Part shown: positions 1-64,000 of the stretch, piece by piece | Layout of the letters: the number at the start of each line of letters is the position of its first letter | Position numbering within the stretch: position 1 is the first letter of the stretch | IMG/VR virus record: IMGVR_UViG_3300010389_000001 | Coordinates: 62,001-126,000 of that record | DNA length: 64,000 nucleotides | Reading direction: 5' to 3' (one strand) | Notes under the pieces: generated by a model | Told to the model about the DNA's origin: nothing | Databases searched by the model: none | What the model saw: the letters and a program-made list of their open reading frames with translations, nothing else | Made by a program: the position numbers and the translations under genes

Positions 1-2
1 TG

Positions 3-560
3 CATCTAACCTCCTGCATTAACTCTGGCTTATCTATCGTCGGTGTGAACGCTGAGGTTGCAAAGGGTCAGTGGGAGTATCAGGTTGGTGGTCCCGGAGT
101 CAATGTTGTTGCTGCCTGTGATCATCTTTGGGTTTCAAGATTCCTTCTTCAGAGGGTGTGTGAGCTTCAGGGTGTTTCGGTATCATTTGATCCAAAGCCA
201 GTGACCGGAGATTGGAACGGAAGCGGAATGCATACAAACTTCTCAACGAGATCCATGAGAGAAGCTGGTGGCATTAACGCTATCAATAAGGCGTGCGAGC
301 TACTCGGGGAGGAGTCTGCGCTTATGGCGGCCAGAGCCAATTACGGAGAGGGCCTTGAAAGAAGGCTTACTGGGAAGCATGAGACTGCAAATATCGATGA
401 GTATTCTTTTGGTGTTGCCGATAGGTCTGCGTCAGTAAGAATTCCTCTTCACGTTTCTAGAGATGGACAAGGCTATCTTGAAGATAGGCGCCCAAACTCA
501 AACGCTGACCCCTACCGTGTTACTGCGGTACTGGTATCTAGCCTTGGAGGCTTAGGCTAG
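3..560 (+). CDS. glnII: Glutamine synthetase type II, C-terminal part (5' end outside window)
   Basis: Frame open from window edge; motifs NAEVxxGQWEYQVG, FDPKP..DWNGSGMHTNFS, RLTGKHET, RSASVRIP, GYLEDRRP..NADPY. Confidence 0.92.
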   Translation, partial: HLTSCINSGLSIVGVNAEVAKGQWEYQVGGPGVNVVAACDHLWVSRFLLQRVCELQGVSVSFDPKPVTGDWNGSGMHTNFSTRSMREAGGINAINKACELLGEESALMAARANYGEGLERRLTGKHETANIDEYSFGVADRSASVRIPLHVSRDGQGYLEDRRPNSNADPYRVTAVLVSSLGGLG

Positions 561-562
561 TC

Positions 563-979
563 GTGGGCAGAAAAATCGACAAATACTATAAATACCTTGA
601 GGTTGATCAGGGTAATGGTATTACGGCTTTTGGGTGGACCGATGCTGATTCTATAGATAAGAATCAAGATTATGTATTAAGCTATCCGTCTAGATCAAAG
701 AAAACTTCAGAAGAAGATCTGGAGTGGTCAAGCAAAGAAGGCTGTAGCGCAACTGCGCTTGTCGATTACGCAACTTACGTTGAGAGGCTAACTGGGGAAT
801 CTCCGCAGGGCTTCTTCGATGAGTGGGAAGAAAAAATAGACTTATACGATGAATCTAAAGAAAGCTGGAGAGAGGGATCTGCGGAGTTTATATTAAATCT
901 ATGCAGACTAATCTTGGGAGAGAAAGCTAGCTTCACACAATTTGGAAGAGTTTATAAAAGAGTCAATGTCGAAAGCTAA
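563..979 (+). CDS. Hypothetical protein
   Basis: 138-aa ORF with GGAGG RBS, tightly packed between neighbours. Confidence 0.6.
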   Translation: MGRKIDKYYKYLEVDQGNGITAFGWTDADSIDKNQDYVLSYPSRSKKTSEEDLEWSSKEGCSATALVDYATYVERLTGESPQGFFDEWEEKIDLYDESKESWREGSAEFILNLCRLILGEKASFTQFGRVYKRVNVES

Positions 980-1532
980 AAAGATCTATTATAGCAATCC
1001 TGTTAATCCGCACAATTTTCGAGATAGAACCAGGCGACAAAGATATGAAACAAAAAAGTCTAATTCCAACGACTTAAATCTATCAATAGCAACGATAAAC
1101 TTCTCTAATGATGAGAACTTGGCCTTCACGATTAGGGGTGCTGCTTGTTTCGGAGTAAGAGACATTTACATTATAGGTTCTGTGCCGCCCAGATCTTTTC
1201 TAAATTCCAGGTCTGGGTCACTGTACGATTACGTAAACATTAAGTCTTTCTCAAGGCCCTCAACTTTTCTGAGATTCTGCAGAGATAATGAGATCGACTT
1301 ATTTAGTTTAGATATTACGGATGACTCACGGTCAATATATGATGTGGAGTTTTCTGCAGAAAAAAAGTCTGCAATCGTCCTGGGGCATGAAACAATGGGC
1401 ATTCCTGCAGAGATCTTGTTTAACAGCAAACATATTCATATTCCGATGCCAGGAGTTGGATACTGTTTAAATGTAAGTCAAGCCGGCACAGTTGCCATGA
1501 GCGAGTTCTTTAGAAAGACACTAACACGATAG
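966..1532 (+). CDS. SpoU/TrmH-family RNA 2'-O-methyltransferase
   Basis: SPOUT motifs NLAFTIRGAACFG, IVLGHETMG, IPMPGVGYCLNVSQAG; ATG at 966 preferred. Confidence 0.88.
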   Translation: MSKAKKIYYSNPVNPHNFRDRTRRQRYETKKSNSNDLNLSIATINFSNDENLAFTIRGAACFGVRDIYIIGSVPPRSFLNSRSGSLYDYVNIKSFSRPSTFLRFCRDNEIDLFSLDITDDSRSIYDVEFSAEKKSAIVLGHETMGIPAEILFNSKHIHIPMPGVGYCLNVSQAGTVAMSEFFRKTLTR

Positions 1533-1541
1533 GGAGCAAAA

Positions 1542-1733
1542 ATGAGCGAAGAAAGAGAAGACTTTATTTACTTTACCTACGACAATCGAACTTCAGGAAA
1601 TGCTGAAGGGCAAGGCGGGAGTGATGAGCGCCGTAAAGTGCAGGTCTCTAGAGAGACATGGGAGAGGGGTTGGCTCAATTACTGGAAGCATGTTGAGCGA
1701 ACTATGGCTACAGAGCTGCCCTCAGAAGAGTAG
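1542..1733 (+). CDS. Small hypothetical protein
   Basis: GGGAG RBS, 63 aa. Confidence 0.55.
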   Translation: MSEEREDFIYFTYDNRTSGNAEGQGGSDERRKVQVSRETWERGWLNYWKHVERTMATELPSEE

Positions 1734-1747
1734 GTCGAAAAGCCCTG

Positions 1748-2809
1748 TTACCCTTGGCCCACAGCCTCTTTTGCTAGGCTGTGGATTTTCTCTTTTATGG
1801 GACTCCAATGCTTTTCGGATAGATGCTCTGAGGCAAGCTCTATCCCCAAGAGTCCAAATATTTGGAATAGGAAATCTCCGATGCCAAAGATAACGGCCGC
1901 AATCTTTGTTAGCACTGGTTCGGGGGCAGCAAGTAAAGCTAAGCTGATTGTATCAAGTATCAGTGCGATACCGTTTGTAATAGAGAATACTAGGTCTAGC
2001 TGAAATGCTTTAATCACCGATGATATTTCAAGTATCTCCATAAGCTTTTTTGGATCATCAGAGTTTACATCAACTTGGTTATCTAGCGCATCAATAGCTC
2101 CGCCAGGTTTTATTGCATCAGATACCGATAAGCCATAATCTGAAAGAGGAAGGTTTGATAAAATATTCAGACCATTATTATAAGTCTCATTTACATTTTT
2201 TGTAAAAAGCGTAAGGGACGCAAGAGCGCCAGCCACTTGTAAGAATGCTCTTTTAAATATGCCCTTATTCAAATTCGCTTGCCCTTCTGGTAGCCCAATA
2301 ATAGACGATATAGCTTTATCGGTATCCGCCTGGAGCTTGTCAAAGTCCGATGTTATAATTGGCAAATCTTCGGTCATCTGATCATCTGCTGAATTTTTCG
2401 CTTGACCAATTAGCTCGGACAGGTTACCAGAGAGGAGGGGTAGGATCTCCTCTCTTTCGTCGTCAGATTTTTTCGGTATGTTTCCTTTAGCCCTGGCGGC
2501 CTCAGTGTCTTTGCTTAGTCTTCTAGATATTTCTTTCATATCTATTTCATAAGGAAACTTTTCATTTCCCTCAATTGCTTTTAGCAATTCCTCCCAAGCT
2601 CTGAGCTTATCAGGGTCTTGTTCTTCTTTTTCGCCTTCTGGCTCCATTCCAAGATTTGGACCAACACCCTTTAGGGCTTCTAGAACTTCCTTAATCCTAG
2701 AAGACTCTGCGAGCGCAAGCTTTCCGGCAAATTCAGACTCATCACGGAGTCCATAATGACTCAGTAAATAAGATAAAGAACTTAGTTTTCTAATCACTTG
2801 TAACCTCAA
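1748..2809 (-). CDS. Hypothetical, probable virion/membrane-associated protein
   Basis: 353-aa ORF filling a + strand gap; C-terminal hydrophobic helices (ISLALLAAPEPVLTKIAAVIFG); CTACTAAT motif upstream. Confidence 0.7.
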   Translation of the reverse strand: MRLQVIRKLSSLSYLLSHYGLRDESEFAGKLALAESSRIKEVLEALKGVGPNLGMEPEGEKEEQDPDKLRAWEELLKAIEGNEKFPYEIDMKEISRRLSKDTEAARAKGNIPKKSDDEREEILPLLSGNLSELIGQAKNSADDQMTEDLPIITSDFDKLQADTDKAISSIIGLPEGQANLNKGIFKRAFLQVAGALASLTLFTKNVNETYNNGLNILSNLPLSDYGLSVSDAIKPGGAIDALDNQVDVNSDDPKKLMEILEISSVIKAFQLDLVFSITNGIALILDTISLALLAAPEPVLTKIAAVIFGIGDFLFQIFGLLGIELASEHLSEKHWSPIKEKIHSLAKEAVGQG

Positions 2810-2835
2810 GATAACACTTAATATTAGTAGTAAAA

Positions 2836-3111
2836 ATGAACAAGCTAGATGACTTTAGAGAAATGATCGATGGTATTGACGACGAGCTTCTGTTAGAAGC
2901 TGGACTTGCCTTAACTAGAGATATGATTCGTTACAATGAAATGAAGAGGGAGATGGCCAAAATCGAAGAGTCTTTCACAGAGGGGCAGAAGGCTATTTTC
3001 TATTTCTTTGCAGACTCTCTGGATGAAGATGAGATTGTTTTTGCCGCAGAAAGAATCTCCGGAAGAATGAAGAGGCTTCAGACAAAATCAGTGAAAAAGG
3101 ATGGCGAATAA
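2836..3111 (+). CDS. Hypothetical protein
   Basis: 91-aa ORF. Confidence 0.55.
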   Translation: MNKLDDFREMIDGIDDELLLEAGLALTRDMIRYNEMKREMAKIEESFTEGQKAIFYFFADSLDEDEIVFAAERISGRMKRLQTKSVKKDGE

Positions 3112-3171
3112 TGGTAAGATAGCTATTGATAAATAGCTGTTTGCGATTACCATTATTACATAGGAGATATA

Positions 3172-4773
3172 ATGTCGAAAGAAGTTTCGTTTGGAGCCGA
3201 GGCAAGAGCGGCTCTGCAAGAAGGTCTTGATATTCTTGCTAATGCTGTTAAGTCAACTCTGGGCCCAAGAGGGAGGCACGCCGCCATTGATAGGGGCTAT
3301 GGACCGCCTCTTATTACAAAAGATGGCGTAACTGTAGCACGCTCCATTACGCTTAGCGATAAGCTAAAGAATATGGGAGCTTCTCTAGTAAAAGACGTTG
3401 CATCATCCACTAATTCTTTAGCTGGCGATGGAACGACTACTGCTACGGTTCTTGCGCAAGCCATCTATAATGAGGGCGCTAAGATGGTTGCCGCTGGGCA
3501 CAATCCTGTCCTAATTAAAAGAGGTGTTGATTTAGCTACGGAGCGCGTAACATCAAGGCTTTTGGATGTATCAATTGACGTTTCTAGTCAGGAGATGCTT
3601 GAAAGTATTGCGGTTATTTCTGCAAACAATGATGACGCATTAGGAAGGCTAATTGCAGAAGCAGTTGCAGCAGTAGGCGAGAACGGACTAATCTCTGTCG
3701 AAGAGTCAACAGGAGCGGATACGACGGTTGCTTACTCCGACGGCCTATCGTTTGACCGTGGTTATATCCATCCAATTTTCGTAACGAATCAGGATAGATA
3801 TGTAGCGGAACTTGAGAATCCTTTTATCCTTTTCTACGATGGAAAGATAACAAATACAACAGACATAATGAAGGTAGCAACAGAGGTATCAGAAACAAAG
3901 AGACCGCTTCTGGTTGTAGCTCAAACAGTTATGGATGAAGCACTTGAGACTCTAAAGCTAAATAAGCAGCGCGGAGCACTGGCTTCCTGCGTGGTTAGAG
4001 CGCCTGGGTTCGGAGATATTAGGCGCGATATGCTGCTGGATCTAGCCGCTGTGACCGGAGGAAAGGTTCTTTCCTCTGATACTGAAGATCAGCTTTTGAG
4101 CGTCAGTCTATCAGATTTAGGCCAAGCAAGAAGAGTTCTGGTAACGCGAGATACCACTACTATTATTGACGGTGCTGGTGATGATGAAGAGGTTAGTCGC
4201 AGAGAAGAATCTATTAAGCAAAGAATGAGAACAGAAGCTCTTGAGACATACGAGATTGCTGCCTTTAGAGAGAGGCTGTCAAAGCTTGCTGGGTCTGTTG
4301 CCGTCTTTAGGGTGGGCGGAGTATCTGAGGCAGAAGTCAAGGAAAAGAAGGATAGAGTCGAGGATGCCATCAACGCCGTTAAGGCGGCTATAGAGCAGGG
4401 CGTTGTTCCGGGCGGCGGCTCCGCTCTCTTGCACTGTGTTGAGGATCTAGAGGCATTTATAAAGAGCGGGGACTTTATGCACGAAGAGGTTGTTGGAATG
4501 GAGGTTGTATCTCGTGCAATCAGAGCGCCATTTTCGCAGATACTAAATAATGCCGGCCTTGATTACCACCTTCATATGGAGACAATAATTAGGACGGACA
4601 ACATACAGTCAGGCTTTAATGCATTGAGGATGCAGCTTGAGGATAATATGGTTGAGGCTGGTGTAATTGATCCAGTTAAAGTTGTTCGAACTGCTCTTGA
4701 GAATGCAGCATCATCTGCCGGCACGCTGTTGACAACTCAGGTTGCTATTTTTGATGAAGAAAACCCGAAATAA
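3172..4773 (+). CDS. groEL: Group I chaperonin GroEL (phage-encoded)
   Basis: TLGPRGR, ITKDGVTVA, AGDGTTTATVLAQA, APGFGD, GVVPGGG, GVIDPVKV; no GGM tail. Confidence 0.97.
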   Translation: MSKEVSFGAEARAALQEGLDILANAVKSTLGPRGRHAAIDRGYGPPLITKDGVTVARSITLSDKLKNMGASLVKDVASSTNSLAGDGTTTATVLAQAIYNEGAKMVAAGHNPVLIKRGVDLATERVTSRLLDVSIDVSSQEMLESIAVISANNDDALGRLIAEAVAAVGENGLISVEESTGADTTVAYSDGLSFDRGYIHPIFVTNQDRYVAELENPFILFYDGKITNTTDIMKVATEVSETKRPLLVVAQTVMDEALETLKLNKQRGALASCVVRAPGFGDIRRDMLLDLAAVTGGKVLSSDTEDQLLSVSLSDLGQARRVLVTRDTTTIIDGAGDDEEVSRREESIKQRMRTEALETYEIAAFRERLSKLAGSVAVFRVGGVSEAEVKEKKDRVEDAINAVKAAIEQGVVPGGGSALLHCVEDLEAFIKSGDFMHEEVVGMEVVSRAIRAPFSQILNNAGLDYHLHMETIIRTDNIQSGFNALRMQLEDNMVEAGVIDPVKVVRTALENAASSAGTLLTTQVAIFDEENPK

Positions 4774-4779
4774 AAAATA

Positions 4780-4808
4780 TTGCACCATATCCCAGCCCGG
4801 TTATAGGT
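4780..4808 (+). promoter_or_regulatory. Repeated 29-nt promoter-like element, copy 1
   Basis: TTGCACCATATCCCAGCCCGGTTATAGGT, identical to 17109-17137; intergenic, upstream of an RBS. Confidence 0.7.
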
Positions 4809-4833
4809 TGGTGTAGAGCGGAGGCTAGGTTTT

Positions 4834-5097
4834 ATGAGTGACTCTAATGTTGTAGAGATTGTCAGCACTTTGCGAGATAGTGGTGTTGATGAGTCGGTTC
4901 TTTATAGGTTGGCGGCCCTGGGCATCAATTATGTTTATTCCTCGTATCGCTCTGATAAAGTAGAGCTTATGAGGCAATACGGAATGTTGCCTAAGAAAGT
5001 TTTGATTGAGATGTGGGATGACTTAGATGTAAAGCTTAAGGTTGAGTATGTTAACGAAAATTCCGAAGACTTCAAAGAGTGGATGAGAAATGGCTGA
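4834..5097 (+). CDS. Hypothetical protein
   Basis: 87 aa, GGAGG upstream. Confidence 0.6.
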   Translation: MSDSNVVEIVSTLRDSGVDESVLYRLAALGINYVYSSYRSDKVELMRQYGMLPKKVLIEMWDDLDVKLKVEYVNENSEDFKEWMRNG

Positions 5098-5923
5098 TGC
5101 AATCGACAAGTTTGTTGCGGAAGGTCTTAGTTCTATCTTCGTTGGCGGGTATAGGTCGCGCGGAATTAATGGCTTTGGTCTTCAGATTCTAAACGATCCG
5201 GCGTTTGAGGTATACTTCTCGAATCTTATTAGTTCAGATGATTGGACTTCGGAGGCGGCACTTCACCGTATTGCAAAGACATTTTTGCAGGCGAAAGAAG
5301 ACGAAAATGGGGCGGAACCATCATCCTTCTGGAAGGATAGCTTTGCACGCTTTTCCAGCCCAGAGTATGTATCAAAGCATGTTGCAGGCTACGTCAGAGG
5401 TAACTGTCCTCATATTGAGTATGGCATGGAGATTAATGATAATCTTCAGACGTACACCCTGTTTGAGCTAGTCAGCGATAATCTCATCAAGAACAACTGG
5501 ATTAATTCAAGGTGGCTGTATCTCCTGAATAGGCTAGGCGAAGAAAGCCCGCTATCTCTCAAGCTATTGGTTGATACCAAGTTGTTTGGCAAGAGCAAGG
5601 CTGGTCGCCCAAAGTCTGCCGTTAGAGGTCGCATGTACCGAAAGTACATTGAGTGTGGCTTTCTTGATCTAAAGACTGCAAGAAAGATTCGCTCCGAATC
5701 TTCGGAAGAAGCCTCAGTCGCAGGAGTTAAGGCCCTGCTCGAATGTGGGGATATTTACGAAAATCATACGGACCTGTTGCTTAGCTTTTCTGATTCAAGG
5801 TATCCTGATGTTCTTTACGCCCTAGCCAATGGACTTCCAGTTTACCTTCTATCTTCTCTGCTTGGAACAGAGAATGATTGGGTCAGGCGTACAGTAGAAG
5901 CAAGGATGAATTCCGGAGAGTGA
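5090..5923 (+). CDS. Alpha-helical protein, paralogue family member 1
   Basis: C-terminus (WVRRTVEARMNSGE) resembles those of 13047 and 13813. Confidence 0.65.
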   Translation: MADAIDKFVAEGLSSIFVGGYRSRGINGFGLQILNDPAFEVYFSNLISSDDWTSEAALHRIAKTFLQAKEDENGAEPSSFWKDSFARFSSPEYVSKHVAGYVRGNCPHIEYGMEINDNLQTYTLFELVSDNLIKNNWINSRWLYLLNRLGEESPLSLKLLVDTKLFGKSKAGRPKSAVRGRMYRKYIECGFLDLKTARKIRSESSEEASVAGVKALLECGDIYENHTDLLLSFSDSRYPDVLYALANGLPVYLLSSLLGTENDWVRRTVEARMNSGE

Positions 5924-5925
5924 TT

Positions 5926-6192
5926 ATGGATGACTTTGTGTGGTTGGAAAAGCCTTTGCATAAAAATAACTTTCCAAAGAACTTCTTTGAAGATAATAAG
6001 GGAGTTCTAGAAACTTTAAAGCTGTCATTTGATGGCTCTATTGTTGCCGTGAAGCGCGATCTAGTTGAGAAAGAATTTGAAGCTCAACAGGTAGATATGA
6101 TGAGGCTTGGATATAAGCCATGGCCAGAAAAGGTGAGGGTTGAATCTGTAGAATCATTCTATAATTACCTGGCCCTTTGGGTTGAGATGTAA
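5926..6192 (+). CDS. Hypothetical protein
   Basis: ATG 5926 after GGAG; ends before a terminator. Confidence 0.55.
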   Translation: MDDFVWLEKPLHKNNFPKNFFEDNKGVLETLKLSFDGSIVAVKRDLVEKEFEAQQVDMMRLGYKPWPEKVRVESVESFYNYLALWVEM

Positions 6193-6213
6193 AAAACAGC
6201 TAATAAAAAATAT

Positions 6214-6247
6214 AAAGCCGAGAGGATTTTTCCTCTCGGCTTTTTTT
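6214..6247 (+). terminator. Intrinsic terminator
   Basis: AAAGCCGAGAGGA-TTTT-TCCTCTCGGCTTT followed by a T run. Confidence 0.85.
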
Positions 6248-6286
6248 GTTATATGCATCATGGAATTCAATTAGGTAGAATAAAAT

Positions 6287-6733
6287 ATGGATAACTTTAT
6301 ATCTCATAAACAAAAGTTAGTGAAGCTTGCCGGCCCCGAAGAGGGAGGGCTCAATGATCCAAGGACAGGGCTTCCGATTTATGTGACAACGACTGTGAGA
6401 AAAAAGTATAGAGAATACTTCTCTGAGGAAAAGGCTCTAAGGTATGATCGAGAGATTTACTCTGACCTGAGAAACAAGCAGCTAAACCAAATAATTGCTC
6501 AGGACTTTGCTGCAAGCGCCAATGGGGTTGTTCATCATTTCTTAGCAAACTCTTCCGATGTAGCTTCCCGCAAGAGACATTGGATAGAAATAAGAAAAGT
6601 TTATACAATGAGAAGGCCTTTTAACATTTTTCTATCTATAATTGGATCAAGTTTTATAACAATAATTGGAGTCAACACATCCTACTTTAAGCCAAAAAAA
6701 CCTAGAATGATGTCTCCAAAGGCTTTTAATTAA
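6287..6733 (+). CDS. Hypothetical protein
   Basis: 148-aa ORF. Confidence 0.55.
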   Translation: MDNFISHKQKLVKLAGPEEGGLNDPRTGLPIYVTTTVRKKYREYFSEEKALRYDREIYSDLRNKQLNQIIAQDFAASANGVVHHFLANSSDVASRKRHWIEIRKVYTMRRPFNIFLSIIGSSFITIIGVNTSYFKPKKPRMMSPKAFN

Positions 6734-6750
6734 AAAGAATCGGAATTGAA

Positions 6751-7317
6751 ATGTATAAAAAGGCAAACTCACCTCCTCCATACTGGCAATCTATTTTAAC
6801 AAAGATAAAGAATCTAGGGCTAAGGCCAGAGATAATGGCGATGCTTAACAACTTCAATCAGATAGTGTGGGATGCGGCCCCGCCTCCTTCTGAGCCAAAT
6901 GCTGTAGCGTATGTTACAAATGAAGACAAGAATGGTGACGGAAAGATAGATAAGATACACTTTGTTTTAAGCAAATTTCCTCCAAACGCAAATGAGGATG
7001 AGATGGATGCCATTGTTGAGATGGTTGCAAAAACTTTGGTGCATGAATATGGTCATATCGAAGATTTTAATCCAGAAACAGGCGAATTTCCCGGAGGCGA
7101 AGCTGCCGCAGAACAGGCGGAGAGAGCATTCGAGCCGGTGCTAAGACAAAGGCTTGAGCAAATGGCTCCAGCTAATAACAATAGTTCCTTTGAAGGAATG
7201 TCTGCTGCAGCAAAGCTGGAGATTATTAGAGATTTGGTTAAGATATCAAACGCCCTGGATAAGCATGGCTTGATTAAAGAAGCAGATATACTAGATGGAT
7301 TGATCAAAAAGAGTTAA
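6751..7317 (+). CDS. Putative zincin-type metalloprotease with C-terminal helical module
   Basis: LVHEYGH (HExxH) with downstream E; C-terminal LVKISNALDKHGLIKEADILD module. Confidence 0.55.
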   Translation: MYKKANSPPPYWQSILTKIKNLGLRPEIMAMLNNFNQIVWDAAPPPSEPNAVAYVTNEDKNGDGKIDKIHFVLSKFPPNANEDEMDAIVEMVAKTLVHEYGHIEDFNPETGEFPGGEAAAEQAERAFEPVLRQRLEQMAPANNNSSFEGMSAAAKLEIIRDLVKISNALDKHGLIKEADILDGLIKKS

Positions 7318-7322
7318 GAATC

Positions 7323-7330
7323 CTACTAAT
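7323..7330 (+). promoter_or_regulatory. Putative late-promoter motif CTACTAAT
   Basis: Same 8-mer at 8834-8841 and on the - strand at 2823-2830, each upstream of a start codon. Confidence 0.45.
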
Positions 7331-7377
7331 AATTCATGTTATTTGGAATGACAAACAAAATATCTGGAGATATTAAA

Positions 7378-8466
7378 ATGCTAAAAGAATTAGTAAAGCT
7401 AGCAAATCATCTAGACTCTATTGGTCATAGAGACTTATCTGATGATTTAGACTCTGTTATAAGAAAGATGGCTCAAGCCACGACGGGCCAGACTATGAGC
7501 GGAGCACTTTCTGAATTTGAATATGGCAAGTCATTGCTAACCCCCTCTCGTGAGGCGGCGGTTAAAAAGACCAAAGAGATCCTTGCGAATATAGAGAACT
7601 CTGTGTATGGCGATCAAGTTACACAGTTATTCCGTGGTTCGCCAACTGGCAGAAAACTCTCTGGTGCAGCCCCCGATTTTGAGCAGGCTCCCGCTCTCAG
7701 GTGGCAGCTAGAGACGATTATTAAGTCATTAGGCGAAGCCAATTTGCCCTTTGAAAAAGAACTCCTTGAGGAAGATAAGGATGAACTCAAAGCCTACATT
7801 GAAAGGGCCGAAACGGAGAAGAAAAGTGTGATGCTTGCTGAGCAGGCCATGGCTCAAGAGACGGACTCAGAATCTGATACCATGGCGGCCAGGGGCGATA
7901 TGCCCGATGAGTCAGAGGGCGTTATTCGTAATAACGAAGATATAATGGCTATCGAGAGTATAATTGGGGCACAGGCCACTGGCCAATTTCCTTTCAACAA
8001 GGGAACTTATTTTGCTCTCAAGGCATTCTTAGAGGCTAATGCTGATAAGCTGTCTCACTCAGAGCATAGCCCGGAAGATTATGTGCAAACAATCCTCGAT
8101 ACTGGCCCGGAAGGGTTTTCTGTAAGGGGCGGAGAGCATGCGAGAATAACGGGCAGAAGCTTCCGAGACTGGCGAAATCTTATAGAGGATCTTCAGATGA
8201 CCACAAGAAGAGGCGTCGCCCAGACAGCCCAGATGGTAACAGCCTCTCATGATGGCGATTACATGTCAGAGTTTCACGCTAGAAGCATTGAAAATAGTGC
8301 CGAGGAGATCGTAGGGGATTTGGAAAGAGGCAAGAAACTTGACCCTTGGCAAAAGTCTTACTTAGCGCAAGCTGATCAAATGACGGACAGTGTTGAAGAA
8401 AGGCTTGATCAAGAGGCTAAGATTGAGGCTATGACAAAAGCTTTGGATAAGCTTTTCAAGTATTAA
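7378..8466 (+). CDS. Probable virion (internal head) protein
   Basis: GGAGA RBS before ATG 7378; N-terminal LVKLANHLDSIGHRDLSDDLD module; acidic. Confidence 0.6.
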   Translation: MLKELVKLANHLDSIGHRDLSDDLDSVIRKMAQATTGQTMSGALSEFEYGKSLLTPSREAAVKKTKEILANIENSVYGDQVTQLFRGSPTGRKLSGAAPDFEQAPALRWQLETIIKSLGEANLPFEKELLEEDKDELKAYIERAETEKKSVMLAEQAMAQETDSESDTMAARGDMPDESEGVIRNNEDIMAIESIIGAQATGQFPFNKGTYFALKAFLEANADKLSHSEHSPEDYVQTILDTGPEGFSVRGGEHARITGRSFRDWRNLIEDLQMTTRRGVAQTAQMVTASHDGDYMSEFHARSIENSAEEIVGDLERGKKLDPWQKSYLAQADQMTDSVEERLDQEAKIEAMTKALDKLFKY

Positions 8467-8469
8467 AAA

Positions 8470-10311
8470 ATGGCCGGCTCAGATAACGAATTATCAATAA
8501 TTGATTTAATAGAGTATTATGAGCCGGGACCGGTTTTGAAAGAGCGAACACCCAATTTAAATAGAACATCATTTTATCCTGGCGACGGCGAGCATCATGC
8601 AGAAGATGGTGAGCCCGAGCCGGGCAAAAAGGTTACAAAAAAAGCAAGGCTGGATATTATTCGGAAAAAGGCGCTTGGGTTAACCGATGTTCCCCGTGCT
8701 GCAATTCCGGGTAATGAAGGGTATCTTGGAAGAAGAGACCCCGGCACTGAAGAGGGTCAGGAAGAATTTACGACATGGTTCGGAGGGCAGGAAGATTTTG
8801 TTCTAGATAATCTTGAAAAAGAAGATAAGCTACCTACTAATAAAAAAAGAAATGAAAATAAACCTGAATCAGGAGATTTAAATAAAATGAGCTTCGAAAA
8901 ATCTGAATTACTAAAACTAGCTAAAGCCCTGAGCGTCAGAGGGCAGGTCTCTGCGTCTGATTCTGTTATTAGATTGACAAAGCAGGCTGACACGAATTCC
9001 GGTAGTAACTCGGCATTCTTCGATGGATGGGAGGAACTAACGAGGGGTGCTGGTCAAAGCCTGAGAAGCTTGACGACATGGGGAGGGGGTTACTTACCCA
9101 AAAACGCGCTGAAGGAAAGAATAGCAGATATGTGGGTCACATATGGGGGCGAACTTCGATTTGTTGATCAGAGTGGCGTAGAGAAAACTCTAGAAGCTCT
9201 TATCGAATTCTGGATAAGTCAAGATCTGAAATTTGGCCGAGGAGGAGAGCCTAATGACACAGACAAAGCAAGAGTTAAGACTTTCCTCGATGGGAAAAAA
9301 AGCACAGAGATTACTGTTGAAGGACTAATTGGCGTTATGTGGAATGACGGAGAAAGTGGATATAAGACAGGTATAGGCCAGGCTCAAACTAGCTTTACGG
9401 ACATGGTGCAGGATGAAACAAAAACATTTGTTGATGCATGGAATAGTGTAATTAGGTACAAGCAGAAGCAGGGCACTGGCACATCAACCGGCCAGCCTGT
9501 TGCGGGTACAACTCAATCATTACCGGGAGGGACTAGCGCAGCTAAAGAGGAGCCCTGGGTGCCAGTACAGAAGAGAATTAACGAGTTATTTGCTGACGGT
9601 GGAGCACTGCAATCAAGAAGGCCCGATCCATGGGAGCCTCTAGCGACCGATGGAGATATGGGTGAGAAGTCTACCACTGCTTACAACGCAGCTACAGGAT
9701 CTAACTATGATCCCAATGCTAGACCGTGGCCTATACCAAAAGCGTTAACCCCGGAGCAGGCACTAGATGAGTTGAATGCTCAGATCGAAGAAGTCGTTGC
9801 CCCAACACCCTCTGAGCCTGCGGATACTACAAGGGGAGGAGGGCCAGGTGAGGTAGCTCCAGAAGAATCACCTATTGCCGAGGGCAAGGCCACAGGAGAC
9901 CTACAAGACTGGTATATAGCGGACTCGGATGATGGAAGCCATTATGTCGGGATAGGAAAAGAAGGAACTGAATATGCATACCAGATATTTGCAATATCAA
10001 AAGAGCCGAATGAAAGCGGCAGGCATGATGCCGTAAGAATAACCGATAGAGGTGATGATCCCAGATTCACTGGAGCAAGATTCTTGGAGGGCAAAGAGGA
10101 CGGAAGACTTATATCTCAGATAAGAAGAGATAGGCTGGGTCGAGCGCAGAGAACAAGATATACTGATGTGATCAGGGGACAGAGAAAGAGCGTTAAGGGC
10201 GATACCCGGAGAGGCAGAAGAAGAGGCGCTGAGAGAGCGGAGAGAGCCGCAGCTGGAACCAGAAGAAGAGACCTTAGGCAGAGGGGAAGATCCGAAAGAC
10301 GAAGAAGATAG
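8470..10311 (+). CDS. Probable virion protein with Arg-rich C-terminus; likely second in-frame start at 8887
   Basis: 613 aa; internal AGGAGA + ATG 8887; Arg-rich tail ending RGRSERRRR. Confidence 0.6.
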   Translation: MAGSDNELSIIDLIEYYEPGPVLKERTPNLNRTSFYPGDGEHHAEDGEPEPGKKVTKKARLDIIRKKALGLTDVPRAAIPGNEGYLGRRDPGTEEGQEEFTTWFGGQEDFVLDNLEKEDKLPTNKKRNENKPESGDLNKMSFEKSELLKLAKALSVRGQVSASDSVIRLTKQADTNSGSNSAFFDGWEELTRGAGQSLRSLTTWGGGYLPKNALKERIADMWVTYGGELRFVDQSGVEKTLEALIEFWISQDLKFGRGGEPNDTDKARVKTFLDGKKSTEITVEGLIGVMWNDGESGYKTGIGQAQTSFTDMVQDETKTFVDAWNSVIRYKQKQGTGTSTGQPVAGTTQSLPGGTSAAKEEPWVPVQKRINELFADGGALQSRRPDPWEPLATDGDMGEKSTTAYNAATGSNYDPNARPWPIPKALTPEQALDELNAQIEEVVAPTPSEPADTTRGGGPGEVAPEESPIAEGKATGDLQDWYIADSDDGSHYVGIGKEGTEYAYQIFAISKEPNESGRHDAVRITDRGDDPRFTGARFLEGKEDGRLISQIRRDRLGRAQRTRYTDVIRGQRKSVKGDTRRGRRRGAERAERAAAGTRRRDLRQRGRSERRRR

Positions 10312-10344
10312 TTTAATCATCAGATAAGGGAAAGAGACCCAATT

Positions 10345-10375
10345 AAAGCCTTCCGAAATAACGGAAGGCTTTTTT
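10345..10375 (+). terminator. Intrinsic terminator
   Basis: AAAGCCTTCCG-AAATAA-CGGAAGGCTTT plus T run. Confidence 0.85.
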
Positions 10376-10376
10376 C

Positions 10377-10402
10377 TTGCACCATATCCCATTCGGGTTA
10401 TC
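10377..10402 (+). promoter_or_regulatory. Repeated promoter-like element, diverged copy 2
   Basis: TTGCACCATATCCC identical to the other copies, then attcgGGTTAT; directly after a terminator. Confidence 0.6.
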
Positions 10403-10423
10403 CCATTCCGAGGAGGCGCCCCC

Positions 10424-11014
10424 ATGAGCCCAAAGTCGATCAGTATATTCGATACAGCCCAAACAAAGAAGCGGACGAACCGCAATAACAAGCAAAAGAA
10501 AAGTACGGCAGAAAAGCAGCGAATTGCAGATAAAGAAGCTCTGGGTAAGGCGGCTCTTCAAAAGTTAAATCCAATGGTCATCCCTCTACTTGCAGCCCAA
10601 GAAAGGCCGTCTGGATTTATCACTTCTTCAATCGATGTAATTCAGAACAATCCTCATCGTCTATCGGATAATTGGATTGAGAAGCTAAATAAGTGGGTTG
10701 ATGATGTAGCTGCCGCATCAATTTTAGAGGAGCCCGATATTAAGATCGGAGAGAGAATCGATATTGGCCCCATCATGGTAGATCGGATTATTCCTCCAAA
10801 GCTTGAATCCCAATATCCTATGCCAGCCATTATGTGCAAGGACGAAAGAGGCTGGAAGTGGTACTTTAAAACAAGTAAGGCTGGACAGTTCTCTTCTGGC
10901 GACTATATTACCTTCAGGGCAATTCCCTCCGGTCACGGAGAGGGGATTACCTTTCTGCGCAGGCCAACTAAATTGGTTAAGGTAGAAAAGAATATGGAGG
11001 AAGATAGTGATTAG
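10424..11014 (+). CDS. Hypothetical protein (beta-rich C-terminus, possibly OB-fold)
   Basis: GAGGAGG RBS, 196 aa. Confidence 0.6.
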   Translation: MSPKSISIFDTAQTKKRTNRNNKQKKSTAEKQRIADKEALGKAALQKLNPMVIPLLAAQERPSGFITSSIDVIQNNPHRLSDNWIEKLNKWVDDVAAASILEEPDIKIGERIDIGPIMVDRIIPPKLESQYPMPAIMCKDERGWKWYFKTSKAGQFSSGDYITFRAIPSGHGEGITFLRRPTKLVKVEKNMEEDSD

Positions 11015-11097
11015 TCAGGAAGGTAGATTTGATCTATCATTAAAATATAATCTTCTATATTTTTGTTTTTACAAAATTCTATAGCAGCAGCTTTTTT

Positions 11098-11150
11098 GGC
11101 TCCTATTAATTGCCTTGGGATTAATAGAAAAGCCCAACTCCCCAAGGCAG
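11098..11150 (+). promoter_or_regulatory. Structured purA leader (pseudoknot or alternative hairpins)
   Basis: CTATTAAT(11103-10) pairs with ATTAATAG(11120-27); the enclosed loop TGCCTTGGG pairs with CCCAAGGCA(11141-49). Confidence 0.55.
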
Positions 11151-11174
11151 TCATTAGAGAAAAGGAGGTGCTTT

Positions 11175-12222
11175 ATGTCCAAGCTAATCAGACTCGCAGA
11201 TGTTGTAGTTGGTTTAGCTTGGGGTTAACTACCCCGGCGATGAAGCAAAAGGGAAAATTACTGCCCAACTCGCATCAACAAGGTCAGCGTCAAACGGTGG
11301 CTCATTCTACGATTACATCGTCCGTTGGGCCGGTGGTAATAACGCAGGCCACACTGTATGGGTTGGCGGAGAAAAATTTAAGACACACTTGGTTCCATCC
11401 GGAGTATTCTATGGTGTGAAATCGATTGTTGGCCCTGGCTGTGTTTTGCACCAGGAGCACTTTAATGTGGAGCTTTCTTATCTGGAGAAGAACGGCTTTG
11501 ACCCAGGGCTGGTAAAGGTTTCTCCAAGATGCCATATTGTAACTGATGAGCACCTTGAGTATGACCGAAATAATCTTGCTAAAAAGCTTGGAACTACAGG
11601 ACGAGGAATTGCTCCAGCTTACTCTGCAAAGTTTGCAAGAACCGGAATTCTAGCAAAGGATGTTCTTCCAAGTCATATGCTGTGGGATGAGCGGCTAGAT
11701 GGCAATGTCCTATGCGAAGGAGCACAGGGCGTATGGCTTGACATTGATCATGGTCTTTATCCTTATGTAACTTCATCAACGACTCTGCCTTATGGAGCTT
11801 GCAGCGTCGGCTTTCCTCCTCAGAAGATTCGCAATATTTGGGGTGCAGCAAAGATTTATGATACAAAGTCTGGAGAGGATCCAAGATTTCCTGACTCACT
11901 CTTAGATGATCCAAAGCTTTTGAATGTTGCGAATCTTGGACAAGAATATGGCGTAACCACGGGGCGAAGAAGAAAGGTTAATTGGCTAAATTTAAATATG
12001 CTAATTGACTCTATAAATCTTTCTGGCACAACCAACTTGGTTATAAGTAAATGTGATATACTGCTTGATCTTGGAGAAGGATACTTTAATCTGTTCTATA
12101 ATGATAATATGGTGAGTTTTGCATCATTAAAGAATATGTGTGAGTTCATCACCAACGAAGTTACTTTAAACTGTCCTCTGGTAACTGAGATAAGGTATTC
12201 AAGCTCCCCTATGGAGATTTGA
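11175..12222 (+). CDS. purA: Adenylosuccinate synthetase (short form), interrupted by a 13-nt insert in the P-loop
   Basis: AGGAGGT RBS, ATG 11175 MSKLIRLADVVVGLAWG then TAA; resumes in +1 frame at 11236/11239 (G)DEAKGKI..RWAGGNNAGHT..HLVPSG..GTTGRGIAPAY..EGAQG..YPYVTSS..GVTTGRRRKVNW; 344 aa if the insert is skipped. Confidence 0.93.
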
Positions 12223-12223
12223 T

Positions 12224-13045
12224 TTGTCTAACGTAACTGTTCTTTATCACGCAGGCTGCCCCGATGGCTTTGGCTCTGCGTGGTCTTTCTACAAAAAGTA
12301 TGGCACTAAAGCTGAGTATATACCCGTTCGTCACGGAGATCTTCCTCCAGACGTTACAGGAAAGACTGTTTTTATTGTTGACTTTTCTTATCCCAGGACT
12401 ATACTGGAGGAAATGCACGCGGCAGCAGAATCGCTGACGGTAATAGACCATCACATTACTGCCCAAGAAAGTCTGCATGGCTTAGACTATTGCCACTTTG
12501 ATATGTCTCATTCCGGCGCTTATTTATCATGGGCCTTTCTCTTTGGAGAAGAAGACGTACCGCTTTTAATTAGGTATATTGAGGATAGAGATTTGTGGAA
12601 GTGGCAGCTTCCTTCTGCAGAGCAGATTTTATCTGCTATAGATTCGTATGACAAGAGCTTCTCCACTTGGGACTCTTTAAATGAGAAGCTAGATGAGCCT
12701 CATTCGAGGTCATGGTTTAAGCTGCACATTGAGGGCTCTGCAATCTTGCGCTATAACAAGCAGCTTATCGAGAGGCTGAAAAAGAAAGAGCATACAGTAA
12801 AGATTGGCGATGATACTATCCGCGCTGTAAATTCTCCATTTTTTCAATCAGAGATAGGCGCTCAATTGAGTCGCGGTGAAAAGTATGCTGCTGTTTACTA
12901 TTATGATGGAGAAAAGTATGTCTTCTCGCTTAGGTCGGACGAAGATGGAGAGAATGTCTCTGTAGTGGCCAAAAAGTTTGGAGGAGGAGGCCATAAGAAA
13001 GCTTCTGGTTTTTCGGTTATGAACATCTCTGATTTGGAAAAGTAA
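12224..13045 (+). CDS. DHH/DHHA1-family phosphoesterase (nanoRNase-like)
   Basis: YHxxCxDG, VDFS, IDHH, DRDLW, SLRS, GGGGHKKASG. Confidence 0.9.
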   Translation: MSNVTVLYHAGCPDGFGSAWSFYKKYGTKAEYIPVRHGDLPPDVTGKTVFIVDFSYPRTILEEMHAAAESLTVIDHHITAQESLHGLDYCHFDMSHSGAYLSWAFLFGEEDVPLLIRYIEDRDLWKWQLPSAEQILSAIDSYDKSFSTWDSLNEKLDEPHSRSWFKLHIEGSAILRYNKQLIERLKKKEHTVKIGDDTIRAVNSPFFQSEIGAQLSRGEKYAAVYYYDGEKYVFSLRSDEDGENVSVVAKKFGGGGHKKASGFSVMNISDLEK

Positions 13046-13046
13046 A

Positions 13047-13811
13047 TTGACTATCAAGAACAGTGTAACGAAGAAGATTCGCGGAATGAAGCTGCCGCAT
13101 AATCCGTCAACTCCATGGAGGTCGGTAGAGCTTCTGAGCGTTGACTCCATGCTAGAAGACGCCGATGAATCGGAATGCCTTTCCATTGCCATGGATGAGA
13201 CGGCATTAACTGAAATCGCAAGACATTTGCATTCGAGAATGTCAAAGAACGGCCTTCCAACATCCCCTTGGTATGAGCGTTATATTGAGAATAAGCTTTG
13301 CGCTTCTTTTATTATGAAGCTTGCCAGCAAATCGGATGAGCTTCTTAAGAAGTCAAAGAACCATCGCCTAAAGTTGGCTCTATTTACCGGAGGACACTAT
13401 CAGTCAGTCGAAATGATTGATTGGATTGCCGAAAATTCAGAAGATATAGATCTTGTTGTTGCCGCATCAAGAGTATGTTCAATTTCAGTTCTTAGAAAAA
13501 TATCGAAGAAGAAGGATGCCCTTAGGTTGGTCAAGACTATCGCATACGAAAGGCTAGGGCCTGTAGAGTGTCTTGATGAAATGATTAATGATAAATACGC
13601 AAAGAATAGAGAGATGGGTTATAACTATGCTCCGCATGGCTATCCGCCCCTAGAAGAGAAGGCTCTAACCGAAATCGCAAAGGGGCCTACGATAGCTTTA
13701 ATTAAAAAGCTAAGCTCGGAGTATTTGCCAATGCTAATGGCGAATAGGAATGTATTAAAGAATCGGTGGATTGCTAGTTATCTTGAAAAAAGAATGAACT
13801 CGGGAAAGTAA
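13047..13811 (+). CDS. Alpha-helical protein, paralogue family member 2
   Basis: C-terminus WIASYLEKRMNSGK. Confidence 0.65.
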   Translation: MTIKNSVTKKIRGMKLPHNPSTPWRSVELLSVDSMLEDADESECLSIAMDETALTEIARHLHSRMSKNGLPTSPWYERYIENKLCASFIMKLASKSDELLKKSKNHRLKLALFTGGHYQSVEMIDWIAENSEDIDLVVAASRVCSISVLRKISKKKDALRLVKTIAYERLGPVECLDEMINDKYAKNREMGYNYAPHGYPPLEEKALTEIAKGPTIALIKKLSSEYLPMLMANRNVLKNRWIASYLEKRMNSGK

Positions 13812-13812
13812 T

Positions 13813-14757
13813 ATGTACTTCGGTGATGTAACTGTTGAAGCAAAAGATGTAGAGCTAAACTCATTTCCGGATGAGGTGTATGAATATGCCCTGGTACACG
13901 CCTGCCAGGAGTATTCTTATTGGAATAACAATAAAACTTCTGTTATTACAAGCTTCTTTACTGGAGGCAGGCTCCTAAAGATCTGGAACAATTACCCTAA
14001 CCTAAGGGATAGTATATTTGATAATATTGTTCTGAGATTTTCGGTTGTAGATAGATCTCTTTCCGCAAAGAATATGGTGACCGAACGTCAAGATATTAGG
14101 CGCTCGTGCTCTGAGATTGCCAAGAAAATCTTGGAAAGTCAGTCTGACAACTTTTCCAGACATTGGGTCGATAAAGTTGACCGAATGGTAGGGGCTGGCA
14201 TTCTGAGTAAAAGCTGGGACCATAAGAGCATTCTTTCTTCTATGGAGGAGTATGACGAAGAGTATATGTACTGGCTTAAGAAGTATATTAAAACTCTAAA
14301 ACAAGGAGATGAGAAGGCTTTCGAGGAGCTTTATTTCTCTGTAAAAAGAGGAAAGGGAGCAACGGAAGTAAGAGACTTTATTTTAAGGAAGTCCTTGGAG
14401 TACGGAGCTTTGTCAAATAAGATTCTTGAAAAAATTGCTAAGTCCTCGCCAATCTCTCTTCGCAGAACGATCGTACAATGGCTTTCTGCCGATAAGCACG
14501 ACCTACTTAATCGACTCTCCTATATGAAGAGGAACGATTATAATGGAGGGTATACGGATGAAGATTTCAAGGATATGCAAGAAAAAGCTGACGCCATAGA
14601 TTCTAAGCTTATACTGTTTGCGCCCATTCAAGATATGAATGTTCAGATTAAGTTGGTCGATGTGCTGAGTAAAGATAATCTTGTATGGTGTGTTCCTGCC
14701 GTTTCCTCCCTAGGGAGTTCATGGCTATCTTCAAGACTAGAAAAGAATATGTCATAA
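13813..14757 (+). CDS. Alpha-helical protein, paralogue family member 3
   Basis: C-terminus WLSSRLEKNMS; RKSLEYGALS matches RKYIECGFLD of 5090. Confidence 0.65.
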   Translation: MYFGDVTVEAKDVELNSFPDEVYEYALVHACQEYSYWNNNKTSVITSFFTGGRLLKIWNNYPNLRDSIFDNIVLRFSVVDRSLSAKNMVTERQDIRRSCSEIAKKILESQSDNFSRHWVDKVDRMVGAGILSKSWDHKSILSSMEEYDEEYMYWLKKYIKTLKQGDEKAFEELYFSVKRGKGATEVRDFILRKSLEYGALSNKILEKIAKSSPISLRRTIVQWLSADKHDLLNRLSYMKRNDYNGGYTDEDFKDMQEKADAIDSKLILFAPIQDMNVQIKLVDVLSKDNLVWCVPAVSSLGSSWLSSRLEKNMS

Positions 14758-14772
14758 AAGACTGGAGTAATT

Positions 14773-14961
14773 ATGTCAAAAGGTCTGCTGTTAAAAATTA
14801 AGGTTACCAACCTAGACTCAAAGCAAGAGTATATTCACTCAAATGTTCCGCTAGATCACGTAGAGATGATTAAGATGAATCCAAACCTAAGAGTAGAGGT
14901 TATAGGAAGAAGTCGCGGCCGCACTAGGGGGCCTAGAAATCAGGACGAATCGAGTCAGTAA
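14773..14961 (+). CDS. Small hypothetical protein
   Basis: GGAG RBS, 62 aa. Confidence 0.55.
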   Translation: MSKGLLLKIKVTNLDSKQEYIHSNVPLDHVEMIKMNPNLRVEVIGRSRGRTRGPRNQDESSQ

Positions 14962-15009
14962 TATATCAAGTGTGATAATGCAAGCTATAGCTGGAGGCAA
15001 GAACAGGTA

Positions 15010-15660
15010 ATGTATACGGCCAGTTTTGTTGACCATATCAAGAATACTATATTCATCTTATTTTTTTCGATTTACTCAGCCACCTTAAGTGCTGAGGCGG
15101 CTGAGCCTTATAAGAGTTCATTTATCAAGCATGTCAGAACCGAGACCGTTATGGACAAAGTTCTGGTTATCGAGAATGGAAGCTCTAGGCTCAAAACGCC
15201 GGTCACCATATCTTATGAGGTGGGTAAGGGCGACTATATTCGACAAAAGTATACCGAAGAATATATCAAAAATAACTTTGCATTATCGCACATGATTGTT
15301 ATGGATGAGCTAAAGGGTATTGGTGTTACTCCAATCGAGTGTCGCTCTCCCTACGAGTTGCATATTTTTATCCTTCATCCAGACACAATGTACTCTTCGA
15401 ATTTATTTCAGAAATTCAGAGAAGAATATAACTACCATTATAAAATTCACGCCTTTTTTGATGCAACGGTTGAAGTAAAGGGGCACAACAATATTCTTCT
15501 ATCTGACATGGGCGACTGGGAAAATTACCAATCTATCCAGCATGAACATGCTCATTATTGGTGGCTCCGGTATTGTCTAAAGAAGCATTATCCATCTTCA
15601 GAAGACTTTGCTCGTTTGATAGAGAGAAAAGCGGAGACAACTTACAATGAATATTTTTAG
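15010..15660 (+). CDS. Putative exported zinc metallopeptidase-like protein
   Basis: N-terminal hydrophobic signal-like segment ending AEA; HEHAH motif with downstream SEDFA. Confidence 0.5.
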   Translation: MYTASFVDHIKNTIFILFFSIYSATLSAEAAEPYKSSFIKHVRTETVMDKVLVIENGSSRLKTPVTISYEVGKGDYIRQKYTEEYIKNNFALSHMIVMDELKGIGVTPIECRSPYELHIFILHPDTMYSSNLFQKFREEYNYHYKIHAFFDATVEVKGHNNILLSDMGDWENYQSIQHEHAHYWWLRYCLKKHYPSSEDFARLIERKAETTYNEYF

Positions 15661-16741
15661 GCCAGGAGACTCTCTCGAAAAGTTAGATGCCCCACCGGCT
15701 TTTGATGATGTGCTGCTTGTTCCAAGATACTCTGGGCTTGCCTCTCGATTGGAACCGAATATTAGCACTTCACTTTCCACCTCTTTCGCCTTAGAGGTTC
15801 CGGTCGTATCTTCTCCGATGGATACTGTTACCGGATCTCAGATGGCTTCTGCTATCGGCAGAGAGGGCGCAATGGGTGTGGTTCACAGGTTTATGTCTCC
15901 AGAAGATCAGGCCGGAGAGCTTCACCGTGTATCTGACTTAAATCAAGGCCCAGGAGATCCTGCTCCACTTGCCTTTGCGGTCGGAGTGGGCTCTTCTGAG
16001 AAAGAGAGATTCGATAAAGTTTATTCTCAATTTGAATCTGCCATCGATTGGGTATCCATAGACGTTGCAAACGGTCACTCTAAGTATATGGCCGAAATGC
16101 TAAGCTGGATAAAGGATCGAGTATCACCTGATACAAATATTATGGTTGGCAATGTTGCGACTGGCGATGGGTACAAGTTTCTTGCTGATCGTGGCGCCGA
16201 TGCAATTCGCGTTGGGATAGGTGGCGGAAGCATCTGTAAAACCAGAATTATGACAGGCTTTGGCGTTCCTACTCTTGCTTCAGTTGCGGATTGTTATAAG
16301 GCAAAGTTGAGCGGCAATTATAACTCGTCAATTATTGCCGATGGAGGAATCAGGTATCCATCCGATTTGGTTAAGTCTTTGGCCTTCGGGGCAGACGCAA
16401 TAATGGCTGGAAGAATATTTGCGGGAACCTTAGAGTCACCTGGCGAAACAGTTATTGTTGACGGCGTAAAATCAAAAACCTATAGAGGGATGGCGTCAAG
16501 AGAGGTTCAGGAGGACAAGCGCGGAGGCTTAAAGCCTGGAACCTGCGCAGAGGGTGTATCAACCCATATTCCAATAAAGGGTAAGGCCAGATATATTCTA
16601 GAAGAGTTCTCGGGCGGTTTGAGGTCTGCCATGACTTACTGTAACGCAAGAGATATTGCAGAACTCAGAGAGAATGTTAGGTTCATTAGAATGTCTCCGT
16701 CATCTCTCGACGAGTCTCATGCATTTGGAACAAAAGTTTAG
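15647..16741 (+). CDS. guaB: IMP dehydrogenase (IMPDH/GMPR family), without CBS domains
   Basis: [39 protein letters not shown] (catalytic Cys), IIADGGI, YRGMAS, AEGV. Confidence 0.9.
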
Positions 16742-16749
16742 GAGGTAGC

Positions 16750-17079
16750 ATGTCGAATGCCGACTTTGAAAATGCTGTTTTAGATAGGCTTTCGTCTATT
16801 GAGAACAGGCTTTCTTCAATCGAAGATAGTCTAACTGGAATAGGTGATTTTGCATCAGATATTATTTCTGACGAATCGAGCCCGCTAAATCTAGAGATGC
16901 TAGAGTCACTGAAGACGACTCTATCTTCACTATCTGTTCCGCTCGATTCATTTGATCCGACTCAAGGAGTCGATAAAGATAATATGTCATTCGAGGAGGT
17001 GGTTGGATCATTAAACGAGTTTAAAGATAGAATTGCAGGCATCAGAAACGCTATGGCTGCAGCAACTGAAAAAAGTTAG
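16750..17079 (+). CDS. Hypothetical coiled-coil protein
   Basis: AGGAGGT RBS, heptad repeats. Confidence 0.6.
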   Translation: MSNADFENAVLDRLSSIENRLSSIEDSLTGIGDFASDIISDESSPLNLEMLESLKTTLSSLSVPLDSFDPTQGVDKDNMSFEEVVGSLNEFKDRIAGIRNAMAAATEKS

Positions 17080-17108
17080 TAGGCAAACTGAATTCGGGTG
17101 CAAATTTC

Positions 17109-17137
17109 TTGCACCATATCCCAGCCCGGTTATAGGT
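17109..17137 (+). promoter_or_regulatory. Repeated 29-nt promoter-like element, copy 3
   Basis: Identical to 4780-4808; overlapped by inverted repeat GGTGCAA-N5-TTGCACC. Confidence 0.7.
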
Positions 17138-17189
17138 AGGCGTGGCACCGGGCCGCGCCGAAAATTTCCCCCCAAAGAGGTTGTTTAAG

Positions 17190-18266
17190 ATGAATATTGC
17201 ACAGACCAAAGAAGTTCTCAAGGATATGCCTGCCGATAAGTCGGTTATGCTTCACGCTAAGCACGGCGTTGGAAAGTCCTCTGTTGTTCGCCAGGCTGCA
17301 GAAGAAATTGCTGCTTCTACTGGCGAAGAGTGCGGGTTTTTCGATGTTCGACTTTCGCAGTGCGAAGTTGGCGACATTAAGGGAATGCCTGTTACTGATG
17401 AGGAGCGAGACATTATTCGCTTCCTAAAGCAAGAGTGGTGGCCCCGTGCTATGGATTCAAAGGGCATCCTTTTCTTCGATGAGCTTAACCGAGCATCAAA
17501 GGATGTTCTTCAGGCTGTCTTTGAGATTTGCCTTGACCGTCGCCTTGATGGCGAAAAGCTGCCTGATGGTTGGCGCGTAGTCGCTGCGGTTAACTCCGAT
17601 GATGACTACGATGTTGTTGAGCTTGACCCTGCTCTGCATGATCGCTGGTTCCATATCGAGTTTGACCCCTCTGCTGAAGAGTGGCTCACCTGGGCTCGTA
17701 GCAATGGAGTCCACAAGGCTGTCGTGGAGTTTGTTAACCGCAATCAGAATCTTCTGGACCCTCCCGTTGGAAACCTGGAAGCAGGTCGCGTTTACCCGTC
17801 GCGTCGTAGCTGGGTTTCACTCTCTGATACCATGATCTACATGGGACTTGATTCTCGAACGGATGATGGTATGCTAACCCAAATCACTAAGGGCTGGGTT
17901 GGTCGAGAGATTGCTGTAATGTTCCAGAAGTTCATTACCAATGAGTTCTCAAACCTTCGTCCAGAAGAAGTCATTGACTCCTACGATAAGGTATCTGGAA
18001 AGATTGAAGCTGCTTGCAATGACATTGAGGTTATCGCAGCCCTTTCCCGCTCTGTTGTAGCGGAGGTCAATGAGCGTAGCCTTACGACTATGAAGGAAAA
18101 GCAGCGTACCAATCTTCGCAAGTTCTTTATGGCTCTGCCGCCTGACGTAGCATCGCAGGCTTGGGTCGGTCTTCTTGCCGGTAAGAAGTCGAAGAAGATT
18201 GTTATGGAGTGGCAGTCTGATGAGGACTTCCGTGAGCATCTTAAGGTGATTTACCTTAGCAACTGA
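17190..18266 (+). CDS. MoxR-like AAA+ ATPase
   Basis: Walker A variant AKHGVGKS, Walker B ILFFDELNRA, sensor VAAVN, LDPALHDRW, PSRRSW; ATG 17190 after GAGG. Confidence 0.88.
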   Translation: MNIAQTKEVLKDMPADKSVMLHAKHGVGKSSVVRQAAEEIAASTGEECGFFDVRLSQCEVGDIKGMPVTDEERDIIRFLKQEWWPRAMDSKGILFFDELNRASKDVLQAVFEICLDRRLDGEKLPDGWRVVAAVNSDDDYDVVELDPALHDRWFHIEFDPSAEEWLTWARSNGVHKAVVEFVNRNQNLLDPPVGNLEAGRVYPSRRSWVSLSDTMIYMGLDSRTDDGMLTQITKGWVGREIAVMFQKFITNEFSNLRPEEVIDSYDKVSGKIEAACNDIEVIAALSRSVVAEVNERSLTTMKEKQRTNLRKFFMALPPDVASQAWVGLLAGKKSKKIVMEWQSDEDFREHLKVIYLSN

Positions 18267-18364
18267 TTTGGGGAAACCCACAGGGGGGCACAGGGTTATC
18301 AGGTGTCCCGCTCACTCTTTCCTCAAAAGATATTGAAACCCACCTGTTTGCGAGGGGATAAACA

Positions 18365-19510
18365 ATGGCTAACTCACAGATTAGAGCGCGACTTGATTCC
18401 GCTATTTCAAAACTTATCTCTTTTCAGCCGCTTTACGGTGAGGTTTTCCTTCATCTAAACAAGCGCGAAAACAAGGAGATTCCAACGATGGGCGTTGGAG
18501 TTATCCGTCGCGTAGATTTGGCTCTTTACTACAATCCAGATTTCGTCGCAGGACTTAGCTCAACTGAGCTTAGAAGCGTCCTTAAGCATGAGGCTTTGCA
18601 CGTTCTTCTGCATCATCTTACGCGAGCAAAGCACTTTGCTTACAATCCTCGTGGATACAACATTGCTGCAGATTGTGCAATTAACTGTCATATTGAGGGG
18701 CTTCCAGATGGAGCCCTTTATCCAAAGCAGTTTAACCTCGATGATAACCAGTCTTCTGAGTTCTACTACGAGAAGCTAAAGAAGGAAGCAGAGGACAAGC
18801 ATGGAGGAGACTTCGACAAGGCGATTGAAGGCAAGGGAGATACTGTAGACGACCACGGTATGTGGGGCGAATTTGACGACGATATTATCGAAGAGAAGGT
18901 CCGCAATATCGCAGAGAAGGCTATTAAGGAACAGGAGAAGAAGGGCTGGGGAAGCATTCCTGGCGGCCTTGCAGGTCAGATTATTGCTGCAAACAAGCCT
19001 GTTGTAAACTGGAAGAAGGAAGCTCGTTGGTTTATCAACAAGGTTGTTATGATGGGTCGTCGCAGTACCCGTATGCGCCCTAATCGTCGCTACGGAACAT
19101 CGCAGCCTGGGAGCAAGAGAAACTACACTAGTCGCCTTCTTGTTGCGTTTGATACTTCTGGCTCTGTTTCAAATAAGCAACTTGAATACTTTGCTACAGA
19201 GCTAAACGGTATGATTGACCACGTTCAGGCTGACTTTATTCAGTTTGATACCCAAATCTATGGAAAGCCAGAGCCTTACTCAAAGCGCGCTGCCAAGCTG
19301 GACATTAAGGGTCGAGGAGGCACTTGCTTTGCTCCAGTCATTCACATGGCCGATGAAGAGAGGTATGATGGTCTAGTTATCTTTACGGACGGTTATGCTC
19401 CATTCCCTGCAAAGCCAAAGACCCGTGTGATGTGGGCTGTTTGTGAGCGTGATTCAGCCGTAGAGTTTCCATACGGAAAGAAGGTTGTGATCGAAGAAAA
19501 GTCTCGATAA
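18365..19510 (+). CDS. Metallopeptidase + vWA domain protein (DUF2201-type MoxR partner)
   Basis: HEALH, NIAADCAIN, MIDAS DTSGS, GRGGT, FTDG. Confidence 0.88.
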   Translation: MANSQIRARLDSAISKLISFQPLYGEVFLHLNKRENKEIPTMGVGVIRRVDLALYYNPDFVAGLSSTELRSVLKHEALHVLLHHLTRAKHFAYNPRGYNIAADCAINCHIEGLPDGALYPKQFNLDDNQSSEFYYEKLKKEAEDKHGGDFDKAIEGKGDTVDDHGMWGEFDDDIIEEKVRNIAEKAIKEQEKKGWGSIPGGLAGQIIAANKPVVNWKKEARWFINKVVMMGRRSTRMRPNRRYGTSQPGSKRNYTSRLLVAFDTSGSVSNKQLEYFATELNGMIDHVQADFIQFDTQIYGKPEPYSKRAAKLDIKGRGGTCFAPVIHMADEERYDGLVIFTDGYAPFPAKPKTRVMWAVCERDSAVEFPYGKKVVIEEKSR

Positions 19511-19520
19511 TAAATGTCGC

Positions 19521-19563
19521 GGGGGCGGGCTGGGTTTATCCTATGCCTGCCCCTATTTTTTTT
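19521..19563 (+). terminator. Intrinsic terminator
   Basis: GGGGCGGGC...GCCTGCCCC hairpin plus T run. Confidence 0.75.
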
Positions 19564-19617
19564 GGCTTACCAACTGAGCCTCGCCGGGCAAAGCACTTAC
19601 ATTTTAATAGGATTTTT

Positions 19618-20814
19618 ATGATTCACGAAATAACAAAGACTCATTCTAGAATTGCGACCATCATAGTAGCATTTGATGCTGGCTCAAGAAACGAGAAGAG
19701 ATCAAGGCATAATTATGGCATAGCTCATATGCTTGAGCATTCTATCTTTAAGGGCACTCAAGAGATGAGTGCAATGGAGATCCAAAAGAAGATAGCTTTT
19801 TTGGGAGGAAGATCTAACGCCTTTACTTCGCATGAGATGGTAGCATACTATATCACTGTTCCTTATGAAAACATAGAATCCTGCATGAGCATTCTTTCGG
19901 ACATGGTATTTAATCCGGTTTTTCCTGAAGAAGAAATTATCAGAGAAATTGAGGTTGTGAAAGAGGAGGAAATGTCAACAAAGGACGATACCGAGGGATA
20001 TATCTGGAATGAATTTTCCTCTAAATTCTTTGGCGACCATTATCTTGGCGTTCCAGTCATTGGGTATCAGGATACGATCTCTAGGTTTACCAGGGATGAG
20101 ATCGATTCATTTCACAAAAGATTCTGCAGCAGAAAGGATGCTATCGTATCTCTTTGCAGTAACTTAACCAAAAAAGACTCAAAGGCTTTGCTTACTAAGT
20201 ATTTTGGCAAAGCCAGCGGCAGAACAAAGACGCACTACAAGTTTGATGACCCAGTTTACGGCGATTCATGCGAGCTAAACCTTTCTAGAACGGGGCTGGA
20301 GCATTCATACGTGTGGATGGGTATGCCATCTATAACCAAGTCCTCAGACATGGGGCCTTCCGTGAGGCTTCTTACGTCTATACTCGGATCCGGTATGGAC
20401 TCAAGGCTATTTGAGGAGGTAAGGGAAAAGCGAGGACTTGTATACGGGGTATCTGCATCATCCAGCGAATGGCAAAATGGAGGGCTATCTCTGGTTGAAT
20501 TTTCCACTAGAGAGGCAAACGTAGAAGAGGGTATGCAGGTGGTCCTGGGTGAGCTAGAGAAGATCAAGACCACACTTGTTAGCGACGAGGAAATCCAGAG
20601 AGCAAAAAACAAGATTAGAGCTTCTTTCTATTCGGCTATAGAGGATAGTTACAACCTAGCATCCTGGGCTCTAAAGAAGAGGCTCGTAGGTATACCTGAG
20701 ATTGATGATTATATGAGGATGATAGATGAAGTGAGCCCAGAGGATATAAGGGCTGCTGCAAAAGAAATATATAATACAGATAAGCTTTTGACATGCATCT
20801 GTAGAGGCGATTGA
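19618..20814 (+). CDS. M16-family zinc peptidase
   Basis: AGSRNE, GIAHMLEHSIFKGT (HxxEH), NAFTS, SRLFEEVREKRGLVY; ATG 19618 lies after the terminator. Confidence 0.93.
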   Translation: MIHEITKTHSRIATIIVAFDAGSRNEKRSRHNYGIAHMLEHSIFKGTQEMSAMEIQKKIAFLGGRSNAFTSHEMVAYYITVPYENIESCMSILSDMVFNPVFPEEEIIREIEVVKEEEMSTKDDTEGYIWNEFSSKFFGDHYLGVPVIGYQDTISRFTRDEIDSFHKRFCSRKDAIVSLCSNLTKKDSKALLTKYFGKASGRTKTHYKFDDPVYGDSCELNLSRTGLEHSYVWMGMPSITKSSDMGPSVRLLTSILGSGMDSRLFEEVREKRGLVYGVSASSSEWQNGGLSLVEFSTREANVEEGMQVVLGELEKIKTTLVSDEEIQRAKNKIRASFYSAIEDSYNLASWALKKRLVGIPEIDDYMRMIDEVSPEDIRAAAKEIYNTDKLLTCICRGD

Positions 20815-20825
20815 GTCGCTTACCC

Positions 20826-20850
20826 CCCCGGCAGTGATGCTGGGGTTTTT
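20826..20850 (+). terminator. Intrinsic terminator
   Basis: CCCCGGCA-GTGA-TGCTGGGG-TTTTT. Confidence 0.8.
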
Positions 20851-20900
20851 AATTTGTGGACCGCTCTAATGCTGTGCCTATAATATGGGAGAGGGGTAGC

Positions 20901-21095
20901 TTGAGCGACTTTACCAATTCAAATCCTGCTGATATAGCTTGCCTAACCAATCACCTAATAGCCGCTATAGATAGTTACATTAGGGAAGTGCCAACCTATA
21001 AGGAGGATCTTTATAGGGCGGAATCTGAGGTTAGTAGATATCTTTTTGATTTAGCAAATTATTGCGACGAAAAAGGTCATGCAGATGAGCGGTAA
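20901..21095 (+). CDS. Small hypothetical protein
   Basis: TTG start after GAGGGG; TATAAT at 20879-84. Confidence 0.45.
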   Translation: MSDFTNSNPADIACLTNHLIAAIDSYIREVPTYKEDLYRAESEVSRYLFDLANYCDEKGHADER

Positions 21096-21123
21096 TGGGT
21101 AGCCGTCTATCCGGGAGAATGAT

Positions 21124-21360
21124 ATGGCAAGATACAATTACATGCTTCCGAGAACGGAGCAGATTAGAAGGTGCAGTAACGGACTAGAGCATTATTACGT
21201 CCCCATATCTGTGTGCGCGAGCACAAATAGTGTTGGCGTTCGCTTTGTATGCAAGAGATGCGAAGCTCTAGCCGCAGGATTCTTTACAGAAGAAGAATAC
21301 GAGCTTAGAAGAAATACTATAGAAAAAGCAATAGAGAAAGCGGGAGGAACTTTGGCATGA
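21124..21360 (+). CDS. Small Cys/His-rich (Zn-binding?) protein
   Basis: C..H and CKRC motifs; GGAG RBS. Confidence 0.5.
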   Translation: MARYNYMLPRTEQIRRCSNGLEHYYVPISVCASTNSVGVRFVCKRCEALAAGFFTEEEYELRRNTIEKAIEKAGGTLA

Positions 21361-21584
21361 AGGAGCAGGTTAATCATCCCGGCCACTACCAGTTTGGAGA
21401 GAAGGACGCAGATGGAACTTCGAAGTACGAGGCAATAAAGGTAATTGAAGCTTGGGATTTGGACTTTCATCTTGGGAATGTTGTAAAATATGTTTCGAGA
21501 GCGGGAAGAAAAAGCGAGTCTCCGCTCCAAGATATTAAAAAGGCAAAGTGGTATCTTGATAGGTGGCTGGAGAAAAATAGTTAG
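21357..21584 (+). CDS. DUF3310-family phage protein
   Basis: VNHPGHY, FHLGNVVKYVSRAGRK, DIKKAKWYL. Confidence 0.9.
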   Translation: MKEQVNHPGHYQFGEKDADGTSKYEAIKVIEAWDLDFHLGNVVKYVSRAGRKSESPLQDIKKAKWYLDRWLEKNS

Positions 21585-21594
21585 GAGGGTTGAG

Positions 21595-21885
21595 GTGAAT
21601 TATACAAATCAATATTATCCAGTGGCTATAGCTCTAACTAATGAGTGGGGCTGGCAAGCGATCTATGAAGGCTTTGACTTTAGGGGCCTCACCTTTGAAA
21701 AGGTCTTTTGGTTGCGGAGTCCATCAGATGAGCTTGGGCTGCAAGTTGGGCTTTACACAAGTCAGAATAGTTCTAGCGAACTTGCTGGCGGAGAGAATAT
21801 GCTTGTGCCTGAGCTATACCGAATGATAAAGTCATTCGATATTGAGCTTGATTTGGAAAAGATAAAGGAAGATGGCCGAAAATGA
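21595..21885 (+). CDS. Hypothetical protein
   Basis: GTG 21595 after AGGAGG. Confidence 0.5.
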   Translation: MNYTNQYYPVAIALTNEWGWQAIYEGFDFRGLTFEKVFWLRSPSDELGLQVGLYTSQNSSSELAGGENMLVPELYRMIKSFDIELDLEKIKEDGRK

Positions 21886-22370
21886 GGTTTGTTGACGTAT
21901 TTGATCTTCCGGAGGAAAGGCCCAAGAGAATCGTTATAGCCTCAGGTTATTTTAATCCTTTGCACGTAGGGCATGTGGAGTATCTGCATTTGGCCAAATC
22001 ATGCGGAGACGAACTATGTGTTATCGTAAACAATGATGTTCAGCGCGCCTTAAAAGGTTCGAGCTATTTTATGAATGAGCAAGAAAGGCTGTTAATTATC
22101 AAAAGCCTGAGAGATGTTGATCATGTTATTCTTTCAATAGATGATGACAGAACCGTGTGCAATACTCTTCGTGAAATAAGTAAGGTTCATGCTCCGAAGT
22201 GGCATAATAATTGTAACCTTTATTTTGCAAACGGCGGCGATCAAAAAAATGACTCAATCCCAGAGAGAGCAGTTTGCGAAGAGCTAGGCATAGCCCTAAT
22301 TGATCGACTGGGCGAAAAGATTCAGTCTTCATCATGGCTTATAGATGGAGGTAGAAATGAGCCTTATTAG
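21882..22370 (+). CDS. Cytidylyltransferase-like nucleotidyltransferase (HxGH family)
   Basis: SGYFNPLHVGH, VIVNND, FANGGD, KIQSSS. Confidence 0.88.
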   Translation: MRFVDVFDLPEERPKRIVIASGYFNPLHVGHVEYLHLAKSCGDELCVIVNNDVQRALKGSSYFMNEQERLLIIKSLRDVDHVILSIDDDRTVCNTLREISKVHAPKWHNNCNLYFANGGDQKNDSIPERAVCEELGIALIDRLGEKIQSSSWLIDGGRNEPY

Positions 22371-22569
22371 AAAGAGCGCATTTCATATGGTTGTTCGCTG
22401 TGGATTGGGCGCTCACGGAGCAATTCATTTGATTGAATTTTTCATAAACTTGTTTGAGCGAGCCTGGGGATCTGCATTCTTCACGCTTTTGGCGGCCTTA
22501 CTAATGCTGTCAGGCGCCTTAATTGATTATCAGCACCATTCTGAGGGAAAATATGAAGTACCAAGTTGA
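22357..22569 (+). CDS. Small two-helix membrane protein
   Basis: Two hydrophobic segments; GGAGGT RBS. Confidence 0.5.
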   Translation: MSLIRKSAFHMVVRCGLGAHGAIHLIEFFINLFERAWGSAFFTLLAALLMLSGALIDYQHHSEGKYEVPS

Positions 22570-22921
22570 CGTAGATTACATTGGAGCAAACACTAAAATT
22601 GTGTGGACTTACAATGGCGAAAAACATTGTGAGCATGGACCTGCAGTTTGGTGGCAAGACGGAACTTATGACTTTTATTTAAATGGGGTATCGCTTTCGG
22701 TAAGCGAGTGGGAAGAGGCTGTTGACAGGCAGTGGAACCCTCAAGCAAAAAGGTCATCAAGAAGGGAGTTCCCCAAAGTTTATCTCGTAACGAAAGTTAC
22801 TTCGAATGGTGCCTCCGAACCTGTTGCAACTTTCGATTCCCTGGCGAAAGTTGATGAGTTTATTCTGAAGAATGAAACTGATGAAATTTGGTTCAACTGG
22901 GTTCAAGTAGAGCTTAGGTGA
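22553..22921 (+). CDS. Hypothetical protein with one HxxxGPAV viral beta-repeat
   Basis: KHCEHGPAVWWQDGTYDFYLNG. Confidence 0.5.
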   Translation: MKYQVDVDYIGANTKIVWTYNGEKHCEHGPAVWWQDGTYDFYLNGVSLSVSEWEEAVDRQWNPQAKRSSRREFPKVYLVTKVTSNGASEPVATFDSLAKVDEFILKNETDEIWFNWVQVELR

Positions 22922-23345
22922 TCTGCACGCGCGCTTGCAAGTGCGCCTGAAATGGAGGCTTCAGATATGAGAAAGAAAAAGGTAGTTGGAGATTTATGTC
23001 CTAGCTGCGATGATTCAGTAGAGTGGTATCCGATTCCTGATTCACTGGCATCAGCCTGCGAAGATTGCGGATTCGTCAGAATTTACTTAGGAGAAAAGGA
23101 TGCTGAAGGAAACTTACTTTATGATGTAGGCGTCTCAATCCCCGAATGGTTGCAGAGTCTTTATGAGCCAGATGTTAGCGGCAGCCTGCGGAGGGCAAAG
23201 TGACCAAAGGAAACGATCGCTTATTTTGCTCAACTAATAATAAACATTTGTTTATTTTGAAATCCGATTGCTCTCATGACTGGATCTATCTCGGCGGTCA
23301 CAATGAGCTTTGGGTTTGCAAGAAATGCGGAACTAAGGAAAGGCG

Positions 23346-23552
23346 ATGAAAGTCGGTGATAGAGTAAGAGTCAAGAAAGATGGGCAACTTTGTTGGGCGA
23401 AGTCAGGCAGGATATATGTTCCAGACTTTTATATCGGATATGTGACTTATGTGAATCACGGGAATGGAAATCTGATGGTTCATCTGGAAGAATTAGATGA
23501 CAGAGTTCAGACTAGCATTGAGCACTGGATTGAGGTAGAGAGCGAAGAATGA
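23346..23552 (+). CDS. Small MKVGD-type (SH3/KOW-like) phage protein
   Basis: MKVGDRVRV start; similar starts at 23549 and 31209. Confidence 0.55.
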   Translation: MKVGDRVRVKKDGQLCWAKSGRIYVPDFYIGYVTYVNHGNGNLMVHLEELDDRVQTSIEHWIEVESEE

Positions 23553-24586
23553 AAGTCAGAGATCTTGTAAGGCCAAAAAGTCAGTGGGATGAAAACTTCA
23601 AAAAGAAAAAGCATGATATTGGTCTTTTAATAGACATTGAAAAAGACTTCTATCGCCACAACGATTATTTTCAAGATCGTTTGACTATCTTGTGGTCACA
23701 TGGTGAAATAACAAAAGAGCCCCCTGGCTATGTGGAGGTTATGAAATGAGCAACGAAGATCAAATCGCAAAAGAAATCGCTAAAATGACTGATGATGAAG
23801 TTATTCAAAATGTCGAGAAGTATTTCCCGAAATGGACTGCAACCGAGTCTATGAAGCGTATGCTCACCAAATACGGACGTTTGGATGAACAAGTTTATTT
23901 TCTTGAGATTCTTCGTCTTGAGTCTCTTTGTCGCAGAGCGGCAGAGGAGATCAAAATGCTTGATGATAAGTTGCAAGAGATTTCGCCCGATCCAGATGGC
24001 ACTCACACCTCTGTAAATCTGCTTTCAAGACTTGACGGACGGATTGGTGGGTGGTATACTATGACTGAGCCAAACGAGGAGAAGTGATGAAAGTTTGGGT
24101 CGTAACAAAACGATGGGTTCACGAAGATCGTATGAATGTTGCCGTTTTTTCAACGGAAACGGCAGCGTACAATTTTGTTAGAGACAATGAGACAGACGAC
24201 AATTGGCGAGTTTGTTTTGATGTTGAAGAGTGGGAGGTTGATAGTGAGTGTAAAATGGCGAAGGCTTGTGATATTATTTGATTTGTAAGGAGAAATAATG
24301 AGCGCTGACAAGACTGGGTGTCCTAAGTGTGTAACTGGATCTATTCAAGAAACTTATCTCACTCCCCCAGATAAAGGAAAAGTGAAGGGATGTAATCGCT
24401 GTTCATATTTTCATTACGACCCATACGAAGTGGATTGGGGTGCTCTTCCACCAGAGGTCTTCGACCAATACACAAATGCCTGTGAAGAGGTTAAGAACCC
24501 TGTGATTGTTGAATCCACACCAAAAAAGAAGCAAAGTCACTTCGAGAAGTTGTATCACATGAATCTTCTCGTGAACGAAAAAAAAG

Positions 24587-24615
24587 TTGACACAGAGACC
24601 TAAGTGGGCTATACT
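24587..24615 (+). promoter_or_regulatory. Near-consensus sigma70 promoter
   Basis: TTGACA-17 nt-TATACT with an A-tract upstream; predicted start ~24622. Confidence 0.85.
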
Positions 24616-24621
24616 GTGAAC

Positions 24622-24743
24622 ATAGAGTGAGGCGGTATTACGCAGGGTTCTACTGAGACGATACACGACCCGGTTCAAGGAATAAGCGTCTAACAAAGGA
24701 ATACTTGAACATCTGTGGGTTTAAACCCCACCACTCTATTCCA
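24622..24743 (+). ncRNA. tRNA-like non-coding RNA, non-canonical
   Basis: Acceptor ATAGAGTG/CACTCTAT plus T-CCA; T-arm GTGGG-TTTAAAC-CCCAC; three internal helices; no canonical 7-nt anticodon loop. Confidence 0.7.
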
Positions 24744-25710
24744 TAATGAAGTTACCCCGATTGTAAGGATCAAGCAGGAGAGGGATAAACTCCATGATTG
24801 CTAATCTGCGGGTGGGGCTGGAAACAGTCAGTTAGGTGGGTTGGTTGCCTAACACCTTTTGGGAGAGAAGAATGAATGATAGACAAGGGCACCCAGAGCC
24901 AGAAGATTGTTGGCTTTATTACTGTGTGAGCCTGAAAGAAGAATACAGAACCGAAGAAGGGCAAATTCGCATTCATCCATCACTTCCTATCGAGGGGGTG
25001 GTTAGTGCGGATCTAACCGATCCTGATGTTTTTTGTGTGGTTCACGGAACAGGATCAATGGTGAGAATGCTCCAAGAACACAAAGGGTTTTATGAAAAGA
25101 AGGAATATGCAAACGAGTTTGCTGAATTTATGTTCAGTTTTGCTCAACAAAACTTGGAGAGAAGAAAATGAGCGATGAGTTTGTAGACAAGAAAGGTATT
25201 CGGTGGCATCCCAAAGAAATGCTCAATGACCTATCACAGCGTCTCGAAACAGCCAAAGCATTTCACAGAGTTGCCGTAAAAGAAAGAGATTACGAGAGAA
25301 CTCTCTGCGACCGATACAAAAAAGAACTGTACGAACTTCGCTCACTTTACGAAGGTGTTCTTTCTCGCATAAACAAGTTGGAAGACGATACAAGGTCAGC
25401 GATAGAGTTTGCCGACCTCGCAGAAGACGATAAGGGAACAGAAATGATCTTAGAATTCTGCGATGATATTACAAAGTTGGTTGGAGAGTGAAGGTGAGCC
25501 AACAAGAGGTAAAACAAGCAGTTGCTCCGATGTGGATAAATCTTGATGCTGCCAACAACCGTCTTAGGCAAATCTCACAACTTTGCTGGGAACTTGTAAA
25601 CGAACTAAGAGAAGCAGACAATCTTCTTGTTGGCGAATACCCAGATGAATTTTCAAAAGTTTTTGACGTAGCAAACGAAATAGAGTCTTGGCTTATTGAG
25701 GGAAAGCAAA

Positions 25711-26091
25711 ATGAAAACAGTTAGTTCTATTGTTCAATCAGAGATTCTTCAGCAACTGCTGGAAAACCAAAGGCGTTTTGCCGAGGTTGCTAAACCTCCT
25801 TTCTATCCTAAAACTTGGAAGGAGTTTCGCAATCGAGAACTCGCAAACTATATGAGCCGCGAAAGGGGAAAGAAGCGTCTTCGTAAGAAAAAGGCTCTCA
25901 AGAGAATGCGAGAAGTCTGGGGTTTCTATCTTCTTACCCGACCAGTAAGCCATTTTGTGAACTACCAAGAGCTGGGAAGAAAGCTGTTCCCCGTCCAGCC
26001 TCTCCCAGATGGCGCAAAGCTCATTTACAGCAACCACACTGATAACGAAAGGCATCGCATCGCAGAGATTATCAGAGGGAAGATCGAATGA
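25711..26091 (+). CDS. Basic hypothetical protein with capsid-protein-like segment
   Basis: VNYQELGRKLFPVQPLPDGAKLIY. Confidence 0.45.
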   Translation: MKTVSSIVQSEILQQLLENQRRFAEVAKPPFYPKTWKEFRNRELANYMSRERGKKRLRKKKALKRMREVWGFYLLTRPVSHFVNYQELGRKLFPVQPLPDGAKLIYSNHTDNERHRIAEIIRGKIE

Positions 26092-28484
26092 GTTCTAGCG
26101 TCGAAATCAAAACGGACGGATGCAAGTCTCTTTACCTTGATATAAAGACCACAGGTGTAGAGTTTGAGGCTTGGAATCAAGATTATCCAGAAGCGGAACT
26201 CATTACGATGTGGTTTGATCTGAAAGACAAGGAAGATCGAAAGGCAATCAAGAATCTTATTTCACATCTCCAGCATCAGTTGCAGGTTCATGAATCACCT
26301 CCCTATTCTACCTGTCCTTCCTGTTCTTGGCTAAAAAGAGAGCGAGGTGTTGAGGCCTGTGAGGAGCATAGCAAATGATTGGAACAGCAAAGAGGCTTGT
26401 TGAATGTCGCTATTTCCGATGGCTTCCGGGTATGCGAGACTTGGGCGGAAACTTTTATCTTGGGCAAAGAGCAAATGCACCAGAAGGCGTTCATATGTGG
26501 GCCGGTTTTGATAGGGGAAGTTGGGAGTGGAACGAAACAGAGTTTGGACTACCAGACCTTGAAGATCCCGCAACCCTTGGGTGCGTTCTTGCTTTGGTTC
26601 GCAACGCTTGGAAAGACGATGGTATTGCGTGTGTAACGGGTTCTTACACCGCAGAGTCAGGTTACAGGTTTCGCATCATTGGTGGAATGCGCCAAGATAC
26701 AAAGTTCTTTATGATGAGCCAAAAGCATTACCTTTCAGAAGGCGAGGCACTTGTTGCTGCTTTGGAGTTGGCAGGATGACTAACGAAGATTTCAACAAGA
26801 ATATGAGCAGAATGTTCTTTCGTCTTGGAAATGCTTTCCGCGATGTAAGAGACAATATGATCGAAAACTTTGGAAGAGAAAACGATACATCAGAACTTCT
26901 CTTTCGCCTTGAAGAAGTTTGCGATATTATGATTGAGCATTATGGGGAGGAAGAATGATTTCTCTTTACGGAATCAGGGAAGAACATGAATATGGTTACG
27001 GCGGCTGGACAGGAAACCGAGAGACTATCCGAGAGCTTGTTGCTACTTTCGATGAAGTTCAAGATGCAAAAGACTATGTGAAAAACTCAACGCTTGCAGC
27101 AGCAGATAAGCCCTACTTTCGTGCTGATCCCATTTCGGGAAAGTTTAGATATAGAAAAGGTTCTTTACTTCGCCATTATGAAAGCTGCGAGATTGAGATT
27201 GAGGAAGAAGAAAACCCTCCTCCTCATAATCCGATAATGCCAAATGGAGACTATTAATGAAACAAGATGCTGCATACATCAATTCCTACAATGCCGGATA
27301 CCACAGAGGTCTAAATACTGAATACCACGATATTCCAATCAACATTCTTTTCACTAAATGGATTGCTGATGTTCGCAGACCAGCATCAGAGGCACTTGAT
27401 ATTGTTGCTTTTGAGAAAGGCTTCAATGACGGCATAGAAGATTATGAAGATTCTCTGAAAGAATTCGGAGACGGAGCAGCAACTACAGCAGGTTGGGAGA
27501 AAAAATGAAAGAAACACTTGAAGACTTTATGAAACAATTGCACCACAACCACACCTCATTTGAGGAATTGGCTCATTGGTATCATGATTTAGAAAAAGAA
27601 TGTGCAAACCTTAAAGAGAAAAACGAAAAGATGTTTGAGGTCCTAAGGATTATTTGGGATGCCGATGCACTTCAGCAGTGGGCTTGGGAAGATCCTGATG
27701 ATGAAGGTTCAATTGCTGACTTGGTTCGTGAAGTTGTGAGAGGCAAATAACAATGGATATTAGACCAGAAAACAACAAAGACACTTTTCGCGGAAGAGGC
27801 AAAACCATCGAGGAGTTGAGAGATCAAGTTAATTTCTTAAATGAAGAACGAGAGCGCTTAATCAAGAAGCTTGAAAAGATCGAAAATCTTTCTCGGTACG
27901 CTTGGGAACAAGTTAGCAGAAATCCGGAAGAAGCAGTAGAGCTTTTTAGAATGATAAACTTTGAGAGTAAGTGATGAACGATTATTTTGAAGATCTATCT
28001 TACGAACTAAGAGAAGAGGTTAGCGATCTAAAAGAACAACTTGGCGCTCTAAAGTCTATTATTCGCCAAACCTACAAGGCGATTGGCTGCTCTGACGATA
28101 TTATCGAAGGAGAAGATTGGGGAGGTTTGCCTTCAAGGGTTGCTTGTCTCAAAGCGGCTGTTGACCTATCGATTCAGCGAGGAAAGGAAGCTGAGAAAAA
28201 TCTTGAGATCTATCGACGGATTGATCAGTTGGAGTCAATTGTAGAGTCTGTGCTTGATGATAGAGATATTGAGGACTCTTACTACGTTTTGAAAACAGAC
28301 TATGACGCCTATCAAGAAGAGCATTACGCGATCAAGCACGACCGTCCTCACAAGGAAGTAGGAAGAGGAAGGGCGGCGAAGGTTCATAGAGTTCCAACTG
28401 CTGACGAGATGGTTGCGTCTCAACAAATGACAGCACCAACAAGGCTGGAAATTGAATGGAGAAACATTCAAAAGGTGAATGAGA

Positions 28485-28709
28485 ATGAGTAACTATCAAC
28501 TATTGCAAAAACTCAAAAAAGCGTTTGAAAAAGCCAAGAAGACCGACCGTTCTTTTGAAAGAGCCCTGCATTTCAGAGGGGATATGTTCAGACTTGAAGA
28601 AGAGTTGTTTGAAGCACTCGGAGCAAAAGACACCTCAAAGTGGTATGACTGCGCTCATTGTGATGCCGGATACCCAGACCAAGAATGTACTTGTGAGAAC
28701 GAAGAATGA
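28485..28709 (+). CDS. Small protein, paralogue of 30567
   Basis: AFEKAKKTDRSFERALHFRGDMFRLEEELF; Cys-rich tail. Confidence 0.65.
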   Translation: MSNYQLLQKLKKAFEKAKKTDRSFERALHFRGDMFRLEEELFEALGAKDTSKWYDCAHCDAGYPDQECTCENEE

Positions 28710-29523
28710 AATGGCTCTTTGCACACTTTATATTTCTGCCCTTTATTTGGATCATGGATAAGCTTGGAATTAGGCCATAGGTGAAAGATGACACGTAGAG
28801 AAATTATTTGTGTGATTACTGGTGCTTTAATTGTGGTAGTCCCACAGTGGATCAGCGTACTTTGTCAATTGATATTGTCGTAAAGGAGAGCAAAAAAAAT
28901 GAAAAAGTGGGCAGTTTATCAATCGCGTTCAAAGTATGATCTCTCAAAAGGTTTTCGTAAGAATCCAAAAGGTTATGTGATTGCGGAGACTGAGGACGAA
29001 GCACACGTTGAAGTGGGCAAATATATTTTTATTCCAGATGGCTATTGGGCCAAAGTTGTCGAGGTGGAAGAATGAAGGTTCGCATTGACTACTCACACTA
29101 CGTTATTGTAGATGTGCCGGACAGTATCATTAAACAAGATGAGAACGGATATTATGGCGATTTGCCATTTGAGTTTGATGAAATGTTTGAAGTTCTAAAG
29201 GCCCATGTCCCAGAGGGGGCAGAGGTAGAGGGTTGGGAATATCCAGACTTGTTGCCAGAGGGTGGAGAATGAAGGATGGTGATTTCTACAAATTTAACTA
29301 TGACTTCAAGCCATTTGTTACTTTTTTTCAGTCAAAAGTCGCGAATCCTGACGCGATCTTTCTGTACTTGTTTAACAACAGGTTTCGTGTGAATTATACA
29401 CATAATAAGTCCGAAACAAGAGAGACAGGCTTTTACTTTCATGTCTTTATGCCAGAAAGCTGGTACTTACAGGTCTGTTTTTGCAATCACAACTTTGGAT
29501 TTACTTGGTAAGGAGAGCGAAGA

Positions 29524-29916
29524 ATGAATGGTAGTATTAACGTAACCCATCACCCGGAACATAACTTCACAATTTATCGTGGAAATTCTGGCACAGGCAA
29601 AACAGCGCTATTGGCAGGTCGAGCAACTCAAGCAAATTGGCATGGCAAAAAGGTGCTGTGGCTTTCTACTGATATTGCAAACGATCACATTCGTAACATT
29701 GCAACTGATTGCATTAGGGTTTATGATCTGTCAACACTGCGTCAAATTATGGACAGCGATCAGTTTCATCTTTATGATATGGTTGTATTCGATGATATTG
29801 GGCGATTGGACGTTCCCATGGATATGCTAAGTGCTCAGTGCATTGCAGACTTTCGCAGTCGCAACAAAAGGGATGGGCAAGTTCGATTGTGCTCGCTCAC
29901 GGTGAGGAAAATGTAA
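29524..29916 (+). CDS. Small P-loop NTPase-like protein
   Basis: GNSGTGKT Walker A, MVVFDD Walker B-like. Confidence 0.6.
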   Translation: MNGSINVTHHPEHNFTIYRGNSGTGKTALLAGRATQANWHGKKVLWLSTDIANDHIRNIATDCIRVYDLSTLRQIMDSDQFHLYDMVVFDDIGRLDVPMDMLSAQCIADFRSRNKRDGQVRLCSLTVRKM

Positions 29917-30566
29917 TGAATTATTATGTAGAAGAAGAGGCCAGTAAGGCTGGCTATAGGCCTATTGAACAAGATGAGTGGGAAGAAGTTGTTTCAGAGG
30001 GCTTTATTTACAATGATGTAACCAAGGTAGGGTTTAGGCGATACAGAATTGTTGAATTAAATGAGCGATGGTATTGCTGGGTTACTGAACCCCGTTATGC
30101 TCAGCCTGCTGATCCTAAAACATGGCACACTTGCTGGGAAATTGATTCAAAGATTGAGATTAGCATAGAAGGCTTTCAGCGCTATCGAAATTTTTTTATT
30201 GAGATAGAACAGCTTATTAGTGATAAATAACGAGGTCATTGTGAATTTTTCCGTAGAAGAAGAAGTCCGCTCCCTTATATTAGGTGAGCGATTTGCTGGT
30301 GAGTTTCAGGGCGTCTCTTACGAGGTAAAGATTTGTTGGAGCGAAGACTGGACCGTAAACGTTGACCTGTTAAAATTTAAACCGCGCATGGGTTCGCACA
30401 CACATTTCTGGCTGAGTAAAATTACAAACGTGATTATCGAAGAAGTTCTTTACGATGCTATCTACGAACTTCCAGAAGTAGTAGATTTTCAAAAGCGGAT
30501 TGATGCTATGCGAGATGTTGATGAAGATGTTTTGGATAGCATTATTGAAAAGGTGGAGAACGAAGA

Positions 30567-30734
30567 ATGAAACCACCTGACCTGACTCTTTTAATCATGG
30601 AACTCAGAGAAGCATTTAGAGAAGCCAAGAAGTCTGATCGCTCTTTTGAAAGAGCCCTGCACTTTAGGGCTGCTATGTTTCAACTTGAAGAAGAGTTGTT
30701 TTTATTTCTTGAATCTATGGAGAATGAAGAATGA
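30567..30734 (+). CDS. 55-aa protein, paralogue of 28485 (not in the ORF track)
   Basis: AFREAKKSDRSFERALHFRAAMFQLEEELF; junction repeat on both sides. Confidence 0.7.
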   Translation: MKPPDLTLLIMELREAFREAKKSDRSFERALHFRAAMFQLEEELFLFLESMENEE

Positions 30735-31401
30735 AAAAGGTATCTGCAACAATTACTATTGATGTTGCTGCATGGGTAAAGGACAACTATGATACTGATG
30801 AGCTTATCCAATATCTCAAGTGCTACTATGATGGCGCTGTGCCAGATGGCTGGCTCCATGAGATTGAGGAGTTGGAAGGCAAGCAAACAGTATCTAATGT
30901 TGTAGTGGAGAACGAAGAATGACTAAAATGAAGAAGAAAAACAGAATGGGAGCACAGACAGAAGAATACATTTTTATTCTAAAGCACCAAAAAACGATGG
31001 GCGAGGACGATCAATTTTTCTGTGTTCAAGTGCAAATTGAAGGCGGTCGACCTGACTATGTCCAAGAGATTATTGACAGTGTAATAGAAGACTTAGAGGC
31101 TAAGCATAACGCATCCGTTCTCTATTGCACAAATCTAAACTGTGTAGAATATTATCGTGCAGAAACAGGCATTAGATTAATTGAAATGTAAAGCGTAGGG
31201 AGTAAAGAATGAAAGTCGGCGATACTGTAAGGCACATTCCGCTTTCAAACGGCGCCTCTCTGGGTAACGGAGAAGTCCTGAGAGTCGGAAGTGATAAGGT
31301 CGAACATGATGTAGTTCTCGTAAACTTTTATGATTACGATGGGAAGCTGCCAGTTCGATGGATGCTCCCAGAGACCATTGAGTTGGTAGACAGTCAGCGC
31401 A

Positions 31402-31722
31402 ATGATTGAAGAAGAGGAGATTGAGGCGGCTCTAATATTGCTCGAAAGATCTAATGATGTAAGAGTTAGGGATAGAATAGCAATGGATCTTTGCGAAATG
31501 CAGGTCGAAGAGATAGTCCCTGTTCTAACGAGGGTGTTGCCCCAGCAAAGAGTTATTGGAAAGAGGTCCACGCTGATTTATGCTCTAGGAAAAATTGAGA
31601 GAAAAGAAGCATTTACTCCAGAGATTATCTCAGTCCTTCGGTACATCGATGAAACTGACGAAGGTGGAGCCGGCGCTGAAGCTGAGATTATCCTAAAAAG
31701 ACTGCGTGAGGATAAAGAATGA
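31402..31722 (+). CDS. HEAT-repeat-like protein
   Basis: VRDRIAMDL...VPVL...LIYALGKI pattern. Confidence 0.55.
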   Translation: MIEEEEIEAALILLERSNDVRVRDRIAMDLCEMQVEEIVPVLTRVLPQQRVIGKRSTLIYALGKIERKEAFTPEIISVLRYIDETDEGGAGAEAEIILKRLREDKE

Positions 31723-32224
31723 ATGAAAATCTAAGTAAGATGTACCGCTACTTAAGAGAACATAAAGTCATTGGCGAAGAGCAACTCAGAGAGCTTGAGT
31801 CGATGGGTATGATTCCAAGAGACAAGCTTAAGGACAGAGCCTATTACAGAGGCATCTGCCGAAACACCAGCATTGCTATGTGGGTGGAAAGTCCAGGCTG
31901 GCCTTCAAAGGATGAATTGCCCTCCCCAAATCTAGACAGAGGGCCTTGCTTTTATCATATGAGGGAGAAGGCAAATGTAATCTATGTAGAAACGATTAAC
32001 CATCCAGCCGATGATGATGGCTTTGATCTTTTTATTCCGGTTGAAGAATTGTTGCCATATGATGAATAAATATTATATTGAAAAATATAGTTGCTTAAAA
32101 CAAAAGATTTCATATTAAAATCTATCACCTTATTACTTTTTGAGCATGGGATAAGAAAAGGCTTTCTGACGAAGAAGGCTTCAAAGAGGGCGGAAAAAGT
32201 TATTCAGACTATTAGGAGCAAGGT

Positions 32225-32809
32225 ATGAAGCCGGAGCTAGACGAAAAGCTGGTAAAAGCTTTTCCAAATCTTTACTCAGATCGTTATATTGGAAATAAGT
32301 CTAGCGGAATGCGCTGGGGCTTTTCTTGCGGAGATGGATGGTTGGATATCATCTGGGATTTAAGCTCAAAGCTTGAAAAGATAATAGAAGATTATATTCA
32401 AGAAAATCCAGATATGTCTTGTGCAAATTGCGCTTGTTCTAAAGCTAAGCACTATGGCTCAAAGACTATTTCTCCCGGTAGGTGTCTTTCGATTCATATA
32501 GACCCAGAATCAGAAGGAGAGCCTCCAGAAAATTATTATGCTTGTTTCTGCGATAAGTACAGGGGAGATTACCCAAGGGCGCTACAAGTAAAGGAGAAGT
32601 TTGGTGGCTTAAGATTTTATATGACATCAGCAAGTGATCAAATATATGATCTTATTCGAAAGGCAGAAGAAGAATCGTATTCAACTTGCGAATATTGCGG
32701 AAGCAATGGAGAGCTAAGGGATACTCGCTGGAGGAGAACCCTTTGTGATGACTGCTATTCAGAGCAGCTTGGGGTGCAAGCCTCTGATGATGGCATAACT
32801 GTTAGGTGA
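32225..32809 (+). CDS. Conserved phage hypothetical protein
   Basis: CGDGW, QVKEKFGGLRFY, CEYCG...LCDDC. Confidence 0.65.
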   Translation: MKPELDEKLVKAFPNLYSDRYIGNKSSGMRWGFSCGDGWLDIIWDLSSKLEKIIEDYIQENPDMSCANCACSKAKHYGSKTISPGRCLSIHIDPESEGEPPENYYACFCDKYRGDYPRALQVKEKFGGLRFYMTSASDQIYDLIRKAEEESYSTCEYCGSNGELRDTRWRRTLCDDCYSEQLGVQASDDGITVR

Positions 32810-32815
32810 CCGATC

Positions 32816-33313
32816 ATGGAAGATGACGTTATAAGAATAGCTTTTTATAAAAATGGAAGAGGCCTAGTCCATAACGTTGTTAGGTGGTATACGAATAGCA
32901 AATATTCACATGCAGAGTTGATTATGCCAGATGGCACAACTTGGATTACAATAAGTCCATTTTATAATTCAAGAGTTACTCCAAGAATTGTAAGCGAATA
33001 TGATGAAGATAAATGGGACTTTATAGATCTTCCGCTAAGTCAGAGAGATCCCGTTAGAGAATACCAAAAAATAAACTTGGTTAAATTTATAGAGGATACT
33101 TCTGGAGATAGATACGACTGGCCGGGTATGTTGCTTTCAAATCTAACTCCCTTTAAAGTTCGTAGGGCAAACAGGTGGTATTGTTCCGAATGGATTGCTT
33201 ACGCCCTTATATACTCCAGAATAATAATGTGGGATGAAATAAAAATGTACAACGCACCGGACATGAGTCCCGGAAGGTTGCACGGTCTATTGAATTCTCT
33301 AACCGCCAAGTAA
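32816..33313 (+). CDS. Permuted papain-like (NlpC/P60, YiiX-like) enzyme
   Basis: YSHAEL (His) precedes WYCSEW (Cys); YDW motif. Confidence 0.75.
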   Translation: MEDDVIRIAFYKNGRGLVHNVVRWYTNSKYSHAELIMPDGTTWITISPFYNSRVTPRIVSEYDEDKWDFIDLPLSQRDPVREYQKINLVKFIEDTSGDRYDWPGMLLSNLTPFKVRRANRWYCSEWIAYALIYSRIIMWDEIKMYNAPDMSPGRLHGLLNSLTAK

Positions 33314-33562
33314 CGGTTGTCAAAGTTAATTCTGAACGAGGCAAAAAAATATGATAACCAATAACTAATGGGGTAAGATAAGGTGTTGACTAACATCGCC
33401 ATGTGTTTACTATGGTTTTGGCCAAGGGGCCGAGAGCAAAAAAATCGGGCAAAAGGTTTACATAAATACCGGCGCTTTTTAAGAAGCCGCGCGATAATGC
33501 GACAGTATTAAAAAAATATTGATAATTATAGATAAATAAAGTATATATAAGATGAAGGTAAT

Positions 33563-33886
33563 ATGGATTTTGTTGATCTTGTAATATTCCTCCTGGTATC
33601 AGCCGGGGCAACTTCTGGAGTTGTAGGAAGCTCGCTTCTTGAGCCGGTAAGATTTTTTATATTTTCTAGATCAGATTTTCTAAAAGAACTTTTGAGCTGC
33701 CCAATGTGTACCGGACTTTGGGTTGGAGTATTCTTTTCTGCCTTCTTTGGCATGAATCCCGTGTATGCCGGCTTGTCCTCAAGTCTAGTTAGTTGGCTTG
33801 CATATTCTTTTGCTGATGCATTAAACACGGTTACTTTTTATTTTGAAACATTAATTGAAAAAGAGGAATCAGATAGCGATGACTAA
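33563..33886 (+). CDS. DUF1360-like membrane protein
   Basis: Hydrophobic helices with ELLSCPMCTGLWVG. Confidence 0.65.
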   Translation: MDFVDLVIFLLVSAGATSGVVGSSLLEPVRFFIFSRSDFLKELLSCPMCTGLWVGVFFSAFFGMNPVYAGLSSSLVSWLAYSFADALNTVTFYFETLIEKEESDSDD

Positions 33887-34409
33887 AGATGGAAACCTAA
33901 AGGCAGAGGCGGTCAGAATATCAGTTCCAGGCAGAGTCTGGGATTTGCTGTGGAGGGACGATGAGTTTTACAGAGAAGTTTCTTCAAACAAAAAGGTATC
34001 CTCGTCTGGAAAGTTCCCTAGATGCGACCAATGGTGCGATTCAGATGGCTTTCATATGGCCTTCGCATTAGCCGGATACAGCCCTGGCGATATTAGCATT
34101 AACGTTCGTGGTAACGAGGTAGAAATTAGGGGCTTTTGCGAAAAGCTCGGAGAAGCACTCGGCGATTCTAGTGATCGATCCGTGCCTTCGGATGAAGAGG
34201 ACTATCCGGCGCTAACTCCGACCGTTGCCGTGCAAAGAGGCATGATACTAAGAGGAATTGCCAGGAGAAATTTTCAGGCAAAATATTTTATTCACACTTC
34301 ATTTGATCCCTCAAGTATGCGGGCAGCGATGGTGAATGGCTTACTTGAAATAGTCATTCCCGCAAGAGATGAAGTTCAATCTGTAAGCATAGATATATTG
34401 GAGAAGTAA
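33879..34409 (+). CDS. Small heat-shock protein (Hsp20)
   Basis: FALAGYSPGDISI, RGIARRNF, AAMVNGLLEIVIP. Confidence 0.85.
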   Translation: MTKDGNLKAEAVRISVPGRVWDLLWRDDEFYREVSSNKKVSSSGKFPRCDQWCDSDGFHMAFALAGYSPGDISINVRGNEVEIRGFCEKLGEALGDSSDRSVPSDEEDYPALTPTVAVQRGMILRGIARRNFQAKYFIHTSFDPSSMRAAMVNGLLEIVIPARDEVQSVSIDILEK

Positions 34410-34678
34410 TGTCTAACCCAGTTTTTAAAGATTTAGAGCAAACGCTTAGAACCTTAGTTCTATCGATTATAGACAGCCAAGATCTTCTTGAAGTGGAGAC
34501 GCAGGAGGTTGATTCCGGCGTATCCTTTGAGGTGAAGGTCGGCGCAGAAGATGTTGGAAAGATCATTGGTAAGGGCGGAAGAATCGCCAGTTCAATAAGA
34601 ACTGTAATGAAGGCCGCTGGAGCCAAGCTGTCAACGAAAGTTATGGTAAGCATTTCTAATAAGCCAGCTGGAGACTAG
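34409..34678 (+). CDS. khpA: KH-domain RNA-binding protein (KhpA-like)
   Basis: EDVGKIIGKGGRIASSIRTV. Confidence 0.88.
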   Translation: MSNPVFKDLEQTLRTLVLSIIDSQDLLEVETQEVDSGVSFEVKVGAEDVGKIIGKGGRIASSIRTVMKAAGAKLSTKVMVSISNKPAGD

Positions 34679-34680
34679 TC

Positions 34681-35058
34681 ATGGTTGAATGGCAGGATAG
34701 ATGCAAAAAATATCCAGGCATAGTTTTTGGCGAAGCTTTAAGGAAAGCTAGAAAGAGATCACAGAAAAGAAGAGTTCCGTTTAATATAGATAAAGATTAT
34801 CTTATTGATTTATTTGAAAAGCAAAACGGAAGGTGTTATTATTCCGGATTAAATCTAAACATGGTTAAAGAAGACAGGCTTATAAACGACCCGATGAAGA
34901 TGTCGCTAGATTGCATTGATCCAGACAGGGGCTATACAATCGGCAATGTTGTTTGGTGCGCGTATTGCGTAAATGTATTTAAGCAAAAGATGTCAGTAAA
35001 CCAAATGATCGATATATGTGGCGGAATAATCAAGACCTCGGCAGTCGGAAGGTCTTAA
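34681..35058 (+). CDS. HNH-type endonuclease
   Basis: QNGRCYYSG, SLDCIDPDRGYTIGNVVWCAYCVN. Confidence 0.8.
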   Translation: MVEWQDRCKKYPGIVFGEALRKARKRSQKRRVPFNIDKDYLIDLFEKQNGRCYYSGLNLNMVKEDRLINDPMKMSLDCIDPDRGYTIGNVVWCAYCVNVFKQKMSVNQMIDICGGIIKTSAVGRS

Positions 35059-35061
35059 GCT

Positions 35062-35283
35062 ATGGCTGAGGAAAAAGAAAAAAAGAAAGAGAAGATAAAT
35101 GAAGCTCTCTTGAGAAAGATATACAAGATATATGAAAACTACGGGATTGATCCGGAGGGACTAGACGAGGGAGATATAAGCATAGTATATAATTTCTATC
35201 ACAGGAATCCGGATAAACTTGAGTCAGATTATAATAACTCAAGAAATCTTCCTGTAAAATTCGATGAAGAAGAAATAATATAA
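35062..35283 (+). CDS. Small hypothetical protein
   Basis: 73 aa, GGAAGG upstream. Confidence 0.5.
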   Translation: MAEEKEKKKEKINEALLRKIYKIYENYGIDPEGLDEGDISIVYNFYHRNPDKLESDYNNSRNLPVKFDEEEII

Positions 35284-35347
35284 TTGCTATTAATAAAATA
35301 TAATACATTGACTAGCACGCACACGCGCGTGTACGAGTGAGAAAATT

Positions 35348-35632
35348 ATGATAAACAAAAAAGAACTAGCTAAAAGAATCTCGAAGAAGACTCTTCTGAC
35401 TCAAAAAGAGTCTTTGGATATTTTAGAGGTAGCGCTAGAAGAAATAGTATCTTCGCTCGAAGAAGGCAATGAAGTTTCCCTTGTTGGTTTTGGAAAGTTT
35501 TACCTATATGAGCACAGCCCAAGGCCGGTTCGAAACCCAAAAACTCAAGAAGAAATGATGCTCAAGACTTATAAGTCGGTTAAGTTTAAAGTCAGTGAGA
35601 AAATAAAGAAACATTTTAAAAATCTTGAGTAG
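35348..35632 (+). CDS. HU/IHF-family DNA-binding protein
   Basis: NKKEL, VSLVGFGKF, RPVRNPKTQE. Confidence 0.92.
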   Translation: MINKKELAKRISKKTLLTQKESLDILEVALEEIVSSLEEGNEVSLVGFGKFYLYEHSPRPVRNPKTQEEMMLKTYKSVKFKVSEKIKKHFKNLE

Positions 35633-35637
35633 ATTAA

Positions 35638-37695
35638 ATGGCTGTAGACAACAATAGCAAATTAACGAAGTTTAAGTCAGCAACCACAATCGTTACGGCA
35701 GACTATGCCAATTCGGTATATGGCGGTTTGTATGGCTCTTCGGAGGCTGATAATTTAGCGCCCGATGATCCGCGGGTCATTGGGCATGTCCATGATGGGG
35801 TTAAGGCAGATGGACACGCCGGAAAGATAGACCTCGTAGATCATGTTGATAATCAGCTTTTAAATGTTAATTTGGCTGATGATGCTGTAACAAAAAGGAA
35901 TGTAAGGGAAACCGAGTATCAAGATCAGGCAATACCGGAGCTTGAGGTAATTGACGGTATAACTTATTATTATCTTGATCTAACCGCAGTAAGAACTGAC
36001 TTTACCTTTATAGAGGACGACTCTCCTAGTTCAGCTGCTTCTGCGATATCCGAAAATGCACTTATAAGACAAAGAAGCCAATACTATGATGGCTCATCCT
36101 TTGTTGACATACCCGATGTGTGGGGAAGGACAACTGGGAGAGACTTTGTATTTGGCTCACCGTCATTGGAGGATATTGATGACGGTGGCGATGGTGATAG
36201 CCGCTTCTTCTTTGACAAAAGCAAGGGAACTTTTCATGCTGGGCTGGCCAACTCAACGCAGTGGGACGAGGCAAATAGGGGCGTCGGCACTGCCGTATTC
36301 GGAGTAAATAATGCCGCATCATCGAACGCATCCGCTGCCTTTGGATCTGGAAATAGCCTAACTTCTTCTGACTACTCCGCAGTATTTGGCCTGGATAATA
36401 CAGTTCAGAATTCGGAGTATTCAGTTGTTCTTGGGAATGCAAATGCTGTAGGCAACTCAAACTATGCGTTTGTCGGGCCATCAGACAGCTCTGTTATAAT
36501 AAACAATTTATATTCTTCTATTTATTCAGGGTTCAGCGGGGAGATCACAGATACATCTTCTCCGGACCCATCATTTATCGCTTTTCATAACTCTATTTTA
36601 AGTGGAAGTAGTGGCCAAATTAACAGCTCTAGGTTTTCTTATATTAGTGGTGGGAATAGCAACTCAATAGAGGGCGGCCAGCACTCCAGGGTGATGGGCG
36701 GTGAGTTTAATGTCATAACAGGAACGTGGTCTGTATCCGGTGGGCCTTTCAAGATCTTTAGCAGCAGCTCAAAGTATTCCCAGATATTAAATGGAAGTTA
36801 TAATTACATTACAGATGCATCTTATTCGCTGATAAAGGGCGGCAATCTTAATGCTATAGCAATTTCTCAAGAATATAATTCATCTGAAACTCCAGACTAC
36901 TCCTCTGTATTTGGGAAAAGCGCAACATCATATGCCTACGGTCAGAATGCTCAGTCATCAGGAACCTTTGATCCGTCTGATGCTCCGTTAAATACTTTTT
37001 CTACGACCTTCCCTCCTGCTGGCTCAGAGTGGGTTCTGCTCGTTCCGGATCAAGGCGGGGCCCAAACATTTACAATGACGATGTTTGGAAACTTCCAGTA
37101 TGAGTCAACTGATCTTATCCCTCTCACTCTAAATACTCCCCAGACAATGATTGCGAATCTTGATAACGGGCAAGATTCATCTTCTCCAGGAAGGCCGTTC
37201 AGACCAAGGGTAAATGCTTCTTATTCTATAAAAACAATAGGGACAATCTCTTTTTCAGAGCCCGATCCTGCGCCGCCCTATGGGCCTATAAGAACGATGA
37301 GGCACTCCGTTACGTTTGAGCTTCATACGGGCATTACGGTTCAAAATGATGGCTCTATACTGTACAATACAGACTCTTTTGTAATAACCCACGATTCAAG
37401 GGATCTTTACGGCTTTGGATCAGTTAGGTTTAGCGTTCCGGGAACTACGAATCCGAATGATGATTTTCGCTTATGGTTCACGCATGATACGACGACTCCT
37501 GTAAATCGTTCGTCCGCACTGATCGGGCCTCCAGGCCTTCCTCCTGGTTATGGATTTTCTTTTGTTCTAGAGAATAGAACATTCTTAAATAACGGAGGTC
37601 CCGGCACTAGTTCTGGCTCAGTCTTATACGGAGAGGCCCTGTCAGCGAGAATGGACGTAACAGAGTTAAGCATAAATCTCTATAGACAAGTTTAG
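35638..37695 (+). CDS. Fibre/adhesin-like virion protein 1
   Basis: N-terminal domain shared with 37704 (GHVHDG); Ser/Gly/Asn-rich G..N beta-roll-like repeats. Confidence 0.6.
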   Translation: MAVDNNSKLTKFKSATTIVTADYANSVYGGLYGSSEADNLAPDDPRVIGHVHDGVKADGHAGKIDLVDHVDNQLLNVNLADDAVTKRNVRETEYQDQAIPELEVIDGITYYYLDLTAVRTDFTFIEDDSPSSAASAISENALIRQRSQYYDGSSFVDIPDVWGRTTGRDFVFGSPSLEDIDDGGDGDSRFFFDKSKGTFHAGLANSTQWDEANRGVGTAVFGVNNAASSNASAAFGSGNSLTSSDYSAVFGLDNTVQNSEYSVVLGNANAVGNSNYAFVGPSDSSVIINNLYSSIYSGFSGEITDTSSPDPSFIAFHNSILSGSSGQINSSRFSYISGGNSNSIEGGQHSRVMGGEFNVITGTWSVSGGPFKIFSSSSKYSQILNGSYNYITDASYSLIKGGNLNAIAISQEYNSSETPDYSSVFGKSATSYAYGQNAQSSGTFDPSDAPLNTFSTTFPPAGSEWVLLVPDQGGAQTFTMTMFGNFQYESTDLIPLTLNTPQTMIANLDNGQDSSSPGRPFRPRVNASYSIKTIGTISFSEPDPAPPYGPIRTMRHSVTFELHTGITVQNDGSILYNTDSFVITHDSRDLYGFGSVRFSVPGTTNPNDDFRLWFTHDTTTPVNRSSALIGPPGLPPGYGFSFVLENRTFLNNGGPGTSSGSVLYGEALSARMDVTELSINLYRQV

Positions 37696-37703
37696 GCGGA
37701 GTA

Positions 37704-39569
37704 ATGGCGAGCGATAACGAAAAGAAACTAACTAGATATACATCGTCTGCGACAGTAATTACTGCCGACGCCATGAATAGGATTTATGGTGGAGAGTTTG
37801 GGTTTAGAGATGATGTCGATGAATTTGATCCTCTTGTTTTTGGCCATGTACACGACGGAACTCATGAGGACGGCCATGCATCAAAGATTCTTTTGACAAA
37901 CGGCGCTCACATTAGGGGCTTTTTGTCTAACGCAAACTTGGGCGGGACAAACGGCAGCAATCCAGCTGTTAGATATACAAATATAGTTTGCTACTCTGAG
38001 TCGGTATATGGAACGCCTGCTGCCAGAAGGGCTGCCGCAGCAGCTGGGGGTTATGATCTTGAGATATTGGCGATACCAGAATACACCGAAGACCCGCTGA
38101 CAGGAGATCGCTGTTATTATCTTGACCTATCAAATTCAGCAGGTGGAGTCGACGGGTCTGTTCAATTCAATGAGGCAGGCTCTTTCGGTGGAAATGACGA
38201 CCTTTTTTATGACTATTCAAATTTAAAGCTTGGAGTTGGAACTAATTCTCCGCAGAGAAAGATACACATAGCAGACGGCTCTAGTCCCCCGGTTAGAATT
38301 GAGGGTATTTCCCCTGGTACTGGCGTTGTTCTGGTCGTAGATGGCAGCGGGGATGTATACGGTGATCCATCAATCGTAAGTCAAGATTCTTTTAAAAGAA
38401 TTAATTTAATTAACGTTGGCGGAGGCTCTGCGACCGGAGGGCCTGTTGTTGCGGACAGTCCAAATGATCAGCTTTATCTGGATGCAGGAACAAATATCGT
38501 TCTAACTGGCGATGCTGGAAACGATAGAGTTACTATATCAGCTAGCGTACCAGATCAAGATCTGTACAACACAGTAGATCTGACGGCTACCAGCGGAACT
38601 CAGACGGGGGACGCAACCTTATCTGCAGATTCTCCCACAGAGACGCTAACCCTCGCTGCTGGGCCGAATATAACTTTGGATGGCGATGCCGCATCTGACA
38701 CCGTAACAATATCTGCAGAAGATGCTCCAAGAAAGTTTTTCTCTCAATGGATTGACGTAGATCAGGCAGTGATACCTAAGGATTCAGGAAGCAGGGGAAA
38801 TACTCTACTCGGAGACAGAATAATAGCCTACAAATATAAGGTAGGCCTTGGGGATCTCGGAATTAGCGATTTCTTTATAAATGTTTCGATGCCACTTGAC
38901 GGTCAGCTCGGACAGGCGCAGACTGGATCCCTTACAACGGATGGCTCATTCCAAGGCGGGCTGACAGGCTATCCGGTCGGAAACAACATATCAGATACAG
39001 CTAATGATGCCCCAACCTCCTGTAGGGTGACGGCATATTTTGTTCTAGACAGAACAAATGACACTCTACCGGGCTTGCCGTCAGGTGAAACACCTAGCAG
39101 CCTAGAGGGGGGCGCGGACTTAACGGTAAGTGTTGCATATGGCAATTTGACTGGCATAGTTCCTCCGCCGCAAACAAGGATTGTTCCAGTTGCAGATGCT
39201 GAGTTCCTGCAGAATCACAACGGACTTGGAGTCGTCAGAGATTGGGGCACAAATGATTCCTCTGATTCTTTTGCTCTTCAAAATACTCACTCATATTCCG
39301 GAGGAATAAATCCGGGACCGCCACCTTCCCCATTTGGAACCGTACAGGATGGGATGATGGTTGTAAGTGATTTTTCCCCACTAAAGCTACAAACTCAGCT
39401 ACCTACGGATGGCCTTGCAAATTTCAGAATAACTCTTAGCGATATTAGCGGCTCATTTTATTTAACAGAGACTCCTGAGCCAGCAGATCCTTATGCGGAG
39501 ATGGATAACGAAGACAAGGCCGCATGCACCAGACTGGTTGGCGTAAGACTTTTGTGGATTTGGGAATAA
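37704..39569 (+). CDS. Fibre-like virion protein 2
   Basis: GHVHDG N-terminal domain; GSVQFN..GSFGG, LGVGTNSP; two ADSP..L.L.AG.NI.L.GDA..D.VTISA repeats. Confidence 0.65.
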   Translation: MASDNEKKLTRYTSSATVITADAMNRIYGGEFGFRDDVDEFDPLVFGHVHDGTHEDGHASKILLTNGAHIRGFLSNANLGGTNGSNPAVRYTNIVCYSESVYGTPAARRAAAAAGGYDLEILAIPEYTEDPLTGDRCYYLDLSNSAGGVDGSVQFNEAGSFGGNDDLFYDYSNLKLGVGTNSPQRKIHIADGSSPPVRIEGISPGTGVVLVVDGSGDVYGDPSIVSQDSFKRINLINVGGGSATGGPVVADSPNDQLYLDAGTNIVLTGDAGNDRVTISASVPDQDLYNTVDLTATSGTQTGDATLSADSPTETLTLAAGPNITLDGDAASDTVTISAEDAPRKFFSQWIDVDQAVIPKDSGSRGNTLLGDRIIAYKYKVGLGDLGISDFFINVSMPLDGQLGQAQTGSLTTDGSFQGGLTGYPVGNNISDTANDAPTSCRVTAYFVLDRTNDTLPGLPSGETPSSLEGGADLTVSVAYGNLTGIVPPPQTRIVPVADAEFLQNHNGLGVVRDWGTNDSSDSFALQNTHSYSGGINPGPPPSPFGTVQDGMMVVSDFSPLKLQTQLPTDGLANFRITLSDISGSFYLTETPEPADPYAEMDNEDKAACTRLVGVRLLWIWE

Positions 39570-39599
39570 ATCTGACTATAACCTCTATGAGCATGGCTA

Positions 39600-39947
39600 A
39601 TGGATATAATGATAATATTGGGTTGCAACGGACTTGTCGATGAAAATAACTTTGTTTACTGCAACTCTGCAGCTAATCCGATTATTGATCTATCAAAAAT
39701 TGGCGCGTCTAAGAGAGAGAAAATTATAGCCTTTCTGGAGAGAGCTTGCGGACTCTTTGATGGGCCATGCTTTGACTATAACAAGAGCGTAAATATAATA
39801 AACTTATTATACAGACAGTTCGGTATAATAGAAGAAGAAAAGCTCCATATGATACAGGCATTTATAAAAATGCATAAATCTTGCGGTATCTATGTTATGC
39901 TTATGCTAGAGGAGGACTATTGTGAGCAAACTAAACATTCCGGCTAA
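39600..39947 (+). CDS. Hypothetical protein
   Basis: 115 aa. Confidence 0.5.
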   Translation: MDIMIILGCNGLVDENNFVYCNSAANPIIDLSKIGASKREKIIAFLERACGLFDGPCFDYNKSVNIINLLYRQFGIIEEEKLHMIQAFIKMHKSCGIYVMLMLEEDYCEQTKHSG

Positions 39948-40275
39948 TAACAAATACTTGCAATCTAAGGCTGCTGCGAGAAACACTGTGGAGAAGGCCT
40001 TCGATGATTTCAAGACCCTTCTGAAAGACAAGACTCATCCAGATAATCAAACTCCGGCTTACCATAACAATGTAGTTTCAGTTTTAAATCGACTGCTGGT
40101 CGCAGCAGATAAGTTAGATGAGGAAAATCCGGGAGAGGGCATCTTTGGGCTAATAGTCCTATCTCTAAGGTCTTCTTTAAAATTGAGGGACGAAAATATA
40201 AAGCTAGAAGTAAAGCTTGCTGAGCTGGAGAGAGAGCTGAAGCGGGTAAAGAAAAACCAGGGAGCCAGAAAGTGA
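39922..40275 (+). CDS. Hypothetical coiled-coil protein
   Basis: GGAGG RBS, 117 aa. Confidence 0.6.
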   Translation: MSKLNIPANNKYLQSKAAARNTVEKAFDDFKTLLKDKTHPDNQTPAYHNNVVSVLNRLLVAADKLDEENPGEGIFGLIVLSLRSSLKLRDENIKLEVKLAELERELKRVKKNQGARK

Positions 40276-40499
40276 CGGACAAAGACCTTGCTGGATGGCT
40301 TATGAAAAAAATACAGGATGAAGCTGCCATAATCAGGGCGCTGGAGGATCGGGGGGCGAAGCTTTCCCTTGACCTTACCGGCGATCGTGCTTATATTGCC
40401 CATGTGGCCTATAAGCAGGCCCTCGAAGATGTATTGCAAAAGCTGAGAGGTTTTGATGGGGCAGTTTCAAGAGTGCGAAGTACCGTTTCAGGTTTATGA
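40272..40499 (+). CDS. Small hypothetical protein
   Basis: GTGA overlap with the upstream gene. Confidence 0.5.
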   Translation: MTDKDLAGWLMKKIQDEAAIIRALEDRGAKLSLDLTGDRAYIAHVAYKQALEDVLQKLRGFDGAVSRVRSTVSGL

Positions 40500-41556
40500 T
40501 ATTGATGAGTCAAGGCTTCTAAATATCCTGAAATCCTTTAAGGTGAGCGTTTCCTCGATCACCCTGGAGAGAGGGAGGTTTTTCGACTATTACTATATTA
40601 AGCTTTCGCCTGGAGTTAGAGCTTCGAAGCTCGATCGTCTGCTGAAAGACATTGGGTTGGCGCTTGGAGCCCAAACTCTTCCGACTGGAACCCTCCTAAT
40701 GAGTAAGGGGGTTTATAGGCTATCGGTTCAGCGAGAAGAGATTGAGTCTCCAACTTTTGGCGATATGCTTAACGGTTATAATGGATCCTATTATATGCCA
40801 TTGTTCATTGGCATCTCAGAGTCCGGAGAGGCCATTTACAGTGATCTAAATAAAATGCCCAACCTCATTGTTGGGGGCACAACGGGCTCTGGAAAGAGCG
40901 TTCTACTTCATTCCTTGGCAATGTCTCTTCTAAAGCACGGAACAAGCCTTTACCTTTGTGATCCAAAAATGGTTGAGTTCGACCGATACGCAAAGTTCGA
41001 TGGAGTAAAAAAAGTTGTAAGCTCCCCAGAGGATACCTCTGCAGTAATTAAAGAATTAACGGCAAAGATGAATCAAAGATTCTCAGTCCTTAAGAGAGCT
41101 GGAGCAAGAAGCGCCAATGAATTTGTAGACCAAAATGGTCGCGAAAAAATCAATCCGATATGTCTAATCATTGATGAGTGGGCAGACTTGGTTCTGCAGG
41201 AAAAGGGATTGCAGAAGCAGCTGTGTGTTCTTGCGCAAAAGGGCCGGGCTGCAGGCATCTCTGTGGTGCTAGCCACTCAGAGGCCGGCATCTTCAGTTAT
41301 CTCGGGGCTAGTTAAGGCAAACTTTCCTGGCAGAATTGCCATGCGAGTAGCATCGGCGGTTGACAGCAGAGTTATTCTTGATAAGGCTGGCGCAGAAAAG
41401 ATAGACAATATCGGAGTCGGACTTATTCTTGACGGCAGAAGCTCCGAGCCGACCCTATTCAGGGCTCCAAATATAAGCGACATCGACAAGGAGCTATCGG
41501 CCCTAAATCTAAAGAAGTCTAGGGCGTCAGGAATATTTGGGTTTTTTGGGTTCTAA
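40456..41556 (+). CDS. FtsK/SpoIIIE-family DNA translocase motor domain
   Basis: PNLIVGGTTGSGKS, DPKMVEF, LIIDEWADL, LAQKGRAAGI, ATQRP, DSRVILD. Confidence 0.92.
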   Translation: MGQFQECEVPFQVYDIDESRLLNILKSFKVSVSSITLERGRFFDYYYIKLSPGVRASKLDRLLKDIGLALGAQTLPTGTLLMSKGVYRLSVQREEIESPTFGDMLNGYNGSYYMPLFIGISESGEAIYSDLNKMPNLIVGGTTGSGKSVLLHSLAMSLLKHGTSLYLCDPKMVEFDRYAKFDGVKKVVSSPEDTSAVIKELTAKMNQRFSVLKRAGARSANEFVDQNGREKINPICLIIDEWADLVLQEKGLQKQLCVLAQKGRAAGISVVLATQRPASSVISGLVKANFPGRIAMRVASAVDSRVILDKAGAEKIDNIGVGLILDGRSSEPTLFRAPNISDIDKELSALNLKKSRASGIFGFFGF

Positions 41557-42092
41557 TGTATTTTTCTAAAGAACAAATTCTGCTAAATGTAAAGATATCA
41601 GACGTTGCCGAGATCATGGGAATTGCCATGGAAGAGGTAAGTACGGGGAACTTTACTCATCGCTGCAAGTGTCCAAGCCCAGAGCATAAGGGTGGCCTCG
41701 AAAGAACAGGTTCTCTTTATATTGATAACGAAAGAAACAATTTTTATTGCTTTGGATGCAATGCATCAAATAATGTAATCGACTTTTACATACTATGCAC
41801 TGACAAGGGCTTCTCAGACGCGATAAGAGATTTATCAGAGCATGTTGATGAAGCTAACCTGAAAAAGGTTAAGACTTATTCAAAGAATACCATATTCTCA
41901 AGCCTATTGGATATTTCGCATTATTACCGGGAGCTTTTGATGGCCCACCCAGACGATTCAGATTGGATAGAAATGATGATGAAGAGAACGGATCATTACA
42001 TTTCGGAAATGGGAAGGTACGATGTTGCGTCGGCAAAAAAGCTTATGCTAAATATAAAAAGAGCTGCCATCAGGAGGTATAGCAGAAAATGA
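41556..42092 (+). CDS. Stand-alone CHC2 zinc-finger protein (primase-type)
   Basis: CPSPEH...ERTGS...FYCFGC...NVIDF; no TOPRIM domain. Confidence 0.8.
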   Translation: MYFSKEQILLNVKISDVAEIMGIAMEEVSTGNFTHRCKCPSPEHKGGLERTGSLYIDNERNNFYCFGCNASNNVIDFYILCTDKGFSDAIRDLSEHVDEANLKKVKTYSKNTIFSSLLDISHYYRELLMAHPDDSDWIEMMMKRTDHYISEMGRYDVASAKKLMLNIKRAAIRRYSRK

Positions 42093-43255
42093 GAGCTATT
42101 ATATGCGGTGATGCTCATATCGGAGCTATCTTTGGGCTTGGAAGGCCAGACGGCAATGGCGGAAACACCAGGGTAAATGATTATGTTAAAAGTCTAAATC
42201 ATATTGTAGATTACGCGATTTCTTCTAAAGCCGATATATTCATTCAGACCGGTGATATATTTGAGCATAGAGATCCGGACGTTAGACACATGGCGATTGT
42301 TGATTCAGCACTAAAAAAGCTATCAAATGCTGGTGTCTCTACTTTTGTTATTATGGGTAATCATGATTACAGAAGAAACGGCTCTAGCTTTACGAGTTCC
42401 ATTACATCCCTGGCTGCAGCAGATTATCCGAACGTTCGAATGGTGTTGGACCCCGAAGTTATAGAGGTATCGAACAACGATGGCGATTCATCGAATTTGC
42501 TGCTCATTCCTTTTCGGGACCAAAGAATGTATGCAGGCAAGGGGAATCGGGACAAGTCCGATAACTTTGAGAAAGAAATACGAAGTTTGATTGAGGGGAT
42601 ACAAAACCAGAATCCTACAATCGCTGTGGGGCATAACTTCTTTTTTGAAGGAAGTTACAACGACTACGGCGGATCTGAACTTATGGCTAGGCCCGCAGCG
42701 TTCGAAGGCTGTGACGTAGCCCTAATGGGTCACCTTCATCAGTTTAGAGTTTTAAGAAAAAGATCGCCAGTTTGTATCTATACTGGATCGATGGAAAAGT
42801 CGAACTTTGGTGATGCAAACGTTGAGAAGTATTTCATTGATTATGATATTTCCACAAAAAAGGCTTCCTTTAAAAAGGTCCCAAGCAGGGATCTTGTTGA
42901 TGCATCTATAGACCTGACTGGCCTTGACTTTGCTGATATATCAGATGGTATCGACAAGGAGATTGCGAAGCATGACCTTTCTGATAAAATTGTAAGATTT
43001 AAATTTGTTATTGATGAAAAGGTTCTTCCTGCAGTAGACAAGAAATCTATAACAGACAAACTGTATGCCGCTGGGGCTTTTTATGTATCAAAGATTATTA
43101 TTGAAGTCGTAGCGAAAAGAATTGTTCGAGACAATTCTGTCCTTGAGCACAAAGATGATTATTCTATGTTTAAGGCTTTTGTGGAAAAGCAGGGCTTGGA
43201 TGCATCAATGCTAGAAGAGATGCTGAAAGAAGCTAAGGTCATAATGGAGGCATAA
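42089..43255 (+). CDS. sbcD: SbcD/Mre11-like nuclease
   Basis: GDAH, GDIF, GNHD, GHN, GHLH, YTGS. Confidence 0.9.
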   Translation: MRAIICGDAHIGAIFGLGRPDGNGGNTRVNDYVKSLNHIVDYAISSKADIFIQTGDIFEHRDPDVRHMAIVDSALKKLSNAGVSTFVIMGNHDYRRNGSSFTSSITSLAAADYPNVRMVLDPEVIEVSNNDGDSSNLLLIPFRDQRMYAGKGNRDKSDNFEKEIRSLIEGIQNQNPTIAVGHNFFFEGSYNDYGGSELMARPAAFEGCDVALMGHLHQFRVLRKRSPVCIYTGSMEKSNFGDANVEKYFIDYDISTKKASFKKVPSRDLVDASIDLTGLDFADISDGIDKEIAKHDLSDKIVRFKFVIDEKVLPAVDKKSITDKLYAAGAFYVSKIIIEVVAKRIVRDNSVLEHKDDYSMFKAFVEKQGLDASMLEEMLKEAKVIMEA

Positions 43256-45360
43256 TGATTCCGACCAGATTACATTTGAAAAATTTCTTTTCTCATAAGG
43301 ACAGCGAGATAGATTTCACCACATTCGATTCTGCGTTGCTTATTGGCAATACGGAGGGCGACTACGATAAGTCGAATGGCTCTGGAAAAAGCTCTATATT
43401 TGAATCGATGCTCTGGTGCTTGTTTAATAAGTCTAGGCAGTCGATGATGGATGATATCGTCCGATGGGGAGAGACGGAATGCTCTGTTACTCTTGAGTTT
43501 GTTCATAGCGATACAAAGTATCGTGTTATTCGAACAAGGAACAGGCTAAGCTCTACATCAAGCGTGTCTCTTTATTACGTTGATATGGCGGGCGACTGGG
43601 TAGATATATCTGGTTCGACAGCTGGCTACACAAACTCCAAGATAGAAGATCTAATTAAGCTAGAATACAAAACTTTTATCAACTCGGTGTATTTCAGGCA
43701 AAATGATATATCAGAATTTGCGGAAGCGGAGCCTTCTAGGAAGAAGGAGATTTTGAAATCAATAATAGATATATCTAGATGGGACTCCTATGAGAAGACC
43801 GCCAAAAAACTTTCAAAGGATATTTCTGACGAATGCAAGGTGTTGGTAAAGTCTACCGAGTCCTATGACGAACAATATCAGAGTCTGATTGATCTTAGGG
43901 CGGAAATAGAAGACAAGAAGTCTGTTATATCATCTTTGGGCAAAGATATTGCAAGTTTGGCCGAATCAAAGAGGGCCTTATCAAGGCGGTATGATGAAAT
44001 CAAGAATTCACTTGACACTGATACTTACGATAGAGTGATTGATGATCTAGAAAAGCTCAGAGAGCAGAGAGCATATCTTATCAAATCTGAGGCAAGCCAG
44101 CAGAGTCAAATAGAAGAAACGGAGAAGGAAGCGGGAAGGTATGCGGAACTCGTAGGAAAATTAAAAGATTTTCTTGCTTCAAAGGAAACAATAGAAGTAA
44201 GTGAGTCTGAAATTCAAGCTTATAAAGATGAGCTTATAAGCTTAAAAGCCGAGAAGAAATCATGCGAAGAGTTTGTAGCTTCGCTGGATGAAATTTCTAT
44301 TACACCAGATCAGTGCTATGTATGCAAACAAGGTATTGATGAAGATCTTTATTCAAAATTGGTCAGAGACATAGAGGGTAAGAAGAGCGATTACAATGAT
44401 AAAAAGGTTAGAGCAATAAATCTAATTATCGAGCATGAAGAAAAGCTTAACGCTCTGCAGGAAACAGTAAAGATAAATAAGAAGATCGCTTTAGCAGAAG
44501 AAAAGCTGTCTGATTCAGAGCCAACCTTAGAGCTGCTTAACTCAAATTGTGACAAGCAGAGAGAGAGATTGGGCGAAATATCAGATAAGCTAAGAACTGT
44601 GATGATGAGTATTGAGACAAATATCGGCATCCTGAACTCTATCAAGCGAGAGGACTTCCAGGAAATCAGGAAGAAGCTGAGAGAGACTGAGGAAAAAGAG
44701 ACTAAGTTGAAAGAGGCGGCTTCGCTGGAGGATAGGGAGCTTGGAAGGCTAATCGAGAGGGAATCGCTGTTAAAAGAGGCGGTGGATAAGATTCTTGAGG
44801 ACAAAAAGAAAGTAACAAGCAAGATGGAAAAAGCATCGCTCTTTGTTCGCCTCTCAAAGATGTTTGGCAAAAACGGTATACAGTCTATTCTTCTTGATGC
44901 AATTATTGAAGATCTAGAAAAGACATCTAACATTACTCTTTCATCAATATGCAATGAGCCTGCTACAATTGTTCTTGAGACGCAGAGAGTCGGCTCAGAT
45001 GGCTCTTCCCTCATAGAGACGCTTGACCTAAAGGTTAGAAAGGATGGAAATCTTCAGAGCTTTAAGTCTTTGAGCGGCGGGGAGAAGTTCAGAATATCTC
45101 TTGCCCTAAGAATTGCTCTTAGCGAGATATCCTCAAGATACGGAGGGTCATCCTTGGAATTTCTTCTGCTAGATGAAGTTAACTCGCCATTGGACCGATT
45201 CGGCGTCGAGACCTTATTCGTAAATGTAATAAAGTCTCTAGAAGAAAAGTACAAGATTATGGTCATTACTCATGATGAGTCACTAAAGGAAAAGTTTGAT
45301 AATATCATTGATTCCACAAAGATCAACGGCGATACAGAGATTGTCTTTACGAGAAGATAA
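43255..45360 (+). CDS. sbcC: SbcC/Rad50-like ATPase
   Basis: NGSGKS, coiled coils, CYVC zinc hook, LSGGE, LLLDE, ITH. Confidence 0.93.
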   Translation: MIPTRLHLKNFFSHKDSEIDFTTFDSALLIGNTEGDYDKSNGSGKSSIFESMLWCLFNKSRQSMMDDIVRWGETECSVTLEFVHSDTKYRVIRTRNRLSSTSSVSLYYVDMAGDWVDISGSTAGYTNSKIEDLIKLEYKTFINSVYFRQNDISEFAEAEPSRKKEILKSIIDISRWDSYEKTAKKLSKDISDECKVLVKSTESYDEQYQSLIDLRAEIEDKKSVISSLGKDIASLAESKRALSRRYDEIKNSLDTDTYDRVIDDLEKLREQRAYLIKSEASQQSQIEETEKEAGRYAELVGKLKDFLASKETIEVSESEIQAYKDELISLKAEKKSCEEFVASLDEISITPDQCYVCKQGIDEDLYSKLVRDIEGKKSDYNDKKVRAINLIIEHEEKLNALQETVKINKKIALAEEKLSDSEPTLELLNSNCDKQRERLGEISDKLRTVMMSIETNIGILNSIKREDFQEIRKKLRETEEKETKLKEAASLEDRELGRLIERESLLKEAVDKILEDKKKVTSKMEKASLFVRLSKMFGKNGIQSILLDAIIEDLEKTSNITLSSICNEPATIVLETQRVGSDGSSLIETLDLKVRKDGNLQSFKSLSGGEKFRISLALRIALSEISSRYGGSSLEFLLLDEVNSPLDRFGVETLFVNVIKSLEEKYKIMVITHDESLKEKFDNIIDSTKINGDTEIVFTRR

Positions 45361-45390
45361 TATGCTAATCTCTATCGTTATATAGAGGAT

Positions 45391-46299
45391 ATGATGATAG
45401 AGCTAACCTTATATGAAAGCGAAAGTCAAATTATCTCCGGAATCCCGGAGTATGTTGAGCTTGAGGCTAATGTCACTTCAAATATATTCTATACTCTTGA
45501 CGGCACAGACCCTACGGAAGACTCGCTTATAGCACTTGGAAAAGTATATCTTCCAACCTCGGGGCTGACCGTAAGGATAAGGGCCATAGCAATATCCGCA
45601 GATGATTCCTCGGATATTTTAGACCAGGATTATAGCTCTGACTCAACTAACTTAGATGGCCCAAGAAATATAGGGGAGGGGGTGTCTGTTCTGCCCGCTG
45701 GCTCATTATCGGTTAACAATCTCTCCTTTGATTCAAGTGGCGCCGCCGCTCAAGAAAGTTCTATAAACTTTGTTGAACTAGACATTAAGGCCTCCCCTCT
45801 AGAGGGGACGAAAGAGACCTCCATTCCATTTATAAACTTTACAGAGGTTCTCAAGTCCGATGATGAGTTTTCTGCCTCAAGTGTTAATGGCACGTCTTAT
45901 TTCGATCCAAAGGCAAAACTTATTCTTATAGATGGCAGTACAGACGACGCGCTAAATAGCCAGCAGGTAAGGCTGATTAATCGAACTTACAATGCGATGG
46001 ATCCAACTTCCAGGCTTTACACAGAAAGGCTCGGCCAGAAGGAGCCTATAATTACAGGTAATTATGTAAGAAGCTACTTTAACCCCAGAACAAATGAATA
46101 CGTATCCTTTTATTATGAGAGCACAGATTCTCGCTGGATAATTTCAAAGCAAAAAGTGAAGAATACAGAGACGAAGAGAGGACATACGTCAGGCGGCTCT
46201 GGAGGAGGAAAGTTCGTCTACAGATGGGTAGAAGATCCGGGAATCTCGACTGCAACAGCCTCCGTGTCAGCTTTAATTGGCAAGACCAGCTCTAGCTGA
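45391..46299 (+). CDS. Protein with Fn3-associated (chitobiase C-terminal-like) Ig domain
   Basis: IFYTLDGTDPT...IRAIAI. Confidence 0.6.
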   Translation: MMIELTLYESESQIISGIPEYVELEANVTSNIFYTLDGTDPTEDSLIALGKVYLPTSGLTVRIRAIAISADDSSDILDQDYSSDSTNLDGPRNIGEGVSVLPAGSLSVNNLSFDSSGAAAQESSINFVELDIKASPLEGTKETSIPFINFTEVLKSDDEFSASSVNGTSYFDPKAKLILIDGSTDDALNSQQVRLINRTYNAMDPTSRLYTERLGQKEPIITGNYVRSYFNPRTNEYVSFYYESTDSRWIISKQKVKNTETKRGHTSGGSGGGKFVYRWVEDPGISTATASVSALIGKTSSS

Positions 46300-46339
46300 A
46301 AGAAAAGCCTTTCGGAAGTCATGTCTTAATCAATATTGG

Positions 46340-46368
46340 TTGTCAAAATCGGCACCTGCGCCTATAAT
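46340..46368 (+). promoter_or_regulatory. sigma70-type promoter
   Basis: TTGTCA-17 nt-TATAAT upstream of an AGGAG RBS. Confidence 0.75.
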
Positions 46369-46391
46369 GTCTGGGAAAACAGGAGAATAAT

Positions 46392-47162
46392 TTGATTACC
46401 AAATTTTCAGTATCTTCTTTGGATACACACAAGAAGTGTCCAAAGAAATACCATTATAGATATATAGAGAAGCCTGATGTAAAAGTTGAGAAGTGGGCTT
46501 TCACAGAGCTTGGCTCTTGCGCTCACAGAATAATCGAACTTTTCCACGAAAGACTTTTGAAGGGCAATGTTGAGCGGGCAGACTTCCCTTTCGTAATGAA
46601 GGAGTGCTTTGTTGCTGGGGTAAAAGAATTCGACCTAAGGCTTCTGCAGCAAGAAACTTGGATGCCATCAGGCGAAATGCCAGGAACGATGGCGTTAAAG
46701 ATTATGATTCAAGATTACCTGGATAACCTAAGGGGTCTTGAGGATCTGCCCAATGTTATAGCAAATGAAATGCCCTACAGCTTTGAGCTGGATGACAAGA
46801 CAGTAGTACGAGGCTACATCGATAGGGTCGATCAAATTTCCGAGGATACATATGCTGTAGTCGACTACAAGACCAGCAAGGATCCCAAGTATCTAAACAA
46901 CTTTCAGCTTCTGGTGTACGCAGAAGCTCTTCGTCGTAAGTTTAAAAATGTCAAAAAGGTATACGGCTCTTATGTTATGCTCAAACACAAGTCTAGCTCA
47001 AAAGATTATGAGTTTAATGTATATGATATGGACAAGTGCAATGAAAAGCTGCATAAGAAAGCGAGCTTAATATACGAAGATAAAACTTGGGTAAAGAAGC
47101 CGTCTATACTTTGCAGATATTGCGATTACAGATCTATATGCCAAGATGCATGGGCGGAGTAG
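46392..47162 (+). CDS. PD-(D/E)XK RecB/Cas4-like exonuclease
   Basis: CPKKY, RGYIDRVD, VDYKTS, QLLVY, CRYCDYRSIC (four Cys). Confidence 0.88.
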   Translation: MITKFSVSSLDTHKKCPKKYHYRYIEKPDVKVEKWAFTELGSCAHRIIELFHERLLKGNVERADFPFVMKECFVAGVKEFDLRLLQQETWMPSGEMPGTMALKIMIQDYLDNLRGLEDLPNVIANEMPYSFELDDKTVVRGYIDRVDQISEDTYAVVDYKTSKDPKYLNNFQLLVYAEALRRKFKNVKKVYGSYVMLKHKSSSKDYEFNVYDMDKCNEKLHKKASLIYEDKTWVKKPSILCRYCDYRSICQDAWAE

Positions 47163-47166
47163 CATC

Positions 47167-47952
47167 ATGAAAAACTATGAAGGATTAGTCAGAATGTATG
47201 ATGAAGAAATCTTCATCAGCAAAATAACAAAAGTTGGCTATGATAAGGTCTTGAAGAGAATTGACCCATTACTATGTGGTTGGGCTTCCAGAGCCTACAT
47301 GCCGGGTTATTCTTTTGAGGATATAAAGCAAGAGGTATCACTGATTGCAATAGAAGGCATAGATGCTTATGACCCAGAAAAGAAGGTTAAATTAAGCTCT
47401 TTTCTGCAAACGCACATAAAGTATAAGGTAATATCTAAAATAAAAAGTCTAAATAAGCTTAGTAGTGATGCATCACTAATAAAGCTGTCCGATGAAGAAA
47501 GGTACTGCTCATGCAAAAATCCTGATTTAGATATTTTTGACAACATATGCAGAGGTTGCGACTCACCACCCAAGCCGGAGTATCGATCAACTAGAAGCGA
47601 GTATTCTTTTTCATCTTTAAATAACGACCTCAAATTAAACAGTGGAGAGCAGGTTTATTACGATAGCTCGGTGTCAAATTCTGATAATTTTTACTTTGAT
47701 GGTATAGATGAGTATGATAAAGCAGATATGGATATAGCACTGGACAGACTTGAAAATTCTTTGGATGAAAAAACGTTTAAGATATTAAAGTTAGTTTGGA
47801 TAGACGGTCACTCAAAGGAGCATGCGGCAACACAGGTAGGGATAACCGGATGGGCTGCAAGCCAAAAACTAAAAAAATTAGAAAAAAATAATGTTATTGC
47901 AGATCTTCTTTCTGACATAAGGCTAAAGAATCTAGATATAAAAGATGAATGA
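47167..47952 (+). CDS. Phage sigma70-family sigma factor
   Basis: Region 2 (FEDIKQE...IDAYDPEKKVKLSSF) and C-terminal region-4 HTH. Confidence 0.75.
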   Translation: MKNYEGLVRMYDEEIFISKITKVGYDKVLKRIDPLLCGWASRAYMPGYSFEDIKQEVSLIAIEGIDAYDPEKKVKLSSFLQTHIKYKVISKIKSLNKLSSDASLIKLSDEERYCSCKNPDLDIFDNICRGCDSPPKPEYRSTRSEYSFSSLNNDLKLNSGEQVYYDSSVSNSDNFYFDGIDEYDKADMDIALDRLENSLDEKTFKILKLVWIDGHSKEHAATQVGITGWAASQKLKKLEKNNVIADLLSDIRLKNLDIKDE

Positions 47953-49246
47953 AGAAATAGCAAAATTCATTAAGAATGAAAAAGAGATAGCTGAGTATAA
48001 GCTATCTCTTTTGCGTGCATCAAAAAGGAGAGGCTATACAAATAGGCTTATCTCAATGGAGGAAGAGTATATAGAGTTTGACTTTGAGTCTATAGGGTTT
48101 GATACGATCGAAGAGGCGAGAGAAGCTCTAATCTTATTTCGTATCGACAGACCGATGTTCAATAATAAATATTCAACAGTAGATGATGGCAAAAGAGCAT
48201 CCGCCTCTCAAGTCGAAAATCTGTTTAAAAGAATATCCTTTTTAAGCAATTCTTATAAGACGCTCATAGAAGACAGGATCTCCTCTGATGAGATCGACTC
48301 CTATGTGGCTGCAATCGTAGGAAAAAGCAGTGGGGCAATATTCGAAAAAGCAAAGGCCAGGATACAGATAATTATTTGCTCGTTATCTAGGCATATATTT
48401 GTTGAGACAAAAAAGCTTCGGGAAAAAATAGGCGACACACTGACAAGGGGGCAGTCCGTAGAGCTAAAGAAGATTGTAGACTCGCTCTATGAAAGTTCAA
48501 TTTATGAAGTTTTTAAATATTATAATGATTCTATAGATCAAACTTATAGTCTTCTAAATTCAAATAAAAATAGCGATTTTATTTTATCTATTTATCCGCT
48601 CACTAATCTGCTCGATAAGTATTCAGAAGATAGCTTCAAGATAGAAAGAATGCTAAACGTGGATAAGAACTTTTTCTCAAAGACGGGTAGGCCTATATCA
48701 AGAAAGTCTACGGAAAGGGGGTGGGGCATAAAGACTCCTCTGAACCGTGTAGGCAATGAAACGACAGAAGTTCTATACCGAACCATTTATTGTAACGACG
48801 ACACTTGCCTGGACAAGATTCTTGAGAGGGGGTTTTACAATGCAAGAATATCCGAAGGAGAATATGTAAAGGCGATATCGACAAAGCCGGTCTGGAACAT
48901 ATTGGCAGATAATCTAGATGATTCTTTGGCTTTAAAAATGTCTGATCTTTTAGGGATTAATCTTGAGTCGATATCCGCATCGAAGCTGTCTGATCCAGAG
49001 AAGATTAAGGCAATAAACTTATCTAATAATGTAATCGATATTGACTCAAGTCGCAGTAAAATACTTATTGCAGCAACAAGATCAGAGGCCTCAAAGCTTA
49101 ATGAGGCCAAAAGTTACATAGAGTTACTAATAAAAGAATTAAAAGAAGAATACGATAATGAATTCTGTGGTGGCAAGAATACTGTTGATAAACAGGGCTT
49201 CAGAAGAGATAAGATAAAAGAGATTATTGGGAGCATAGTGAGATGA
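47945..49246 (+). CDS. Hypothetical protein
   Basis: 433-aa ORF coupled to both neighbours. Confidence 0.65.
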   Translation: MNEEIAKFIKNEKEIAEYKLSLLRASKRRGYTNRLISMEEEYIEFDFESIGFDTIEEAREALILFRIDRPMFNNKYSTVDDGKRASASQVENLFKRISFLSNSYKTLIEDRISSDEIDSYVAAIVGKSSGAIFEKAKARIQIIICSLSRHIFVETKKLREKIGDTLTRGQSVELKKIVDSLYESSIYEVFKYYNDSIDQTYSLLNSNKNSDFILSIYPLTNLLDKYSEDSFKIERMLNVDKNFFSKTGRPISRKSTERGWGIKTPLNRVGNETTEVLYRTIYCNDDTCLDKILERGFYNARISEGEYVKAISTKPVWNILADNLDDSLALKMSDLLGINLESISASKLSDPEKIKAINLSNNVIDIDSSRSKILIAATRSEASKLNEAKSYIELLIKELKEEYDNEFCGGKNTVDKQGFRRDKIKEIIGSIVR

Positions 49247-52200
49247 TAAGCTCAAAGGAAGCGTTAAGCATATTTAAGATTTTTAAGTCACTGAAGTGGC
49301 TTAGAGAGAACTCCTCCAATTACATGGAGGTGATTAATCCGGCCGTAGAGATAGTTAGTATAGCGGGGTTTGACGAAGGAAGCACGTATAGCGAAGACTC
49401 TGAGGGTCTTGAGCCATATGGCGGTAACTTTGGCCCGATGTTCCCAGACGACTTTATTAATTCTTCAGAAGTTATTTTTTTTGACGATAGATCATCTGCG
49501 GAAGACTTTGGGGCTGTTTCAAGCCGATGTAACGAAATCATAGAGAAGCTAAAAGAAGTCGATGATGTAATCAAAAAGATTCGTGACCTTGGATTAGATG
49601 CAGAATTAAATGTAGATGAGATATCGCAAAAGAAAGAAGAATTAGATAAAAACTGCAAGCTCCTGAAGGAAAACCTTGAGGCTCTTGGTGAGGAGGGCAG
49701 GGAAAGATTTTCCATAGTGCTGGAGGATGGCGCAAATGCTGTTATGGATGAGGTTTTTGAGGCTCCGCAATATGCCACTCAGATAATTGCAGAAACATTC
49801 AAGAAGAATAAGCCCGAAGCTCCAGTCGAGCCATCCGAGCCCGCTGAATCCGAAAAGACTCCCGAGGAAGTAGCGGCGGAAACTGAGGCTACGGAGGTTG
49901 CAGAGGGTGAAGAGGGTGCGGCTCCTCCGCAGGAAGATATTGAGGCGGCATATAGCAAAACATTGCTTGAGAGCTATCGCTCCCTGGATACAGAGGAATA
50001 TAAAAGACTATTCTCTCCTAGAAAGAAGGGGCCGCCTACATTTCCAAATCTAGATGGAAGCTCCGTTTCGGACCCTACAACAAGAGATAAATACATGTCT
50101 TTTGTGGCCAAAAAAAACGAGAAAGATTCTGTCTATGAAAAAATCAAAGGCATAGAGGAACGCGGAAAATATTCTGAAGAATACGGCGGAAAAAGCTTTC
50201 TGGAGTTTGATGGGTCCATATTTTACGGCAAGTTTGAAAACATGGAAGATGCCATAGGCATAAATATAATAGAAAGCTCGATTGGCACTGATCCACTAAT
50301 TGAGGTAGATGACGAAAAGGTGGCTGCGACACTAAAGGTCGTAACAGACGAGATGGAGCGAATTATAGAACTTTCAAAAAAGCTTTACCCACTGACAGGC
50401 AAAGTTGCTAGGGAGGTTGCTGAGGACATAAACATTCGCAGAAGAATTTTGATTAACGATATTGAATATCTATTCGCCTCGATAAACCAAAGAGATAAAG
50501 AGGTCGCATCTTACATGGCGGAAATGTATCCTAAATCAGACATTTTGACAAAAGTTTTAATAAAGCATACGTTTATGGATCCAGAAATAGAATCGGGCAG
50601 CCTTTTGCGAGATCCTGAATTAGAGAGGTCATTCATAAAAGCCGTCTTATCTGTGGTTAGGCCAGAACTTGTTAGCAATATCCTGCATAAAAAGAAAGAG
50701 CGAGACTTTCGTGAAAAGTATGGTGTCAGATGGGTCGACGATGGCTTACGGTCCGAATATAATGACGTTGTAGCAAAAAATGCTATCAAAAAAATTAAAT
50801 CTTCCTTTTACGACGAAAGGATAGACTTGGTCACAAAAGACTTATACGATCTTAGCGCGAGCTACCTTGTGGCTGCCACAAGTGATCGTAAGCTCGACAA
50901 GGCTATGGTAAAAAAAGTACTAAAACTCTGCTCTGTCTGTGGCAAAGAAGTATGGTCCGACAATTACCTCAGAAGACGCAATGTTAAGGCGAGCGAAAAA
51001 GCTTCCAATAATCTGCAAGTGGAGCAATATTCGCTTTTTAGAGATATTGGATTCCTCGAAGGAAGATCGCCAATGATAACATTGGAGGAGCTGATTTCTC
51101 ATGGCAGATTTGTTCTATCGAGCGAGGATTCAGAGAGCATAAGGGAAGCTCTAGACTCTATGGGTCTTGGTGCTAGGATATCTGCCGGCAAAACGTGGGA
51201 AGAAATAGAACAAGATTATTATAGCGGCAATTATGCCAAAAATATAGAATCTATAATGCGCAAAAATTACGCCCTCAAAAGTCTTGGAGGCAAAAAACTG
51301 CCGGCGACCTTTAATCTTGCGGTCTCAAGATTTCGGTGCCCATTTGGCTCAGAGAAGGAAGCTGGCGCGACCGAAGCTGGGCAGTCTGCGCAATTTGACA
51401 CAAAGAGTGCTCTAAGAATTATTGAGAGAGCCAACAAATCTTTATATGCCAAGGATAAAGTAAAAGATAAAATTCTTGCAATACAAAATAAAGTTTTGGA
51501 GAGCGGCGCAAGCCATGACGAAGCAGTAAAAGCTGTTTCCAAAGTTATAGATGAGCTTAAATGGCTTGAGGACAAGTCTAAAACGGCAGCCAAGGCAGCG
51601 CTAAAGGGTCAGGTATCTTTTCGGCAGGGTGGCGCTAAAGATGAGTGGAATTGCGGCTTAGGATATAACGATCAAGCCCAAAGGGGCCTTGAGCTATACC
51701 TTGAGGAAGCAGAAGGCACTGGAGCTATAAGCAAAGAGCAAAAGGAAAAAATCATTGCATTATCTAGCGAGCAAAGCTTGGGCGGCTTCAAATTCTCTGC
51801 GAGATCCTTTGTATGCCCAACAGAAATAGACGCCTCAGGAGAGGATGCTCTAGACCTAATTGATAAGCACAAAATGCTTGTAGTTCCGATACGCTCTAAG
51901 GTCGGCCAAACAGAGCACCCGGCAACAGCTGCCGTACTAGGAGGGGGAAAGATACTTAGCTTACGCTGCGGAGCCCCCACTAGCATATCTCAATTTGATA
52001 GAATGAAGTTTTACGAGAACATCAAGGATCTTGTAGATGAGAAAAATCATGATGATTATATGAACTTAGTCAATTCTATGATCGAGCTTGGGGTAGACGT
52101 TACTGATATTCTACCATTTACGATGCTTAAGCATGCTAATAACGAAGATCTTACAGACGTGACTGCTGGATTGCTGCTTTCTGATGGAGGTATATCTGAT

Positions 52201-55200
52201 GCCGCTATTTTCAGAATGAACAAAATCTCTGGTCTGCTAAAGCAGGCTATGGCCACCACGGGTACAGGCGCCCAACGCGGCCAGCTAAATGTTTCCAAAT
52301 ATTTTGATTATATACAGAATATAGAATTAAACTGTATTCACGGGCACAGCTTTTCTCCAGGGCAGTCTGTGGCGTTCACCAAAGAGTTTATAGATATAAA
52401 CTTCGATCTAAAAACCAAGGAGCAGATAGTTAGAAGAAATATATTGGCAATGTCTGGAGAGGAGCAGCTGAAGGGAATTCTGGAGCTTAGCGGTAGCCCC
52501 ATTATCAGGAGGCTAAATATTGGCGAGAAAGCAAGGCCGTATTCTTCATATAAATATGGTGACAGAATAGCTGACATAGGATTTGGCGGACCAGACGCTG
52601 AAGGTAGCGATCTTATATATGCAGATAAAGCCGTAGGGAAAAACATATCGATGTATCCTGGGGCAGATGAAATTTATACAATTCCTAATAAAGCGAGCAT
52701 AATAAGGACAAAGGAAAGTACAGTGACTCTCCGCTCGGAATACGGCAGAGGCAAGTCGTCTTCGACAGTCGGCAAATCTGATGATAAAGGCATTACGGAC
52801 ATCATGAATACCGTCAAAGATCAGGGCCCCTCTCCTGATGCCTTACTAGAATCCTCCGGCGGGCAGGGACTAAGTAAAGCGTCGATAATGGCAGGTATGA
52901 ACAGTGCGAAACTTCAGGAAACTATTATTCTAGCTTTAATTCAGAGCAATATAACCACAATTCAGGAGCTTTTACTTACCGCAACATCCACAAGCAAGGA
53001 GGATGTATCGTTTTTCTCGCCTCGTCTGGCAGGCAAAACAATATCAGAAAAGATCGGCTCAAAAGAGTTTTTGGATGACCTAAGGGGCCTAATTGATTTT
53101 GTATTCAGAGAAAAGCTTTCCGAAGATGCCCTGGTAATGCTGGGTGAAAAGGGTCAGGCCGAGGATGGACTAAAAGAGAGCATCTACAGCAGTGTTAAGG
53201 AAAGAATTATTCGAGACATAGGGTCTCAGGAGGTTGCTTATGCATATGCCTCTAGAAAAGTTCTGCTTAATTATTTTTACGAAGTAATCATAAGTAGTTT
53301 TAAAAATCTCGCAGGAAGCCTGGGTAACGAAGATTTTTCGGTATCCGTCGAAGCTATAGGCTCTCTGACGCCCGAAGAGCTGTCGAATAAACTTCCAAGC
53401 TTTTTCTCACTAAAATCTATCGAGGAGTTCGAGGTTTCAGATTCAGTATCAGATTTTGCAAAAATTCTGACAGACCCCAAGGGAAGTCCCGACCAGATGC
53501 CGAAGCCTATGAAGGCAAAGGTAATGAACATAACAGAGCTATGGTTTGGAAAGCAGCTGGTTATTTCGGCTACTGCCTTTTATATGGCAGAGAGCTTGCT
53601 AAATATATATGATAGATTCTTCAATAAAGAATCTGTAGATTACCTTGGGTATAACCCGCTTAGAAATTTTCAGCCAAAAAGCGTTAACGATATAATCAAG
53701 ATAACTATAAGCGATGCTTTAATGGGAATCTCTGAAGAGCCCAGCAGGCTTTTGGGCATTTATGAGGAGATGATGGAAAAGGTTGCATCTGGGGAAGATA
53801 TGGGCCAGCTGGCAGGGTCAGCAGCCACACTTGTTCGCAAAATGAATGATGCGGCTAATGAGCTTGGAAGGGCTCATCACGGCGCTGAGTACGCCTGTAG
53901 AACGGAGAAGTATCAGGGGCTAGGCCTAGAATACATTAAAGCCGTGTATGCAGAGGCCCTAAGCATCGAAGATTCGAGCGACCCTCATGTTGAAAAAATT
54001 CTAAACAATGTTTTGACAAATACTAGAAATATTAGCGTATCGCTATCCGGTGAAGATGAAAAGTATTCAGGTTATTACGCTAAATTTGAAAATGCGCACA
54101 CACTACTCCCTCCAACTATGCAGAGGGTTCTGGAAGTAGATGAGAAAAAGACTAAGCTGACTAAACCAGTATATGTTATTTACGCCCCTGGCCTAAATGA
54201 TGATGAGCCATACCCCTTTGGAATAAGGCCGTCACTGGTCAAGGGTCGCCACTATGCATTTTTGGTTCACAATGATGACGCACAGTATTTTGATCAAATT
54301 ACTTCACTTGAAAGCAGCAAAAGCTTCGCTGAGGAACATGAGGCATTTTATCAAAATGGATGGAGGCTATATCTTGGCGGTAGAGAAGCCCAGGAAATTT
54401 ATAAAAATAAAGATATATCGACAAAGGGTAAAAGGGTTGAAAGCAGCAGTGTATCACTGATAGATCATCCTGGCACATATGTTGTATATGATGAGTTTGG
54501 AGATAGGTCTGGATATGCAAATGACACTGTAGGCTTAAGAACCGATGTAGGCTTTCATATTGGAACATACGGAGCGTGGACGAAAAAATCATCTTACGGT
54601 TCAGCATCTAAGTTTTACCCTCCCATGCCCAATGCTGACTGCGGAGTTGGCATTCCTATTCCAATAAGTATTCCGGCAGAGCTTGACAATTCCGAAAAAA
54701 AGGTGAGGGGCTCGACTATTAACATATCTATGTGTGATATTCCTGTCGATCTACCTACTGAGAGCGGAGAATTCTTGCGGGCAAATATTTCAGACCTTAT
54801 GATGAGAAGGCCCCCCGAGCTGGCTAGCAAGATGCTTTTCGAAATAGAAAAGGAGCACGCAAATTTCAAGAAGGAATATGGAGCCCTTTTTAGAAGCGGT
54901 GCCGATGAATCTGAGCTTGAAAAGTATAGAACTACCTATATTATGGGCGCCCGGCGCAAGATGGATCGATACAGAAGCCTGCCACTAAATGTGATTATGG
55001 ACTCTAACACAAGAACTCATATGAATGCCAAGGGAGGCTTCTCTCTGGCTCTAGGCGCTTATGCTCCCTTGGTTGACCCAATAACGGCCAATCGCTTCTT
55101 GACTCAAGAGTGCTTTTCTCAAGAATATGCAGGTCATCGCATATTTGGTGACGAAGTTGATCCTGAGTTGGCGAAAAGCTCCATAAGATCCTTCCTTGTT

Positions 55201-56217
55201 TCAGCATTCGGGTATGATAGACTGGCTGACATGATGAATGAGCACGACACTGCCGTTAAAACTGGCCGAAAAGTGGGCAACAAATATTCTATTTCCGGAG
55301 AGCCTATTGATGGCGAAGACCTCCTGTTTCCCGCCCAAATGCTCAATCTTCGCGGAGAAGGAGGCAAGGGGATATCTAAAGACGCGTTATATGGAGCCGG
55401 TGCGACTACTGACTTTGTATTGGATGAGGCAACGGGCAAGGTCATCCAGAAGGTTGTTGGCATCAAGGAGTTTGATAAGCTAAAGAGCATCTTGGGCCCG
55501 AAGCAATTTGCAATGCTCGCTCCATCTATATTCCCCATATTCGAAGACCCTGGAGACTTCTTTGGAGATGATTACGTTAAAAGAAATATGGACAAACTAA
55601 CCGGAGTTACCACTGCAAAGAGAGACATCGAAAAGCTTTTGGAGGCAATAAAAGCATCCTTTAATAAAAAGGGACAGGGAACAAGAATATCTGATAGATA
55701 CATTGAATCCTTCGACAAGACTTTGCCAGGCTGGAGATATCACACTCCGAAATTTAAACATCTTGGCGTAACGGGCTCTGGAGATATTGGGGGCGTAGAT
55801 TTTGAGGAGCCAAAGCTTGTTCTAGAAGGCCCTATATTTGCTCGCAGCAAAGAAGGGCCTCCTGGCAAAGAGAATATTCTGAGCTTTAGAGACTTGCTTC
55901 CGGTAGGAATCCAAAAGAGAATAACTCGTAAGCTGGGGATTTACGATTTTCATCATGCCTTAAACAAGTTCTTCTCCAAAAAATTCGAAGGAATAAAGGA
56001 TTACATCGAAGAATATAAGGAGACCTTAATAACAGCAGAGACATATGGCTTTGATAAAGAGTCCTTATTTGACCCGGCAGCCCTATTTAAGAAGACCTCT
56101 TCTATGATTATTTGCTCTGGCTTCATTAAGAAATCTGAAAAATACAAGACAGATATTTTCCAGGAGATTAGCATAAGGGACGAGGCAATTATCCGCCTCC
56201 TCGACAGGATCAACTAA
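49243..56217 (+). CDS. Giant 2324-aa hypothetical protein
   Basis: Uninterrupted ORF; scattered Cys knuckles; no catalytic motif recognised. Confidence 0.75.
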   Translation: MISSKEALSIFKIFKSLKWLRENSSNYMEVINPAVEIVSIAGFDEGSTYSEDSEGLEPYGGNFGPMFPDDFINSSEVIFFDDRSSAEDFGAVSSRCNEIIEKLKEVDDVIKKIRDLGLDAELNVDEISQKKEELDKNCKLLKENLEALGEEGRERFSIVLEDGANAVMDEVFEAPQYATQIIAETFKKNKPEAPVEPSEPAESEKTPEEVAAETEATEVAEGEEGAAPPQEDIEAAYSKTLLESYRSLDTEEYKRLFSPRKKGPPTFPNLDGSSVSDPTTRDKYMSFVAKKNEKDSVYEKIKGIEERGKYSEEYGGKSFLEFDGSIFYGKFENMEDAIGINIIESSIGTDPLIEVDDEKVAATLKVVTDEMERIIELSKKLYPLTGKVAREVAEDINIRRRILINDIEYLFASINQRDKEVASYMAEMYPKSDILTKVLIKHTFMDPEIESGSLLRDPELERSFIKAVLSVVRPELVSNILHKKKERDFREKYGVRWVDDGLRSEYNDVVAKNAIKKIKSSFYDERIDLVTKDLYDLSASYLVAATSDRKLDKAMVKKVLKLCSVCGKEVWSDNYLRRRNVKASEKASNNLQVEQYSLFRDIGFLEGRSPMITLEELISHGRFVLSSEDSESIREALDSMGLGARISAGKTWEEIEQDYYSGNYAKNIESIMRKNYALKSLGGKKLPATFNLAVSRFRCPFGSEKEAGATEAGQSAQFDTKSALRIIERANKSLYAKDKVKDKILAIQNKVLESGASHDEAVKAVSKVIDELKWLEDKSKTAAKAALKGQVSFRQGGAKDEWNCGLGYNDQAQRGLELYLEEAEGTGAISKEQKEKIIALSSEQSLGGFKFSARSFVCPTEIDASGEDALDLIDKHKMLVVPIRSKVGQTEHPATAAVLGGGKILSLRCGAPTSISQFDRMKFYENIKDLVDEKNHDDYMNLVNSMIELGVDVTDILPFTMLKHANNEDLTDVTAGLLLSDGGISDAAIFRMNKISGLLKQAMATTGTGAQRGQLNVSKYFDYIQNIELNCIHGHSFSPGQSVAFTKEFIDINFDLKTKEQIVRRNILAMSGEEQLKGILELSGSPIIRRLNIGEKARPYSSYKYGDRIADIGFGGPDAEGSDLIYADKAVGKNISMYPGADEIYTIPNKASIIRTKESTVTLRSEYGRGKSSSTVGKSDDKGITDIMNTVKDQGPSPDALLESSGGQGLSKASIMAGMNSAKLQETIILALIQSNITTIQELLLTATSTSKEDVSFFSPRLAGKTISEKIGSKEFLDDLRGLIDFVFREKLSEDALVMLGEKGQAEDGLKESIYSSVKERIIRDIGSQEVAYAYASRKVLLNYFYEVIISSFKNLAGSLGNEDFSVSVEAIGSLTPEELSNKLPSFFSLKSIEEFEVSDSVSDFAKILTDPKGSPDQMPKPMKAKVMNITELWFGKQLVISATAFYMAESLLNIYDRFFNKESVDYLGYNPLRNFQPKSVNDIIKITISDALMGISEEPSRLLGIYEEMMEKVASGEDMGQLAGSAATLVRKMNDAANELGRAHHGAEYACRTEKYQGLGLEYIKAVYAEALSIEDSSDPHVEKILNNVLTNTRNISVSLSGEDEKYSGYYAKFENAHTLLPPTMQRVLEVDEKKTKLTKPVYVIYAPGLNDDEPYPFGIRPSLVKGRHYAFLVHNDDAQYFDQITSLESSKSFAEEHEAFYQNGWRLYLGGREAQEIYKNKDISTKGKRVESSSVSLIDHPGTYVVYDEFGDRSGYANDTVGLRTDVGFHIGTYGAWTKKSSYGSASKFYPPMPNADCGVGIPIPISIPAELDNSEKKVRGSTINISMCDIPVDLPTESGEFLRANISDLMMRRPPELASKMLFEIEKEHANFKKEYGALFRSGADESELEKYRTTYIMGARRKMDRYRSLPLNVIMDSNTRTHMNAKGGFSLALGAYAPLVDPITANRFLTQECFSQEYAGHRIFGDEVDPELAKSSIRSFLVSAFGYDRLADMMNEHDTAVKTGRKVGNKYSISGEPIDGEDLLFPAQMLNLRGEGGKGISKDALYGAGATTDFVLDEATGKVIQKVVGIKEFDKLKSILGPKQFAMLAPSIFPIFEDPGDFFGDDYVKRNMDKLTGVTTAKRDIEKLLEAIKASFNKKGQGTRISDRYIESFDKTLPGWRYHTPKFKHLGVTGSGDIGGVDFEEPKLVLEGPIFARSKEGPPGKENILSFRDLLPVGIQKRITRKLGIYDFHHALNKFFSKKFEGIKDYIEEYKETLITAETYGFDKESLFDPAALFKKTSSMIICSGFIKKSEKYKTDIFQEISIRDEAIIRLLDRIN

Positions 56218-56230
56218 ATAGGAGAAAGTA

Positions 56231-56512
56231 ATGTCAGGAGTTTTGAGAATTTTTAATGAGGATGACGACAACAGCGAGAACACCACCTGGTCAATGGATG
56301 ATGTAAAGGCCTATGTAAAGCAGTACATGGTCTACGAAGTTCAGATTAAAGATCTTCAGACATCTCGAAGAGAGTGGTCGGCAGACTTCATTAAAAGCAA
56401 GAGTCTTCCAAAGAAGGAGCTTTCCCAGGCCCTTCGAGCGGCAAAGCAGGAGCTTGACATGGATGTTGTCAATGAGATCTATGACAACATTCAGACGATG
56501 GTAACTGAATAA
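56231..56512 (+). CDS. Putative dsDNA-binding protein (T4 DsbA/GapR-like)
   Basis: Size and helix pattern (VKAYVKQY..IKDLQ..KKELSQALR); low-confidence family call. Confidence 0.45.
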   Translation: MSGVLRIFNEDDDNSENTTWSMDDVKAYVKQYMVYEVQIKDLQTSRREWSADFIKSKSLPKKELSQALRAAKQELDMDVVNEIYDNIQTMVTE

Positions 56513-56540
56513 GTAGACAAAAAAGTTTTTCTGATTAAGG

Positions 56541-56568
56541 TGGGTGCAAAGCAATTTGCACCCATTTT
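56541..56568 (+). terminator. Hairpin/terminator upstream of dnaE
   Basis: TGGGTGCAAA-GCAA-TTTGCACCCA-TTTT. Confidence 0.7.
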
Positions 56569-56592
56569 CTATTTGGAAAGGAGAATATTTAA

Positions 56593-59256
56593 ATGCCAAA
56601 AGGTCCGTTCATATCGCTTCATAACCACACCGAGCTAGGCTCACCTCTCGATGGAATGAATGATGTAAAGGATTTATTCGTAAGAGCAAAAGAGGTGGAT
56701 CATCCGGCTGTAGCGGTTACAGACCATGGTACGATGACCGCAATGTATGATGCTTATCTCGCATCACAGGAAACTGGCGTAAAGTTAATCCCAGGAATGG
56801 AGGCTTATTTTGCTGATGATCTAGAGAATAAAAAGAGCCACCACCTTGTTTTGCTTGCGCAAAACCAAAAGGGTTACGAGAATATTCTTACCCTAAATTA
56901 CAAAGCTTTCCAAAATCAAGTCGCCGGATACATGGGAAAGAAGACCCCCAGAATTACATGGGAGCATATTCGGGATCACAATGAGGGGGTTATAGCTCTC
57001 ACGGCATGTTCAAATGGCCTTATCGCAAAAACCTTAATTACAGAGCAAGATGAAGCAAATGCCCTAAGGTATATCTCTATGTTTAAGTCTATTTTTGGAG
57101 ATAGATTTTTTCTTGAACTTCAGCCTCATGCTCTACATGCTGTGGGTAAAAATGGAAAGGAAGTAAATCAGCAAAAGCTGAATCGCTCTCTTCTAAGAAT
57201 ATCAAGAGATTATGATATCCCCTATGTAATTACTTGTGATGCTCACTATAGAGACAAAGAACATGCAAAGTATCACGACTTTATGCTTGCAATCAAGGAT
57301 AAAAAGGCCGTAGATGATCCGGATCGCTTTAGATACGGCGTTCAAGATATGTACCTCAAAACACATGAAGAAGTTATAGACTTCTTTGGACGTGATATTG
57401 CTGAAGTCGGCATGCAAAATACAATAAAGATCATGAATTCATGCCAAGATCCGCATTACATTGAGCCACAAGGGCCTCGGCTTCCCGCATTTCCCGTTCA
57501 AGATCAGGAGGATTATTCGGAGTTCTCAGATTGGAAGGAGAAGAGTCGGTCCACTATTCCAGAGGATCAGTCTTATCTTCGCTACAAATGTATCGAGGGC
57601 TTTAAAGAGAAGCTGTCACACTTATCCGAAGAAGATAGGGAACTTTATTGGGATCGGGTAAAGATGGAACTTTCAGTTTTGGAGGACAAGAACTTTTCAT
57701 CTTATATGCTGATCGTTTCCGATTATATTAACTGGGCCAAACAAAGAATGCCAGTTGGAGACGGAAGAGGGAGTTCGGCCGGATCCCTTGTCGCTTACCT
57801 AACAGGAATTACCGGCGTGGACCCAATTGAATACGATTTGATCTTCGAAAGGTTTCACAATAATCAAAAGAAGTCTTTCCCAGATATTGATACTGATTTT
57901 TCAGATCCTTCTCTGGTAAAAGAATACATTAAAGAAAAGTATGGCGAAGATAGAGTTGCGTCTATTTCAAACTGGAGCACTCTCTCTCCAAAGGTCGTAA
58001 TTAAAGATGTTGCCAGAAGCCTACGGCTTGGTGGCGATAAAACTGCTGCATTTAAGATTGCAAATCACATCACATCAATTATGCCCGATGCAAAGACCCT
58101 TGAGCAGGCGATGAGCGACAGCTCTCAGTTTGATGCTTACATGAAACAGTATCCAGAGCTTTATGAGTATGGAGAAAAGCTGCAGAATCTAACCAGAAAC
58201 TGGTCTGTACATGCCGCAGGAATGGTTATTGGAGAAGAACCGCTTCATAAGACCGTCCCGCTTAGAATCGATGATGAAGGCGGCGTCGTAACTCAGTGGG
58301 AAAAGAATCGCTGTGAAACAAATGGTCTAATTAAAATGGACCTTCTCGGCCTAAAGACCCTCACTGTTATCGATAATACTTTTAAGCTTATACAGTCTTC
58401 AACCGGAGAGAGCTTATCAACTGATGATATCGATCTTAACGACCAAGAAGTTTATAAGATGCTAGGTCGCGGAGAAACATCTGGTGTATTTCAGCTTGAG
58501 TCATCTCTTACTCCATTCTGCATAAAGCTAAAGCCAAACTGTATTGAGGATATCTCTGCCATTAATGCAATCGGAAGGCCCTCCTGTCTTCCGGAGGAAA
58601 GAAAGAAGTATGCAAAAAGAAGACTTGGCCTTGAGCCTACAAAGTATGACCATCCCAAGCTAGAAAGAGCGCTAAAGAAAACTTATGGAATTCTTGTTTA
58701 CGAAGAGCAGGCCATGTTTATTGCGCAAGACTGTGCCGGCTGGGACCTAAACCAGGCTGATTCTCTAAGAAAAATCAGCAAGCTAAAGGGCAAGGATCCA
58801 GATCTTGTGCTTAAGACCGAAGCAAACTTTGTTAAAGATTGCATGTCGCACTCCGGAATGGACTATAAAACTGCATGCCTAGTTTGGAAGCGGTATATCG
58901 AGGTTTTAGGAGGCTATGCGTTCAATAAGTCATTGCACTTTTCTGAGAAAGTAAGTATAATAAGAAACGGGGAGCCTTTAACCCTTGATATTCAAGACGT
59001 TAAAAAAGGCGACCTTGTACCTTCGAGAGACGAGAAAACAGGTGAAGACCTTCTGATTGAAGTAAAAGGCAATCATTACCACGGAAAACTGCCCGTACTG
59101 AAAGTTACGCTAGAAACTGGAGAAACTGTAACATGCACAAAGAATCACAAATTCAGAACCACAACCGGGGAAATGCTGCCCCTATGGCTAATCCTGGAGG
59201 CAAACATGGAGATCGTTGTTTCTGCGGAAAAGAATCAAAAACAAAGGGAGGCCTAG
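56593..59256 (+). CDS. dnaE: DNA polymerase III alpha N-extein (aa 1-779) fused to N-intein
   Basis: PHP motifs (LHNHT, TDHG, DAHY), GRGSSAGSL, FERF, PDIDTDF, HAAG, KMDLLGL, GVFQLES, then GYAFNK followed by the intein. Confidence 0.96.
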   Translation: MPKGPFISLHNHTELGSPLDGMNDVKDLFVRAKEVDHPAVAVTDHGTMTAMYDAYLASQETGVKLIPGMEAYFADDLENKKSHHLVLLAQNQKGYENILTLNYKAFQNQVAGYMGKKTPRITWEHIRDHNEGVIALTACSNGLIAKTLITEQDEANALRYISMFKSIFGDRFFLELQPHALHAVGKNGKEVNQQKLNRSLLRISRDYDIPYVITCDAHYRDKEHAKYHDFMLAIKDKKAVDDPDRFRYGVQDMYLKTHEEVIDFFGRDIAEVGMQNTIKIMNSCQDPHYIEPQGPRLPAFPVQDQEDYSEFSDWKEKSRSTIPEDQSYLRYKCIEGFKEKLSHLSEEDRELYWDRVKMELSVLEDKNFSSYMLIVSDYINWAKQRMPVGDGRGSSAGSLVAYLTGITGVDPIEYDLIFERFHNNQKKSFPDIDTDFSDPSLVKEYIKEKYGEDRVASISNWSTLSPKVVIKDVARSLRLGGDKTAAFKIANHITSIMPDAKTLEQAMSDSSQFDAYMKQYPELYEYGEKLQNLTRNWSVHAAGMVIGEEPLHKTVPLRIDDEGGVVTQWEKNRCETNGLIKMDLLGLKTLTVIDNTFKLIQSSTGESLSTDDIDLNDQEVYKMLGRGETSGVFQLESSLTPFCIKLKPNCIEDISAINAIGRPSCLPEERKKYAKRRLGLEPTKYDHPKLERALKKTYGILVYEEQAMFIAQDCAGWDLNQADSLRKISKLKGKDPDLVLKTEANFVKDCMSHSGMDYKTACLVWKRYIEVLGGYAFNKSLHFSEKVSIIRNGEPLTLDIQDVKKGDLVPSRDEKTGEDLLIEVKGNHYHGKLPVLKVTLETGETVTCTKNHKFRTTTGEMLPLWLILEANMEIVVSAEKNQKQREA
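58930..59256 (+). mobile_element. Split intein, N-fragment (108 aa, Ser1)
   Basis: Block A SLHFSEKV, block B VTCTKNHKF (TxxH). Confidence 0.88.
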
Positions 59257-60215
59257 GCAAGCATAAGGCAAAGTGTGTTGTTTACATTAAAAAAGCTTTG
59301 GAGATCGGTGAAATTATCCAATGCTCCCTTTGCGATCATAAGGCCAAGACTCTCAGGCGACATATAGAAAAAGAACATAAGGACATCTCCGTTGATCAGT
59401 ATGTTGAGTTGTACGGAAGCTATATGGCTCCAATTACAAGAGAAAAGAAGAAAAGGGCCGCCAAGCAAAATGGCTCTTGGTTTGCAAAGCTTTCTGCCGA
59501 TGAGAAGGCCGAAGTAAGGGCTGGCTGGATTGAGAATGGAAAGAAAATTAGCGATTCTATTATGAGCAATCCCGAAGAAAGAAAAAGAAGAGCTTCTATG
59601 CTGAAGGAAATGTGGGATGACCCGGATAAGGCGGCCATTTTCCGGGAGAATCAGAGCGAGACGGCAAAAAAGACATCCGCAAGAGCTGATGTTCAAGCCG
59701 CAAGGGCGGAAAGGTTAAAAAACTGGAGAGACAACAACCCCGAAGATTTTTATAATAAATGCACAAGAGCCATGCATAAAACGTGGACTTCCAAGCCTGA
59801 GAAAAGACTTCGGGCTTTCGCCCAATCAATAAACCCTTTATTTAAGGGAAATCAGCAGGTTAACTCGAACAAGCATTTTTTTACAAACAAAACCTGCAGA
59901 AAGCAAGTCGACCTTATTGACAAAGAGAATAAAATAATCATAGAGTTAGACGGCCCGCACCATTTCGATCCGATCTTTGGCGATGAAATCCTAAAGATTA
60001 ATAAGAAAAAGGATAAAGAGCTAGACAAGTTCTGTTTAGATGGCGGCTATCTTCTAATAAGAGTCTCGCATACGGAATACGATTACAGAAAGTCTTCCAA
60101 CGACTTTAGTACACGTACTTTAAATAAGGTCAGGGAAATACTGGACGCTGGCGCGCCTGGCGTTTATTATCTTGGCGAAGAGTACCTCGAAAAAAATATG
60201 CTTCCAAAGGAGTAG
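59133..60215 (+). CDS. Free-standing Vsr/DUF559-like homing endonuclease (start uncertain, possibly 59184)
   Basis: N-terminal Zn fingers, basic helical linker, SKPE...VD...IELDGPHHF...KD...GYLLIRV. Confidence 0.82.
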   Translation: MHKESQIQNHNRGNAAPMANPGGKHGDRCFCGKESKTKGGLGKHKAKCVVYIKKALEIGEIIQCSLCDHKAKTLRRHIEKEHKDISVDQYVELYGSYMAPITREKKKRAAKQNGSWFAKLSADEKAEVRAGWIENGKKISDSIMSNPEERKRRASMLKEMWDDPDKAAIFRENQSETAKKTSARADVQAARAERLKNWRDNNPEDFYNKCTRAMHKTWTSKPEKRLRAFAQSINPLFKGNQQVNSNKHFFTNKTCRKQVDLIDKENKIIIELDGPHHFDPIFGDEILKINKKKDKELDKFCLDGGYLLIRVSHTEYDYRKSSNDFSTRTLNKVREILDAGAPGVYYLGEEYLEKNMLPKE

Positions 60216-60218
60216 CTC

Positions 60219-60329
60219 GTGGCTAAAATCATTTCTGCAGATAATGTAGGCGAAGAACATACTTATGATCTTGAGGTTGATCACCCTGATCATCAGTATT
60301 ATTTGGCGAACGGAATTTTAACTTCTAAT
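60219..60329 (+). mobile_element. Split intein, C-fragment (37 aa)
   Basis: Blocks F/G TYDLEV..HQYYLANGILTSN followed by Ser+1. Confidence 0.9.
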
Positions 60330-61364
60330 TCGCACTCTATTTCTTACTCACACATTTCTTTTTATACCGCGTGGCTTCGATGTCATTATCCAACGCAGTT
60401 TATGTGTGCTTTGCTAAACTCTGAAGATCCGAACTCCGATAAGGCGCAGGAATATCTTTCGGAATGCAAAAGCATGGGCATTAACATTGTCGCTCCCAAC
60501 GTAAACGACTCTGTTGGAAATTACAAAGTTCTTGAAAATATGGTTATTTCAACCGGGCTGTCTGCAATCAAGGGGGTTGGAGATAAGGCTATTGAATCGA
60601 TTGTAAATATGCAGCCATATAATTCTTTTATAGAGTTTGTATCAACAAATGACAGTCGCACGGTTGGAAAAACAGTTATTCAATCCCTGGCAAAAGCGGG
60701 CGCCTTAGACTTTACGGGTTTAACGAGAATGGATATGCATGATAACTATCAGAAGTATCGATCCAAGGCAAAGAACGCTATAAAGAAAGAGGTTGAAAAG
60801 GATATTCTTGCGGCCCATCCCGAAATAAAGAAGATAACAAAAGATGTGAGGGATCGCTATTTTGAGCAATTTGATATTCTTCCGGATTCGGAAAGATTCA
60901 ACAATATCGTTTCTGCCCTAACTTATACTCCGTCAGAAGATGAATGGGACAGAAAGGATATCTTGCTGTACGAGAGAGAAGTCCTTGGACGCTCTATATC
61001 CGGCAGCCTTCATGAAGTTTTCTCAAGCTTCTTTTCTGGAGGGCCTTTTGTTACGCCGCTAAAGAATATCGAAGAGCAAAGCAATGGTGCCAGAATAAAA
61101 ATCGAGGCTATAATTAAGACGAAGATTAAAGAATTTAAGATTAAGAACGGCAAAAATGTTGGAAGAAAGTTCGCCAAGTACTTGGTGGAAGATGTTAATG
61201 GCGATACATGCGGCTTAACCCTTTGGGCCGATGACTATGATAAATATAAATCCGTTCTAAAAGAAGGTCTGCCTATTAAGGCCATATGCAAGGTAAACGA
61301 ATATATGGGCCAGAAAGACCTTGCGCTATCATCACTTGAAAGAGTTTATGGGAGAAAGATATGA
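60219..61364 (+). CDS. dnaE: C-intein fused to DNA polymerase III alpha C-extein
   Basis: AAGGAG RBS; SHSISY...YPTQFMCALL, GLSAIKGVG, LAKAGALD, EREVLG, C-terminal OB fold. Confidence 0.95.
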   Translation: MAKIISADNVGEEHTYDLEVDHPDHQYYLANGILTSNSHSISYSHISFYTAWLRCHYPTQFMCALLNSEDPNSDKAQEYLSECKSMGINIVAPNVNDSVGNYKVLENMVISTGLSAIKGVGDKAIESIVNMQPYNSFIEFVSTNDSRTVGKTVIQSLAKAGALDFTGLTRMDMHDNYQKYRSKAKNAIKKEVEKDILAAHPEIKKITKDVRDRYFEQFDILPDSERFNNIVSALTYTPSEDEWDRKDILLYEREVLGRSISGSLHEVFSSFFSGGPFVTPLKNIEEQSNGARIKIEAIIKTKIKEFKIKNGKNVGRKFAKYLVEDVNGDTCGLTLWADDYDKYKSVLKEGLPIKAICKVNEYMGQKDLALSSLERVYGRKI

Positions 61365-61870
61365 TTGATTGTAGAAAATGCAAATTCTCTGTGCAGCAGA
61401 GCATGCGTCATGCTCTATCAAATAATTGCTGCCCCGCTTGTGGAAGCGCCCTGCTTGGAGAGGTACACAGTAGAAGGCTTAGCTTATTTAAGAACAAGCT
61501 GTCAAACCAAGCTTTTTCCTCAAAGCTAGATGGTGACGATATATTTGACATAGCCCTGTTTATGCTGGTTGAATTTTTCCCGCCGAGCCTTGATGTCGAA
61601 AAGAAGGATGTCTCAGAGCCGGAAGAGGAGTCCGGAGAAGAAAAGGTAGCTAGAGTAAGCGCAGAGGTGGCTAAGCGCGAGAAAGAAGAGGAAGATTCTG
61701 AGTCTTACGAAGATATAAGGGATCAGGTTAGAATGGAAATGGTCAATTCTGCGGAAGAGCTTTCTGCCGAAGAAATGGACGAGGATCTTCGAATACAAAG
61801 GCTTAAGAGAATTGCTAAGGAAAACCAGATAAATAAGCCTGGAGCGGTTGTTAGAAGAGTCGGCTCGTGA
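61361..61870 (+). CDS. Zn-ribbon protein with acidic region
   Basis: CRKC...CPACG. Confidence 0.6.
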   Translation: MIDCRKCKFSVQQSMRHALSNNCCPACGSALLGEVHSRRLSLFKNKLSNQAFSSKLDGDDIFDIALFMLVEFFPPSLDVEKKDVSEPEEESGEEKVARVSAEVAKREKEEEDSESYEDIRDQVRMEMVNSAEELSAEEMDEDLRIQRLKRIAKENQINKPGAVVRRVGS

Positions 61871-62196
61871 TTAGAGCCGTAGGTAACAAGAGGCTGGATC
61901 TTAACGATGCAGAATATGACTATTATCTTGAAATAAAAAAAGCCGTAGGAGATGCTGATTTTCTGGGGCTATTTGATACGGATAAAAATGGTTTAATTAC
62001 GGGGATAATGCCGCCGGTTGATAAGGGCATAAATGTAATGGTTATTTATTTCGTTTTAAACGTTATGATAAATCAAAGAATAAGGATTTTAGAATCCTCT
62101 ATTAAAAAAGTCGAAAGTTTCGTAGACCAGATCGGCGCGCTGCCTAATATAATTGAGAGGCTGGAACGGCTCGAAAGAAAGGAGGAGGAAAAATGA
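61867..62196 (+). CDS. Hypothetical protein
   Basis: Coupled ORF, 109 aa. Confidence 0.55.
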   Translation: MIRAVGNKRLDLNDAEYDYYLEIKKAVGDADFLGLFDTDKNGLITGIMPPVDKGINVMVIYFVLNVMINQRIRILESSIKKVESFVDQIGALPNIIERLERLERKEEEK

Positions 62197-62747
62197 CGCT
62201 ACTGCACAAGGTTGCATTCAGCAATAATTTTTCACTGGACAATATTGACATTCAGCCAATTCGTGATATTATCGATATGCTGCCAAAGAATGGTGTTGTT
62301 GATCTAAACATCGCCGAAAGAGGTCTTCTGCTAACTCTTGAGGCCCAGAACCTCTGTCAGGAGCGAATTATTGAAATTGATCGACTAATTGGTTCTTTGG
62401 AGTCTGACAAAAATCGAGCATGGTCTAATGCGGCCCTAAGCAAAGCGAAGGAAGCTGGTTACAAAACTGCCAAAGATAAAGAGTGGTTTGCCCAAGCAGA
62501 TGACGAATACATTAAGGCTTGCAACAACTTGACTATGGCAAAGGCCTGCAAGAAGTGGCTTGAAAATAAGGCTAGCTATTTCTCTGGATGGCACTATTCT
62601 CTAAAGACATTTTTAAAGAGAGATTATTCTATTGAAATGTCTAGTAATATTCCATATAATGGAGTAGATGCATCTTCTGGAACACTCCCTTCCCGAAGAG
62701 AAGAAGATGATATCATCGTAGATGATAGCGACAGTCCCTGGGAGTAA
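62193..62747 (+). CDS. Putative UvsY-like recombination mediator
   Basis: Helical, ADDEY..GW motif, next to SSB; family call is an inference. Confidence 0.4.
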   Translation: MTLLHKVAFSNNFSLDNIDIQPIRDIIDMLPKNGVVDLNIAERGLLLTLEAQNLCQERIIEIDRLIGSLESDKNRAWSNAALSKAKEAGYKTAKDKEWFAQADDEYIKACNNLTMAKACKKWLENKASYFSGWHYSLKTFLKRDYSIEMSSNIPYNGVDASSGTLPSRREEDDIIVDDSDSPWE

Positions 62748-62817
62748 ATCCTCAAAAAAACAATGGCGCTAATTTGCAATAATGCAATAATTGCCTAAAA
62801 ACAAATAGGAGTAAGAA

Positions 62818-63438
62818 ATGTCAAACATGGTATTTGGTGAAGTAGATTGGAATGCAGCAGACTCAGGTTCAGGCGGAAAGTCTGACTTCATGAGGCTCGA
62901 AGAGGGCGAGAACACCGTTCGAGTTATGGGTAACCCCGTTCAGTTTTACATCCACTGGATCGTAGGCTCAGACGGCAAGAAGGGTAAGATCAACTCTCCC
63001 GTCAACAATCCCGAGCTTGTCTCTAGGCTTGAGGACTCTGGTTTTAAGCGCCAGGCCCGATGGCTAATCAAGGTTCTTGATCGTAGTGACGATTGCTTCC
63101 GTCTTCTTGAGGTTGGCCCTCAGATTTACAACGGAATCAAGGCTCTTTACAACAACAGCCGGTGGGGAAAGGTAACTCAGTATGATATCACCATTCTCCG
63201 TGGAGCACCTGGGCAGCAGCCGCTTTACAGCGTGCAGCCAAACCCGAAGGAAAGTCTATCATCTGACTTTAAGGCTAAGTTTATGGAGTTTAACGACAGA
63301 GTTAATGTTGAAAAGGCAATTTCCCCTTCAACGGCTGAGGCTGTATGTGAGCGAATGGGCTGGTCAAGCAGCGATGCGTCCAGCTCAACGACTGACACGA
63401 CCGCAGCGGATGATGATTTTGACTTTGATTTTGAGTAG
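62818..63438 (+). CDS. Single-stranded DNA-binding protein (gp32-like)
   Basis: FMRLEEGENTVRV, YDITILR, acidic-aromatic tail DDDFDFDFE. Confidence 0.75.
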   Translation: MSNMVFGEVDWNAADSGSGGKSDFMRLEEGENTVRVMGNPVQFYIHWIVGSDGKKGKINSPVNNPELVSRLEDSGFKRQARWLIKVLDRSDDCFRLLEVGPQIYNGIKALYNNSRWGKVTQYDITILRGAPGQQPLYSVQPNPKESLSSDFKAKFMEFNDRVNVEKAISPSTAEAVCERMGWSSSDASSSTTDTTAADDDFDFDFE

Positions 63439-63455
63439 TTTTTAGAAAAATAAAA

Positions 63456-63499
63456 TTACTTTTCAGAGGCGCGTAAAGTATAATCTTTACGCGCCTTTT
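63456..63499 (+). promoter_or_regulatory. Hairpin with TATAAT loop (terminator/promoter overlap)
   Basis: AGGCGCGTAAAG-TATAAT-CTTTACGCGCCT-TTT; TTACTT 17 nt upstream of TATAAT. Confidence 0.55.
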
Positions 63500-63502
63500 G
63501 TT

Positions 63503-64000
63503 ATGAAGAAAGTAATTGGATTAGACATATCATCATCGACTGTCGGCTGGGCCGTTATGTCTTACGATAAAGATGGCTGCACCTTAGAAGAGTACGGTCA
63601 TATTAAGCCAATGAAGTCGGCAAAAGGATCCCTATCTGTTAGGTCGGCAGATTATCTCGATAAGATAATGAATTTCTTATCTGATAAATCTCCAGATTCT
63701 GTTGCCATAGAAGCTTATGCGAATAAGTTCTCAAGAGGAAGGAGTACTGCCAGGACAATTATTGTCTTATCAGTTTTTAATGAAGTAACGTCTATAGGCT
63801 CAATAAAGTCAGTTGGAATTGAGCCAAGCAGATATGCCGTTGTTTCAATTAGGTCTGTTTTATCTAAAATTGCAGGTAAGAAGATATCCTCTAAAGAGGA
63901 AGCCTTTGATTTTATTGTAGAAAAATTTAAAGGATTTGAGATAAGAAAGAAAAAAACAGGCTCTATAAAAGACGAGTGTTTCGACGAAGCTGACGCTATA
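63503..64000 (+). CDS. RuvC-like Holliday junction resolvase (3' truncated)
   Basis: MKKVIGLDISSSTVGWA, VAIE, DEADAI at the window edge. Confidence 0.82.
   Translation, partial: MKKVIGLDISSSTVGWAVMSYDKDGCTLEEYGHIKPMKSAKGSLSVRSADYLDKIMNFLSDKSPDSVAIEAYANKFSRGRSTARTIIVLSVFNEVTSIGSIKSVGIEPSRYAVVSIRSVLSKIAGKKISSKEEAFDFIVEKFKGFEIRKKKTGSIKDECFDEADAI

What the first reader, a model, noticed from the sequence alone, without database searches (positions are those of the whole stretch)
11098..11170. Pseudoknot or two-state RNA switch in the purA leader
Seen: an 8-bp stem CTATTAAT/ATTAATAG (extended by GGCT/AGCC) encloses a 9-nt loop TGCCTTGGG that is perfectly complementary to CCCAAGGCA at 11141-49, 13 nt before the RBS. 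I cannot match it to purine, ZTP or PRPP/ppGpp riboswitch consensus. Inference: an undescribed cis-regulatory RNA. Together with the hop element it would give two layers of translational control on one nucleotide-metabolism gene.
Basis: partly seen in the sequence, partly recalled or inferred. Interest (0 to 1): 0.65.

Follow-up and report, generated by a model that had tools for sequence, protein, structure and literature searches.

The report
Leftover homing-endonuclease control hairpin before purA
The hairpin and its loop-to-downstream complement are real and conserved, but they look like the control region of a selfish homing-endonuclease gene that arrived with the ribosome-hop insert and was later deleted here, not like a metabolite-sensing switch for purA.

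Summary
An 8-bp stem (11103-10/11120-27) plus a 4-bp outer stem encloses TGCCTTGGG, which is perfectly complementary to 11141-49. It is the only such hairpin-plus-loop-complement in the 232-kb phage record, and none of this length appeared in 60 shuffles.

No Rfam family matches. The element lies inside a 223-nt insert (11013-11235) that is absent from a near-identical relative and from the closest hop-free relatives.

In two relatives the same leader sits 4-9 nt from the start codon of a divergent 283-aa homing-endonuclease-like gene (HEG), and that gene's Shine-Dalgarno sequence lies in the hairpin arm on the opposite strand. In the window only the HEG's last 28 codons remain (11014-11097).

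Five diverged versions keep both helices, with three compensatory pairs; that is not significant at n=5. A.C mismatches on the + strand read as G.U pairs on the - strand. Three lineages keep the hop and the purA ribosome-binding site but have lost the leader.

Best reading: a relic HEG control region (ribosome-binding-site-sequestering hairpin, an alternative helix, possibly an operator-like copy of the homing site). It now sits in the purA-like 5' UTR and may incidentally damp its translation. No RNA data exist for this region.

The parts
11007..11012 (+). GTG ATT, the original start codon and codon 2 of the purA-like gene. It is now stranded at the end of the upstream 196-aa gene and marks the left border of the insert.
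   Evidence: The empty-site contig in run X1 joins 11012 directly to 11235 through 32 nt that read MIDLADVVVGLALGDE. The same GTGATTAG is present in L018.
11013..11235 (.). Remnant of the mobile cassette: HEG tail, bidirectional UTR, new purA N-terminus and hop insert. It is absent from the empty-site allele.
   Evidence: 'skips 222'. Hop-free relatives L036 and L040 have the purA ATG overlapping the upstream gene.
11014..11100 (-). C-terminal 28 codons of a deleted homing-endonuclease-like gene. The deletion junction lies at the A-run GCCAAAAAAGC.
   Evidence: BLASTP against the 283-aa L018 gene gives 23/28 identical, E 4e-16. That gene matches phrog_3339 'homing endonuclease' at 1.3e-16 and DUF7487 at 1e-22. 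No other copy exists in the 232-kb record.
11098..11134 (.). Hairpin P1: outer stem 11098-101/11131-34, inner stem 11103-10/11120-27, 9-nt loop 11111-19.
   Evidence: I6; -12.6 kcal/mol on the + strand, -11.5 on the - strand. It is conserved in L018, L006, L027 and L054, with one U-A to C-G compensatory pair.
11099..11105 (-). Former Shine-Dalgarno sequence of the HEG (TAGGAGC on the - strand), buried in the P1 arm.
   Evidence: In L018, L027 and L054 the equivalent purine tract lies 6-8 nt before the HEG ATG/TTG. Predicted P(unpaired) is 0.08-0.28 in all five versions.
11111..11119 (.). P2 5' strand (the P1 loop), TGCCTTGGG.
   Evidence: It pairs with 11141-49. RNAalifold chooses this helix as the consensus on both strands.
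11141..11149 (.). P2 3' strand, CCCAAGGCA. On the - strand this region is a degenerate inverted copy of the uninterrupted purA target region.
   Evidence: Two compensatory pairs: G-C to A-U in L027 and C-G to U-A in L054. The L027 version matches the hop-free purA sequence at 19 of 23 positions, with 0 of 300 shuffles as good.
11162..11177 (+). purA-like SD AAGGAGGT (11162-69) and start codon ATG (11175-77), both supplied by the cassette.
   Evidence: The block AAAAGGAGGT-N5-7-(A/T)TGTCCA is conserved in all hop-bearing relatives of this type.
11179..11222 (+). Stem-loop in the new N-terminal coding region, directly 5' of the take-off codon (arms 11179-94 and 11207-22).
   Evidence: the repeat finder I2: 16 nt, 81% complementary. 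Its position resembles the 5' stem-loop of T4 gene 60 described in bioRxiv 10.1101/2022.08.31.505936.
11223..11238 (+). Hop element: take-off GGT 11223-25, in-frame TAA 11226-28, hairpin GGGGT/ACCCC 11221-25/11231-35, landing GGC 11236-38.
   Evidence: Relatives carry inserts of 11, 12, 13, 14, 32 and 33 nt (landing codon included; one further long TGA/UUCG variant, L012, was not measured) at the same codon, each restoring the WG-DE motif. The identical insert is seen in an independent metagenome contig, L044, and in runs X2 and X3.
11236..12222 (+). Body of the short (about 340-aa) adenylosuccinate-synthetase-family gene.
   Evidence: Pfam PF00709 at 1e-71 and phrog_1211 at 6e-58. The nearest solved structures are bacterial PurA (4m0g, 5e-52). 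No PurZ structure scored at 1e-10 or better.

Best explanation
The element is the roughly 75-nt bidirectional control region of a mobile homing-endonuclease/ribosome-hop cassette that inserted at the 5' end of a phage purA-like gene.

In intact copies, a 283-aa homing-endonuclease-like gene (HEG) is read leftwards from this region and purA rightwards. On the HEG (minus-strand) transcript, hairpin P1 buries the HEG Shine-Dalgarno sequence. The alternative GC-rich helix P2 (the upstream UGCCUUGGGG paired with the P1 loop) closes a longer hairpin, in which the same SD pairs with the antisense of the purA SD. Either way HEG translation is held down, as in the ribosome-binding-site-sequestering hairpins of T4 I-TevI and segB and Aeh1 mobE.

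Many of these pairs are G.U on the minus strand, which makes them A.C mismatches on the plus strand. The structure is therefore weaker on the purA mRNA and tends to leave its SD free.

In this genome the HEG has been deleted between two A-runs, so the element is a relic that became the purA 5' UTR. Here it can still fold: P1 would form first during transcription, then the more stable P2 plus pairing of the junction U-run with the SD. That may incidentally lower purA initiation. It is not a ligand-sensing switch.

Shown: the sequence, its conservation, its membership of the cassette, and the HEG remnant. Inferred: which strand is functional, SD sequestration, and relic status.
For: 1. Cassette membership.
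- A contig in run X1, with 2 of 102 differences in the upstream gene, joins 11012 to 11235 through an ordinary purA N-terminus.
- The closest hop-free proteins (83-84% identity) have no leader at all.

2. HEG link.
- L018 and L027 carry a divergent HEG-like gene. L018's matches phrog_3339 at 1.3e-16 and DUF7487 at 1e-22; the L027 gene is its 57%-identical homolog.
- Its ATG is 4-9 nt from the foot of P1.
- L054 and L085 carry a decayed copy.
- Window 11014-11097 encodes the gene's last 28 residues.

3. SD in the stem.
- P(unpaired) of the HEG SD is 0.08-0.28 in all five versions.
- The RNAalifold consensus on the minus strand has 20 pairs, including the SD; the plus-strand consensus has 12 pairs and leaves the purA SD open.

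4. Strand asymmetry.
- Over identical intervals the minus strand folds 2.6-5.0 kcal/mol better in all four versions computed (the L054 run failed).
- The isolated hairpin is more stable on the minus strand in four of five versions.
- The L018 closing pair and the L006 P2 end pairs are A.C on the plus strand but G.U on the minus strand.

5. Structure is conserved.
- 84.8% of cells are paired, against 30-52% when the partners are slid.
- Three pairs show double changes.

6. Dispensable for purA and for the hop.
- L020/L023, L049/L050 and L062/L063 keep the SD, the MS(K/R) N-terminus and the hop but lack P1 and P2.

7. Precedent.
- Hairpins that sequester the ribosome-binding site, and operator-like copies of the homing site, are documented upstream of phage HEGs (PMC2988022 sections 10 and 12; PMC3014915 section 29).
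Against: - No transcript data exist. No RNA run holds the region, so a minus-strand RNA and its 5' end are unproven, and no conserved sigma-70-type promoter was found for it.
- After controlling for composition the two strands score alike: z is -2.7 versus -2.2 in the window and about 0 in L018 and L027. The G.U asymmetry could therefore partly reflect A/C richness of the plus strand.
- Covariation is not significant with five sequences (80 of 500 shuffles reach it).
- In the window and in L006, independent HEG deletions both stop right at the foot of P1. The HEG-less window copy has the most perfect P1 and P2 of all. That could mean selection on the purA side.
- In the window and L018 the predicted purA SD accessibility is as low (0.15-0.18) as that of the HEG SD.
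Confidence: 0.5

Rival explanations
1. A plus-strand cis-regulatory RNA of purA. P1 forms first and leaves the SD free. The more stable P2 then forms, freeing the CUCCU/U-run anti-SD to mask the purA SD. This gives a two-state, kinetic or factor-dependent throttle on purA initiation; a partial H-type pseudoknot is another possible form.
For: - The plus-strand MFE in the window and L018 uses P2 and pairs the SD (P(unpaired) 0.15-0.18).
- The element always sits at a fixed position before the purA SD, whatever lies upstream.
- Two independent HEG deletions (window, L006) retained P1 and P2 intact up to the foot of the stem.
- The window copy, which has no HEG, has perfect Watson-Crick helices.
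- The 12-nt loop of L054 with a 6-bp P2 is sterically compatible with a true pseudoknot.
Against: - It is absent from all hop-free relatives and from three hop-bearing lineages with the same SD.
- Plus-strand folds are inconsistent between versions: SD P(unpaired) is 0.32-0.60 in L006, L027 and L054, and the alifold consensus leaves the SD open.
- SD masking in the window relies on a U-run created by the HEG deletion junction.
- Several pairs are A.C on this strand.
- There is no Rfam match and no ligand-pocket-like conserved internal loop.
Confidence: 0.2
2. A DNA-level element: two inverted target-like half-sites (TGCCTTGGG and CCCAAGGCA, resembling the GCNTGGGG core of the purA homing site). 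They would act as an operator where the endonuclease binds without cutting and represses its own transcription, as I-TevI does.
For: - The L027 leader (minus strand) matches the uninterrupted purA target region at 19 of 23 positions, with 0 of 300 shuffles as good.
- In the window, CTTGGGATTAA (11114-24) resembles the take-off site CTTGGGGTTAA (11218-28) (D2).
- Operator sites resembling homing sites lie upstream of I-TevI (proven) and of I-TevII and I-TevIII (putative) (PMC2988022 section 10).
Against: - The similarity to the target is weak in the window and L018 (p 0.05-0.5).
- The two copies co-vary with each other rather than both tracking the target, which fits base pairing better.
- The hairpin stem around them is not explained by this model.
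- The specificity of this endonuclease is unknown.
Confidence: 0.12
3. An enhancer of the hop: the leader CCCCAAG (11140-46) pairs with CUUGGGG at the take-off site (11218-24) as the mRNA exits the ribosome, helping forward bypassing.
For: - 7-nt perfect complementarity (I7).
- The L027 leader is complementary to both flanks of the coding gap.
- Pairing of exiting mRNA is proposed to drive bypassing in T4 gene 60 (abstract of bioRxiv 10.1101/2024.12.09.627546, as listed).
Against: - Three lineages carry the hop without the leader.
- The GCT/GCC difference at the take-off flank is not tracked by the leader.
- A dedicated 5' stem-loop already exists inside the coding region (I2).
Confidence: 0.05
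4. Functionless debris: inverted repeats left by the cassette's origin (duplication of target sequence), conserved only because the cassette spread recently by homing.
For: - Between the window and L018, the cassette region (leader plus N-terminal coding) looks by eye more alike (roughly 85-90% nt, estimated from the sequences, not computed) than the gene body (75% aa).
- Covariation is not statistically significant.
Against: - Three compensatory double changes, and 85% pairing across versions whose purA bodies differ by 25-35% at the protein level.
- The HEG SD sits precisely in the stem in every version.
Confidence: 0.13

Closest known systems
Ribosome-binding-site-sequestering hairpins of phage homing-endonuclease genes (T4 I-TevI, I-TevII, I-TevIII, segB; Aeromonas phage Aeh1 mobE)
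   Same: A hairpin lies directly upstream of a phage HEG start codon, with the SD in the 3' arm. It is predicted to limit translation of a potentially harmful nuclease (PMC2988022 section 12; PMC3014915 section 29).
   Different: - No promoter has been mapped inside the hairpin here.
- The region is shared with a divergent host gene, so the antisense of each SD acts as an anti-SD for the other.
- There is a second conserved helix (loop to flank).
- The endonuclease belongs to a different family (DUF7487, weak TnsA-like), not GIY-YIG or HNH.
- In the window the endonuclease gene is gone.
T4 mobA / gene 60 mobile bypass cassette
   Same: - A homing endonuclease gene sits beside a conserved enzyme gene.
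- A new translational start and N-terminal extension are supplied by the insert.
- A coding gap starts with an in-frame stop right after a GGN take-off codon that lies in a stem-loop; some relatives have a UUCG loop.
- A GGN landing codon follows in most variants.
- The endonuclease is progressively lost while the bypass is kept (bioRxiv 10.1101/2022.08.31.505936 section 12).
   Different: - The target is a purA-like gene, not the topoisomerase. That preprint calls the bypass cassette unique and reports it only in Topo2L.
- The gaps are far shorter here (11-14 nt; 32-33 nt in one clade) than the 50 nt of T4.
- The endonuclease is divergent in orientation and unrelated to MobA.
- The host gene is not split into two polypeptides.
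- Actual bypassing is untested.
I-TevI operator (a homing-site mimic that mediates autorepression)
   Same: A sequence resembling the homing site lies just upstream of the endonuclease ORF (L027: 19 of 23 positions).
   Different: Binding is untested, the similarity has decayed in the window, and no promoter overlap is known.
Purine, ZTP, PRPP/ppGpp (ykkC) and 2'-dG riboswitches upstream of purine genes
   Same: A structured 5' leader of a purine-metabolism gene with alternative pairings near the SD.
   Different: There is no Rfam match at gathering score. The best weak hit is an unrelated L31 leader (20.7 bits against a 33-bit cutoff; E 0.48). There is no conserved junction or pocket, and the element is absent from most orthologous genes.

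Membership tests
Known riboswitch or leader families (Rfam 15: purine, ZTP, ykkC subtypes, 2'-dG, preQ1 and others) | A covariance-model score at or above the family's gathering threshold | tested here: not met
   There were 0 hits at gathering score in the whole window. In 10950-11350 at E<=10 only chance-level hits appeared: L31-Coriobacteria at 20.7 bits (cutoff 33), mir-186 and sR30.
HEG ribosome-binding-site-sequestering hairpin (I-TevI / mobE type) | A hairpin immediately upstream of a homing-endonuclease start codon | tested here: met
   The foot of P1 is 4-9 nt from the HEG ATG in L018 and L027, and similarly placed before the TTG of the decayed copy in L054. In the window itself only the HEG's last 28 codons remain.
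HEG ribosome-binding-site-sequestering hairpin (I-TevI / mobE type) | The Shine-Dalgarno sequence is base-paired within the stem | tested here: met
   This is prediction only. The SD (UAGGAGC, UAGGGGC or UAGAGGC) has P(unpaired) 0.08-0.28 on the minus strand in all five versions and is paired in the alifold consensus.
HEG ribosome-binding-site-sequestering hairpin (I-TevI / mobE type) | A (late) promoter inside or next to the hairpin yields a shorter transcript with a free ribosome-binding site, and the hairpin lowers translation experimentally | not testable with these tools
   No RNA run holds the region. The host and the promoter type of this jumbo phage are unknown. A TGGACA-N17-TCTAAT match on the minus strand of the window is not conserved in relatives (read directly from the sequences).
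Mobile HEG + bypass cassette (T4 mobA / gene 60 kind) | Presence/absence polymorphism, with an intact 'empty site' in close relatives | tested here: met
   The X1 contig skips 11013-11234 and encodes MIDLADVVVGLALGDE. P0002 and P0003 (83-84% identity) are uninterrupted.
Mobile HEG + bypass cassette (T4 mobA / gene 60 kind) | A coding gap that begins with an in-frame stop after the take-off codon, a take-off stem-loop, and a matching landing codon | tested here: met
   The window has GGT-TAA, the GGGGT/ACCCC hairpin and a landing GGC. Variants of 11, 12, 13, 14 and 32 nt land on GGN. Two (L006, L001) have AGY instead. Whether ribosomes actually bypass is untested.
Mobile HEG + bypass cassette (T4 mobA / gene 60 kind) | Endonuclease homologous to MobA (HNH) and a topoisomerase target | tested here: not met
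   The endonuclease matches DUF7487, phrog_3339 and weakly TnsA_N. The target is an adenylosuccinate-synthetase-family gene.
H-type RNA pseudoknot | Two helices that can coexist sterically, each supported by covariation | tested here: inconclusive
   Each helix has 1-2 compensatory pairs, but this is not significant at n=5. In the window the 9-nt loop is fully consumed by P2 with no linker nucleotides, so full coexistence is unlikely. In L054 (12-nt loop, 6-bp P2) it is possible.
I-TevI-type operator | An upstream sequence resembling the homing site that the endonuclease binds but does not cut | tested here: inconclusive
   The resemblance is significant only in L027 (19 of 23 positions). Binding and cleavage cannot be tested here.

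The most novel reading that the evidence does not exclude
The 75-nt region is a genuinely bifunctional, strand-asymmetric RNA device. By using G.U pairs that become A.C on the complementary transcript, one DNA segment silences the selfish endonuclease on one strand while keeping, or conditionally gating, the host purA gene's ribosome-binding site on the other. After endonuclease loss it has been exapted as a two-state translational regulator that works together with a new, very short (13-nt) ribosome hop.
Probability: 0.12. Interest if true: 0.8.

Novelty: new variant of a known kind. Interest (0 to 1): 0.5.

Why it matters
Taken alone, the leader is a modest result. It is another probable ribosome-binding-site-masking hairpin of a phage homing endonuclease, preserved here as a fossil in a host gene's 5' UTR. 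It also warns against reading conserved leaders of metabolic genes as riboswitches.

Its value is as a marker. It shows that the purA 'hop' is not an assembly error or a pseudogene. The hop is one end of a mobile cassette whose life cycle can be traced across metagenomes: invasion, endonuclease decay, loss of the UTR, retention of the hop.

If ribosomes really do bypass these inserts, this would be a second, independent family of endonuclease-linked translational bypass elements. Until now only T4 gene 60-type cassettes in topoisomerase genes have been described. The gaps here are much shorter and naturally variable (11-14 nt, 32-33 nt), which makes them suitable for dissecting the bypass mechanism.

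Tried and rejected
- Rfam at gathering score and at relaxed E-value: nothing credible.
- Intrinsic terminator: none predicted in 10600-11600 on either strand. No U-run follows the stem on either strand.
- Sigma-70 promoter: the scan found nothing in the leader. A hand-found minus-strand TGGACA-N17-TCTAAT is not conserved in relatives.
- Repeated regulatory motif: TGCCTTGGG with up to 1 mismatch occurs at chance frequency in the window. No similar hairpin-plus-complement exists elsewhere in the genome.
- Near-identical DNA in GenBank phages: no match.
- More leader versions. A leader pattern and a looser stem pattern in IMG/VR returned only known loci or chance hits. The metagenome scan added L027 and L030. 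Contig look-ups added L054 and L085 only; one contig had no DNA available.
- More copies of the endonuclease: two IMG/VR scans found only the same locus and distant relatives. The window's own genome holds none.
- RNA evidence: no RNA run holds the region. Two metatranscriptomes from the study of the best DNA holder held next to none of the sampled words, and the one that was laid (X22) gave only unrelated purA-like fragments.
- Leader-to-take-off covariation: not seen.
- A reassigned TAA, or a plain +1 frameshift, as an explanation for the interrupted gene: rejected. Relatives have inserts of 11, 12, 13, 14, 32 and 33 nt in all three phases at the same codon, and stops are otherwise normal. 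No alternative code was used.
- L043, an apparent split gene: a plain frameshift elsewhere in the gene, not related.
The two coding parts were handled separately by reference.

Full report
**What is there**

The window is part of a 232.5-kb IMG/VR virus record with almost all genes on the + strand. The flagged stretch lies between a 196-aa gene of unknown function (10424-11014) and a short adenylosuccinate-synthetase-family gene (Pfam PF00709 1e-71; phrog_1211 6e-58). By sequence, that protein is nearest to bacterial PurA structures. No PurZ structure scored at 1e-10 or better, so I call it purA-like.

The gene starts at ATG 11175 and runs 17 codons to TGG GGT. It then meets TAA (11226-28). 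The P-loop motif resumes at GGC GAT GAA (11236) in the +1 frame.

- the 8-bp stem, 11103-10 with 11120-27;
- the 4-bp outer stem, 11098-101 with 11131-34;
- the loop TGCCTTGGG, 11111-19;
- its perfect complement, 11141-49;
- the SD, 11162-69.

**Is it more than chance?**

An 8-bp perfect hairpin is common in this phage: 52 in the window, against 11.7 +/- 3.7 in shuffles. Only this one has a loop complement of 7 nt or more within 60 nt. Shuffles gave 0.22 such cases per window, and none of 9 nt or more in 60 trials. It is the only 9-nt case in the whole genome.

The thermodynamic signal is modest. The 91-nt + strand folds at -27 kcal/mol, z = -1.8. Because the 9-nt loop would be wholly consumed by a 9-bp helix, the two helices are best seen as alternatives in this copy. 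I call the hairpin P1 and the loop-to-flank helix P2.

**Known families**

Rfam gave nothing at gathering score for the whole window. At E<=10 around the site it gave only chance-level hits. No terminator and no credible promoter was predicted. The loop motif is not a repeated signal in the genome.

**Relatives change the picture**

Protein and pattern searches returned many purA-like loci. They fall into four groups.

(a) *Most relatives, including the closest full-length ones.* P0002 and P0003 (83-84% identity) have an uninterrupted VVVGLAWGDEAKGK, and their start codon overlaps the upstream gene. They have no leader and no insert.

(b) *A near-identical relative with an empty site.* A contig in run X1, with 2 of 102 differences in the upstream gene, joins 11012 to 11235 through 32 nt that read GTG ATT GAC ... 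= MIDLADVVVGLALGDE. So 11013-11235 is an insertion, and the old start GTG ATT survives at 11007-12. This contig is short (161 nt, 27 nt on the right side), which is a limitation. Its decoded sequence is nevertheless exactly what an empty site should be.

(c) *Five diverged versions that carry the leader.*
- The window, with L044 at 99% identity from an independent metagenome.
- L018.
- The L006 type.
- L027/L030.
- L054/L085.

In L018 and L027 a 283-aa gene is read divergently from the leader (L027 holds 237 aa before the contig ends). The L018 gene matches phrog_3339 'homing endonuclease' at 1.3e-16, DUF7487 at 1e-22 and weakly TnsA_N; the L027 gene is its 57%-identical homolog. Its ATG lies 4-9 nt from the foot of P1. 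Its SD (AGGGG or AGGAG) is the complement of the P1 5' arm, 6-8 nt before the ATG.

L054 and L085 hold decayed copies. L006 keeps only about 15 nt of the gene's 3' end. The window's minus strand at 11014-11097 encodes its last 28 residues (23/28 identical, E 4e-16). The deletion joined two A-runs. No other copy exists in the 232-kb record.

(d) *Three lineages with the hop but no leader.* L020/L023, L049/L050 and L062/L063 keep the cassette-type SD, the MS(K/R) N-terminus and a hop, but have lost P1 and P2.

The leader is therefore one component of a mobile cassette: the homing-endonuclease gene (HEG), a bidirectional UTR, a new N-terminus and the hop. The cassette decays stepwise. This is the life history described for the T4 mobA/gene 60 cassette (bioRxiv 10.1101/2022.08.31.505936, section 12).

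**Structure conservation**

On the five-sequence alignment A2, the P1+P2 model has 84.8% of cells paired, against 30-52% when partners are slid by 1-3 columns. Three pairs show changes on both sides:
- U-A to C-G in P1;
- G-C to A-U in P2 (L027);
- C-G to U-A in P2 (L054).

With n=5 the shuffle control is not significant (80/500), so covariation is suggestive only. RNAalifold picks P2 as the consensus helix on both strands.

**Which strand?**

Several observations lean towards the minus (HEG) strand.
- Over identical intervals the minus strand folds 2.6-5.0 kcal/mol better in all four versions computed; the L054 run failed.
- The isolated hairpin is more stable on the minus strand in four of five versions.
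- The extra pairs are G.U on the minus strand and A.C on the plus strand. Examples are the L018 closing pair, the UUUUCU:GGAG extension of P1, and the ends of P2 in L006.
- The HEG SD is predicted to be paired in all five versions (P(unpaired) 0.08-0.28). The purA SD ranges from 0.15 to 0.60.
- The minus-strand consensus has 20 pairs and includes the HEG SD paired with the antisense of the purA SD. The plus-strand consensus has 12 pairs and leaves the purA SD free.

There are counter-points.
- Composition-controlled z-scores are similar on both strands.
- Two independent HEG deletions end exactly at the foot of P1.
- The HEG-less window copy is the most perfectly paired of all.
- In the window and L018 the purA SD is predicted to be as masked as the HEG SD.

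**A further clue**

The minus strand of the L027 leader (GTTTACCTTGGGGCGTTG-AGCC) matches the uninterrupted purA region (GTTTAGCGTGGGGCGATGAAGCC) at 19 of 23 positions, with 0 of 300 shuffles as good. In the window the resemblance has decayed.

So the P2 3' strand descends from an inverted copy of the presumed homing site. [quoted passage not shown] I keep it as a rival, DNA-level explanation.

**Mechanism proposed**

On the HEG transcript the SD is buried in both conformations. In the first it lies within P1. In the second, the GC-rich P2 closes a long hairpin in which the SD pairs with the CCUCCUUUU antisense of the purA SD. This would keep nuclease synthesis low. Ribosome-binding-site-sequestering hairpins of this kind are shown for mobE and I-TevI and implicated for segB, I-TevII and I-TevIII (PMC3014915 section 29; PMC2988022 section 12).

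In the window the HEG is gone, so the element is a relic in the purA 5' UTR. It may still reduce purA initiation (SD P(unpaired) 0.15). That masking, however, depends on a U-run created by the deletion junction, so it looks incidental.

I put about 0.5 on this explanation and about 0.2 on a genuine plus-strand purA regulator. The remaining weight goes to an operator, a hop enhancer, or no function.

**Limits**

- No transcript data exist for this phage.
- The host is unknown.
- All structural statements are predictions.

Noticed in passing
window 11220-11241; L001, L004, L006, L012, L020, L027, L049, L054, L059, L062 at the equivalent codon: The 'hop' insert sits after the same TGG GGT codon pair in many relatives and takes at least nine forms:
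- TAACTACCCC + GGC or GGA (13 nt);
- TAAATCCCCA + GGA (13);
- TAAAACCCC + AGT (12);
- TAAACCCCA + GGC (12);
- TAAATACCCCA + GGT (14);
- TAAACCCA + GGC (11);
- TGA plus a UUCG-loop hairpin and an A-rich tail + GGT (32);
- the same type + AGC (33);
- a further TGA/UUCG form + AGC in L012 (length not measured).

Each starts with a stop codon inside or next to a short hairpin, and each would restore the WG-DE motif. All three phases occur. This argues for bypassing rather than a frameshift, a code change or an assembly error. Two forms lack a GGN landing codon. Bypassing itself is untested.
   Followed up: partly
window 11179-11194 / 11207-11222: A 16-nt, 81%-complementary inverted repeat lies inside the cassette-supplied N-terminal coding region. 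It ends one base before the take-off codon, so it is positioned like the 5' stem-loop of T4 gene 60.
   Followed up: no
L018 2011-2862 (-); L027 2-712 (-); window 11014-11097 (-): The cassette's endonuclease has an N-terminal Cys/His-rich motif (FxCKICNYxCNxNYSGTHLKR) and belongs to DUF7487/phrog_3339, with a weak TnsA-like N-terminal endonuclease match. It is rare in IMG/VR: only this locus and distant giant-virus-bin relatives were found.
   Followed up: partly
L027 about 745-770 (minus strand) versus L036 about 1528-1551: The leader contains an inverted, uninterrupted pseudo-copy of the purA P-loop coding region (19 of 23 positions identical). It could be an operator or decoy for the endonuclease, or a trace of how the cassette formed.
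   Followed up: partly
window 12224-13045 and 15647-16741: A DHH/DHHA1 phosphoesterase (phrog_4771, 2.9e-72) follows purA directly. An IMPDH/GMP-reductase-family gene (PF00478, 1.6e-101) lies 3.4 kb downstream. Together they suggest a nucleotide-remodelling module. Whether it makes a modified base (PurZ-like chemistry) is open, because the protein is closer to PurA than to solved PurZ.
   Followed up: no
window-wide: Perfect 8-bp hairpins with 5-14-nt loops are 4-5 times more frequent than in shuffles: 52 in the window against 11.7, and 205 in the genome. This suggests many structured intergenic signals that were not examined.
   Followed up: no
L043 about 880-900: The apparent split of a purA-like gene into 64-aa and 268-aa ORFs is a simple frameshift downstream of the P-loop in a hop-free relative. 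It is probably an assembly error or a pseudogene and is unrelated to the cassette.
   Followed up: partly
Read laying contigs X2 (starts 11166) and X3 (starts 11142): Logan contigs from two other metagenomes that carry the identical hop break off inside the leader. This fits either assembly breaks at the inverted repeats or presence/absence variation of the endonuclease among co-occurring strains.
   Followed up: no

Follow-up and report, generated by a model that had tools for sequence, protein, structure and literature searches.

The purA gene is interrupted within its P-loop

The locus studied here raises the question of how a phage can produce adenylosuccinate synthetase from a purA gene whose reading frame meets a stop codon within the P-loop and resumes in a different frame. 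Programmed translational bypass, in which ribosomes hop over the interruption, is the best explanation and a likely one; it is inferred, and no protein, ribosome-profiling or RNA evidence supports it. The window (the whole stretch of 64,000 nucleotides that was analysed) comes from a 232,533-bp IMG/VR virus record with 42% G+C and an estimated completeness of 68%, and the phage carrying the split purA gene is described as marine. The gene is arranged as follows.

11164..11168, plus strand: Shine-Dalgarno sequence GGAGG, 6 nt 5' of the ATG at 11175
11175..11225, plus strand: first coding piece of purA, 17 codons, MSKLIRLADVVVGLAWG, ending with the take-off codon GGT at 11223-11225
11226..11235, plus strand: coding gap of 10 nt, beginning with the stop codon TAA at 11226-11228 and missing in insert-less relatives
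11236..11238, plus strand: landing triplet GGC, not decoded under the hop model
11239..12222, plus strand: second coding piece, 327 codons and a stop, adenylosuccinate synthetase beginning DEAKGK

The first frame runs from the ATG through TGG (11220-11222) and GGT to the TAA, which is followed by CTACCCC (11229-11235), by GGC and then by GAT GAA GCA AAA GGG AAA in the +1 frame, which stays open from 11218 up to its stop codon (12220-12222). Skipping 13 nt (11226-11238) joins the 17-codon frame to the 327-codon frame and restores WGDEAKGK, the exact sequence present in 15 insert-less relatives. The amino acids of the first piece correspond to the beta-1 strand and the start of the P-loop of intact relatives, and the earliest ATG, GTG or TTG in the second frame is its codon 51 (11389). 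Re-reading of the window confirmed the coordinates, the hairpin and the 13-nt arithmetic on which the initial annotation, made from the letters only, had based its proposal of a compact hop. The Shine-Dalgarno sequence is strong and of the AAGGAGG type in all insert-bearing alleles, and weaker in insert-less ones.

The second piece matched the Pfam family Adenylsucc_synt (1e-71), and the enzyme of the window is nearer to PurA (4m0g, 5e-52) than to the PurZ entries (about 1e-8). The motifs GDEAKGK, GGNNAGHT, EGAQG and TTGRRR are visible; by sequence, the gene is of the canonical PurA type and not phage PurZ, with its catalytic motifs kept. A near-identity DNA search of curated phages gave no match to the locus, and the best protein match to the enzyme among these phages was 37% identical.

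A DHH/DHHA1 phosphoesterase gene (PHROG 4771, 3e-72; 12224-13045) starts 2 nt past the purA stop and is followed by a gene of about 250 codons with unknown function (13047-13811). The order of an unknown gene of ~190 codons, purA, the phosphoesterase gene and the ~250-codon gene is kept in most of the examined relatives, with or without an insert; the gene upstream of purA differs in L020 and L016. Farther upstream, a 613-codon ORF (8470-10311) without a family match has a strongly Arg-rich C-terminal tail (RRGRRRGAERAERAAAGTRRRDLRQRGRSERRRR), and similar tails were found in the syntenic gene of relatives. The 5' UTR of purA contains an inverted repeat (11112-11148; GCCTTGGG, 21 nt, CCCAAGGC) that is kept in L018 and L104 and partly in L006, with no T-run behind it and no Rfam match. 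Rfam, promoter and terminator scans of 10800-12400 returned nothing above chance.

The phage genome encodes a tmRNA (G000:C1, 52650-53026, outside the window) with the tag ANNNYHYNSVALAA, as well as seven tRNAs (Arg, Leu, Met, Lys, Pro, Thr, Ala) in the 23814-45574 region of G000:C1, also outside the window, among which there is neither a tRNA-Gly nor a suppressor tRNA. Stop-codon reassignment was rejected because long ORFs in the phage genome end with all three stop codons.

The insert is present in independent sequences

The 13-nt insert of the window is genuine and not an assembly artefact. Contig sequence from an independent sediment metagenome spans 11166-11322 with three substitutions and no indel, and contig L018, whose protein is 75% identical to that of the window, contains the same 13 nt; these two sources rule out an assembly error, so the confirmation of the insert proposed together with the hop was obtained. 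Downstream of the insert, the window and L018 differ with a dS of 1.8, yet the insert and its flanks are identical. A scan of genome bins for carriers gave three false positives, with no host or cultured carrier identified. No RNA run containing the locus was found, and the one metatranscriptome examined for it contained only unrelated conserved fragments.

Related purA genes carry different inserts at the same codon boundary

A protein-guided scan of IMG/VR identified 18 related loci with 61-75% identity. Eleven of them have an uninterrupted WGDEAKGK, and in the other seven the interruption falls precisely at the codon boundary seen in the window; further insert alleles came from pattern scans of viral and metagenome collections. 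The purA genes contain at least eight distinct inserts at one codon boundary, with skipped lengths of 12, 12, 13, 13, 29, 30, 32 and 32 nt. Frame offsets of 0, +1 and +2 are all represented, and the in-frame (offset 0) alleles carry a stop too. TGG GGT is followed immediately by TAA or TGA in every insert allele, the take-off codon being GGT in ten of ten alleles and the stop lying directly next to it in ten of ten. Five of eight alleles have GGC, GGA or GGT as landing triplet and the other three have AGC or AGT, so that only two of the three bases agree between take-off and landing throughout; the window pair is GGT/GGC. These alleles are related by descent, and their counts are not fully independent.

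The initial annotation had suggested that related phages would carry different sequences at the same site while keeping a Gly codon, a stop, a hairpin and a second Gly codon. The search for such inserts was positive, and the stop and the hairpin were held in all of them. The Gly landing codon held only in part, with AGC or AGT in the remaining alleles.

Both coding pieces are under purifying selection

Downstream frames are intact in all ten distinct insert-bearing purA genes, with lengths of 318-331 codons. Pairwise dN/dS among these genes was 0.08-0.19, with dS above 1.3 and saturated; a comparison of this kind had been proposed as a check on the hop, and it indicates purifying selection with dN/dS of about 0.1. 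Constraint is equally strong over the 43-50 codons that separate the landing site from the earliest possible start (dN 0.09-0.38, dS > 1), which include the invariant DEAKGK and GGNNAGHT. In the first piece, the residues of intact relatives are kept while the codons differ synonymously. No start codon was found in the second frame 5' of the P-loop in insert-bearing purA genes. Since both pieces are conserved under selection and no start precedes the P-loop, the second frame must be entered from the first. Selection on both pieces is observed directly; that both are translated and needed, with ribosomes passing from the first frame into the second, is inferred from sequence alone.

A proposed hop from GGU to the triplet before Asp

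In the proposed mechanism, ribosomes would start at the ATG at 11175 and read 17 codons. With peptidyl-tRNA-Gly on GGU (11223-11225) and UAA in the A site, the tRNA would detach from its codon, the ribosome would move 13 nt, the same tRNA would re-pair on GGC (11236-11238) and decoding would resume at GAU (11239). The product would be a single polypeptide with an intact WGDEAKGK loop and the predicted junction peptide LADVVVGLAWGDEAK. A hairpin formed by the take-off codon and the gap would bring the landing triplet beside the codon that precedes it, and a 5' stem-loop would re-form behind a ribosome that has moved forward. One hop, from GGU to the triplet before GAY, fits all alleles, and a single frameshift or read-through event cannot, because the offsets are 0, +1 and +2. 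For the alleles with an AGY landing triplet the product may read WGDEAK or WGSDEAK. Thus, the compact-hop reading of the initial annotation is supported by comparative evidence; no protein or RNA data are available, and both the hop and its efficiency remain inferred. As a caveat, the nascent chain at take-off would contain only 14-17 residues, without similarity to the gene 60 peptide signal, and there is no Shine-Dalgarno-like triplet in the short gap of the window.

Insert alleles have two conserved RNA structures

Two predicted structures accompany the insert.

11220..11236, plus strand: take-off hairpin UGGGGU / UAACU / ACCCCG, its stem including the take-off codon and its loop the stop
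11179..11222, plus strand: 5' stem-loop, with the outer stem CCAAGCUAA (11179-11187) pairing with UUAGCUUGG (11214-11222)

All purA inserts carry a hairpin. The window has a reduced form of 6 bp with a 5-nt loop, in which U11220 pairs with G11236 and GGGGU (11221-11225) pairs with ACCCC (11231-11235) around the loop UAACU, at -9.0 kcal/mol. Taken alone it is only weakly unusual (z = -1.9; eight of 200 shuffles fold as well). In the four short alleles (U)GGGGU pairs with ACCCC(A), and the non-coding CCCC arm is retained in all four. The four long alleles consist of GGU, U[G/A]A, CC(C), UUCG, (G)GG and U[C/U]A, followed by an AU-rich tail; their hairpins have z-values of -4.1 to -5.1 and a CC-UUCG-GG tip, and the second stop base pairs with the 3' arm as G-C, A-U or G-U depending on the allele, which represents covariation.

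The second element, the conserved 5' stem-loop ending at the take-off codon, was missed by the initial annotation. In all insert alleles its 3' arm ends at the base ahead of the take-off codon; the window example has -16.6 kcal/mol and z = -2.3. Ten of ten insert alleles have this stem-loop (z -2.2 to -4.1), and the 15 insert-less genes lack it (mean z -0.27; Mann-Whitney p = 2e-5, uncorrected for phylogeny). Two pairing solutions were observed: codons 2-4 pair with the Leu-Ala-Trp codons in short alleles, and the start-codon region pairs with Leu-Cys-Trp in long alleles. Compensatory changes occur in both and were seen in L006, L129 and L058. Gly-Leu is encoded by GGT TTA in ten of ten insert alleles versus two of 15 insert-less ones. 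For T4, mRNA pairing behind the ribosome was proposed to drive forward movement (10.1101/2024.12.09.627546); by analogy, the purA 5' stem is positioned to act in a similar manner, and the roles of both structures are inferred.

In short alleles, folding also predicts an outer helix across 11169-11247, between start-codon bases UGCUUUAU and the post-landing Asp-Glu-Ala codons AUGAAGCA, that together with the two hairpins makes a three-way junction. It is possible that this helix sequesters the start codon; this is a folding prediction without covariation evidence.

The insert is linked to a homing endonuclease gene and moves as a block

Two features upstream of and across the first coding piece bear on the origin of the insert.

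11017..11100, minus strand: homing-endonuclease remnant, last 28 codons, 82% identity to L018 residues 255-282 (E 5e-9)
11013..11234, plus strand: block missing in a near-identical strain, comprising the endonuclease remnant, the 5' UTR, the first coding piece and the gap

Between purA and its upstream neighbour, L018 has a 283-codon gene in the opposite orientation (L018:2014-2862, minus). The encoded protein matched PHROG 3339 'homing endonuclease' (1e-16), DUF7487 (1e-22) and, only weakly, a TnsA-like nuclease N-terminal family. In the window, the remnant forms the C-terminal 28 codons of a 47-codon ORF (11011-11154, minus), and about 760 nt of the endonuclease gene have been lost. L104 and L129 have a 13-nt insert with the landing triplet GGA beside a 56%-identical copy of the endonuclease gene, the match in L104 extending to the contig end. 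The endonuclease was seen only with 13-nt alleles and was undetectable at L006, L020 and the long alleles. A search of IMG/VR for its relatives returned only the L018 contig itself and distant giant-virus matches.

An insert-less strain in run X1 has flanks ~99% identical to the window and lacks the 222 nt from 11013 to 11234; its contig joins 11012 to 11235 via 32 other letters that encode an insert-less N-terminus. The purA gene of this strain starts with GTG, overlapping the stop of the upstream gene, and reads GLALGDEAK, with Leu replacing an otherwise invariant Trp. The purA body of L104 and L129 groups with that of the insert-less L016 (support 100/100), and a sliding comparison placed a switch of affinity in L104, i.e., a recombination breakpoint, directly after the landing site. 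On the purA tree, the insert must have been gained or lost at least four times. The combination of endonuclease linkage, L104 breakpoint, tree discordance and presence/absence in run X1 indicates that the endonuclease gene, the 5' UTR, the first coding piece and the insert constitute a mobile block; the mosaicism and the linkage are direct observations.

The endonuclease linkage and the mosaicism point, by analogy with T4 MobA and gene 60, to a selfish-element origin of the insert. In the MobA/gene 60 system the same pattern is found, and the insert protects its carrier from its own nuclease (Manning & Atkins, 10.1101/2022.08.31.505936). A free-standing homing endonuclease gene upstream, present or past, would be the most likely reason for the purA cassette, and the insert would disrupt the endonuclease target in conserved P-loop DNA with the protein unharmed, as in T4. 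This immunity function is inferred.

Inserts of the same type occur in a large terminase gene

A scan for the long-allele hairpin identified a second, unrelated gene with such an insert (L168:3605-4976, minus strand), a large terminase split by GGT TGA CCC UUCG GGG UCA ... GGT just before Walker B, whose pieces match PHROG 2 at profile positions 254-362 and 365-598. Among the 80 terminase relatives returned, 70 have an uninterrupted GEGLDW..., a single one was not long enough for a call, and nine were flagged as insert-bearing; two of these nine (L322 and L352) read through uninterrupted and had been flagged solely for their short contigs. L186, from the hairpin scan, adds one more allele. The carriers (L168, L186, L303, L319, L324, L333, L342 and L363) are small marine phage contigs. 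Broader hairpin patterns returned mostly gene-end hairpins or cases where TRR was TGG and not a stop, and ORF filters left terminase loci only; a scan of the 232-kb genome for codon-stop-hairpin-codon arrangements gave 136 matches, including the true site, and was discarded as too permissive.

The terminase inserts share one site and have UUCG, UGCG, GAAA or AGUGA loops, and a stop, TAA or TGA, lies directly behind the take-off codon in every allele, at nine of nine loci. Take-off and landing pairs are GGT/GGT, GGT/GGC, GGC/GGT, GGC/GGC and, shifted by one codon, CTT/CTT; in one further allele, GGT/TGC, the landing matches at two of three positions. We infer that these covarying matched codons are a signature of peptidyl-tRNA re-pairing. 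At the AGC and AGT landings of purA and the TGC landing of the terminase, positions 2 and 3 can pair with the GCC anticodon, and P-site re-pairing has considerable latitude (Manning & Atkins, 10.1101/2022.08.31.505936). AGGGA lies 6 nt 5' of the landing triplet in L333 and L342. Gene order around the terminase inserts is that of intact relatives, and no extra ORF of at least 70 aa was found in the 1.2 kb flanking each side of the junction (no domain search).

Alternative explanations

The initial annotation had suggested that the hop gates purine synthesis, i.e., that it chiefly regulates the amount of enzyme instead of being the scar of a selfish element. For this, it can be said that the cassette persists where the endonuclease is decayed (the window) or undetectable (L006, L020 and the long alleles), that a hop is unlikely to be fully efficient and would yield less enzyme (T4 bypassing is about 50% efficient; Manning & Atkins, 10.1101/2022.08.31.505936), and that the start region is sequestered in the predicted 5' stem-loop. 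Against it, there is no sensor and no link to purine levels, the insert is absent from most relatives, and the cassette moves as a block with the endonuclease gene, with inserts of the same kind in a terminase gene. We consider gating unlikely, and the suggestion found no support.

Removal of the insert at the RNA level, by endonuclease-plus-ligase splicing or by polymerase slippage between 3-nt repeats, followed by ordinary translation, is very unlikely. It would also account for the freely varying frame and length, the matched flanking triplets are what slippage between direct repeats would use, and there are no RNA data against it. However, an in-frame stop follows the take-off codon in every purA and terminase allele and has a role in translation only. 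Moreover, inserts of 12-13 nt are far below the size of self-splicing introns, excision of the hairpin as a unit would leave the window frame unrestored, and the insert is retained in the DNA of an independent sample.

Addition of 4-10 residues to the P-loop, by a plain +1 shift of frame in the window or by read-through of the stop where an allele is in frame, is likewise very improbable. The +1 frame is open from 11218, and a shift within 11218-11228 would give ...GLAWG-NYPGDEAKGK. However, with offsets of 0, +1 and +2 and stops in the in-frame alleles, no single event suits all; re-pairing after a +1 slip would be poor on GGU UAA C; and the extra residues would be wholly different in each allele, within a motif that does not vary among 15 intact relatives.

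It is all but excluded that the gene is a dead pseudogene, that the insert is a scar left by repair of an endonuclease cut, or that only the downstream piece is made, from an internal start: the short inserts are near-palindromic to the left flank (TGGGGT ... ACCCCA), a possible footprint of break repair, but both pieces are intact in ten alleles, dN/dS is ~0.1 with saturated dS, also over the 50 codons that precede the earliest possible start, and the 17-codon first piece is conserved as protein. A unique insert followed by neutrally evolving sequence, which the initial annotation had named as the mark of a recent pseudogene, was not observed.

Comparison with known bypassing systems

Efficient programmed bypassing has been described in T4 gene 60 and its topoisomerase relatives and in yeast mitochondria, with the phiHau3 terminase as a candidate (10.1101/2022.08.31.505936, PMC10732093), and the T4 cassette is still called unique by Manning & Atkins (10.1101/2022.08.31.505936). 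Our search of full-text literature returned no paper that ties bypassing to adenylosuccinate synthetase.

T4 gene 60 reads GGA UAG CC UUCG GG CUA, followed by an AU-rich tail and a second GGA (T4 record). Like purA, it has a Gly take-off codon with a stop directly after it, a stem-loop containing the take-off codon and a 5' stem-loop; a landing triplet that suits the same tRNA is shared with the window allele, and across the purA alleles only in part. Long purA alleles share its CC-UUCG-GG tip and, as GGU-UGA-CC-UUCG-GG-UCA, the same architecture. In both systems the insert lies in an invariant enzyme motif, beside a homing endonuclease gene that is prone to decay while the cassette stays. They differ in the host gene (purA adenylosuccinate synthetase versus T4 Topo2L), in the endonuclease (DUF7487/TnsA-like versus the HNH MobA) and in the gap (9-29 nt in purA, with 10 nt in the window, versus 50 nt in gene 60). 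Since take-off in purA occurs at codon 14-17 (codon 17 in the window), there is no long nascent-peptide signal of the T4 type; the requirement for such a signal 14-30 residues before take-off is not met, and the purA chain is the beta-1 strand, as in insert-less relatives. No T4-type mini Shine-Dalgarno sequence was found 5-7 nt 5' of the landing triplet in purA gaps. In addition, unlike gene 60, purA landing tolerates matches at two of three bases, and purA is not split into two proteins with added tails. Judged from sequence alone, the purA element would work like T4 gene 60 but lies outside that cassette family, as the gene and the endonuclease differ.

In the Streptomyces phage phiHau3, bypassing of 10-nt inserts in the terminase gene has support from mass spectrometry of protein made in E. 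coli (PMC10732093). In both the phiHau3 and the purA systems the gap is very short (10 nt), the RNA around it is structured and the landing codon is close by; take-off in phiHau3 involves a rare UUA codon and the host bldA tRNA, whereas purA has a true stop, a hairpin holding the take-off codon and an endonuclease link. The mitochondrial byp elements of Magnusiomyces capitatus (Lang et al. 2014) are reported to be many short mobile inserts of 27-55 nt with hairpins, reportedly with an A-site codon that is hard to decode and with take-off and landing triplets that agree fully or nearly, deviations being tolerated. They resemble the purA inserts in being short and mobile, with hairpins and matched or nearly matched take-off and landing triplets. 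Unlike the purA inserts, byp elements belong to a eukaryotic organelle, do not involve Shine-Dalgarno use and spread within one genome; to our knowledge, they have no endonuclease link. In E. coli, tRNAs also hop over stop codons at a low level (Weiss et al. 1987, cited in PMC10732093), the peptidyl-tRNA again making a short move from one codon to a similar one beyond a stop. Such events are rare errors that no dedicated signal promotes, in contrast to purA, where the signals are conserved and the gene would depend on the hop.

Significance

The results introduce two host genes that are new for bypassing, purA and terminase, and a graded natural series of alleles from 32 to 12 nt. These alleles hold natural mutational data, i.e., covariation of hairpins and matched codons, tolerated landing mismatches and an insert-specific 5' stem-loop. 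A 13-nt hop at codon 17 would be a very small system for structural and kinetic work, and it would directly test the need for a nascent-peptide signal. On balance, we lean towards a bolder reading, in which stop-plus-hairpin cassettes are a general mobile way for homing-endonuclease elements to break their own target in the most conserved phage motifs (the PurA P-loop and the approach to terminase Walker B), and, reduced to 12-13 nt, can still support a hop at codon 14-17 that lacks the nascent-peptide and Shine-Dalgarno signals considered essential in T4 and in which only two of the three landing bases match. Because gene callers truncate such genes or break them in two, phage metabolic and packaging genes with these inserts would be mis-annotated.

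Follow-up and report, generated by a model that had tools for sequence, protein, structure and literature searches.

A shared 16-base ribosome-site/stop-start linker between reshuffled mini-genes of a large environmental phage

Described systems of cassette exchange and the present locus

The closest described system is that of the PeSLs (promoter-early stem-loops) of T4-type phages (Arbiol et al. 2010, PMC2839356; Comeau et al. 2014, PMC4122927). PeSLs are repeated conserved motifs concentrated in hyperplastic regions full of ORFans, and indels and replacements between relatives are bounded by them. They bring expression signals with the cassette, so recombinants stay viable, and the proposed mechanism is recombination between repeats, which could produce circles. 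PeSLs are intergenic, with conservation spread over about 100 bp, and combine a sigma-70 promoter, a terminator stem-loop and an SD, so each cassette is its own transcription unit. In integrons, promoterless single-gene cassettes lie in one orientation, each bringing its own distinct attC site (imperfect inverted repeats, about 60-140 bp), with an adjacent IntI-type tyrosine recombinase. Furthermore, the modular theory of phage evolution, as discussed for lambdoid phages, proposes that short conserved boundary sequences are the sites where homologous recombination joins otherwise unrelated modules, although the lambdoid examples appear to be few, heterogeneous and debated.

Here we analysed a window of 64,000 nucleotides (IMGVR_UViG_3300010389_000001, positions 62001-126000) of a 232,533-bp environmental phage record; coordinates below are those of the window. 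As in the PeSL system, the element lies in a region rich in ORFans, and indels between relatives are bounded by it. However, the conserved block is only 16 nt, GGAGARYGAAGAATGA, with background composition on both sides. It is nearly all purine and cannot pair with itself. Promoter-like sites in the array were not above the shuffle expectation (39 against 33.3 +/- 5.5), and neither a promoter-like nor a terminator-like site coincided with a copy. It usually lies inside the coding sequence of the upstream gene, within long operons, where it is inferred to act at the level of translation. As in integrons, the array has one orientation, is apparently read from an upstream promoter, and varies in cassette content and order between relatives; that the cassettes are promoterless is inferred only from the gene overlaps and a consensus scan. 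However, the 16 nt have no dyad symmetry, no attC-type palindrome is present, and no PF00589 match was found in the record, which is 68% complete. The linker is also nearly identical between cassettes and follows the resident genome. With respect to the boundary sequences of the modular theory, the same short sequence does lie between unrelated modules here and homology breaks at its edges in both directions, and a single 16-mer recurs in 133 contexts before 80 protein families, with a measurable excess of reassortment. Ordinary translationally coupled junctions also have an SD and a four-base ATGA overlap, and the same genome has 64 ATGA sites with 35 or more open codons on both sides. However, ordinary junctions differ from each other in the spacer. 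In our data no other 16-mer at a gene start was shared by more than 3 families, whereas the linker variants preceded 48, 30 and 13 families.

The linker and the accessory array

The array comprises about 45 small + strand genes (24-194 aa) at 20901-33313, with 18 four-base start/stop overlaps, and most products have no Pfam or PHROG function. Its transcription unit likely starts at 20826-20884 (+), where a terminator-like hairpin (20826-20845) follows the M16-peptidase gene and precedes a promoter-like TGGACC-16-TATAAT (20857-20884). This assignment rests on a consensus scan only, though the array also starts here in the synteny comparison. The best promoter-like site inside the array, TTGACA-17-TATACT at 24587-24615 (+), matched 11 of 12 consensus positions and lies in the 268-nt gap before 24872, but its function has not been shown. 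Related loci are designated below by L numbers. L002 and L003 lack the whole array, and in L003 the homologues of 19618-20814 and 33563-33886 lie about 850 bp apart.

The preliminary description reported a shared 15-nt junction, GAGA[AG][CT]GAAGAATGA, and this observation is correct. Exact copies lie at 23538, 28695, 29513, 30556, 30720 and 30908, all on the + strand at gene starts, and 100 dinucleotide shuffles gave 0 matches. The four looser copies that it listed, at 26944 (GGGGAGGAAGAATGA), 29061 (GAGGTGGAAGAATGA), 31198 (GGGAGTAAAGAATGA) and 31708 (GAGGATAAAGAATGA), are real, and we found two more at 24861 (GGGAGAGAAGAATGA) and 29258 (GAGGGTGGAGAATGA). No further copy exists in the whole record on either strand. 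In our gene model, 10 of about 52 gene starts in genome 80-100 kb were preceded by AAGA directly before the ATG, against 0 of about 252 elsewhere. The motif was absent from all junctions outside the accessory array, including a second small-gene region that uses a different leader. Sixty nucleotides on either side of the copies showed no similarity to each other, so the copies are not the ends of longer duplications. Comparative data showed that the conserved block is really 16 nt, a G followed by the 15-mer, with GGAG (GAG in 2 of the 6 window copies) 8 nt before the ATG.

The ATG at motif positions 12-14 starts the next ORF in every case, and the TGA at positions 13-15 stops the previous ORF in 5 of 6 copies. 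Copy 1 (23538-23552, AGC variant) stops 23346-23552 (tail VESEE) and starts 23549-23749. Copy 2 (28695-28709, AAC variant) stops 28479-28709 (tail CENEE) and starts 28706-28780, which encodes only a 24-aa hydrophobic peptide, though it is conserved in a relative. Copy 3 (29513-29527, AGC variant) is non-coding: the upstream gene stops at 29511, the motif closes only a 28-codon frame, and it starts 29524-29916 (130 aa, P-loop or kinase-like). Copy 4 (30556-30570, AAC variant) stops 30241-30570 (tail VENEE) and starts 30567-30734. Copy 5 (30720-30734, AAT variant) stops 30567-30734 (tail MENEE) and starts 30731-30922, and copy 6 (30908-30922, AAC variant) stops 30731-30922 (tail VENEE) and starts 30919-31191. 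Among the loose copies, 24861-24875 starts 24872-25171, 26944-26958 stops 26776-26958 and starts 26955-27257, 29061-29075 stops 28899-29075 and starts 29072-29272, and 29258-29272 stops 29072-29272 and starts 29269-29511. The copy at 31198-31212 is intergenic and starts 31209-31409, whilst that at 31708-31722 stops 31402-31722 and starts 31719-32069. However, the proteins joined in this way are not all unrelated, contrary to what had been suggested: 28479-28709 and 30567-30734 are paralogues, 65% identical over 31 aa (E 9e-14).

Breakpoints at the linker in related phages

The preliminary description proposed that the junction may act as microhomology for integrase-free gain, loss and shuffling of genes, and our comparisons support this idea, although "microhomology" and "integrase-free" remain inferences. 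Homology with L039, L040 and L041 starts exactly at 23538, with four different upstream partners. In L012, the linker of 28695 and the peptide gene follow a different gene, a homologue of 21990-22370 that there ends LENEE. Also in L012, homology runs through the copy at 29061 and ends 2 nt after it, followed by a different downstream gene, and the orthologue of 29524-29916 has a different, shorter junction, TGGAGATGAAAATGA. The L011 orthologue of 30919-31191 has another upstream partner and the junction GAGAGCGAAATATGA. Homology to L001, L012 and L014 starts at the left edge of the copy at 31708, and the gene 31719-32069 has five different upstream partners in five genomes. Indels were also found. 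L011 lacks 31209-31722 and joins 31212 directly to 31714 through the shared AAAGAATGA, so two genes (510 nt) are absent. L039 lacks 24872-25171, with the joint in the GGAGAGAAGAA shared with the junction at 25157, and the gene 26955-27257 is absent from L039 and L040. The 55-aa cassette 30567-30734, flanked by copies 4 and 5, lies in L041 (9640-9807, 92% nt identity) between two linker copies, with a different upstream gene and the homologue of 23549-23749 as neighbours, whereas L039 lacks exactly this 164-nt unit.

The double-motif pattern was found in about 35 other viral contigs of IMG/VR, always on one strand per contig, with up to 11 copies in 12 kb. A logo from 133 unique contexts showed a sharply bounded 16-nt block. 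In 60 locus pairs with the same downstream but a different upstream gene, identity was 0.26-0.29 up to -7, 0.97 in the motif and 0.6-0.78 after it. The 48 mirror-image pairs showed 0.63-0.69, then 0.97, then 0.26-0.32. Identity thus falls to background at the edge facing the unshared gene, on whichever side that is. Across 38 loci, the upstream neighbour was conserved at 4/24 and 0/31 linker junctions against 19/31 and 21/31 other tight junctions between small genes (Fisher p 0.001 and 5e-9). However, linker-type cassettes could simply be a more dispensable class of gene, which would confound this test; the locus pairs are not independent, and most comparison loci were chosen because they carry the motif. 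Individual cassette families had 4-5 different neighbours in 4-5 loci. Spacing between neighbouring copies equalled 2 mod 3 in 62 of 93 cases, as expected for single ORFs running from linker to linker. Non-linker junctions in the array were also mosaic, but with only 2-6 nt of junctional identity against 9-11 nt of linker sequence at linker joints, so the linker is a hot spot and not a requirement, and selection for intact genes explains part of the pattern. A feature new here is that the variable dinucleotide (positions 5-6) is uniform within a genome (87% concordance against 40% expected) and differs between lineages. Furthermore, shared cassettes carried the resident genome's variant in 43 of 50 cases.

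Possible roles of the linker

Without experiments or read-level junctions, we favour, with moderate confidence, the explanation that the motif is a portable translational-coupling linker, with a Shine-Dalgarno GGAG, a fixed 8-nt purine-rich spacer and an ATGA in which the next gene's start overlaps the previous gene's stop. It would join promoterless mini-genes into long operons in the accessory region of a group of environmental phages. Because the same 16 bases sit between many unrelated genes and in many related genomes, they would be the place where DNA exchange joins cassettes. Recombination inside the linker preserves both the upstream stop and the downstream start, every product is therefore an intact, already expressed gene string, and such products survive. 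We infer that the exchange is driven by short homology, either through strand annealing or invasion by general recombination functions (a RecA-like ORF and an SbcC-like gene are present) or through template switching during replication. We also infer that no dedicated recombinase is involved and that the junction does couple translation. No integrase, resolvase, RecT, ERF, Rad52 or clear HNH or GIY-YIG match was found, but the record is only 68% complete and a dedicated enzyme cannot be excluded. However, sixteen bases is short for RecA-type recombination, and simple crossovers in the longest identical stretch do not predict that the variable dinucleotide follows the resident genome and not the cassette.

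A less likely possibility is that the 16-mer is kept identical because a trans-acting factor reads it on the mRNA, such as a translational repressor or activator, or an endoribonuclease that times expression of this gene class, in the manner of T4 RegA or RegB, with recombination being incidental. The motif is restricted to one gene class and always lies at the initiation region. The uniform variant within each genome is expected for co-evolution with a genome-encoded reader, and the resident variant on shared cassettes points the same way. In addition, low-GC contigs with no detectable protein similarity use the AAT form in the same role. No RegB-family match was found in the record, but this is uninformative since the control genomes gave none either. 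However, selection alone does not explain how 80 unrelated families acquired 11 identical non-SD, non-start bases with knife-edge boundaries, nor why neighbours are reshuffled specifically at these junctions. This view is compatible with the favoured one, as PeSLs are also both regulatory and recombinogenic.

It is more doubtful that an unrecognised DNA enzyme recognises the 16-mer, either a site-specific recombinase or a nuclease that cuts the linker and provokes repair from a co-infecting genome, copying the resident linker at each event. The pattern resembles an integron, with one site between all cassettes, one orientation, a promoterless array and sharp edges, and the resident variant on both sides of imported cassettes would follow from target duplication or templated repair. 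However, no tyrosine or serine recombinase was found in the incomplete record, and the genes beside the array are a peptidase, a MoxR-type ATPase, a VWA protein and an Hsp20. Loose copies also serve as joints, with crossovers at different places inside them, which fits homology better than site recognition. An unknown genome-encoded reader of either sort, an integrating enzyme, a repair-triggering nuclease or an RNA-binding regulator, would co-evolve with the linker and explain the uniform variant. Such a reader is unlikely but not excluded, and would amount to an integron-like capture system in lytic phages that works on a translational junction.

Tandem duplication of one small gene family is refuted as a general explanation. 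Two linker-associated proteins are paralogues and several downstream genes begin MKVGD or MKVRD, but flanks were at background identity in 6,359 pairs with different neighbours, 80 protein families are involved, all-against-all BLASTP of the array proteins gave almost no hits, and two of the MKVGD/MKVRD pairs showed no detectable similarity. Finally, conservation of the acidic C-terminal peptide E-[NS]-E-E is disfavoured, since although the upstream ORF reads through and ends in ENEE or ESEE in 100 of 132 contexts, the frame is closed and the motif non-coding in 32 of 132 (for example TAAG followed by the motif, or the copy at 29513), codon choice (GAG, GAA, GAA) is invariant where synonymous change would be free, and the invariant partner is the downstream ATG, with a downstream ORF of 30 aa or more in 125 of 132.

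The locus makes the old "linker sequence" hypothesis directly testable and offers a natural design rule for plug-in gene cassettes in phage engineering, and the motif can be used to mine metagenomes for mobile phage mini-genes. The genome-wide uniformity of the variant is an unexplained case of concerted evolution of a 16-nt element. How phages acquire and shuffle their many small accessory genes, which include much of their anti-defence and host-takeover repertoire, is usually put down to rare illegitimate recombination followed by selection, with PeSLs the one well-described exception. This locus gives a second, simpler and much shorter connector, inferred to act at the level of translation, which occurs in many uncultured phages, including lineages with no detectable protein similarity to each other, and comes with quantitative evidence that it is where cassettes are exchanged.

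Linker copies in the accessory array and their genomic context

The virus record under study is 232,533 bp long (42% GC, CheckV completeness 68%), and the genome is almost wholly transcribed on the + strand. It encodes a DnaE-type polymerase, an SbcC-like nuclease subunit, GroEL, a RecA-like protein and other functions. The RecA-family match (genome 127710-128996, just past the window end) was split into three separated stretches within one 552-aa open frame, suggesting inserted segments or an unusual RecA-like recombinase. The phage also carries a chaperone and proteostasis set (window 3172-4773, 15647-20814, 33879-34409), namely GroEL, an Hsp20-family protein, a MoxR-type AAA ATPase next to a VWA/metallopeptidase (DUF2201) protein and an M16 peptidase, together with an IMPDH/GMP-reductase gene. 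Two adjacent large genes (35638-37695 and 37704-39569) share an N-terminal region of about 145 aa (37-39% identity), while their C-terminal parts differ strongly between relatives. The second has a weak baseplate or tail-fibre connector match, thus the pair may be a host-range module with swapped tips. A single 2,324-aa open reading frame (49243-56217) lies between the 433-aa gene and the polymerase gene. Near-match and protein searches of the isolate-phage collection found no close relative, and the polymerase had only matches of 37% identity or less.

The motif GAGA[AG][CT]GAAGAATGA occurred at 23538, 28695, 29513, 30556, 30720 and 30908, all on the + strand, whereas shuffled sequences gave 0. 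The looser copies claimed in the preliminary description (26944, 29061, 31198 and 31708) were also present, with two more at 24861 and 29258. Neither strand of the rest of the genome held a copy. With a simple gene model of 304 genes, the copies lie in an array of about 45 small genes (window 20.9-33.3 kb) that has 18 four-base start/stop overlaps. In genome 80-100 kb, 10 of about 52 starts have AAGA directly before the ATG, against 0 of about 252 elsewhere. Since the motif is absent from all other genes of the genome, we rejected the idea that it represents a general translational optimum. In fact, a second small-gene region (genome 5340-26050, outside the window, with a weak copy at window 4803) does not use the motif and has its own repeated leader, ATAGGGTAGTGTAGGGAGGT, of which about 11 copies lie 4-6 nt before the ATG starts of small genes separated by gaps of 100-300 nt. 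This leader looks like a repeated promoter or leader plus a strong SD, so it may be a PeSL-like system for a second accessory region. The motif is therefore a property of this array, not of accessory genes in general.

In each copy the ATG starts the next ORF, and in 5 of 6 copies the TGA ends a real upstream ORF, with tails VESEE, CENEE, VENEE, MENEE and VENEE. At 29513, the upstream gene stops two bases earlier. The flanks of the copies are unrelated, and longer duplications were therefore rejected. The preliminary description had treated the joined proteins as unrelated; however, two of them (28479-28709 and 30567-30734) are paralogues. Other suspected pairs are not, all-against-all BLASTP of the array found almost nothing, and most products have no known family. 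Two very small hydrophobic ORFs, membrane-peptide-like, at 28706-28780 and 28788-28883 (24 and 31 aa) are conserved at about 90% nt identity in the related contig L012, and the first is started by an exact linker copy.

The array is accessory. In the relatives L002 and L003, which are about 60% identical in protein sequence, the M16-peptidase homologue and the homologue of 33563-33886 lie about 850 bp apart, indicating that the whole array is missing there. A terminator-like hairpin and a promoter-like site sit at the start of the array, and one strong promoter-like site lies in the gap at 24.6 kb. Otherwise promoter and terminator matches were at chance level. This fits a few long operons of coupled mini-genes.

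Gene-content breakpoints and distribution of the linker among viral contigs

Contigs with 80-98% nucleotide identity to parts of the array were fetched and compared. Homology to three of them (L039, L040 and L041) begins exactly at 23538. The gene 23549-23749 keeps the linker but has four different upstream partners, and in L040 the partner is a plain stop codon followed by the linker. In L041 the 55-aa gene 30567-30734 (92% nt identity) lies between a gene absent from the window and the 23549 homologue, with a linker copy on each side. L039 has the same two outer genes joined by a single linker, and the alignment shows a clean 164-nt indel with about 97% identity on both sides. Furthermore, the contig L011 joins 31212 to 31714 through the shared AAAGAATGA, two genes being absent, and L039 lacks 24872-25171, with the joint in GGAGAGAAGAA. 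In L012 an exact linker joins a homologue of 21990-22370, which there ends LENEE, to the 24-aa peptide gene that follows 28695 in the window. However, this joint between window 22340 and 28695 is not a simple deletion. The left flank shares only 2-3 nt with the right flank and is only 71% identical to the window. At 29061 the homology runs through the linker and stops 2 nt after it, while at 31708 it starts at the left edge of the linker. The linker therefore stays with either neighbour.

Non-linker junctions in the array were also broken in one or more relatives, but those joints share only 2-6 nt. A second, minor junction class, GAGGAGRRGTGATGR, was seen at window 24076-24089 and L040:10330-10545: L040 has an extra 67-aa gene inserted at the 24087 junction, flanked by two copies of it that are 13 of 15 identical. 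In another relative (L010:1-141) the homologue of 29524-29916 is cut after about 44 codons and joined to the 31719 homologue by TGGGGAAAAGAATGA, which is a joint inside a gene, not at a boundary. Assembly chimeras are an unlikely source of these joints. We infer this because a 16-nt repeat is shorter than usual assembler k-mers and the same joints recur in independent samples (for example, the contigs L041, L042 and L043).

A pattern of two copies 145-215 nt apart matched about 35 distinct IMG/VR contigs. In every locus all copies are on one strand, with up to 11 exact copies in 12 kb. One locus from a gut metagenome (L029), included only in the motif scan of all loci, had no match. Genes were called and proteins clustered over 38 loci, giving 126 genes with an exact linker start, from 80 families, arranged in runs whose order differs between contigs. 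A logo from 133 unique contexts showed that the element is 16 nt: G precedes the 15-mer in 95% of contexts, only positions 5 and 6 vary, and composition is at background immediately outside. The upstream ORF reads through the linker in 100 of 132 contexts and the linker is non-coding in 32, whilst the downstream ORF has a median length of 72 aa. Spacing between neighbouring copies is 2 mod 3 in 62 of 93 cases. No other 16-mer at a gene start is shared by more than 3 families, whereas the three linker variants precede 48, 30 and 13 families.

To examine whether the linker is a hot spot, we compared locus pairs that share a gene and asked whether the upstream neighbour is the same family. When restricted to genes of 150 aa or fewer with gaps of 20 nt or less, non-linker junctions keep the neighbour in 19/31 pairs (80% aa identity or more) and 21/31 pairs (below 80%), while linker junctions keep it in 4/24 and 0/31 pairs, respectively (Fisher p 0.001 and 5e-9). 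The pairs are not independent and most loci were chosen for carrying the motif, but the effect is large. Position-wise identity showed where homology breaks. With a shared downstream gene only (60 pairs), identity is 0.26-0.29 up to -7, 0.97 in the linker and 0.6-0.78 beyond it. With a shared upstream gene only (48 pairs), it is 0.63-0.69, then 0.97, then 0.26-0.32 from +16. Both edges are therefore breakpoints, as expected if crossovers occur within the linker.

Uniformity of the linker variant within genomes

A new observation was that the dinucleotide at positions 5-6 (AC, GC or AT, giving the AAC, AGC and AAT variants) is nearly uniform within a locus, for example 10/10, 8/8 and 6/6. Concordance is 87% against 40% in shuffles, which is higher than within cassette families (60-64%). 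When the same family sits in genomes whose other copies differ, it carries the resident variant in 43 of 50 cases, and this holds even at 91-96% nucleotide identity of the gene body. The variant largely follows the backbone lineage in trees of flanking genes. Yet L040 (AAC) and L039 (AGC) share array genes that are 95-100% identical. This concerted evolution of a 16-nt element has no obvious mechanism and is not predicted by simple crossovers in the longest identical stretch; conversion between copies, exchange mostly between like variants, or a variant-specific reader are all possible.

Low-GC contigs (0.29-0.38) with no detectable protein similarity to this genome use the AAT form in the same role. 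A contig binned with an Opitutia MAG carries an AAC array, which is a weak host hint. L086 and L089 look like true arrays. However, four MAG hits were discarded as unrelated tandem repeats: L085, L088 and L090, contigs of one Bacteroidota MAG (GC about 0.64), have tandem units of about 109 nt that each contain GAGAATGAAGAATGA and merely happen to include the AAT form of the pattern, and L087 is a simple GAATGAA repeat.

Related systems and possible mechanism

The nearest known system is the PeSL of T4-type phages. PeSLs are repeated regulatory cassettes in hyperplastic regions that bound indels and are proposed to recombine, producing mini-circles. The present element lacks the defining PeSL features of a promoter and a stem-loop, is six times shorter, probably acts in translation and usually lies inside the upstream coding sequence. 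It resembles an integron array in layout but lacks attC and IntI. As far as we know, it is the clearest instance of the 'conserved boundary sequence' idea from the modular theory. Literature searches for shuffling at repeated RBS sequences and for the motif itself found nothing relevant.

Of the alternative explanations, an RNA-level operator for a trans-acting regulator is one of the two main rivals, though we consider it unlikely; a search for RegB had no working control. The other, a dedicated enzyme that recognises the site, is somewhat less likely still. No integrase, resolvase, RecT, ERF, Rad52, HNH or GIY-YIG domain was found, although the record is incomplete. Paralogy as the general explanation and a functional ENEE peptide tail are very improbable, being disfavoured by the background identity of the flanks in pairs with different neighbours and by the contexts where the linker is non-coding, respectively.

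The preliminary description had proposed that the motif may act as microhomology for the integrase-free gain, loss and shuffling of genes. This interpretation was supported by the two tests suggested there, i.e., whether breakpoints in relatives coincide with the motif and whether the motif is equally frequent at core-gene junctions, but the mechanism is still inferred. We judge short-homology exchange the most likely driver, which could work through general recombination functions (RecA-like and SbcC-like genes) or through template switching. The anatomy of the linker, GGAG, an 8-nt spacer and an ATGA overlap, is that of a translational-coupling junction, though coupling itself is inferred. 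Any crossover inside the linker preserves the upstream stop and the downstream start, so recombinants remain expressed without needing a promoter.

Follow-up and report, generated by a model that had tools for sequence, protein, structure and literature searches.

The window analysed here is a stretch of 64,000 nucleotides (positions 62,001 to 126,000 of IMG/VR record IMGVR_UViG_3300010389_000001, a 232.5-kb record of an uncultured aquatic jumbo phage that is 68% complete). On its plus strand, a sigma-70-type promoter occupies positions 24587-24615, with TTGACA at 24587-24592, a 17-nt spacer, and TATACT at 24610-24615. With 11 of 12 consensus positions matched, it is the best promoter match between 20000 and 30000, and it is one of only three exact TTGACA-N16-18-TAnAnT sites in the record. 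The -10 hexamer ends 6 nt before a 122-nt element at 24622-24743 that folds into a closing helix and four hairpins, and the likely transcript start is at 24622. The flanking ORFs have no informative Pfam or PHROG family, the only hit being DUF7336 for 24084-24281.

The closing helix, P1, pairs 24622-24629 with 24732-24739 and is followed by the tail UCCA (24740-24743). P2, at the D-arm position (24632-24643), is a GCG/CGC stem with the 6-nt loop GUAUUA, which has no G18/G19 equivalent; it is preceded by an invariant AG junction and followed by an invariant A at 24644. P3, at the anticodon-arm position (24645-24671), has a 5-bp GGGTT/GACCC stem (24645-24649 with 24667-24671) and a 17-nt loop that starts CUACUGA. 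P4, at the position of a long variable arm (24673-24710), has a 7-bp GTTCAAG/CTTGAAC stem (24673-24679 with 24704-24710) and a 24-nt loop bounded by GAAUA on both sides, and is followed by a 4-nt linker. P5, at the T-arm position (24715-24731), has a 5-bp GTGGG/CCCAC stem and the 7-nt loop UUUAAAC, and runs straight into the P1 3' strand as a tRNA T arm does. Additionally, the two large loops appear to kiss, with GAGAC in the P3 loop (24655-24659) facing GUCUA in the P4 loop (24688-24692), although in the window itself only four of the five pairs form because G24655 faces A24692.

Downstream of this core lie three further hairpins. Hairpin A pairs 24752-24757 with 24810-24815, and in this phage its loop holds a 42-nt hairpin insertion at 24764-24805 that is present in about 20 of 32 distinct cassettes. 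Hairpin B (24816-24829) has a GAAA tetraloop and compensatory variants GAUUG/CAAUC and GAGCA/UGCUC. Hairpin C plus a U-run (24831-24860) resembles an intrinsic terminator; its stem is conserved, with a compensatory change from U-A to C-G in L182, and the U-run is 4-7 nt long across members (here and below, L and G numbers denote individual copies of the element or the contigs and phage records that were compared, G000 being the present phage). This 3' domain was defined by alignment and RNAalifold. It is followed directly by a Shine-Dalgarno sequence (24861-24867) and the ATG (24872) of an ORFan for which no relatives were found in viral contigs.

Every sequence element in the original prediction was found where it had been placed, and the observation is confirmed. 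The centroid fold and the RNAalifold consensus both reproduce the five-helix structure. In contrast, the single-sequence minimum free energy fold keeps only P1, P4 and P5 and re-pairs the P2/P3 region (GGCGGUAUU with GAUAC.AC.CC); this alternative is disfavoured, since two natural variants, C-to-A at the hypervariable loop site and G46-to-A, break it and yet fit the five-helix model. Folding energy of one sequence alone is not significant (z = -1.38 for the element, and z = 0.05 for the longer transcript), and the evidence that the fold is more than chance is comparative.

A first pattern scan built on the P4/P5 stems returned mostly chance matches in coding DNA, and only hits of exactly 47 nt were homologues. 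In total, the family, which is common in estuarine, marine and freshwater jumbo-phage contigs, matched 25 viral and 102 metagenome stretches (the sequences of 22 of the latter did not enter the analysis), yielding 45 distinct full-length homologues. Among these, 97.2% of structure cells are paired, against 35-43% when partners are slid, 17 of 28 pairs show changes on both sides, and 0 of 500 shuffles reach any of the five measures. G-U cells outnumber A-C cells 70 to 4, so this is an RNA of the plus strand. Compensatory changes occur in seven of the eight P1 pairs, six of the seven P4 pairs, and three of the five P5 pairs (GUGGG/CCCAC becomes GCAGG/CCUGC). In P3, U-A changes to C-G in the G021 copy and U-G to U-A in L005, while the U-G closing pair is kept in 44 of 45 members. 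The P2 stem is invariant in all 45 members, and most of P3 never varies; conservation supports these helices, but covariation does not prove them. The P4 loop motifs GAAUAAGA and GGAAUA are kept even in the most divergent copy. For the loop-loop contact, 92% of cells are paired, against 14-62% when slid; its outermost pair is C-G in 21 members, U-G in 13, U-A in 10 and other in 1, and a G-C pair becomes C-G in G021.

Three details are particular to the subgroup of the window and not to the family. The eighth (outermost) pair of P1 is a standard pair in only about half the members (24 of 44), P1 having seven pairs in most others and six in G021. The encoded CCA is present only in the window's subgroup and is absent from most members, other tails being UGCA, UGUA, UAUA, UCAAA and UCUUU. 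The P5 loop sequence also varies (UUUAAAC, UGAGAAC, UGAAAAU or GGAAGAU), and only a subset has the canonical UUCAAAU; its length is 7 nt in all but the L002 type, which has 6, and loop position 1 is U and position 5 is A in nearly all members.

Upstream of the element, 33 of 51 distinct sequences carry a promoter match of at least 9 of 12 that ends 3-13 nt before P1, whereas shuffles give a mean of 1.7 and a maximum of 6. Across the family, 18 different -35/-10 hexamer pairs sit at this place, with a modal gap of 6 nt. Most copies run on into the three hairpins, although L149 and L180 have a different terminator within about 5 nt of the module, and in L074a, L075, L111 and L116 the module sits about 40-55 nt before a start codon with no terminator. 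In L072 and L084 a fresh promoter follows the terminator. Downstream ORFs are unrelated ORFans of at least nine kinds. Some copies lie in tRNA arrays: the G021 copy is 8 nt after tRNA-Arg(tct), L149 is among seven tRNAs, and L084 is in a tRNA cluster. Others (L152, L153, L154 and L176) replace a hairpin loop in the pseudoknot ring of otherwise normal phage tmRNA genes. Rfam tmRNA scores over loci containing the module were 92.9 and 108.5 bits, and alignment with the 377-nt tmRNA of this phage (G000 52650-53026) shows the module as an insertion of about 115-122 nt. L184 consists of a promoter, the module and the 3' half of a tmRNA.

Four metatranscriptome runs carry contigs over 24612-24871 at a depth of 11-140, with a depth of about 0 upstream and 0-8 in the bins just downstream, the fall lying at about 24866. 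However, this signal comes from assembled contigs without strand information or mapped transcript ends, and it is confounded because the module is conserved among many phages while its flanks are not.

Sequence and model searches did not assign the element to a described family. ARAGORN finds no gene in the window, and Rfam gives nothing at the locus at gathering score and nothing but noise at E up to 10, including no tRNA, tmRNA, Y-RNA, YrlA, riboswitch or ribozyme. No near or distant DNA match to 24300-25200 was found in GenBank phages. A motif scan of prokaryote genomes gave 20 matches, all scoring 15 bits or less with the family covariance model R1 and so attributable to chance; no bacterial or archaeal species genome holds a copy. 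The models R1 and R2, applied to 25-29 related jumbo-phage records, found no members beyond G000, G021, G030, G031 and G032, the other hits, at about 22 bits, being tRNAs. Related near-complete genomes such as G013 (94% complete) lack the module, so it is dispensable. The same models hit genuine tRNAs (tRNA-Leu 13.5 bits, tRNA-Met 12.8, tRNA-Ile 22.9, T4 tRNA-Ser 21.4), as well as the 3' 97 nt of T4 RNA C (17.7 bits).

The interpretation given in the original prediction is partly supported. That the element is a promoter-driven, tRNA-shaped RNA that does not decode is supported, as are the conserved and covarying extra helices, so it is not a decayed tRNA. In contrast, the analogy with bacterial tRNA-Sec, drawn from the 8+5 acceptor/T stack, is not supported, since the eighth pair is kept in only 24 of 44 members, the D-like stem has 3 bp rather than 6, and there is no UCA in a 7-nt loop. 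The T-CCA end is not conserved, and in some relatives the element is internal to a tmRNA. The labelling of the last large hairpin as the anticodon arm is also not supported, since by position P3 is the anticodon-arm equivalent and P4 the long variable arm. The suggested roles, as a decoy (for instance for anticodon nucleases or RelA) or a processing signal, remain conjectural. The original prediction did not include the continuation of the RNA to a putative terminator at about 24860 or the occurrence of the module inside phage tmRNAs and in tRNA arrays.

Overall, the region from 24622 to about 24860 is best read as a gene for an autonomous, early-expressed, small structured non-coding RNA shaped like a class II tRNA, a reading that we consider about as likely as not. 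What the analysis itself establishes is that the conserved core has the connectivity of a class II tRNA, namely a 7-8-bp closing helix, a 2-nt linker, a 3-bp D-like hairpin, 1 nt, a 5-bp anticodon-like arm, 1 nt, a 7-bp variable-arm-like hairpin, 4 nt, and a 5-bp/7-nt T-like arm stacked on the closing helix; that it cannot decode, as the anticodon-position loop has 17 nt (31 in G021), appears to pair with the loop of the next hairpin, and is accompanied by no conserved CCA; and that the module is autonomous, occurring behind at least 18 different host-type promoters predicted to start transcription at or near its first base, in tRNA arrays, and as a clean insertion in a tmRNA hairpin loop. The remainder is inference. 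The common denominator of these contexts would be abundant production of the RNA domain, either from strong early promoters or by riding on stable-RNA transcripts, so that it would act through its own fold and not as a regulator of a particular downstream gene. The acceptor/T minihelix would give it tRNA-like stability and, where embedded, may also give recognition by tRNA-processing enzymes. The invariant P2, junction and kissing-loop face would be the functional surface, binding an as yet unidentified host or phage factor that normally handles tRNA-shaped RNA, so that the RNA would work as a decoy or sponge. However, searches of the phage record, which is 68% complete, found no Ro/TROVE or SmpB gene, and canonical tRNA tertiary signatures are missing, as there is no GG in the D-like loop and C56 is absent in most members.

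Other explanations are less likely, but not all can be dismissed. The module could be a cis-acting 5' leader that protects early mRNAs from decay or works with the downstream hairpins as an attenuator, thereby setting expression of the ORFan that follows. An ORF follows on the same strand in nearly all standalone copies, with the Shine-Dalgarno sequence right after the U-run, and RNA-library contigs (two records) span the terminator into the window's own downstream gene; in the four contexts without a terminator the module is a 5' UTR, and a cis role there cannot be excluded. However, the module also sits inside tmRNAs and in tRNA arrays, where there is no gene to regulate, a fresh promoter follows the terminator in L072 and L084, inspection revealed no covarying alternative pairing between the P1 3' strand and the terminator, and a simple stabiliser would not need invariant loops and a kissing interaction. 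This explanation is unlikely, and only slightly more probable than the possibility that the block is mainly a selfish or recombinogenic cassette, which spreads and shuffles ORFans by homologous recombination while the fold is tolerated or only self-serving. The latter would fit the one to two full copies per genome (plus a truncated copy in L186), the many different flanks, the deletion in L008 and L131 of the window's two upstream ORFs exactly between two promoter -10 regions, the frequent contig breaks at the element, its absence from close relatives, and the precedent of PeSL elements in T4-type phages (PMC2839356, PMC4122927). Recombination at the DNA level does not, however, explain the compensatory changes, the excess of G-U over A-C, the conserved pseudoknot, or the retention of the fold in the very divergent G021 copy; selection acts on the RNA.

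A tmRNA origin, in which the module arose as an elaborated pseudoknot of a phage tmRNA and the standalone RNA, with remnants of the pseudoknot region, competes with host tmRNA or its partners, is more doubtful still. The tmRNA-embedded copies and L184 are consistent with it, and a phage mini-tmRNA that inhibits host tmRNA is on record (cited in PMC11915505). The cassette's 3' domain resembles the tmRNA segment around the insertion site, and hairpin A weakly resembles the tmRNA hairpin whose loop hosts the module in relatives, but the similarity of the domain, suggestive by eye, is weak and not significant by local alignment (score 25, against 17.4 +/- 2.4 for shuffles with a maximum of 27). 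Additionally, copies in L149, L180, L074a and G021 lack that domain, no tmRNA model hits the window locus, and transfer may have occurred in either direction. A riboswitch aptamer or small self-cleaving ribozyme is very unlikely: although there is a closing P1, an invariant junction core, a loop-loop contact, and a terminator downstream in most copies, the downstream genes are functionally unrelated, the terminator lies about 55-120 nt away behind independent hairpins and shows no covarying switch, and the module occurs inside tmRNA and next to tRNAs. A decayed tRNA gene or chance fold, for which tRNA-like connectivity and an unremarkable folding energy might speak, is refuted by the 45 distinct homologues that keep all five helices and both enlarged loops under purifying and compensatory evolution, and by the dedicated promoters. 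A speculative and unlikely possibility, which the data nevertheless permit, is that RNase P and a 3' tRNase of the host cut out the module wherever it is embedded, releasing a trans-acting tRNA mimic that would neutralise a host factor sensing or cutting tRNA-shaped RNA during infection; in phages carrying it inside ssrA, this would also turn an in-line tmRNA gene into a two-piece tmRNA by a route different from gene permutation.

If it holds up, this is an undescribed, well-supported structured RNA family, absent from Rfam 15, from 50,697 GenBank phage records and from 185,579 prokaryote species genomes as far as these searches reach, which did not extend to the motif listings of an IMG/VR catalogue of 10,006 candidate structured RNAs (PMC10690425). 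It would offer a second, comparative handle on the 50-year-old puzzle of what phage tRNA-like stable RNAs are for. It would also show an RNA domain that moves as a module between its own promoter, tRNA arrays and the tmRNA pseudoknot ring, adding a fourth tmRNA gene form, and its invariant junction and kissing-loop face would be a defined surface for pull-downs aimed at a tRNA-directed host function or defence.

The closest analogues are T4 RNA C (species 1 RNA) and RNA D, which are likewise phage-encoded, non-decoding RNAs of about 120-140 nt with unknown biological roles (PMC3014915, PMC9697503). In T4 they directly follow tRNA-Arg, as the G021 copy follows tRNA-Arg(tct), and in the R1 alignment the 3' 97 nt of RNA C folds as a class-II-like cloverleaf with an 8-bp closing helix and a 5-bp T arm. 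There is no sequence homology, however, and the 17.7 bits come from shared architecture; RNA C has a canonical UUCGAAU T loop and lacks the conserved P2, P3 loop, P4 loop and kissing interaction. The T4 RNAs are annotated inside the tRNA cluster, whereas most copies here have their own promoter and terminator, and no tmRNA-embedded form of the T4 RNAs is on record in the literature consulted. Class II tRNAs (Leu, Ser, Tyr) match in the order and spacing of the five helices, including a 7-bp acceptor in about half the members, and the first 7 nt of the P3 loop have the pattern of an anticodon loop; reciprocal weak covariance-model hits support the match. They differ in the enlarged loops that appear to pair with each other here and in the lack of G18/G19, a conserved UUC and CCA, and tRNA detectors reject the element.

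With respect to tmRNA, the module itself contains a pseudoknot-like loop-loop contact and in some relatives occupies the pseudoknot ring, but the window copy is not part of a tmRNA. A tRNA-shaped insertion in the pseudoknot region is not among the three gene forms (standard, group-I-intron and permuted) described in PMC11915505, where the nearest item is a single tRNA-Ala inside the intervening sequence of one permuted gene. Bacterial and phage Y-RNA-like RNAs (YrlA) are also non-decoding RNAs with a tRNA-like domain, are bound by Ro/Rsr, and are reportedly found in some phages (Chen et al. 2014); here, no candidate Ro-binding stem was seen. Finally, the PeSL promoter-terminator cassettes of T4-type phages are, like this element, repeated blocks that contain an early promoter and lie in ORFan-rich regions with indels between copies. 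PeSLs, however, are short terminator/promoter composites based on stem-loops, whereas here a 122-nt covarying RNA fold with a five-helix junction is the conserved unit and the promoters differ.

The window comprises bases 62001-126000 of a 232.5-kb IMG/VR virus record from an uncultured jumbo phage, which has 42% G+C and is rated 68% complete by CheckV. The window encodes a GroEL-type chaperonin (3172-4773), an SbcC-like nuclease subunit (43255-45360), a 2324-aa ORF (49243-56217), and a DnaE-like polymerase (56593-59256). The lineage has no cultured relative above approximately 37% polymerase identity among GenBank phages. Outside the window, the record (G000:C1:23814-53026 and 136019-136387) carries seven tRNAs (Arg-tct, Leu-taa, Met, Lys-ctt, Pro, Thr, and Ala) and a 377-nt tmRNA with tag ANNNYHYNSVALAA, which lie at 23.8-53 kb, as well as a PolyA_pol/CCA-type nucleotidyltransferase, whereas it has no SmpB. 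The element lies in a run of short, co-oriented ORFan genes at about 20.8-35.6 kb of the window.

Every structural element in the original prediction is present in the sequence, and the observation is therefore confirmed. The promoter TTGACA-17-TATACT (24587-24615) is the best sigma-70 match in window 20000-30000, and is one of three exact sites of that kind in the whole record. Six bases after the -10 hexamer begins an 8-bp closing helix, P1 (24622-29 paired with 24732-39), within which lie P2 (GCG/CGC, 6-nt loop), P3 (GGGTT/GACCC, 17-nt loop), and P4 (GTTCAAG/CTTGAAC, 24-nt loop), followed by a 4-nt linker and P5 (GTGGG/CCCAC, 7-nt loop). The centroid fold and the alignment consensus both give this structure, although the single-sequence MFE keeps P1, P4, and P5 but re-pairs the P2/P3 region. 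The folding energy of one sequence is unremarkable (z = -1.38 and 0.05), and the window on its own cannot show that the fold is real. ARAGORN found no tRNA or tmRNA in the window, and Rfam 15 returned nothing at gathering score and only noise at E up to 10.

Homologues were sought in viral and metagenomic sequences. The upstream ORF led to three identical viral contigs that carry the element, and a stem-based pattern scan found more copies. A covariance model built on the predicted structure (R1) then found a very divergent copy in G021, a complete 395-kb relative. The core shared by both types served as a scan pattern and hit 25 stretches in IMG/VR and 102 in JGI and other metagenomes, of which cmsearch confirmed 77 matches, 54 of them distinct. 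A clean set of 45 distinct full-length sequences was aligned. In this alignment, 97.2% of cells form standard pairs, compared to 35-43% when partners are slid by 1-3 columns, and 17 of 28 pairs have changes on both sides; none of 500 shuffles reached any of the five measures. P1, P4, and P5 carry most of the covariation. In contrast, P2 and the three G-C pairs of P3 never vary, and thus only conservation supports them, while the fourth pair of P3 changes from U-A to C-G in G021. G-U cells outnumber A-C cells 70 to 4, and the selected structure is therefore an RNA of the + strand.

The two large loops carry complementary stretches at 24655-59 and 24688-92. Their outermost pair is C-G in 21 members, U-G in 13, U-A in 10, and other in 1, and the G021 copy has a different but again complementary pair of stretches, CCAACA and UGUUGG. 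Of the cells in this contact, 92% are paired, compared to 14-62% when slid, and a loop-loop contact is therefore likely. Additionally, the P4 loop is bounded by GAAUA on both sides in all members, which by inspection could extend the helix non-canonically.

Not all of the predicted features are conserved. The outermost pair of P1 is a standard pair in 24 of 44 members, and P1 is thus 7 bp in about half the family, 8 bp in the other half, including the window, and 6 bp in G021. The encoded CCA is absent from most members, in which other tails are UGCA, UGUA, UAUA, UCAAA, UCUUU, and CACACA. The P5 loop always has 7 nt except in one variant with 6, and almost always has U at position 1 and A at position 5, but only a subset has the canonical UUCAAAU. 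The loop at the D position has no GG, and the proposed comparison with tRNA-Sec therefore fails. Positionally, P3 (5 bp) is the anticodon-arm equivalent and P4 the long variable arm, which is the layout of class II tRNAs. That resemblance is measurable, as R1 and R2, the two covariance models, give 13-23 bits to genuine tRNA-Leu, tRNA-Met, tRNA-Ile, and T4 tRNA-Ser, and 17.7 bits to the 3' 97 nt of T4 RNA C.

In the window, the 122-nt module is followed by three more hairpins: hairpin A (24752-57 with 24810-15), hairpin B (24816-29, with a GAAA loop), and hairpin C (24831-53, followed by UUUU at 24857-60). The Shine-Dalgarno sequence and the ATG at 24872 of an ORFan follow. This 3' domain is conserved in 32 distinct cassettes, with a few compensatory changes. 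In about two thirds of these, a 42-nt hairpin (24764-24805 in the window) is inserted in the UUGUA loop of hairpin A, which is the same kind of loop that hosts the 122-nt module in the tmRNAs described below; the rest lack it. The primary transcript is therefore probably about 239 nt, from 24622 to about 24860, with some read-through.

Standalone copies commonly lie directly behind a promoter. Of 51 distinct upstream 45-mers, 33 carry a promoter match of at least 9 of 12 ending 3-13 nt (mode 6) before P1, with 18 different hexamer pairs, whereas shuffles give 1.7. The promoters differ while the distance is kept, which is strong comparative evidence that transcription starts at or just before P1. 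The downstream ORFs are of at least nine unrelated kinds with no family assignment. The 3' end also varies among the contigs (L handles) that carry the module: L072 and L084 have a new promoter after the terminator; L149 and L180 have a different terminator within about 5 nt of the module; and L074a, L075, L111, and L116 have no terminator, and the module lies about 40-55 nt before an ATG. There are up to two full copies per genome (in the related record G030). One contig, L186, has a full copy and, about 800 nt away, a truncated copy whose 5' half is replaced by unrelated sequence (L186:10886-10991 and L186:11766-11887, both minus strand); the second copy is followed by the window's own downstream gene. 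Near-complete relatives such as G013 have no copy, and none was found in the prokaryote species genomes searched.

Some copies are associated with stable RNA genes. In G021, the module starts 8 nt after tRNA-Arg(tct), and several hundred bases after it (L064:1633-2100) have no convincing ORF and contain further hairpins, which may be more non-coding RNA. The same genome has a group I intron (Rfam RF00028, 72 bits) followed by a T arm (L067:1098-1558; G021:C1:208170-208630), which is probably an intron-interrupted tRNA gene, although ARAGORN does not call it. In L149, the module lies among seven co-oriented tRNAs. In L084, it lies in a tRNA cluster, where the 5' half of a tRNA (acceptor, D arm, and the start of the anticodon stem; L084:4170-4215, minus strand) abuts the module with no 3' half nearby.

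In L153, L154, L152, L161, and L176, the module lies within a tmRNA that Rfam scores at 92.9-108.5 bits (gathering score 47), with a normal tRNA-like domain and the tag ANNNNYELALAA. The phage tmRNA genes at L153:214-673, L154:2222-2679, L176:94-580 (minus strand), and L152:1-426 are of 460-487 nt; the tag called by ARAGORN (DPDRGIRV) falls inside the insertion and is spurious. In an alignment with this phage's own tmRNA, the module is a clean insertion of about 115-122 nt that replaces the loop of one hairpin in the pseudoknot region. A hybrid, L184 (655-912), consists of a promoter, the module, and the 3' half of a tmRNA (helix 2 strand, T arm, acceptor 3' strand, and CCA) without the 5' half, and may be an intermediate between the tmRNA-embedded and standalone forms, or a pseudogene.

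Four metatranscriptome runs from three studies hold contigs over 24612-24871 at summed depths of 11-140, whereas depth is about 0 over the 600 nt upstream and 0-8 in the bins just downstream. The oligo-dT library is strongest next to the terminator. These observations fit a discrete, abundant RNA but do not prove it. The data are unstranded assembled contigs that may contain DNA, and because the module is conserved across many phages while its flanks are not, the coverage boundaries coincide with conservation boundaries.

Overall, the original interpretation is only partly supported: the RNA is tRNA-like, non-decoding, and promoter-driven, as predicted, but the Sec-like and CCA details are wrong. 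The analysis shows a new structured RNA family with an unusual modular distribution, and excludes both a decayed tRNA and a chance fold; any function, in contrast, is inferred. The feature common to all contexts is production of this self-closing RNA domain, either from strong host-type promoters or on stable-RNA precursors, and it is therefore read here as an autonomous small RNA that works through its own fold. The acceptor/T-like coaxial stack would give tRNA-like stability and, where embedded, possibly recognition by tRNA-end-processing enzymes, while the invariant P2, junction, and kissing-loop face is the likely binding surface. A decoy or sponge for a factor that handles tRNA-shaped RNA is the most economical mechanism, but this is inference only.

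A riboswitch or attenuator for a specific gene is hard to reconcile with the unrelated downstream genes, and harder still with copies that sit inside tmRNA and between tRNAs. However, a cis role as a 5' stabiliser, a mainly recombinational role similar to that of PeSL cassettes, and a tmRNA-related role all remain possible. The PeSL-like aspect is real at the DNA level (PMC2839356, PMC4122927). The window has a second promoter at 24031-24060 (TTGACG-17-TATACT, with an upstream TG), and the identical sequence sits directly in front of the module in L008 and L131, where the two intervening ORFs, 24084-24281 (DUF7336) and 24298-24603, are missing, suggesting a deletion between the two -10 regions.

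In comparison to known systems, a catalogue of 10,006 candidate structured RNAs from IMG/VR exists (PMC10690425), and prior listing of this family as an anonymous candidate cannot be excluded. The current tmRNA census lists three gene forms (standard, group I intron in the T loop, and permuted) and notes a single tRNA inside the intervening sequence of a permuted gene (PMC11915505). A tRNA-shaped insertion in the pseudoknot ring is not described there, and the module-bearing tmRNAs would thus be a gene form not listed in that census. The nearest analogue is T4 RNA C/RNA D, small RNAs from the T4 tRNA region whose roles are still unknown (PMC3014915, PMC9697503). There is no sequence homology, and T4 RNA C lacks the conserved loops and the kissing contact. 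However, the T4 RNAs are annotated right after tRNA-Arg, and by the R1 alignment the 3' 97 nt of T4 RNA C (L210:1406-1502, minus strand) form an 8-bp closing helix, D-like, anticodon-like, and long extra arms, and a canonical T arm, which together make an 8/5 class-II-like cloverleaf with a 42-nt 5' extension.
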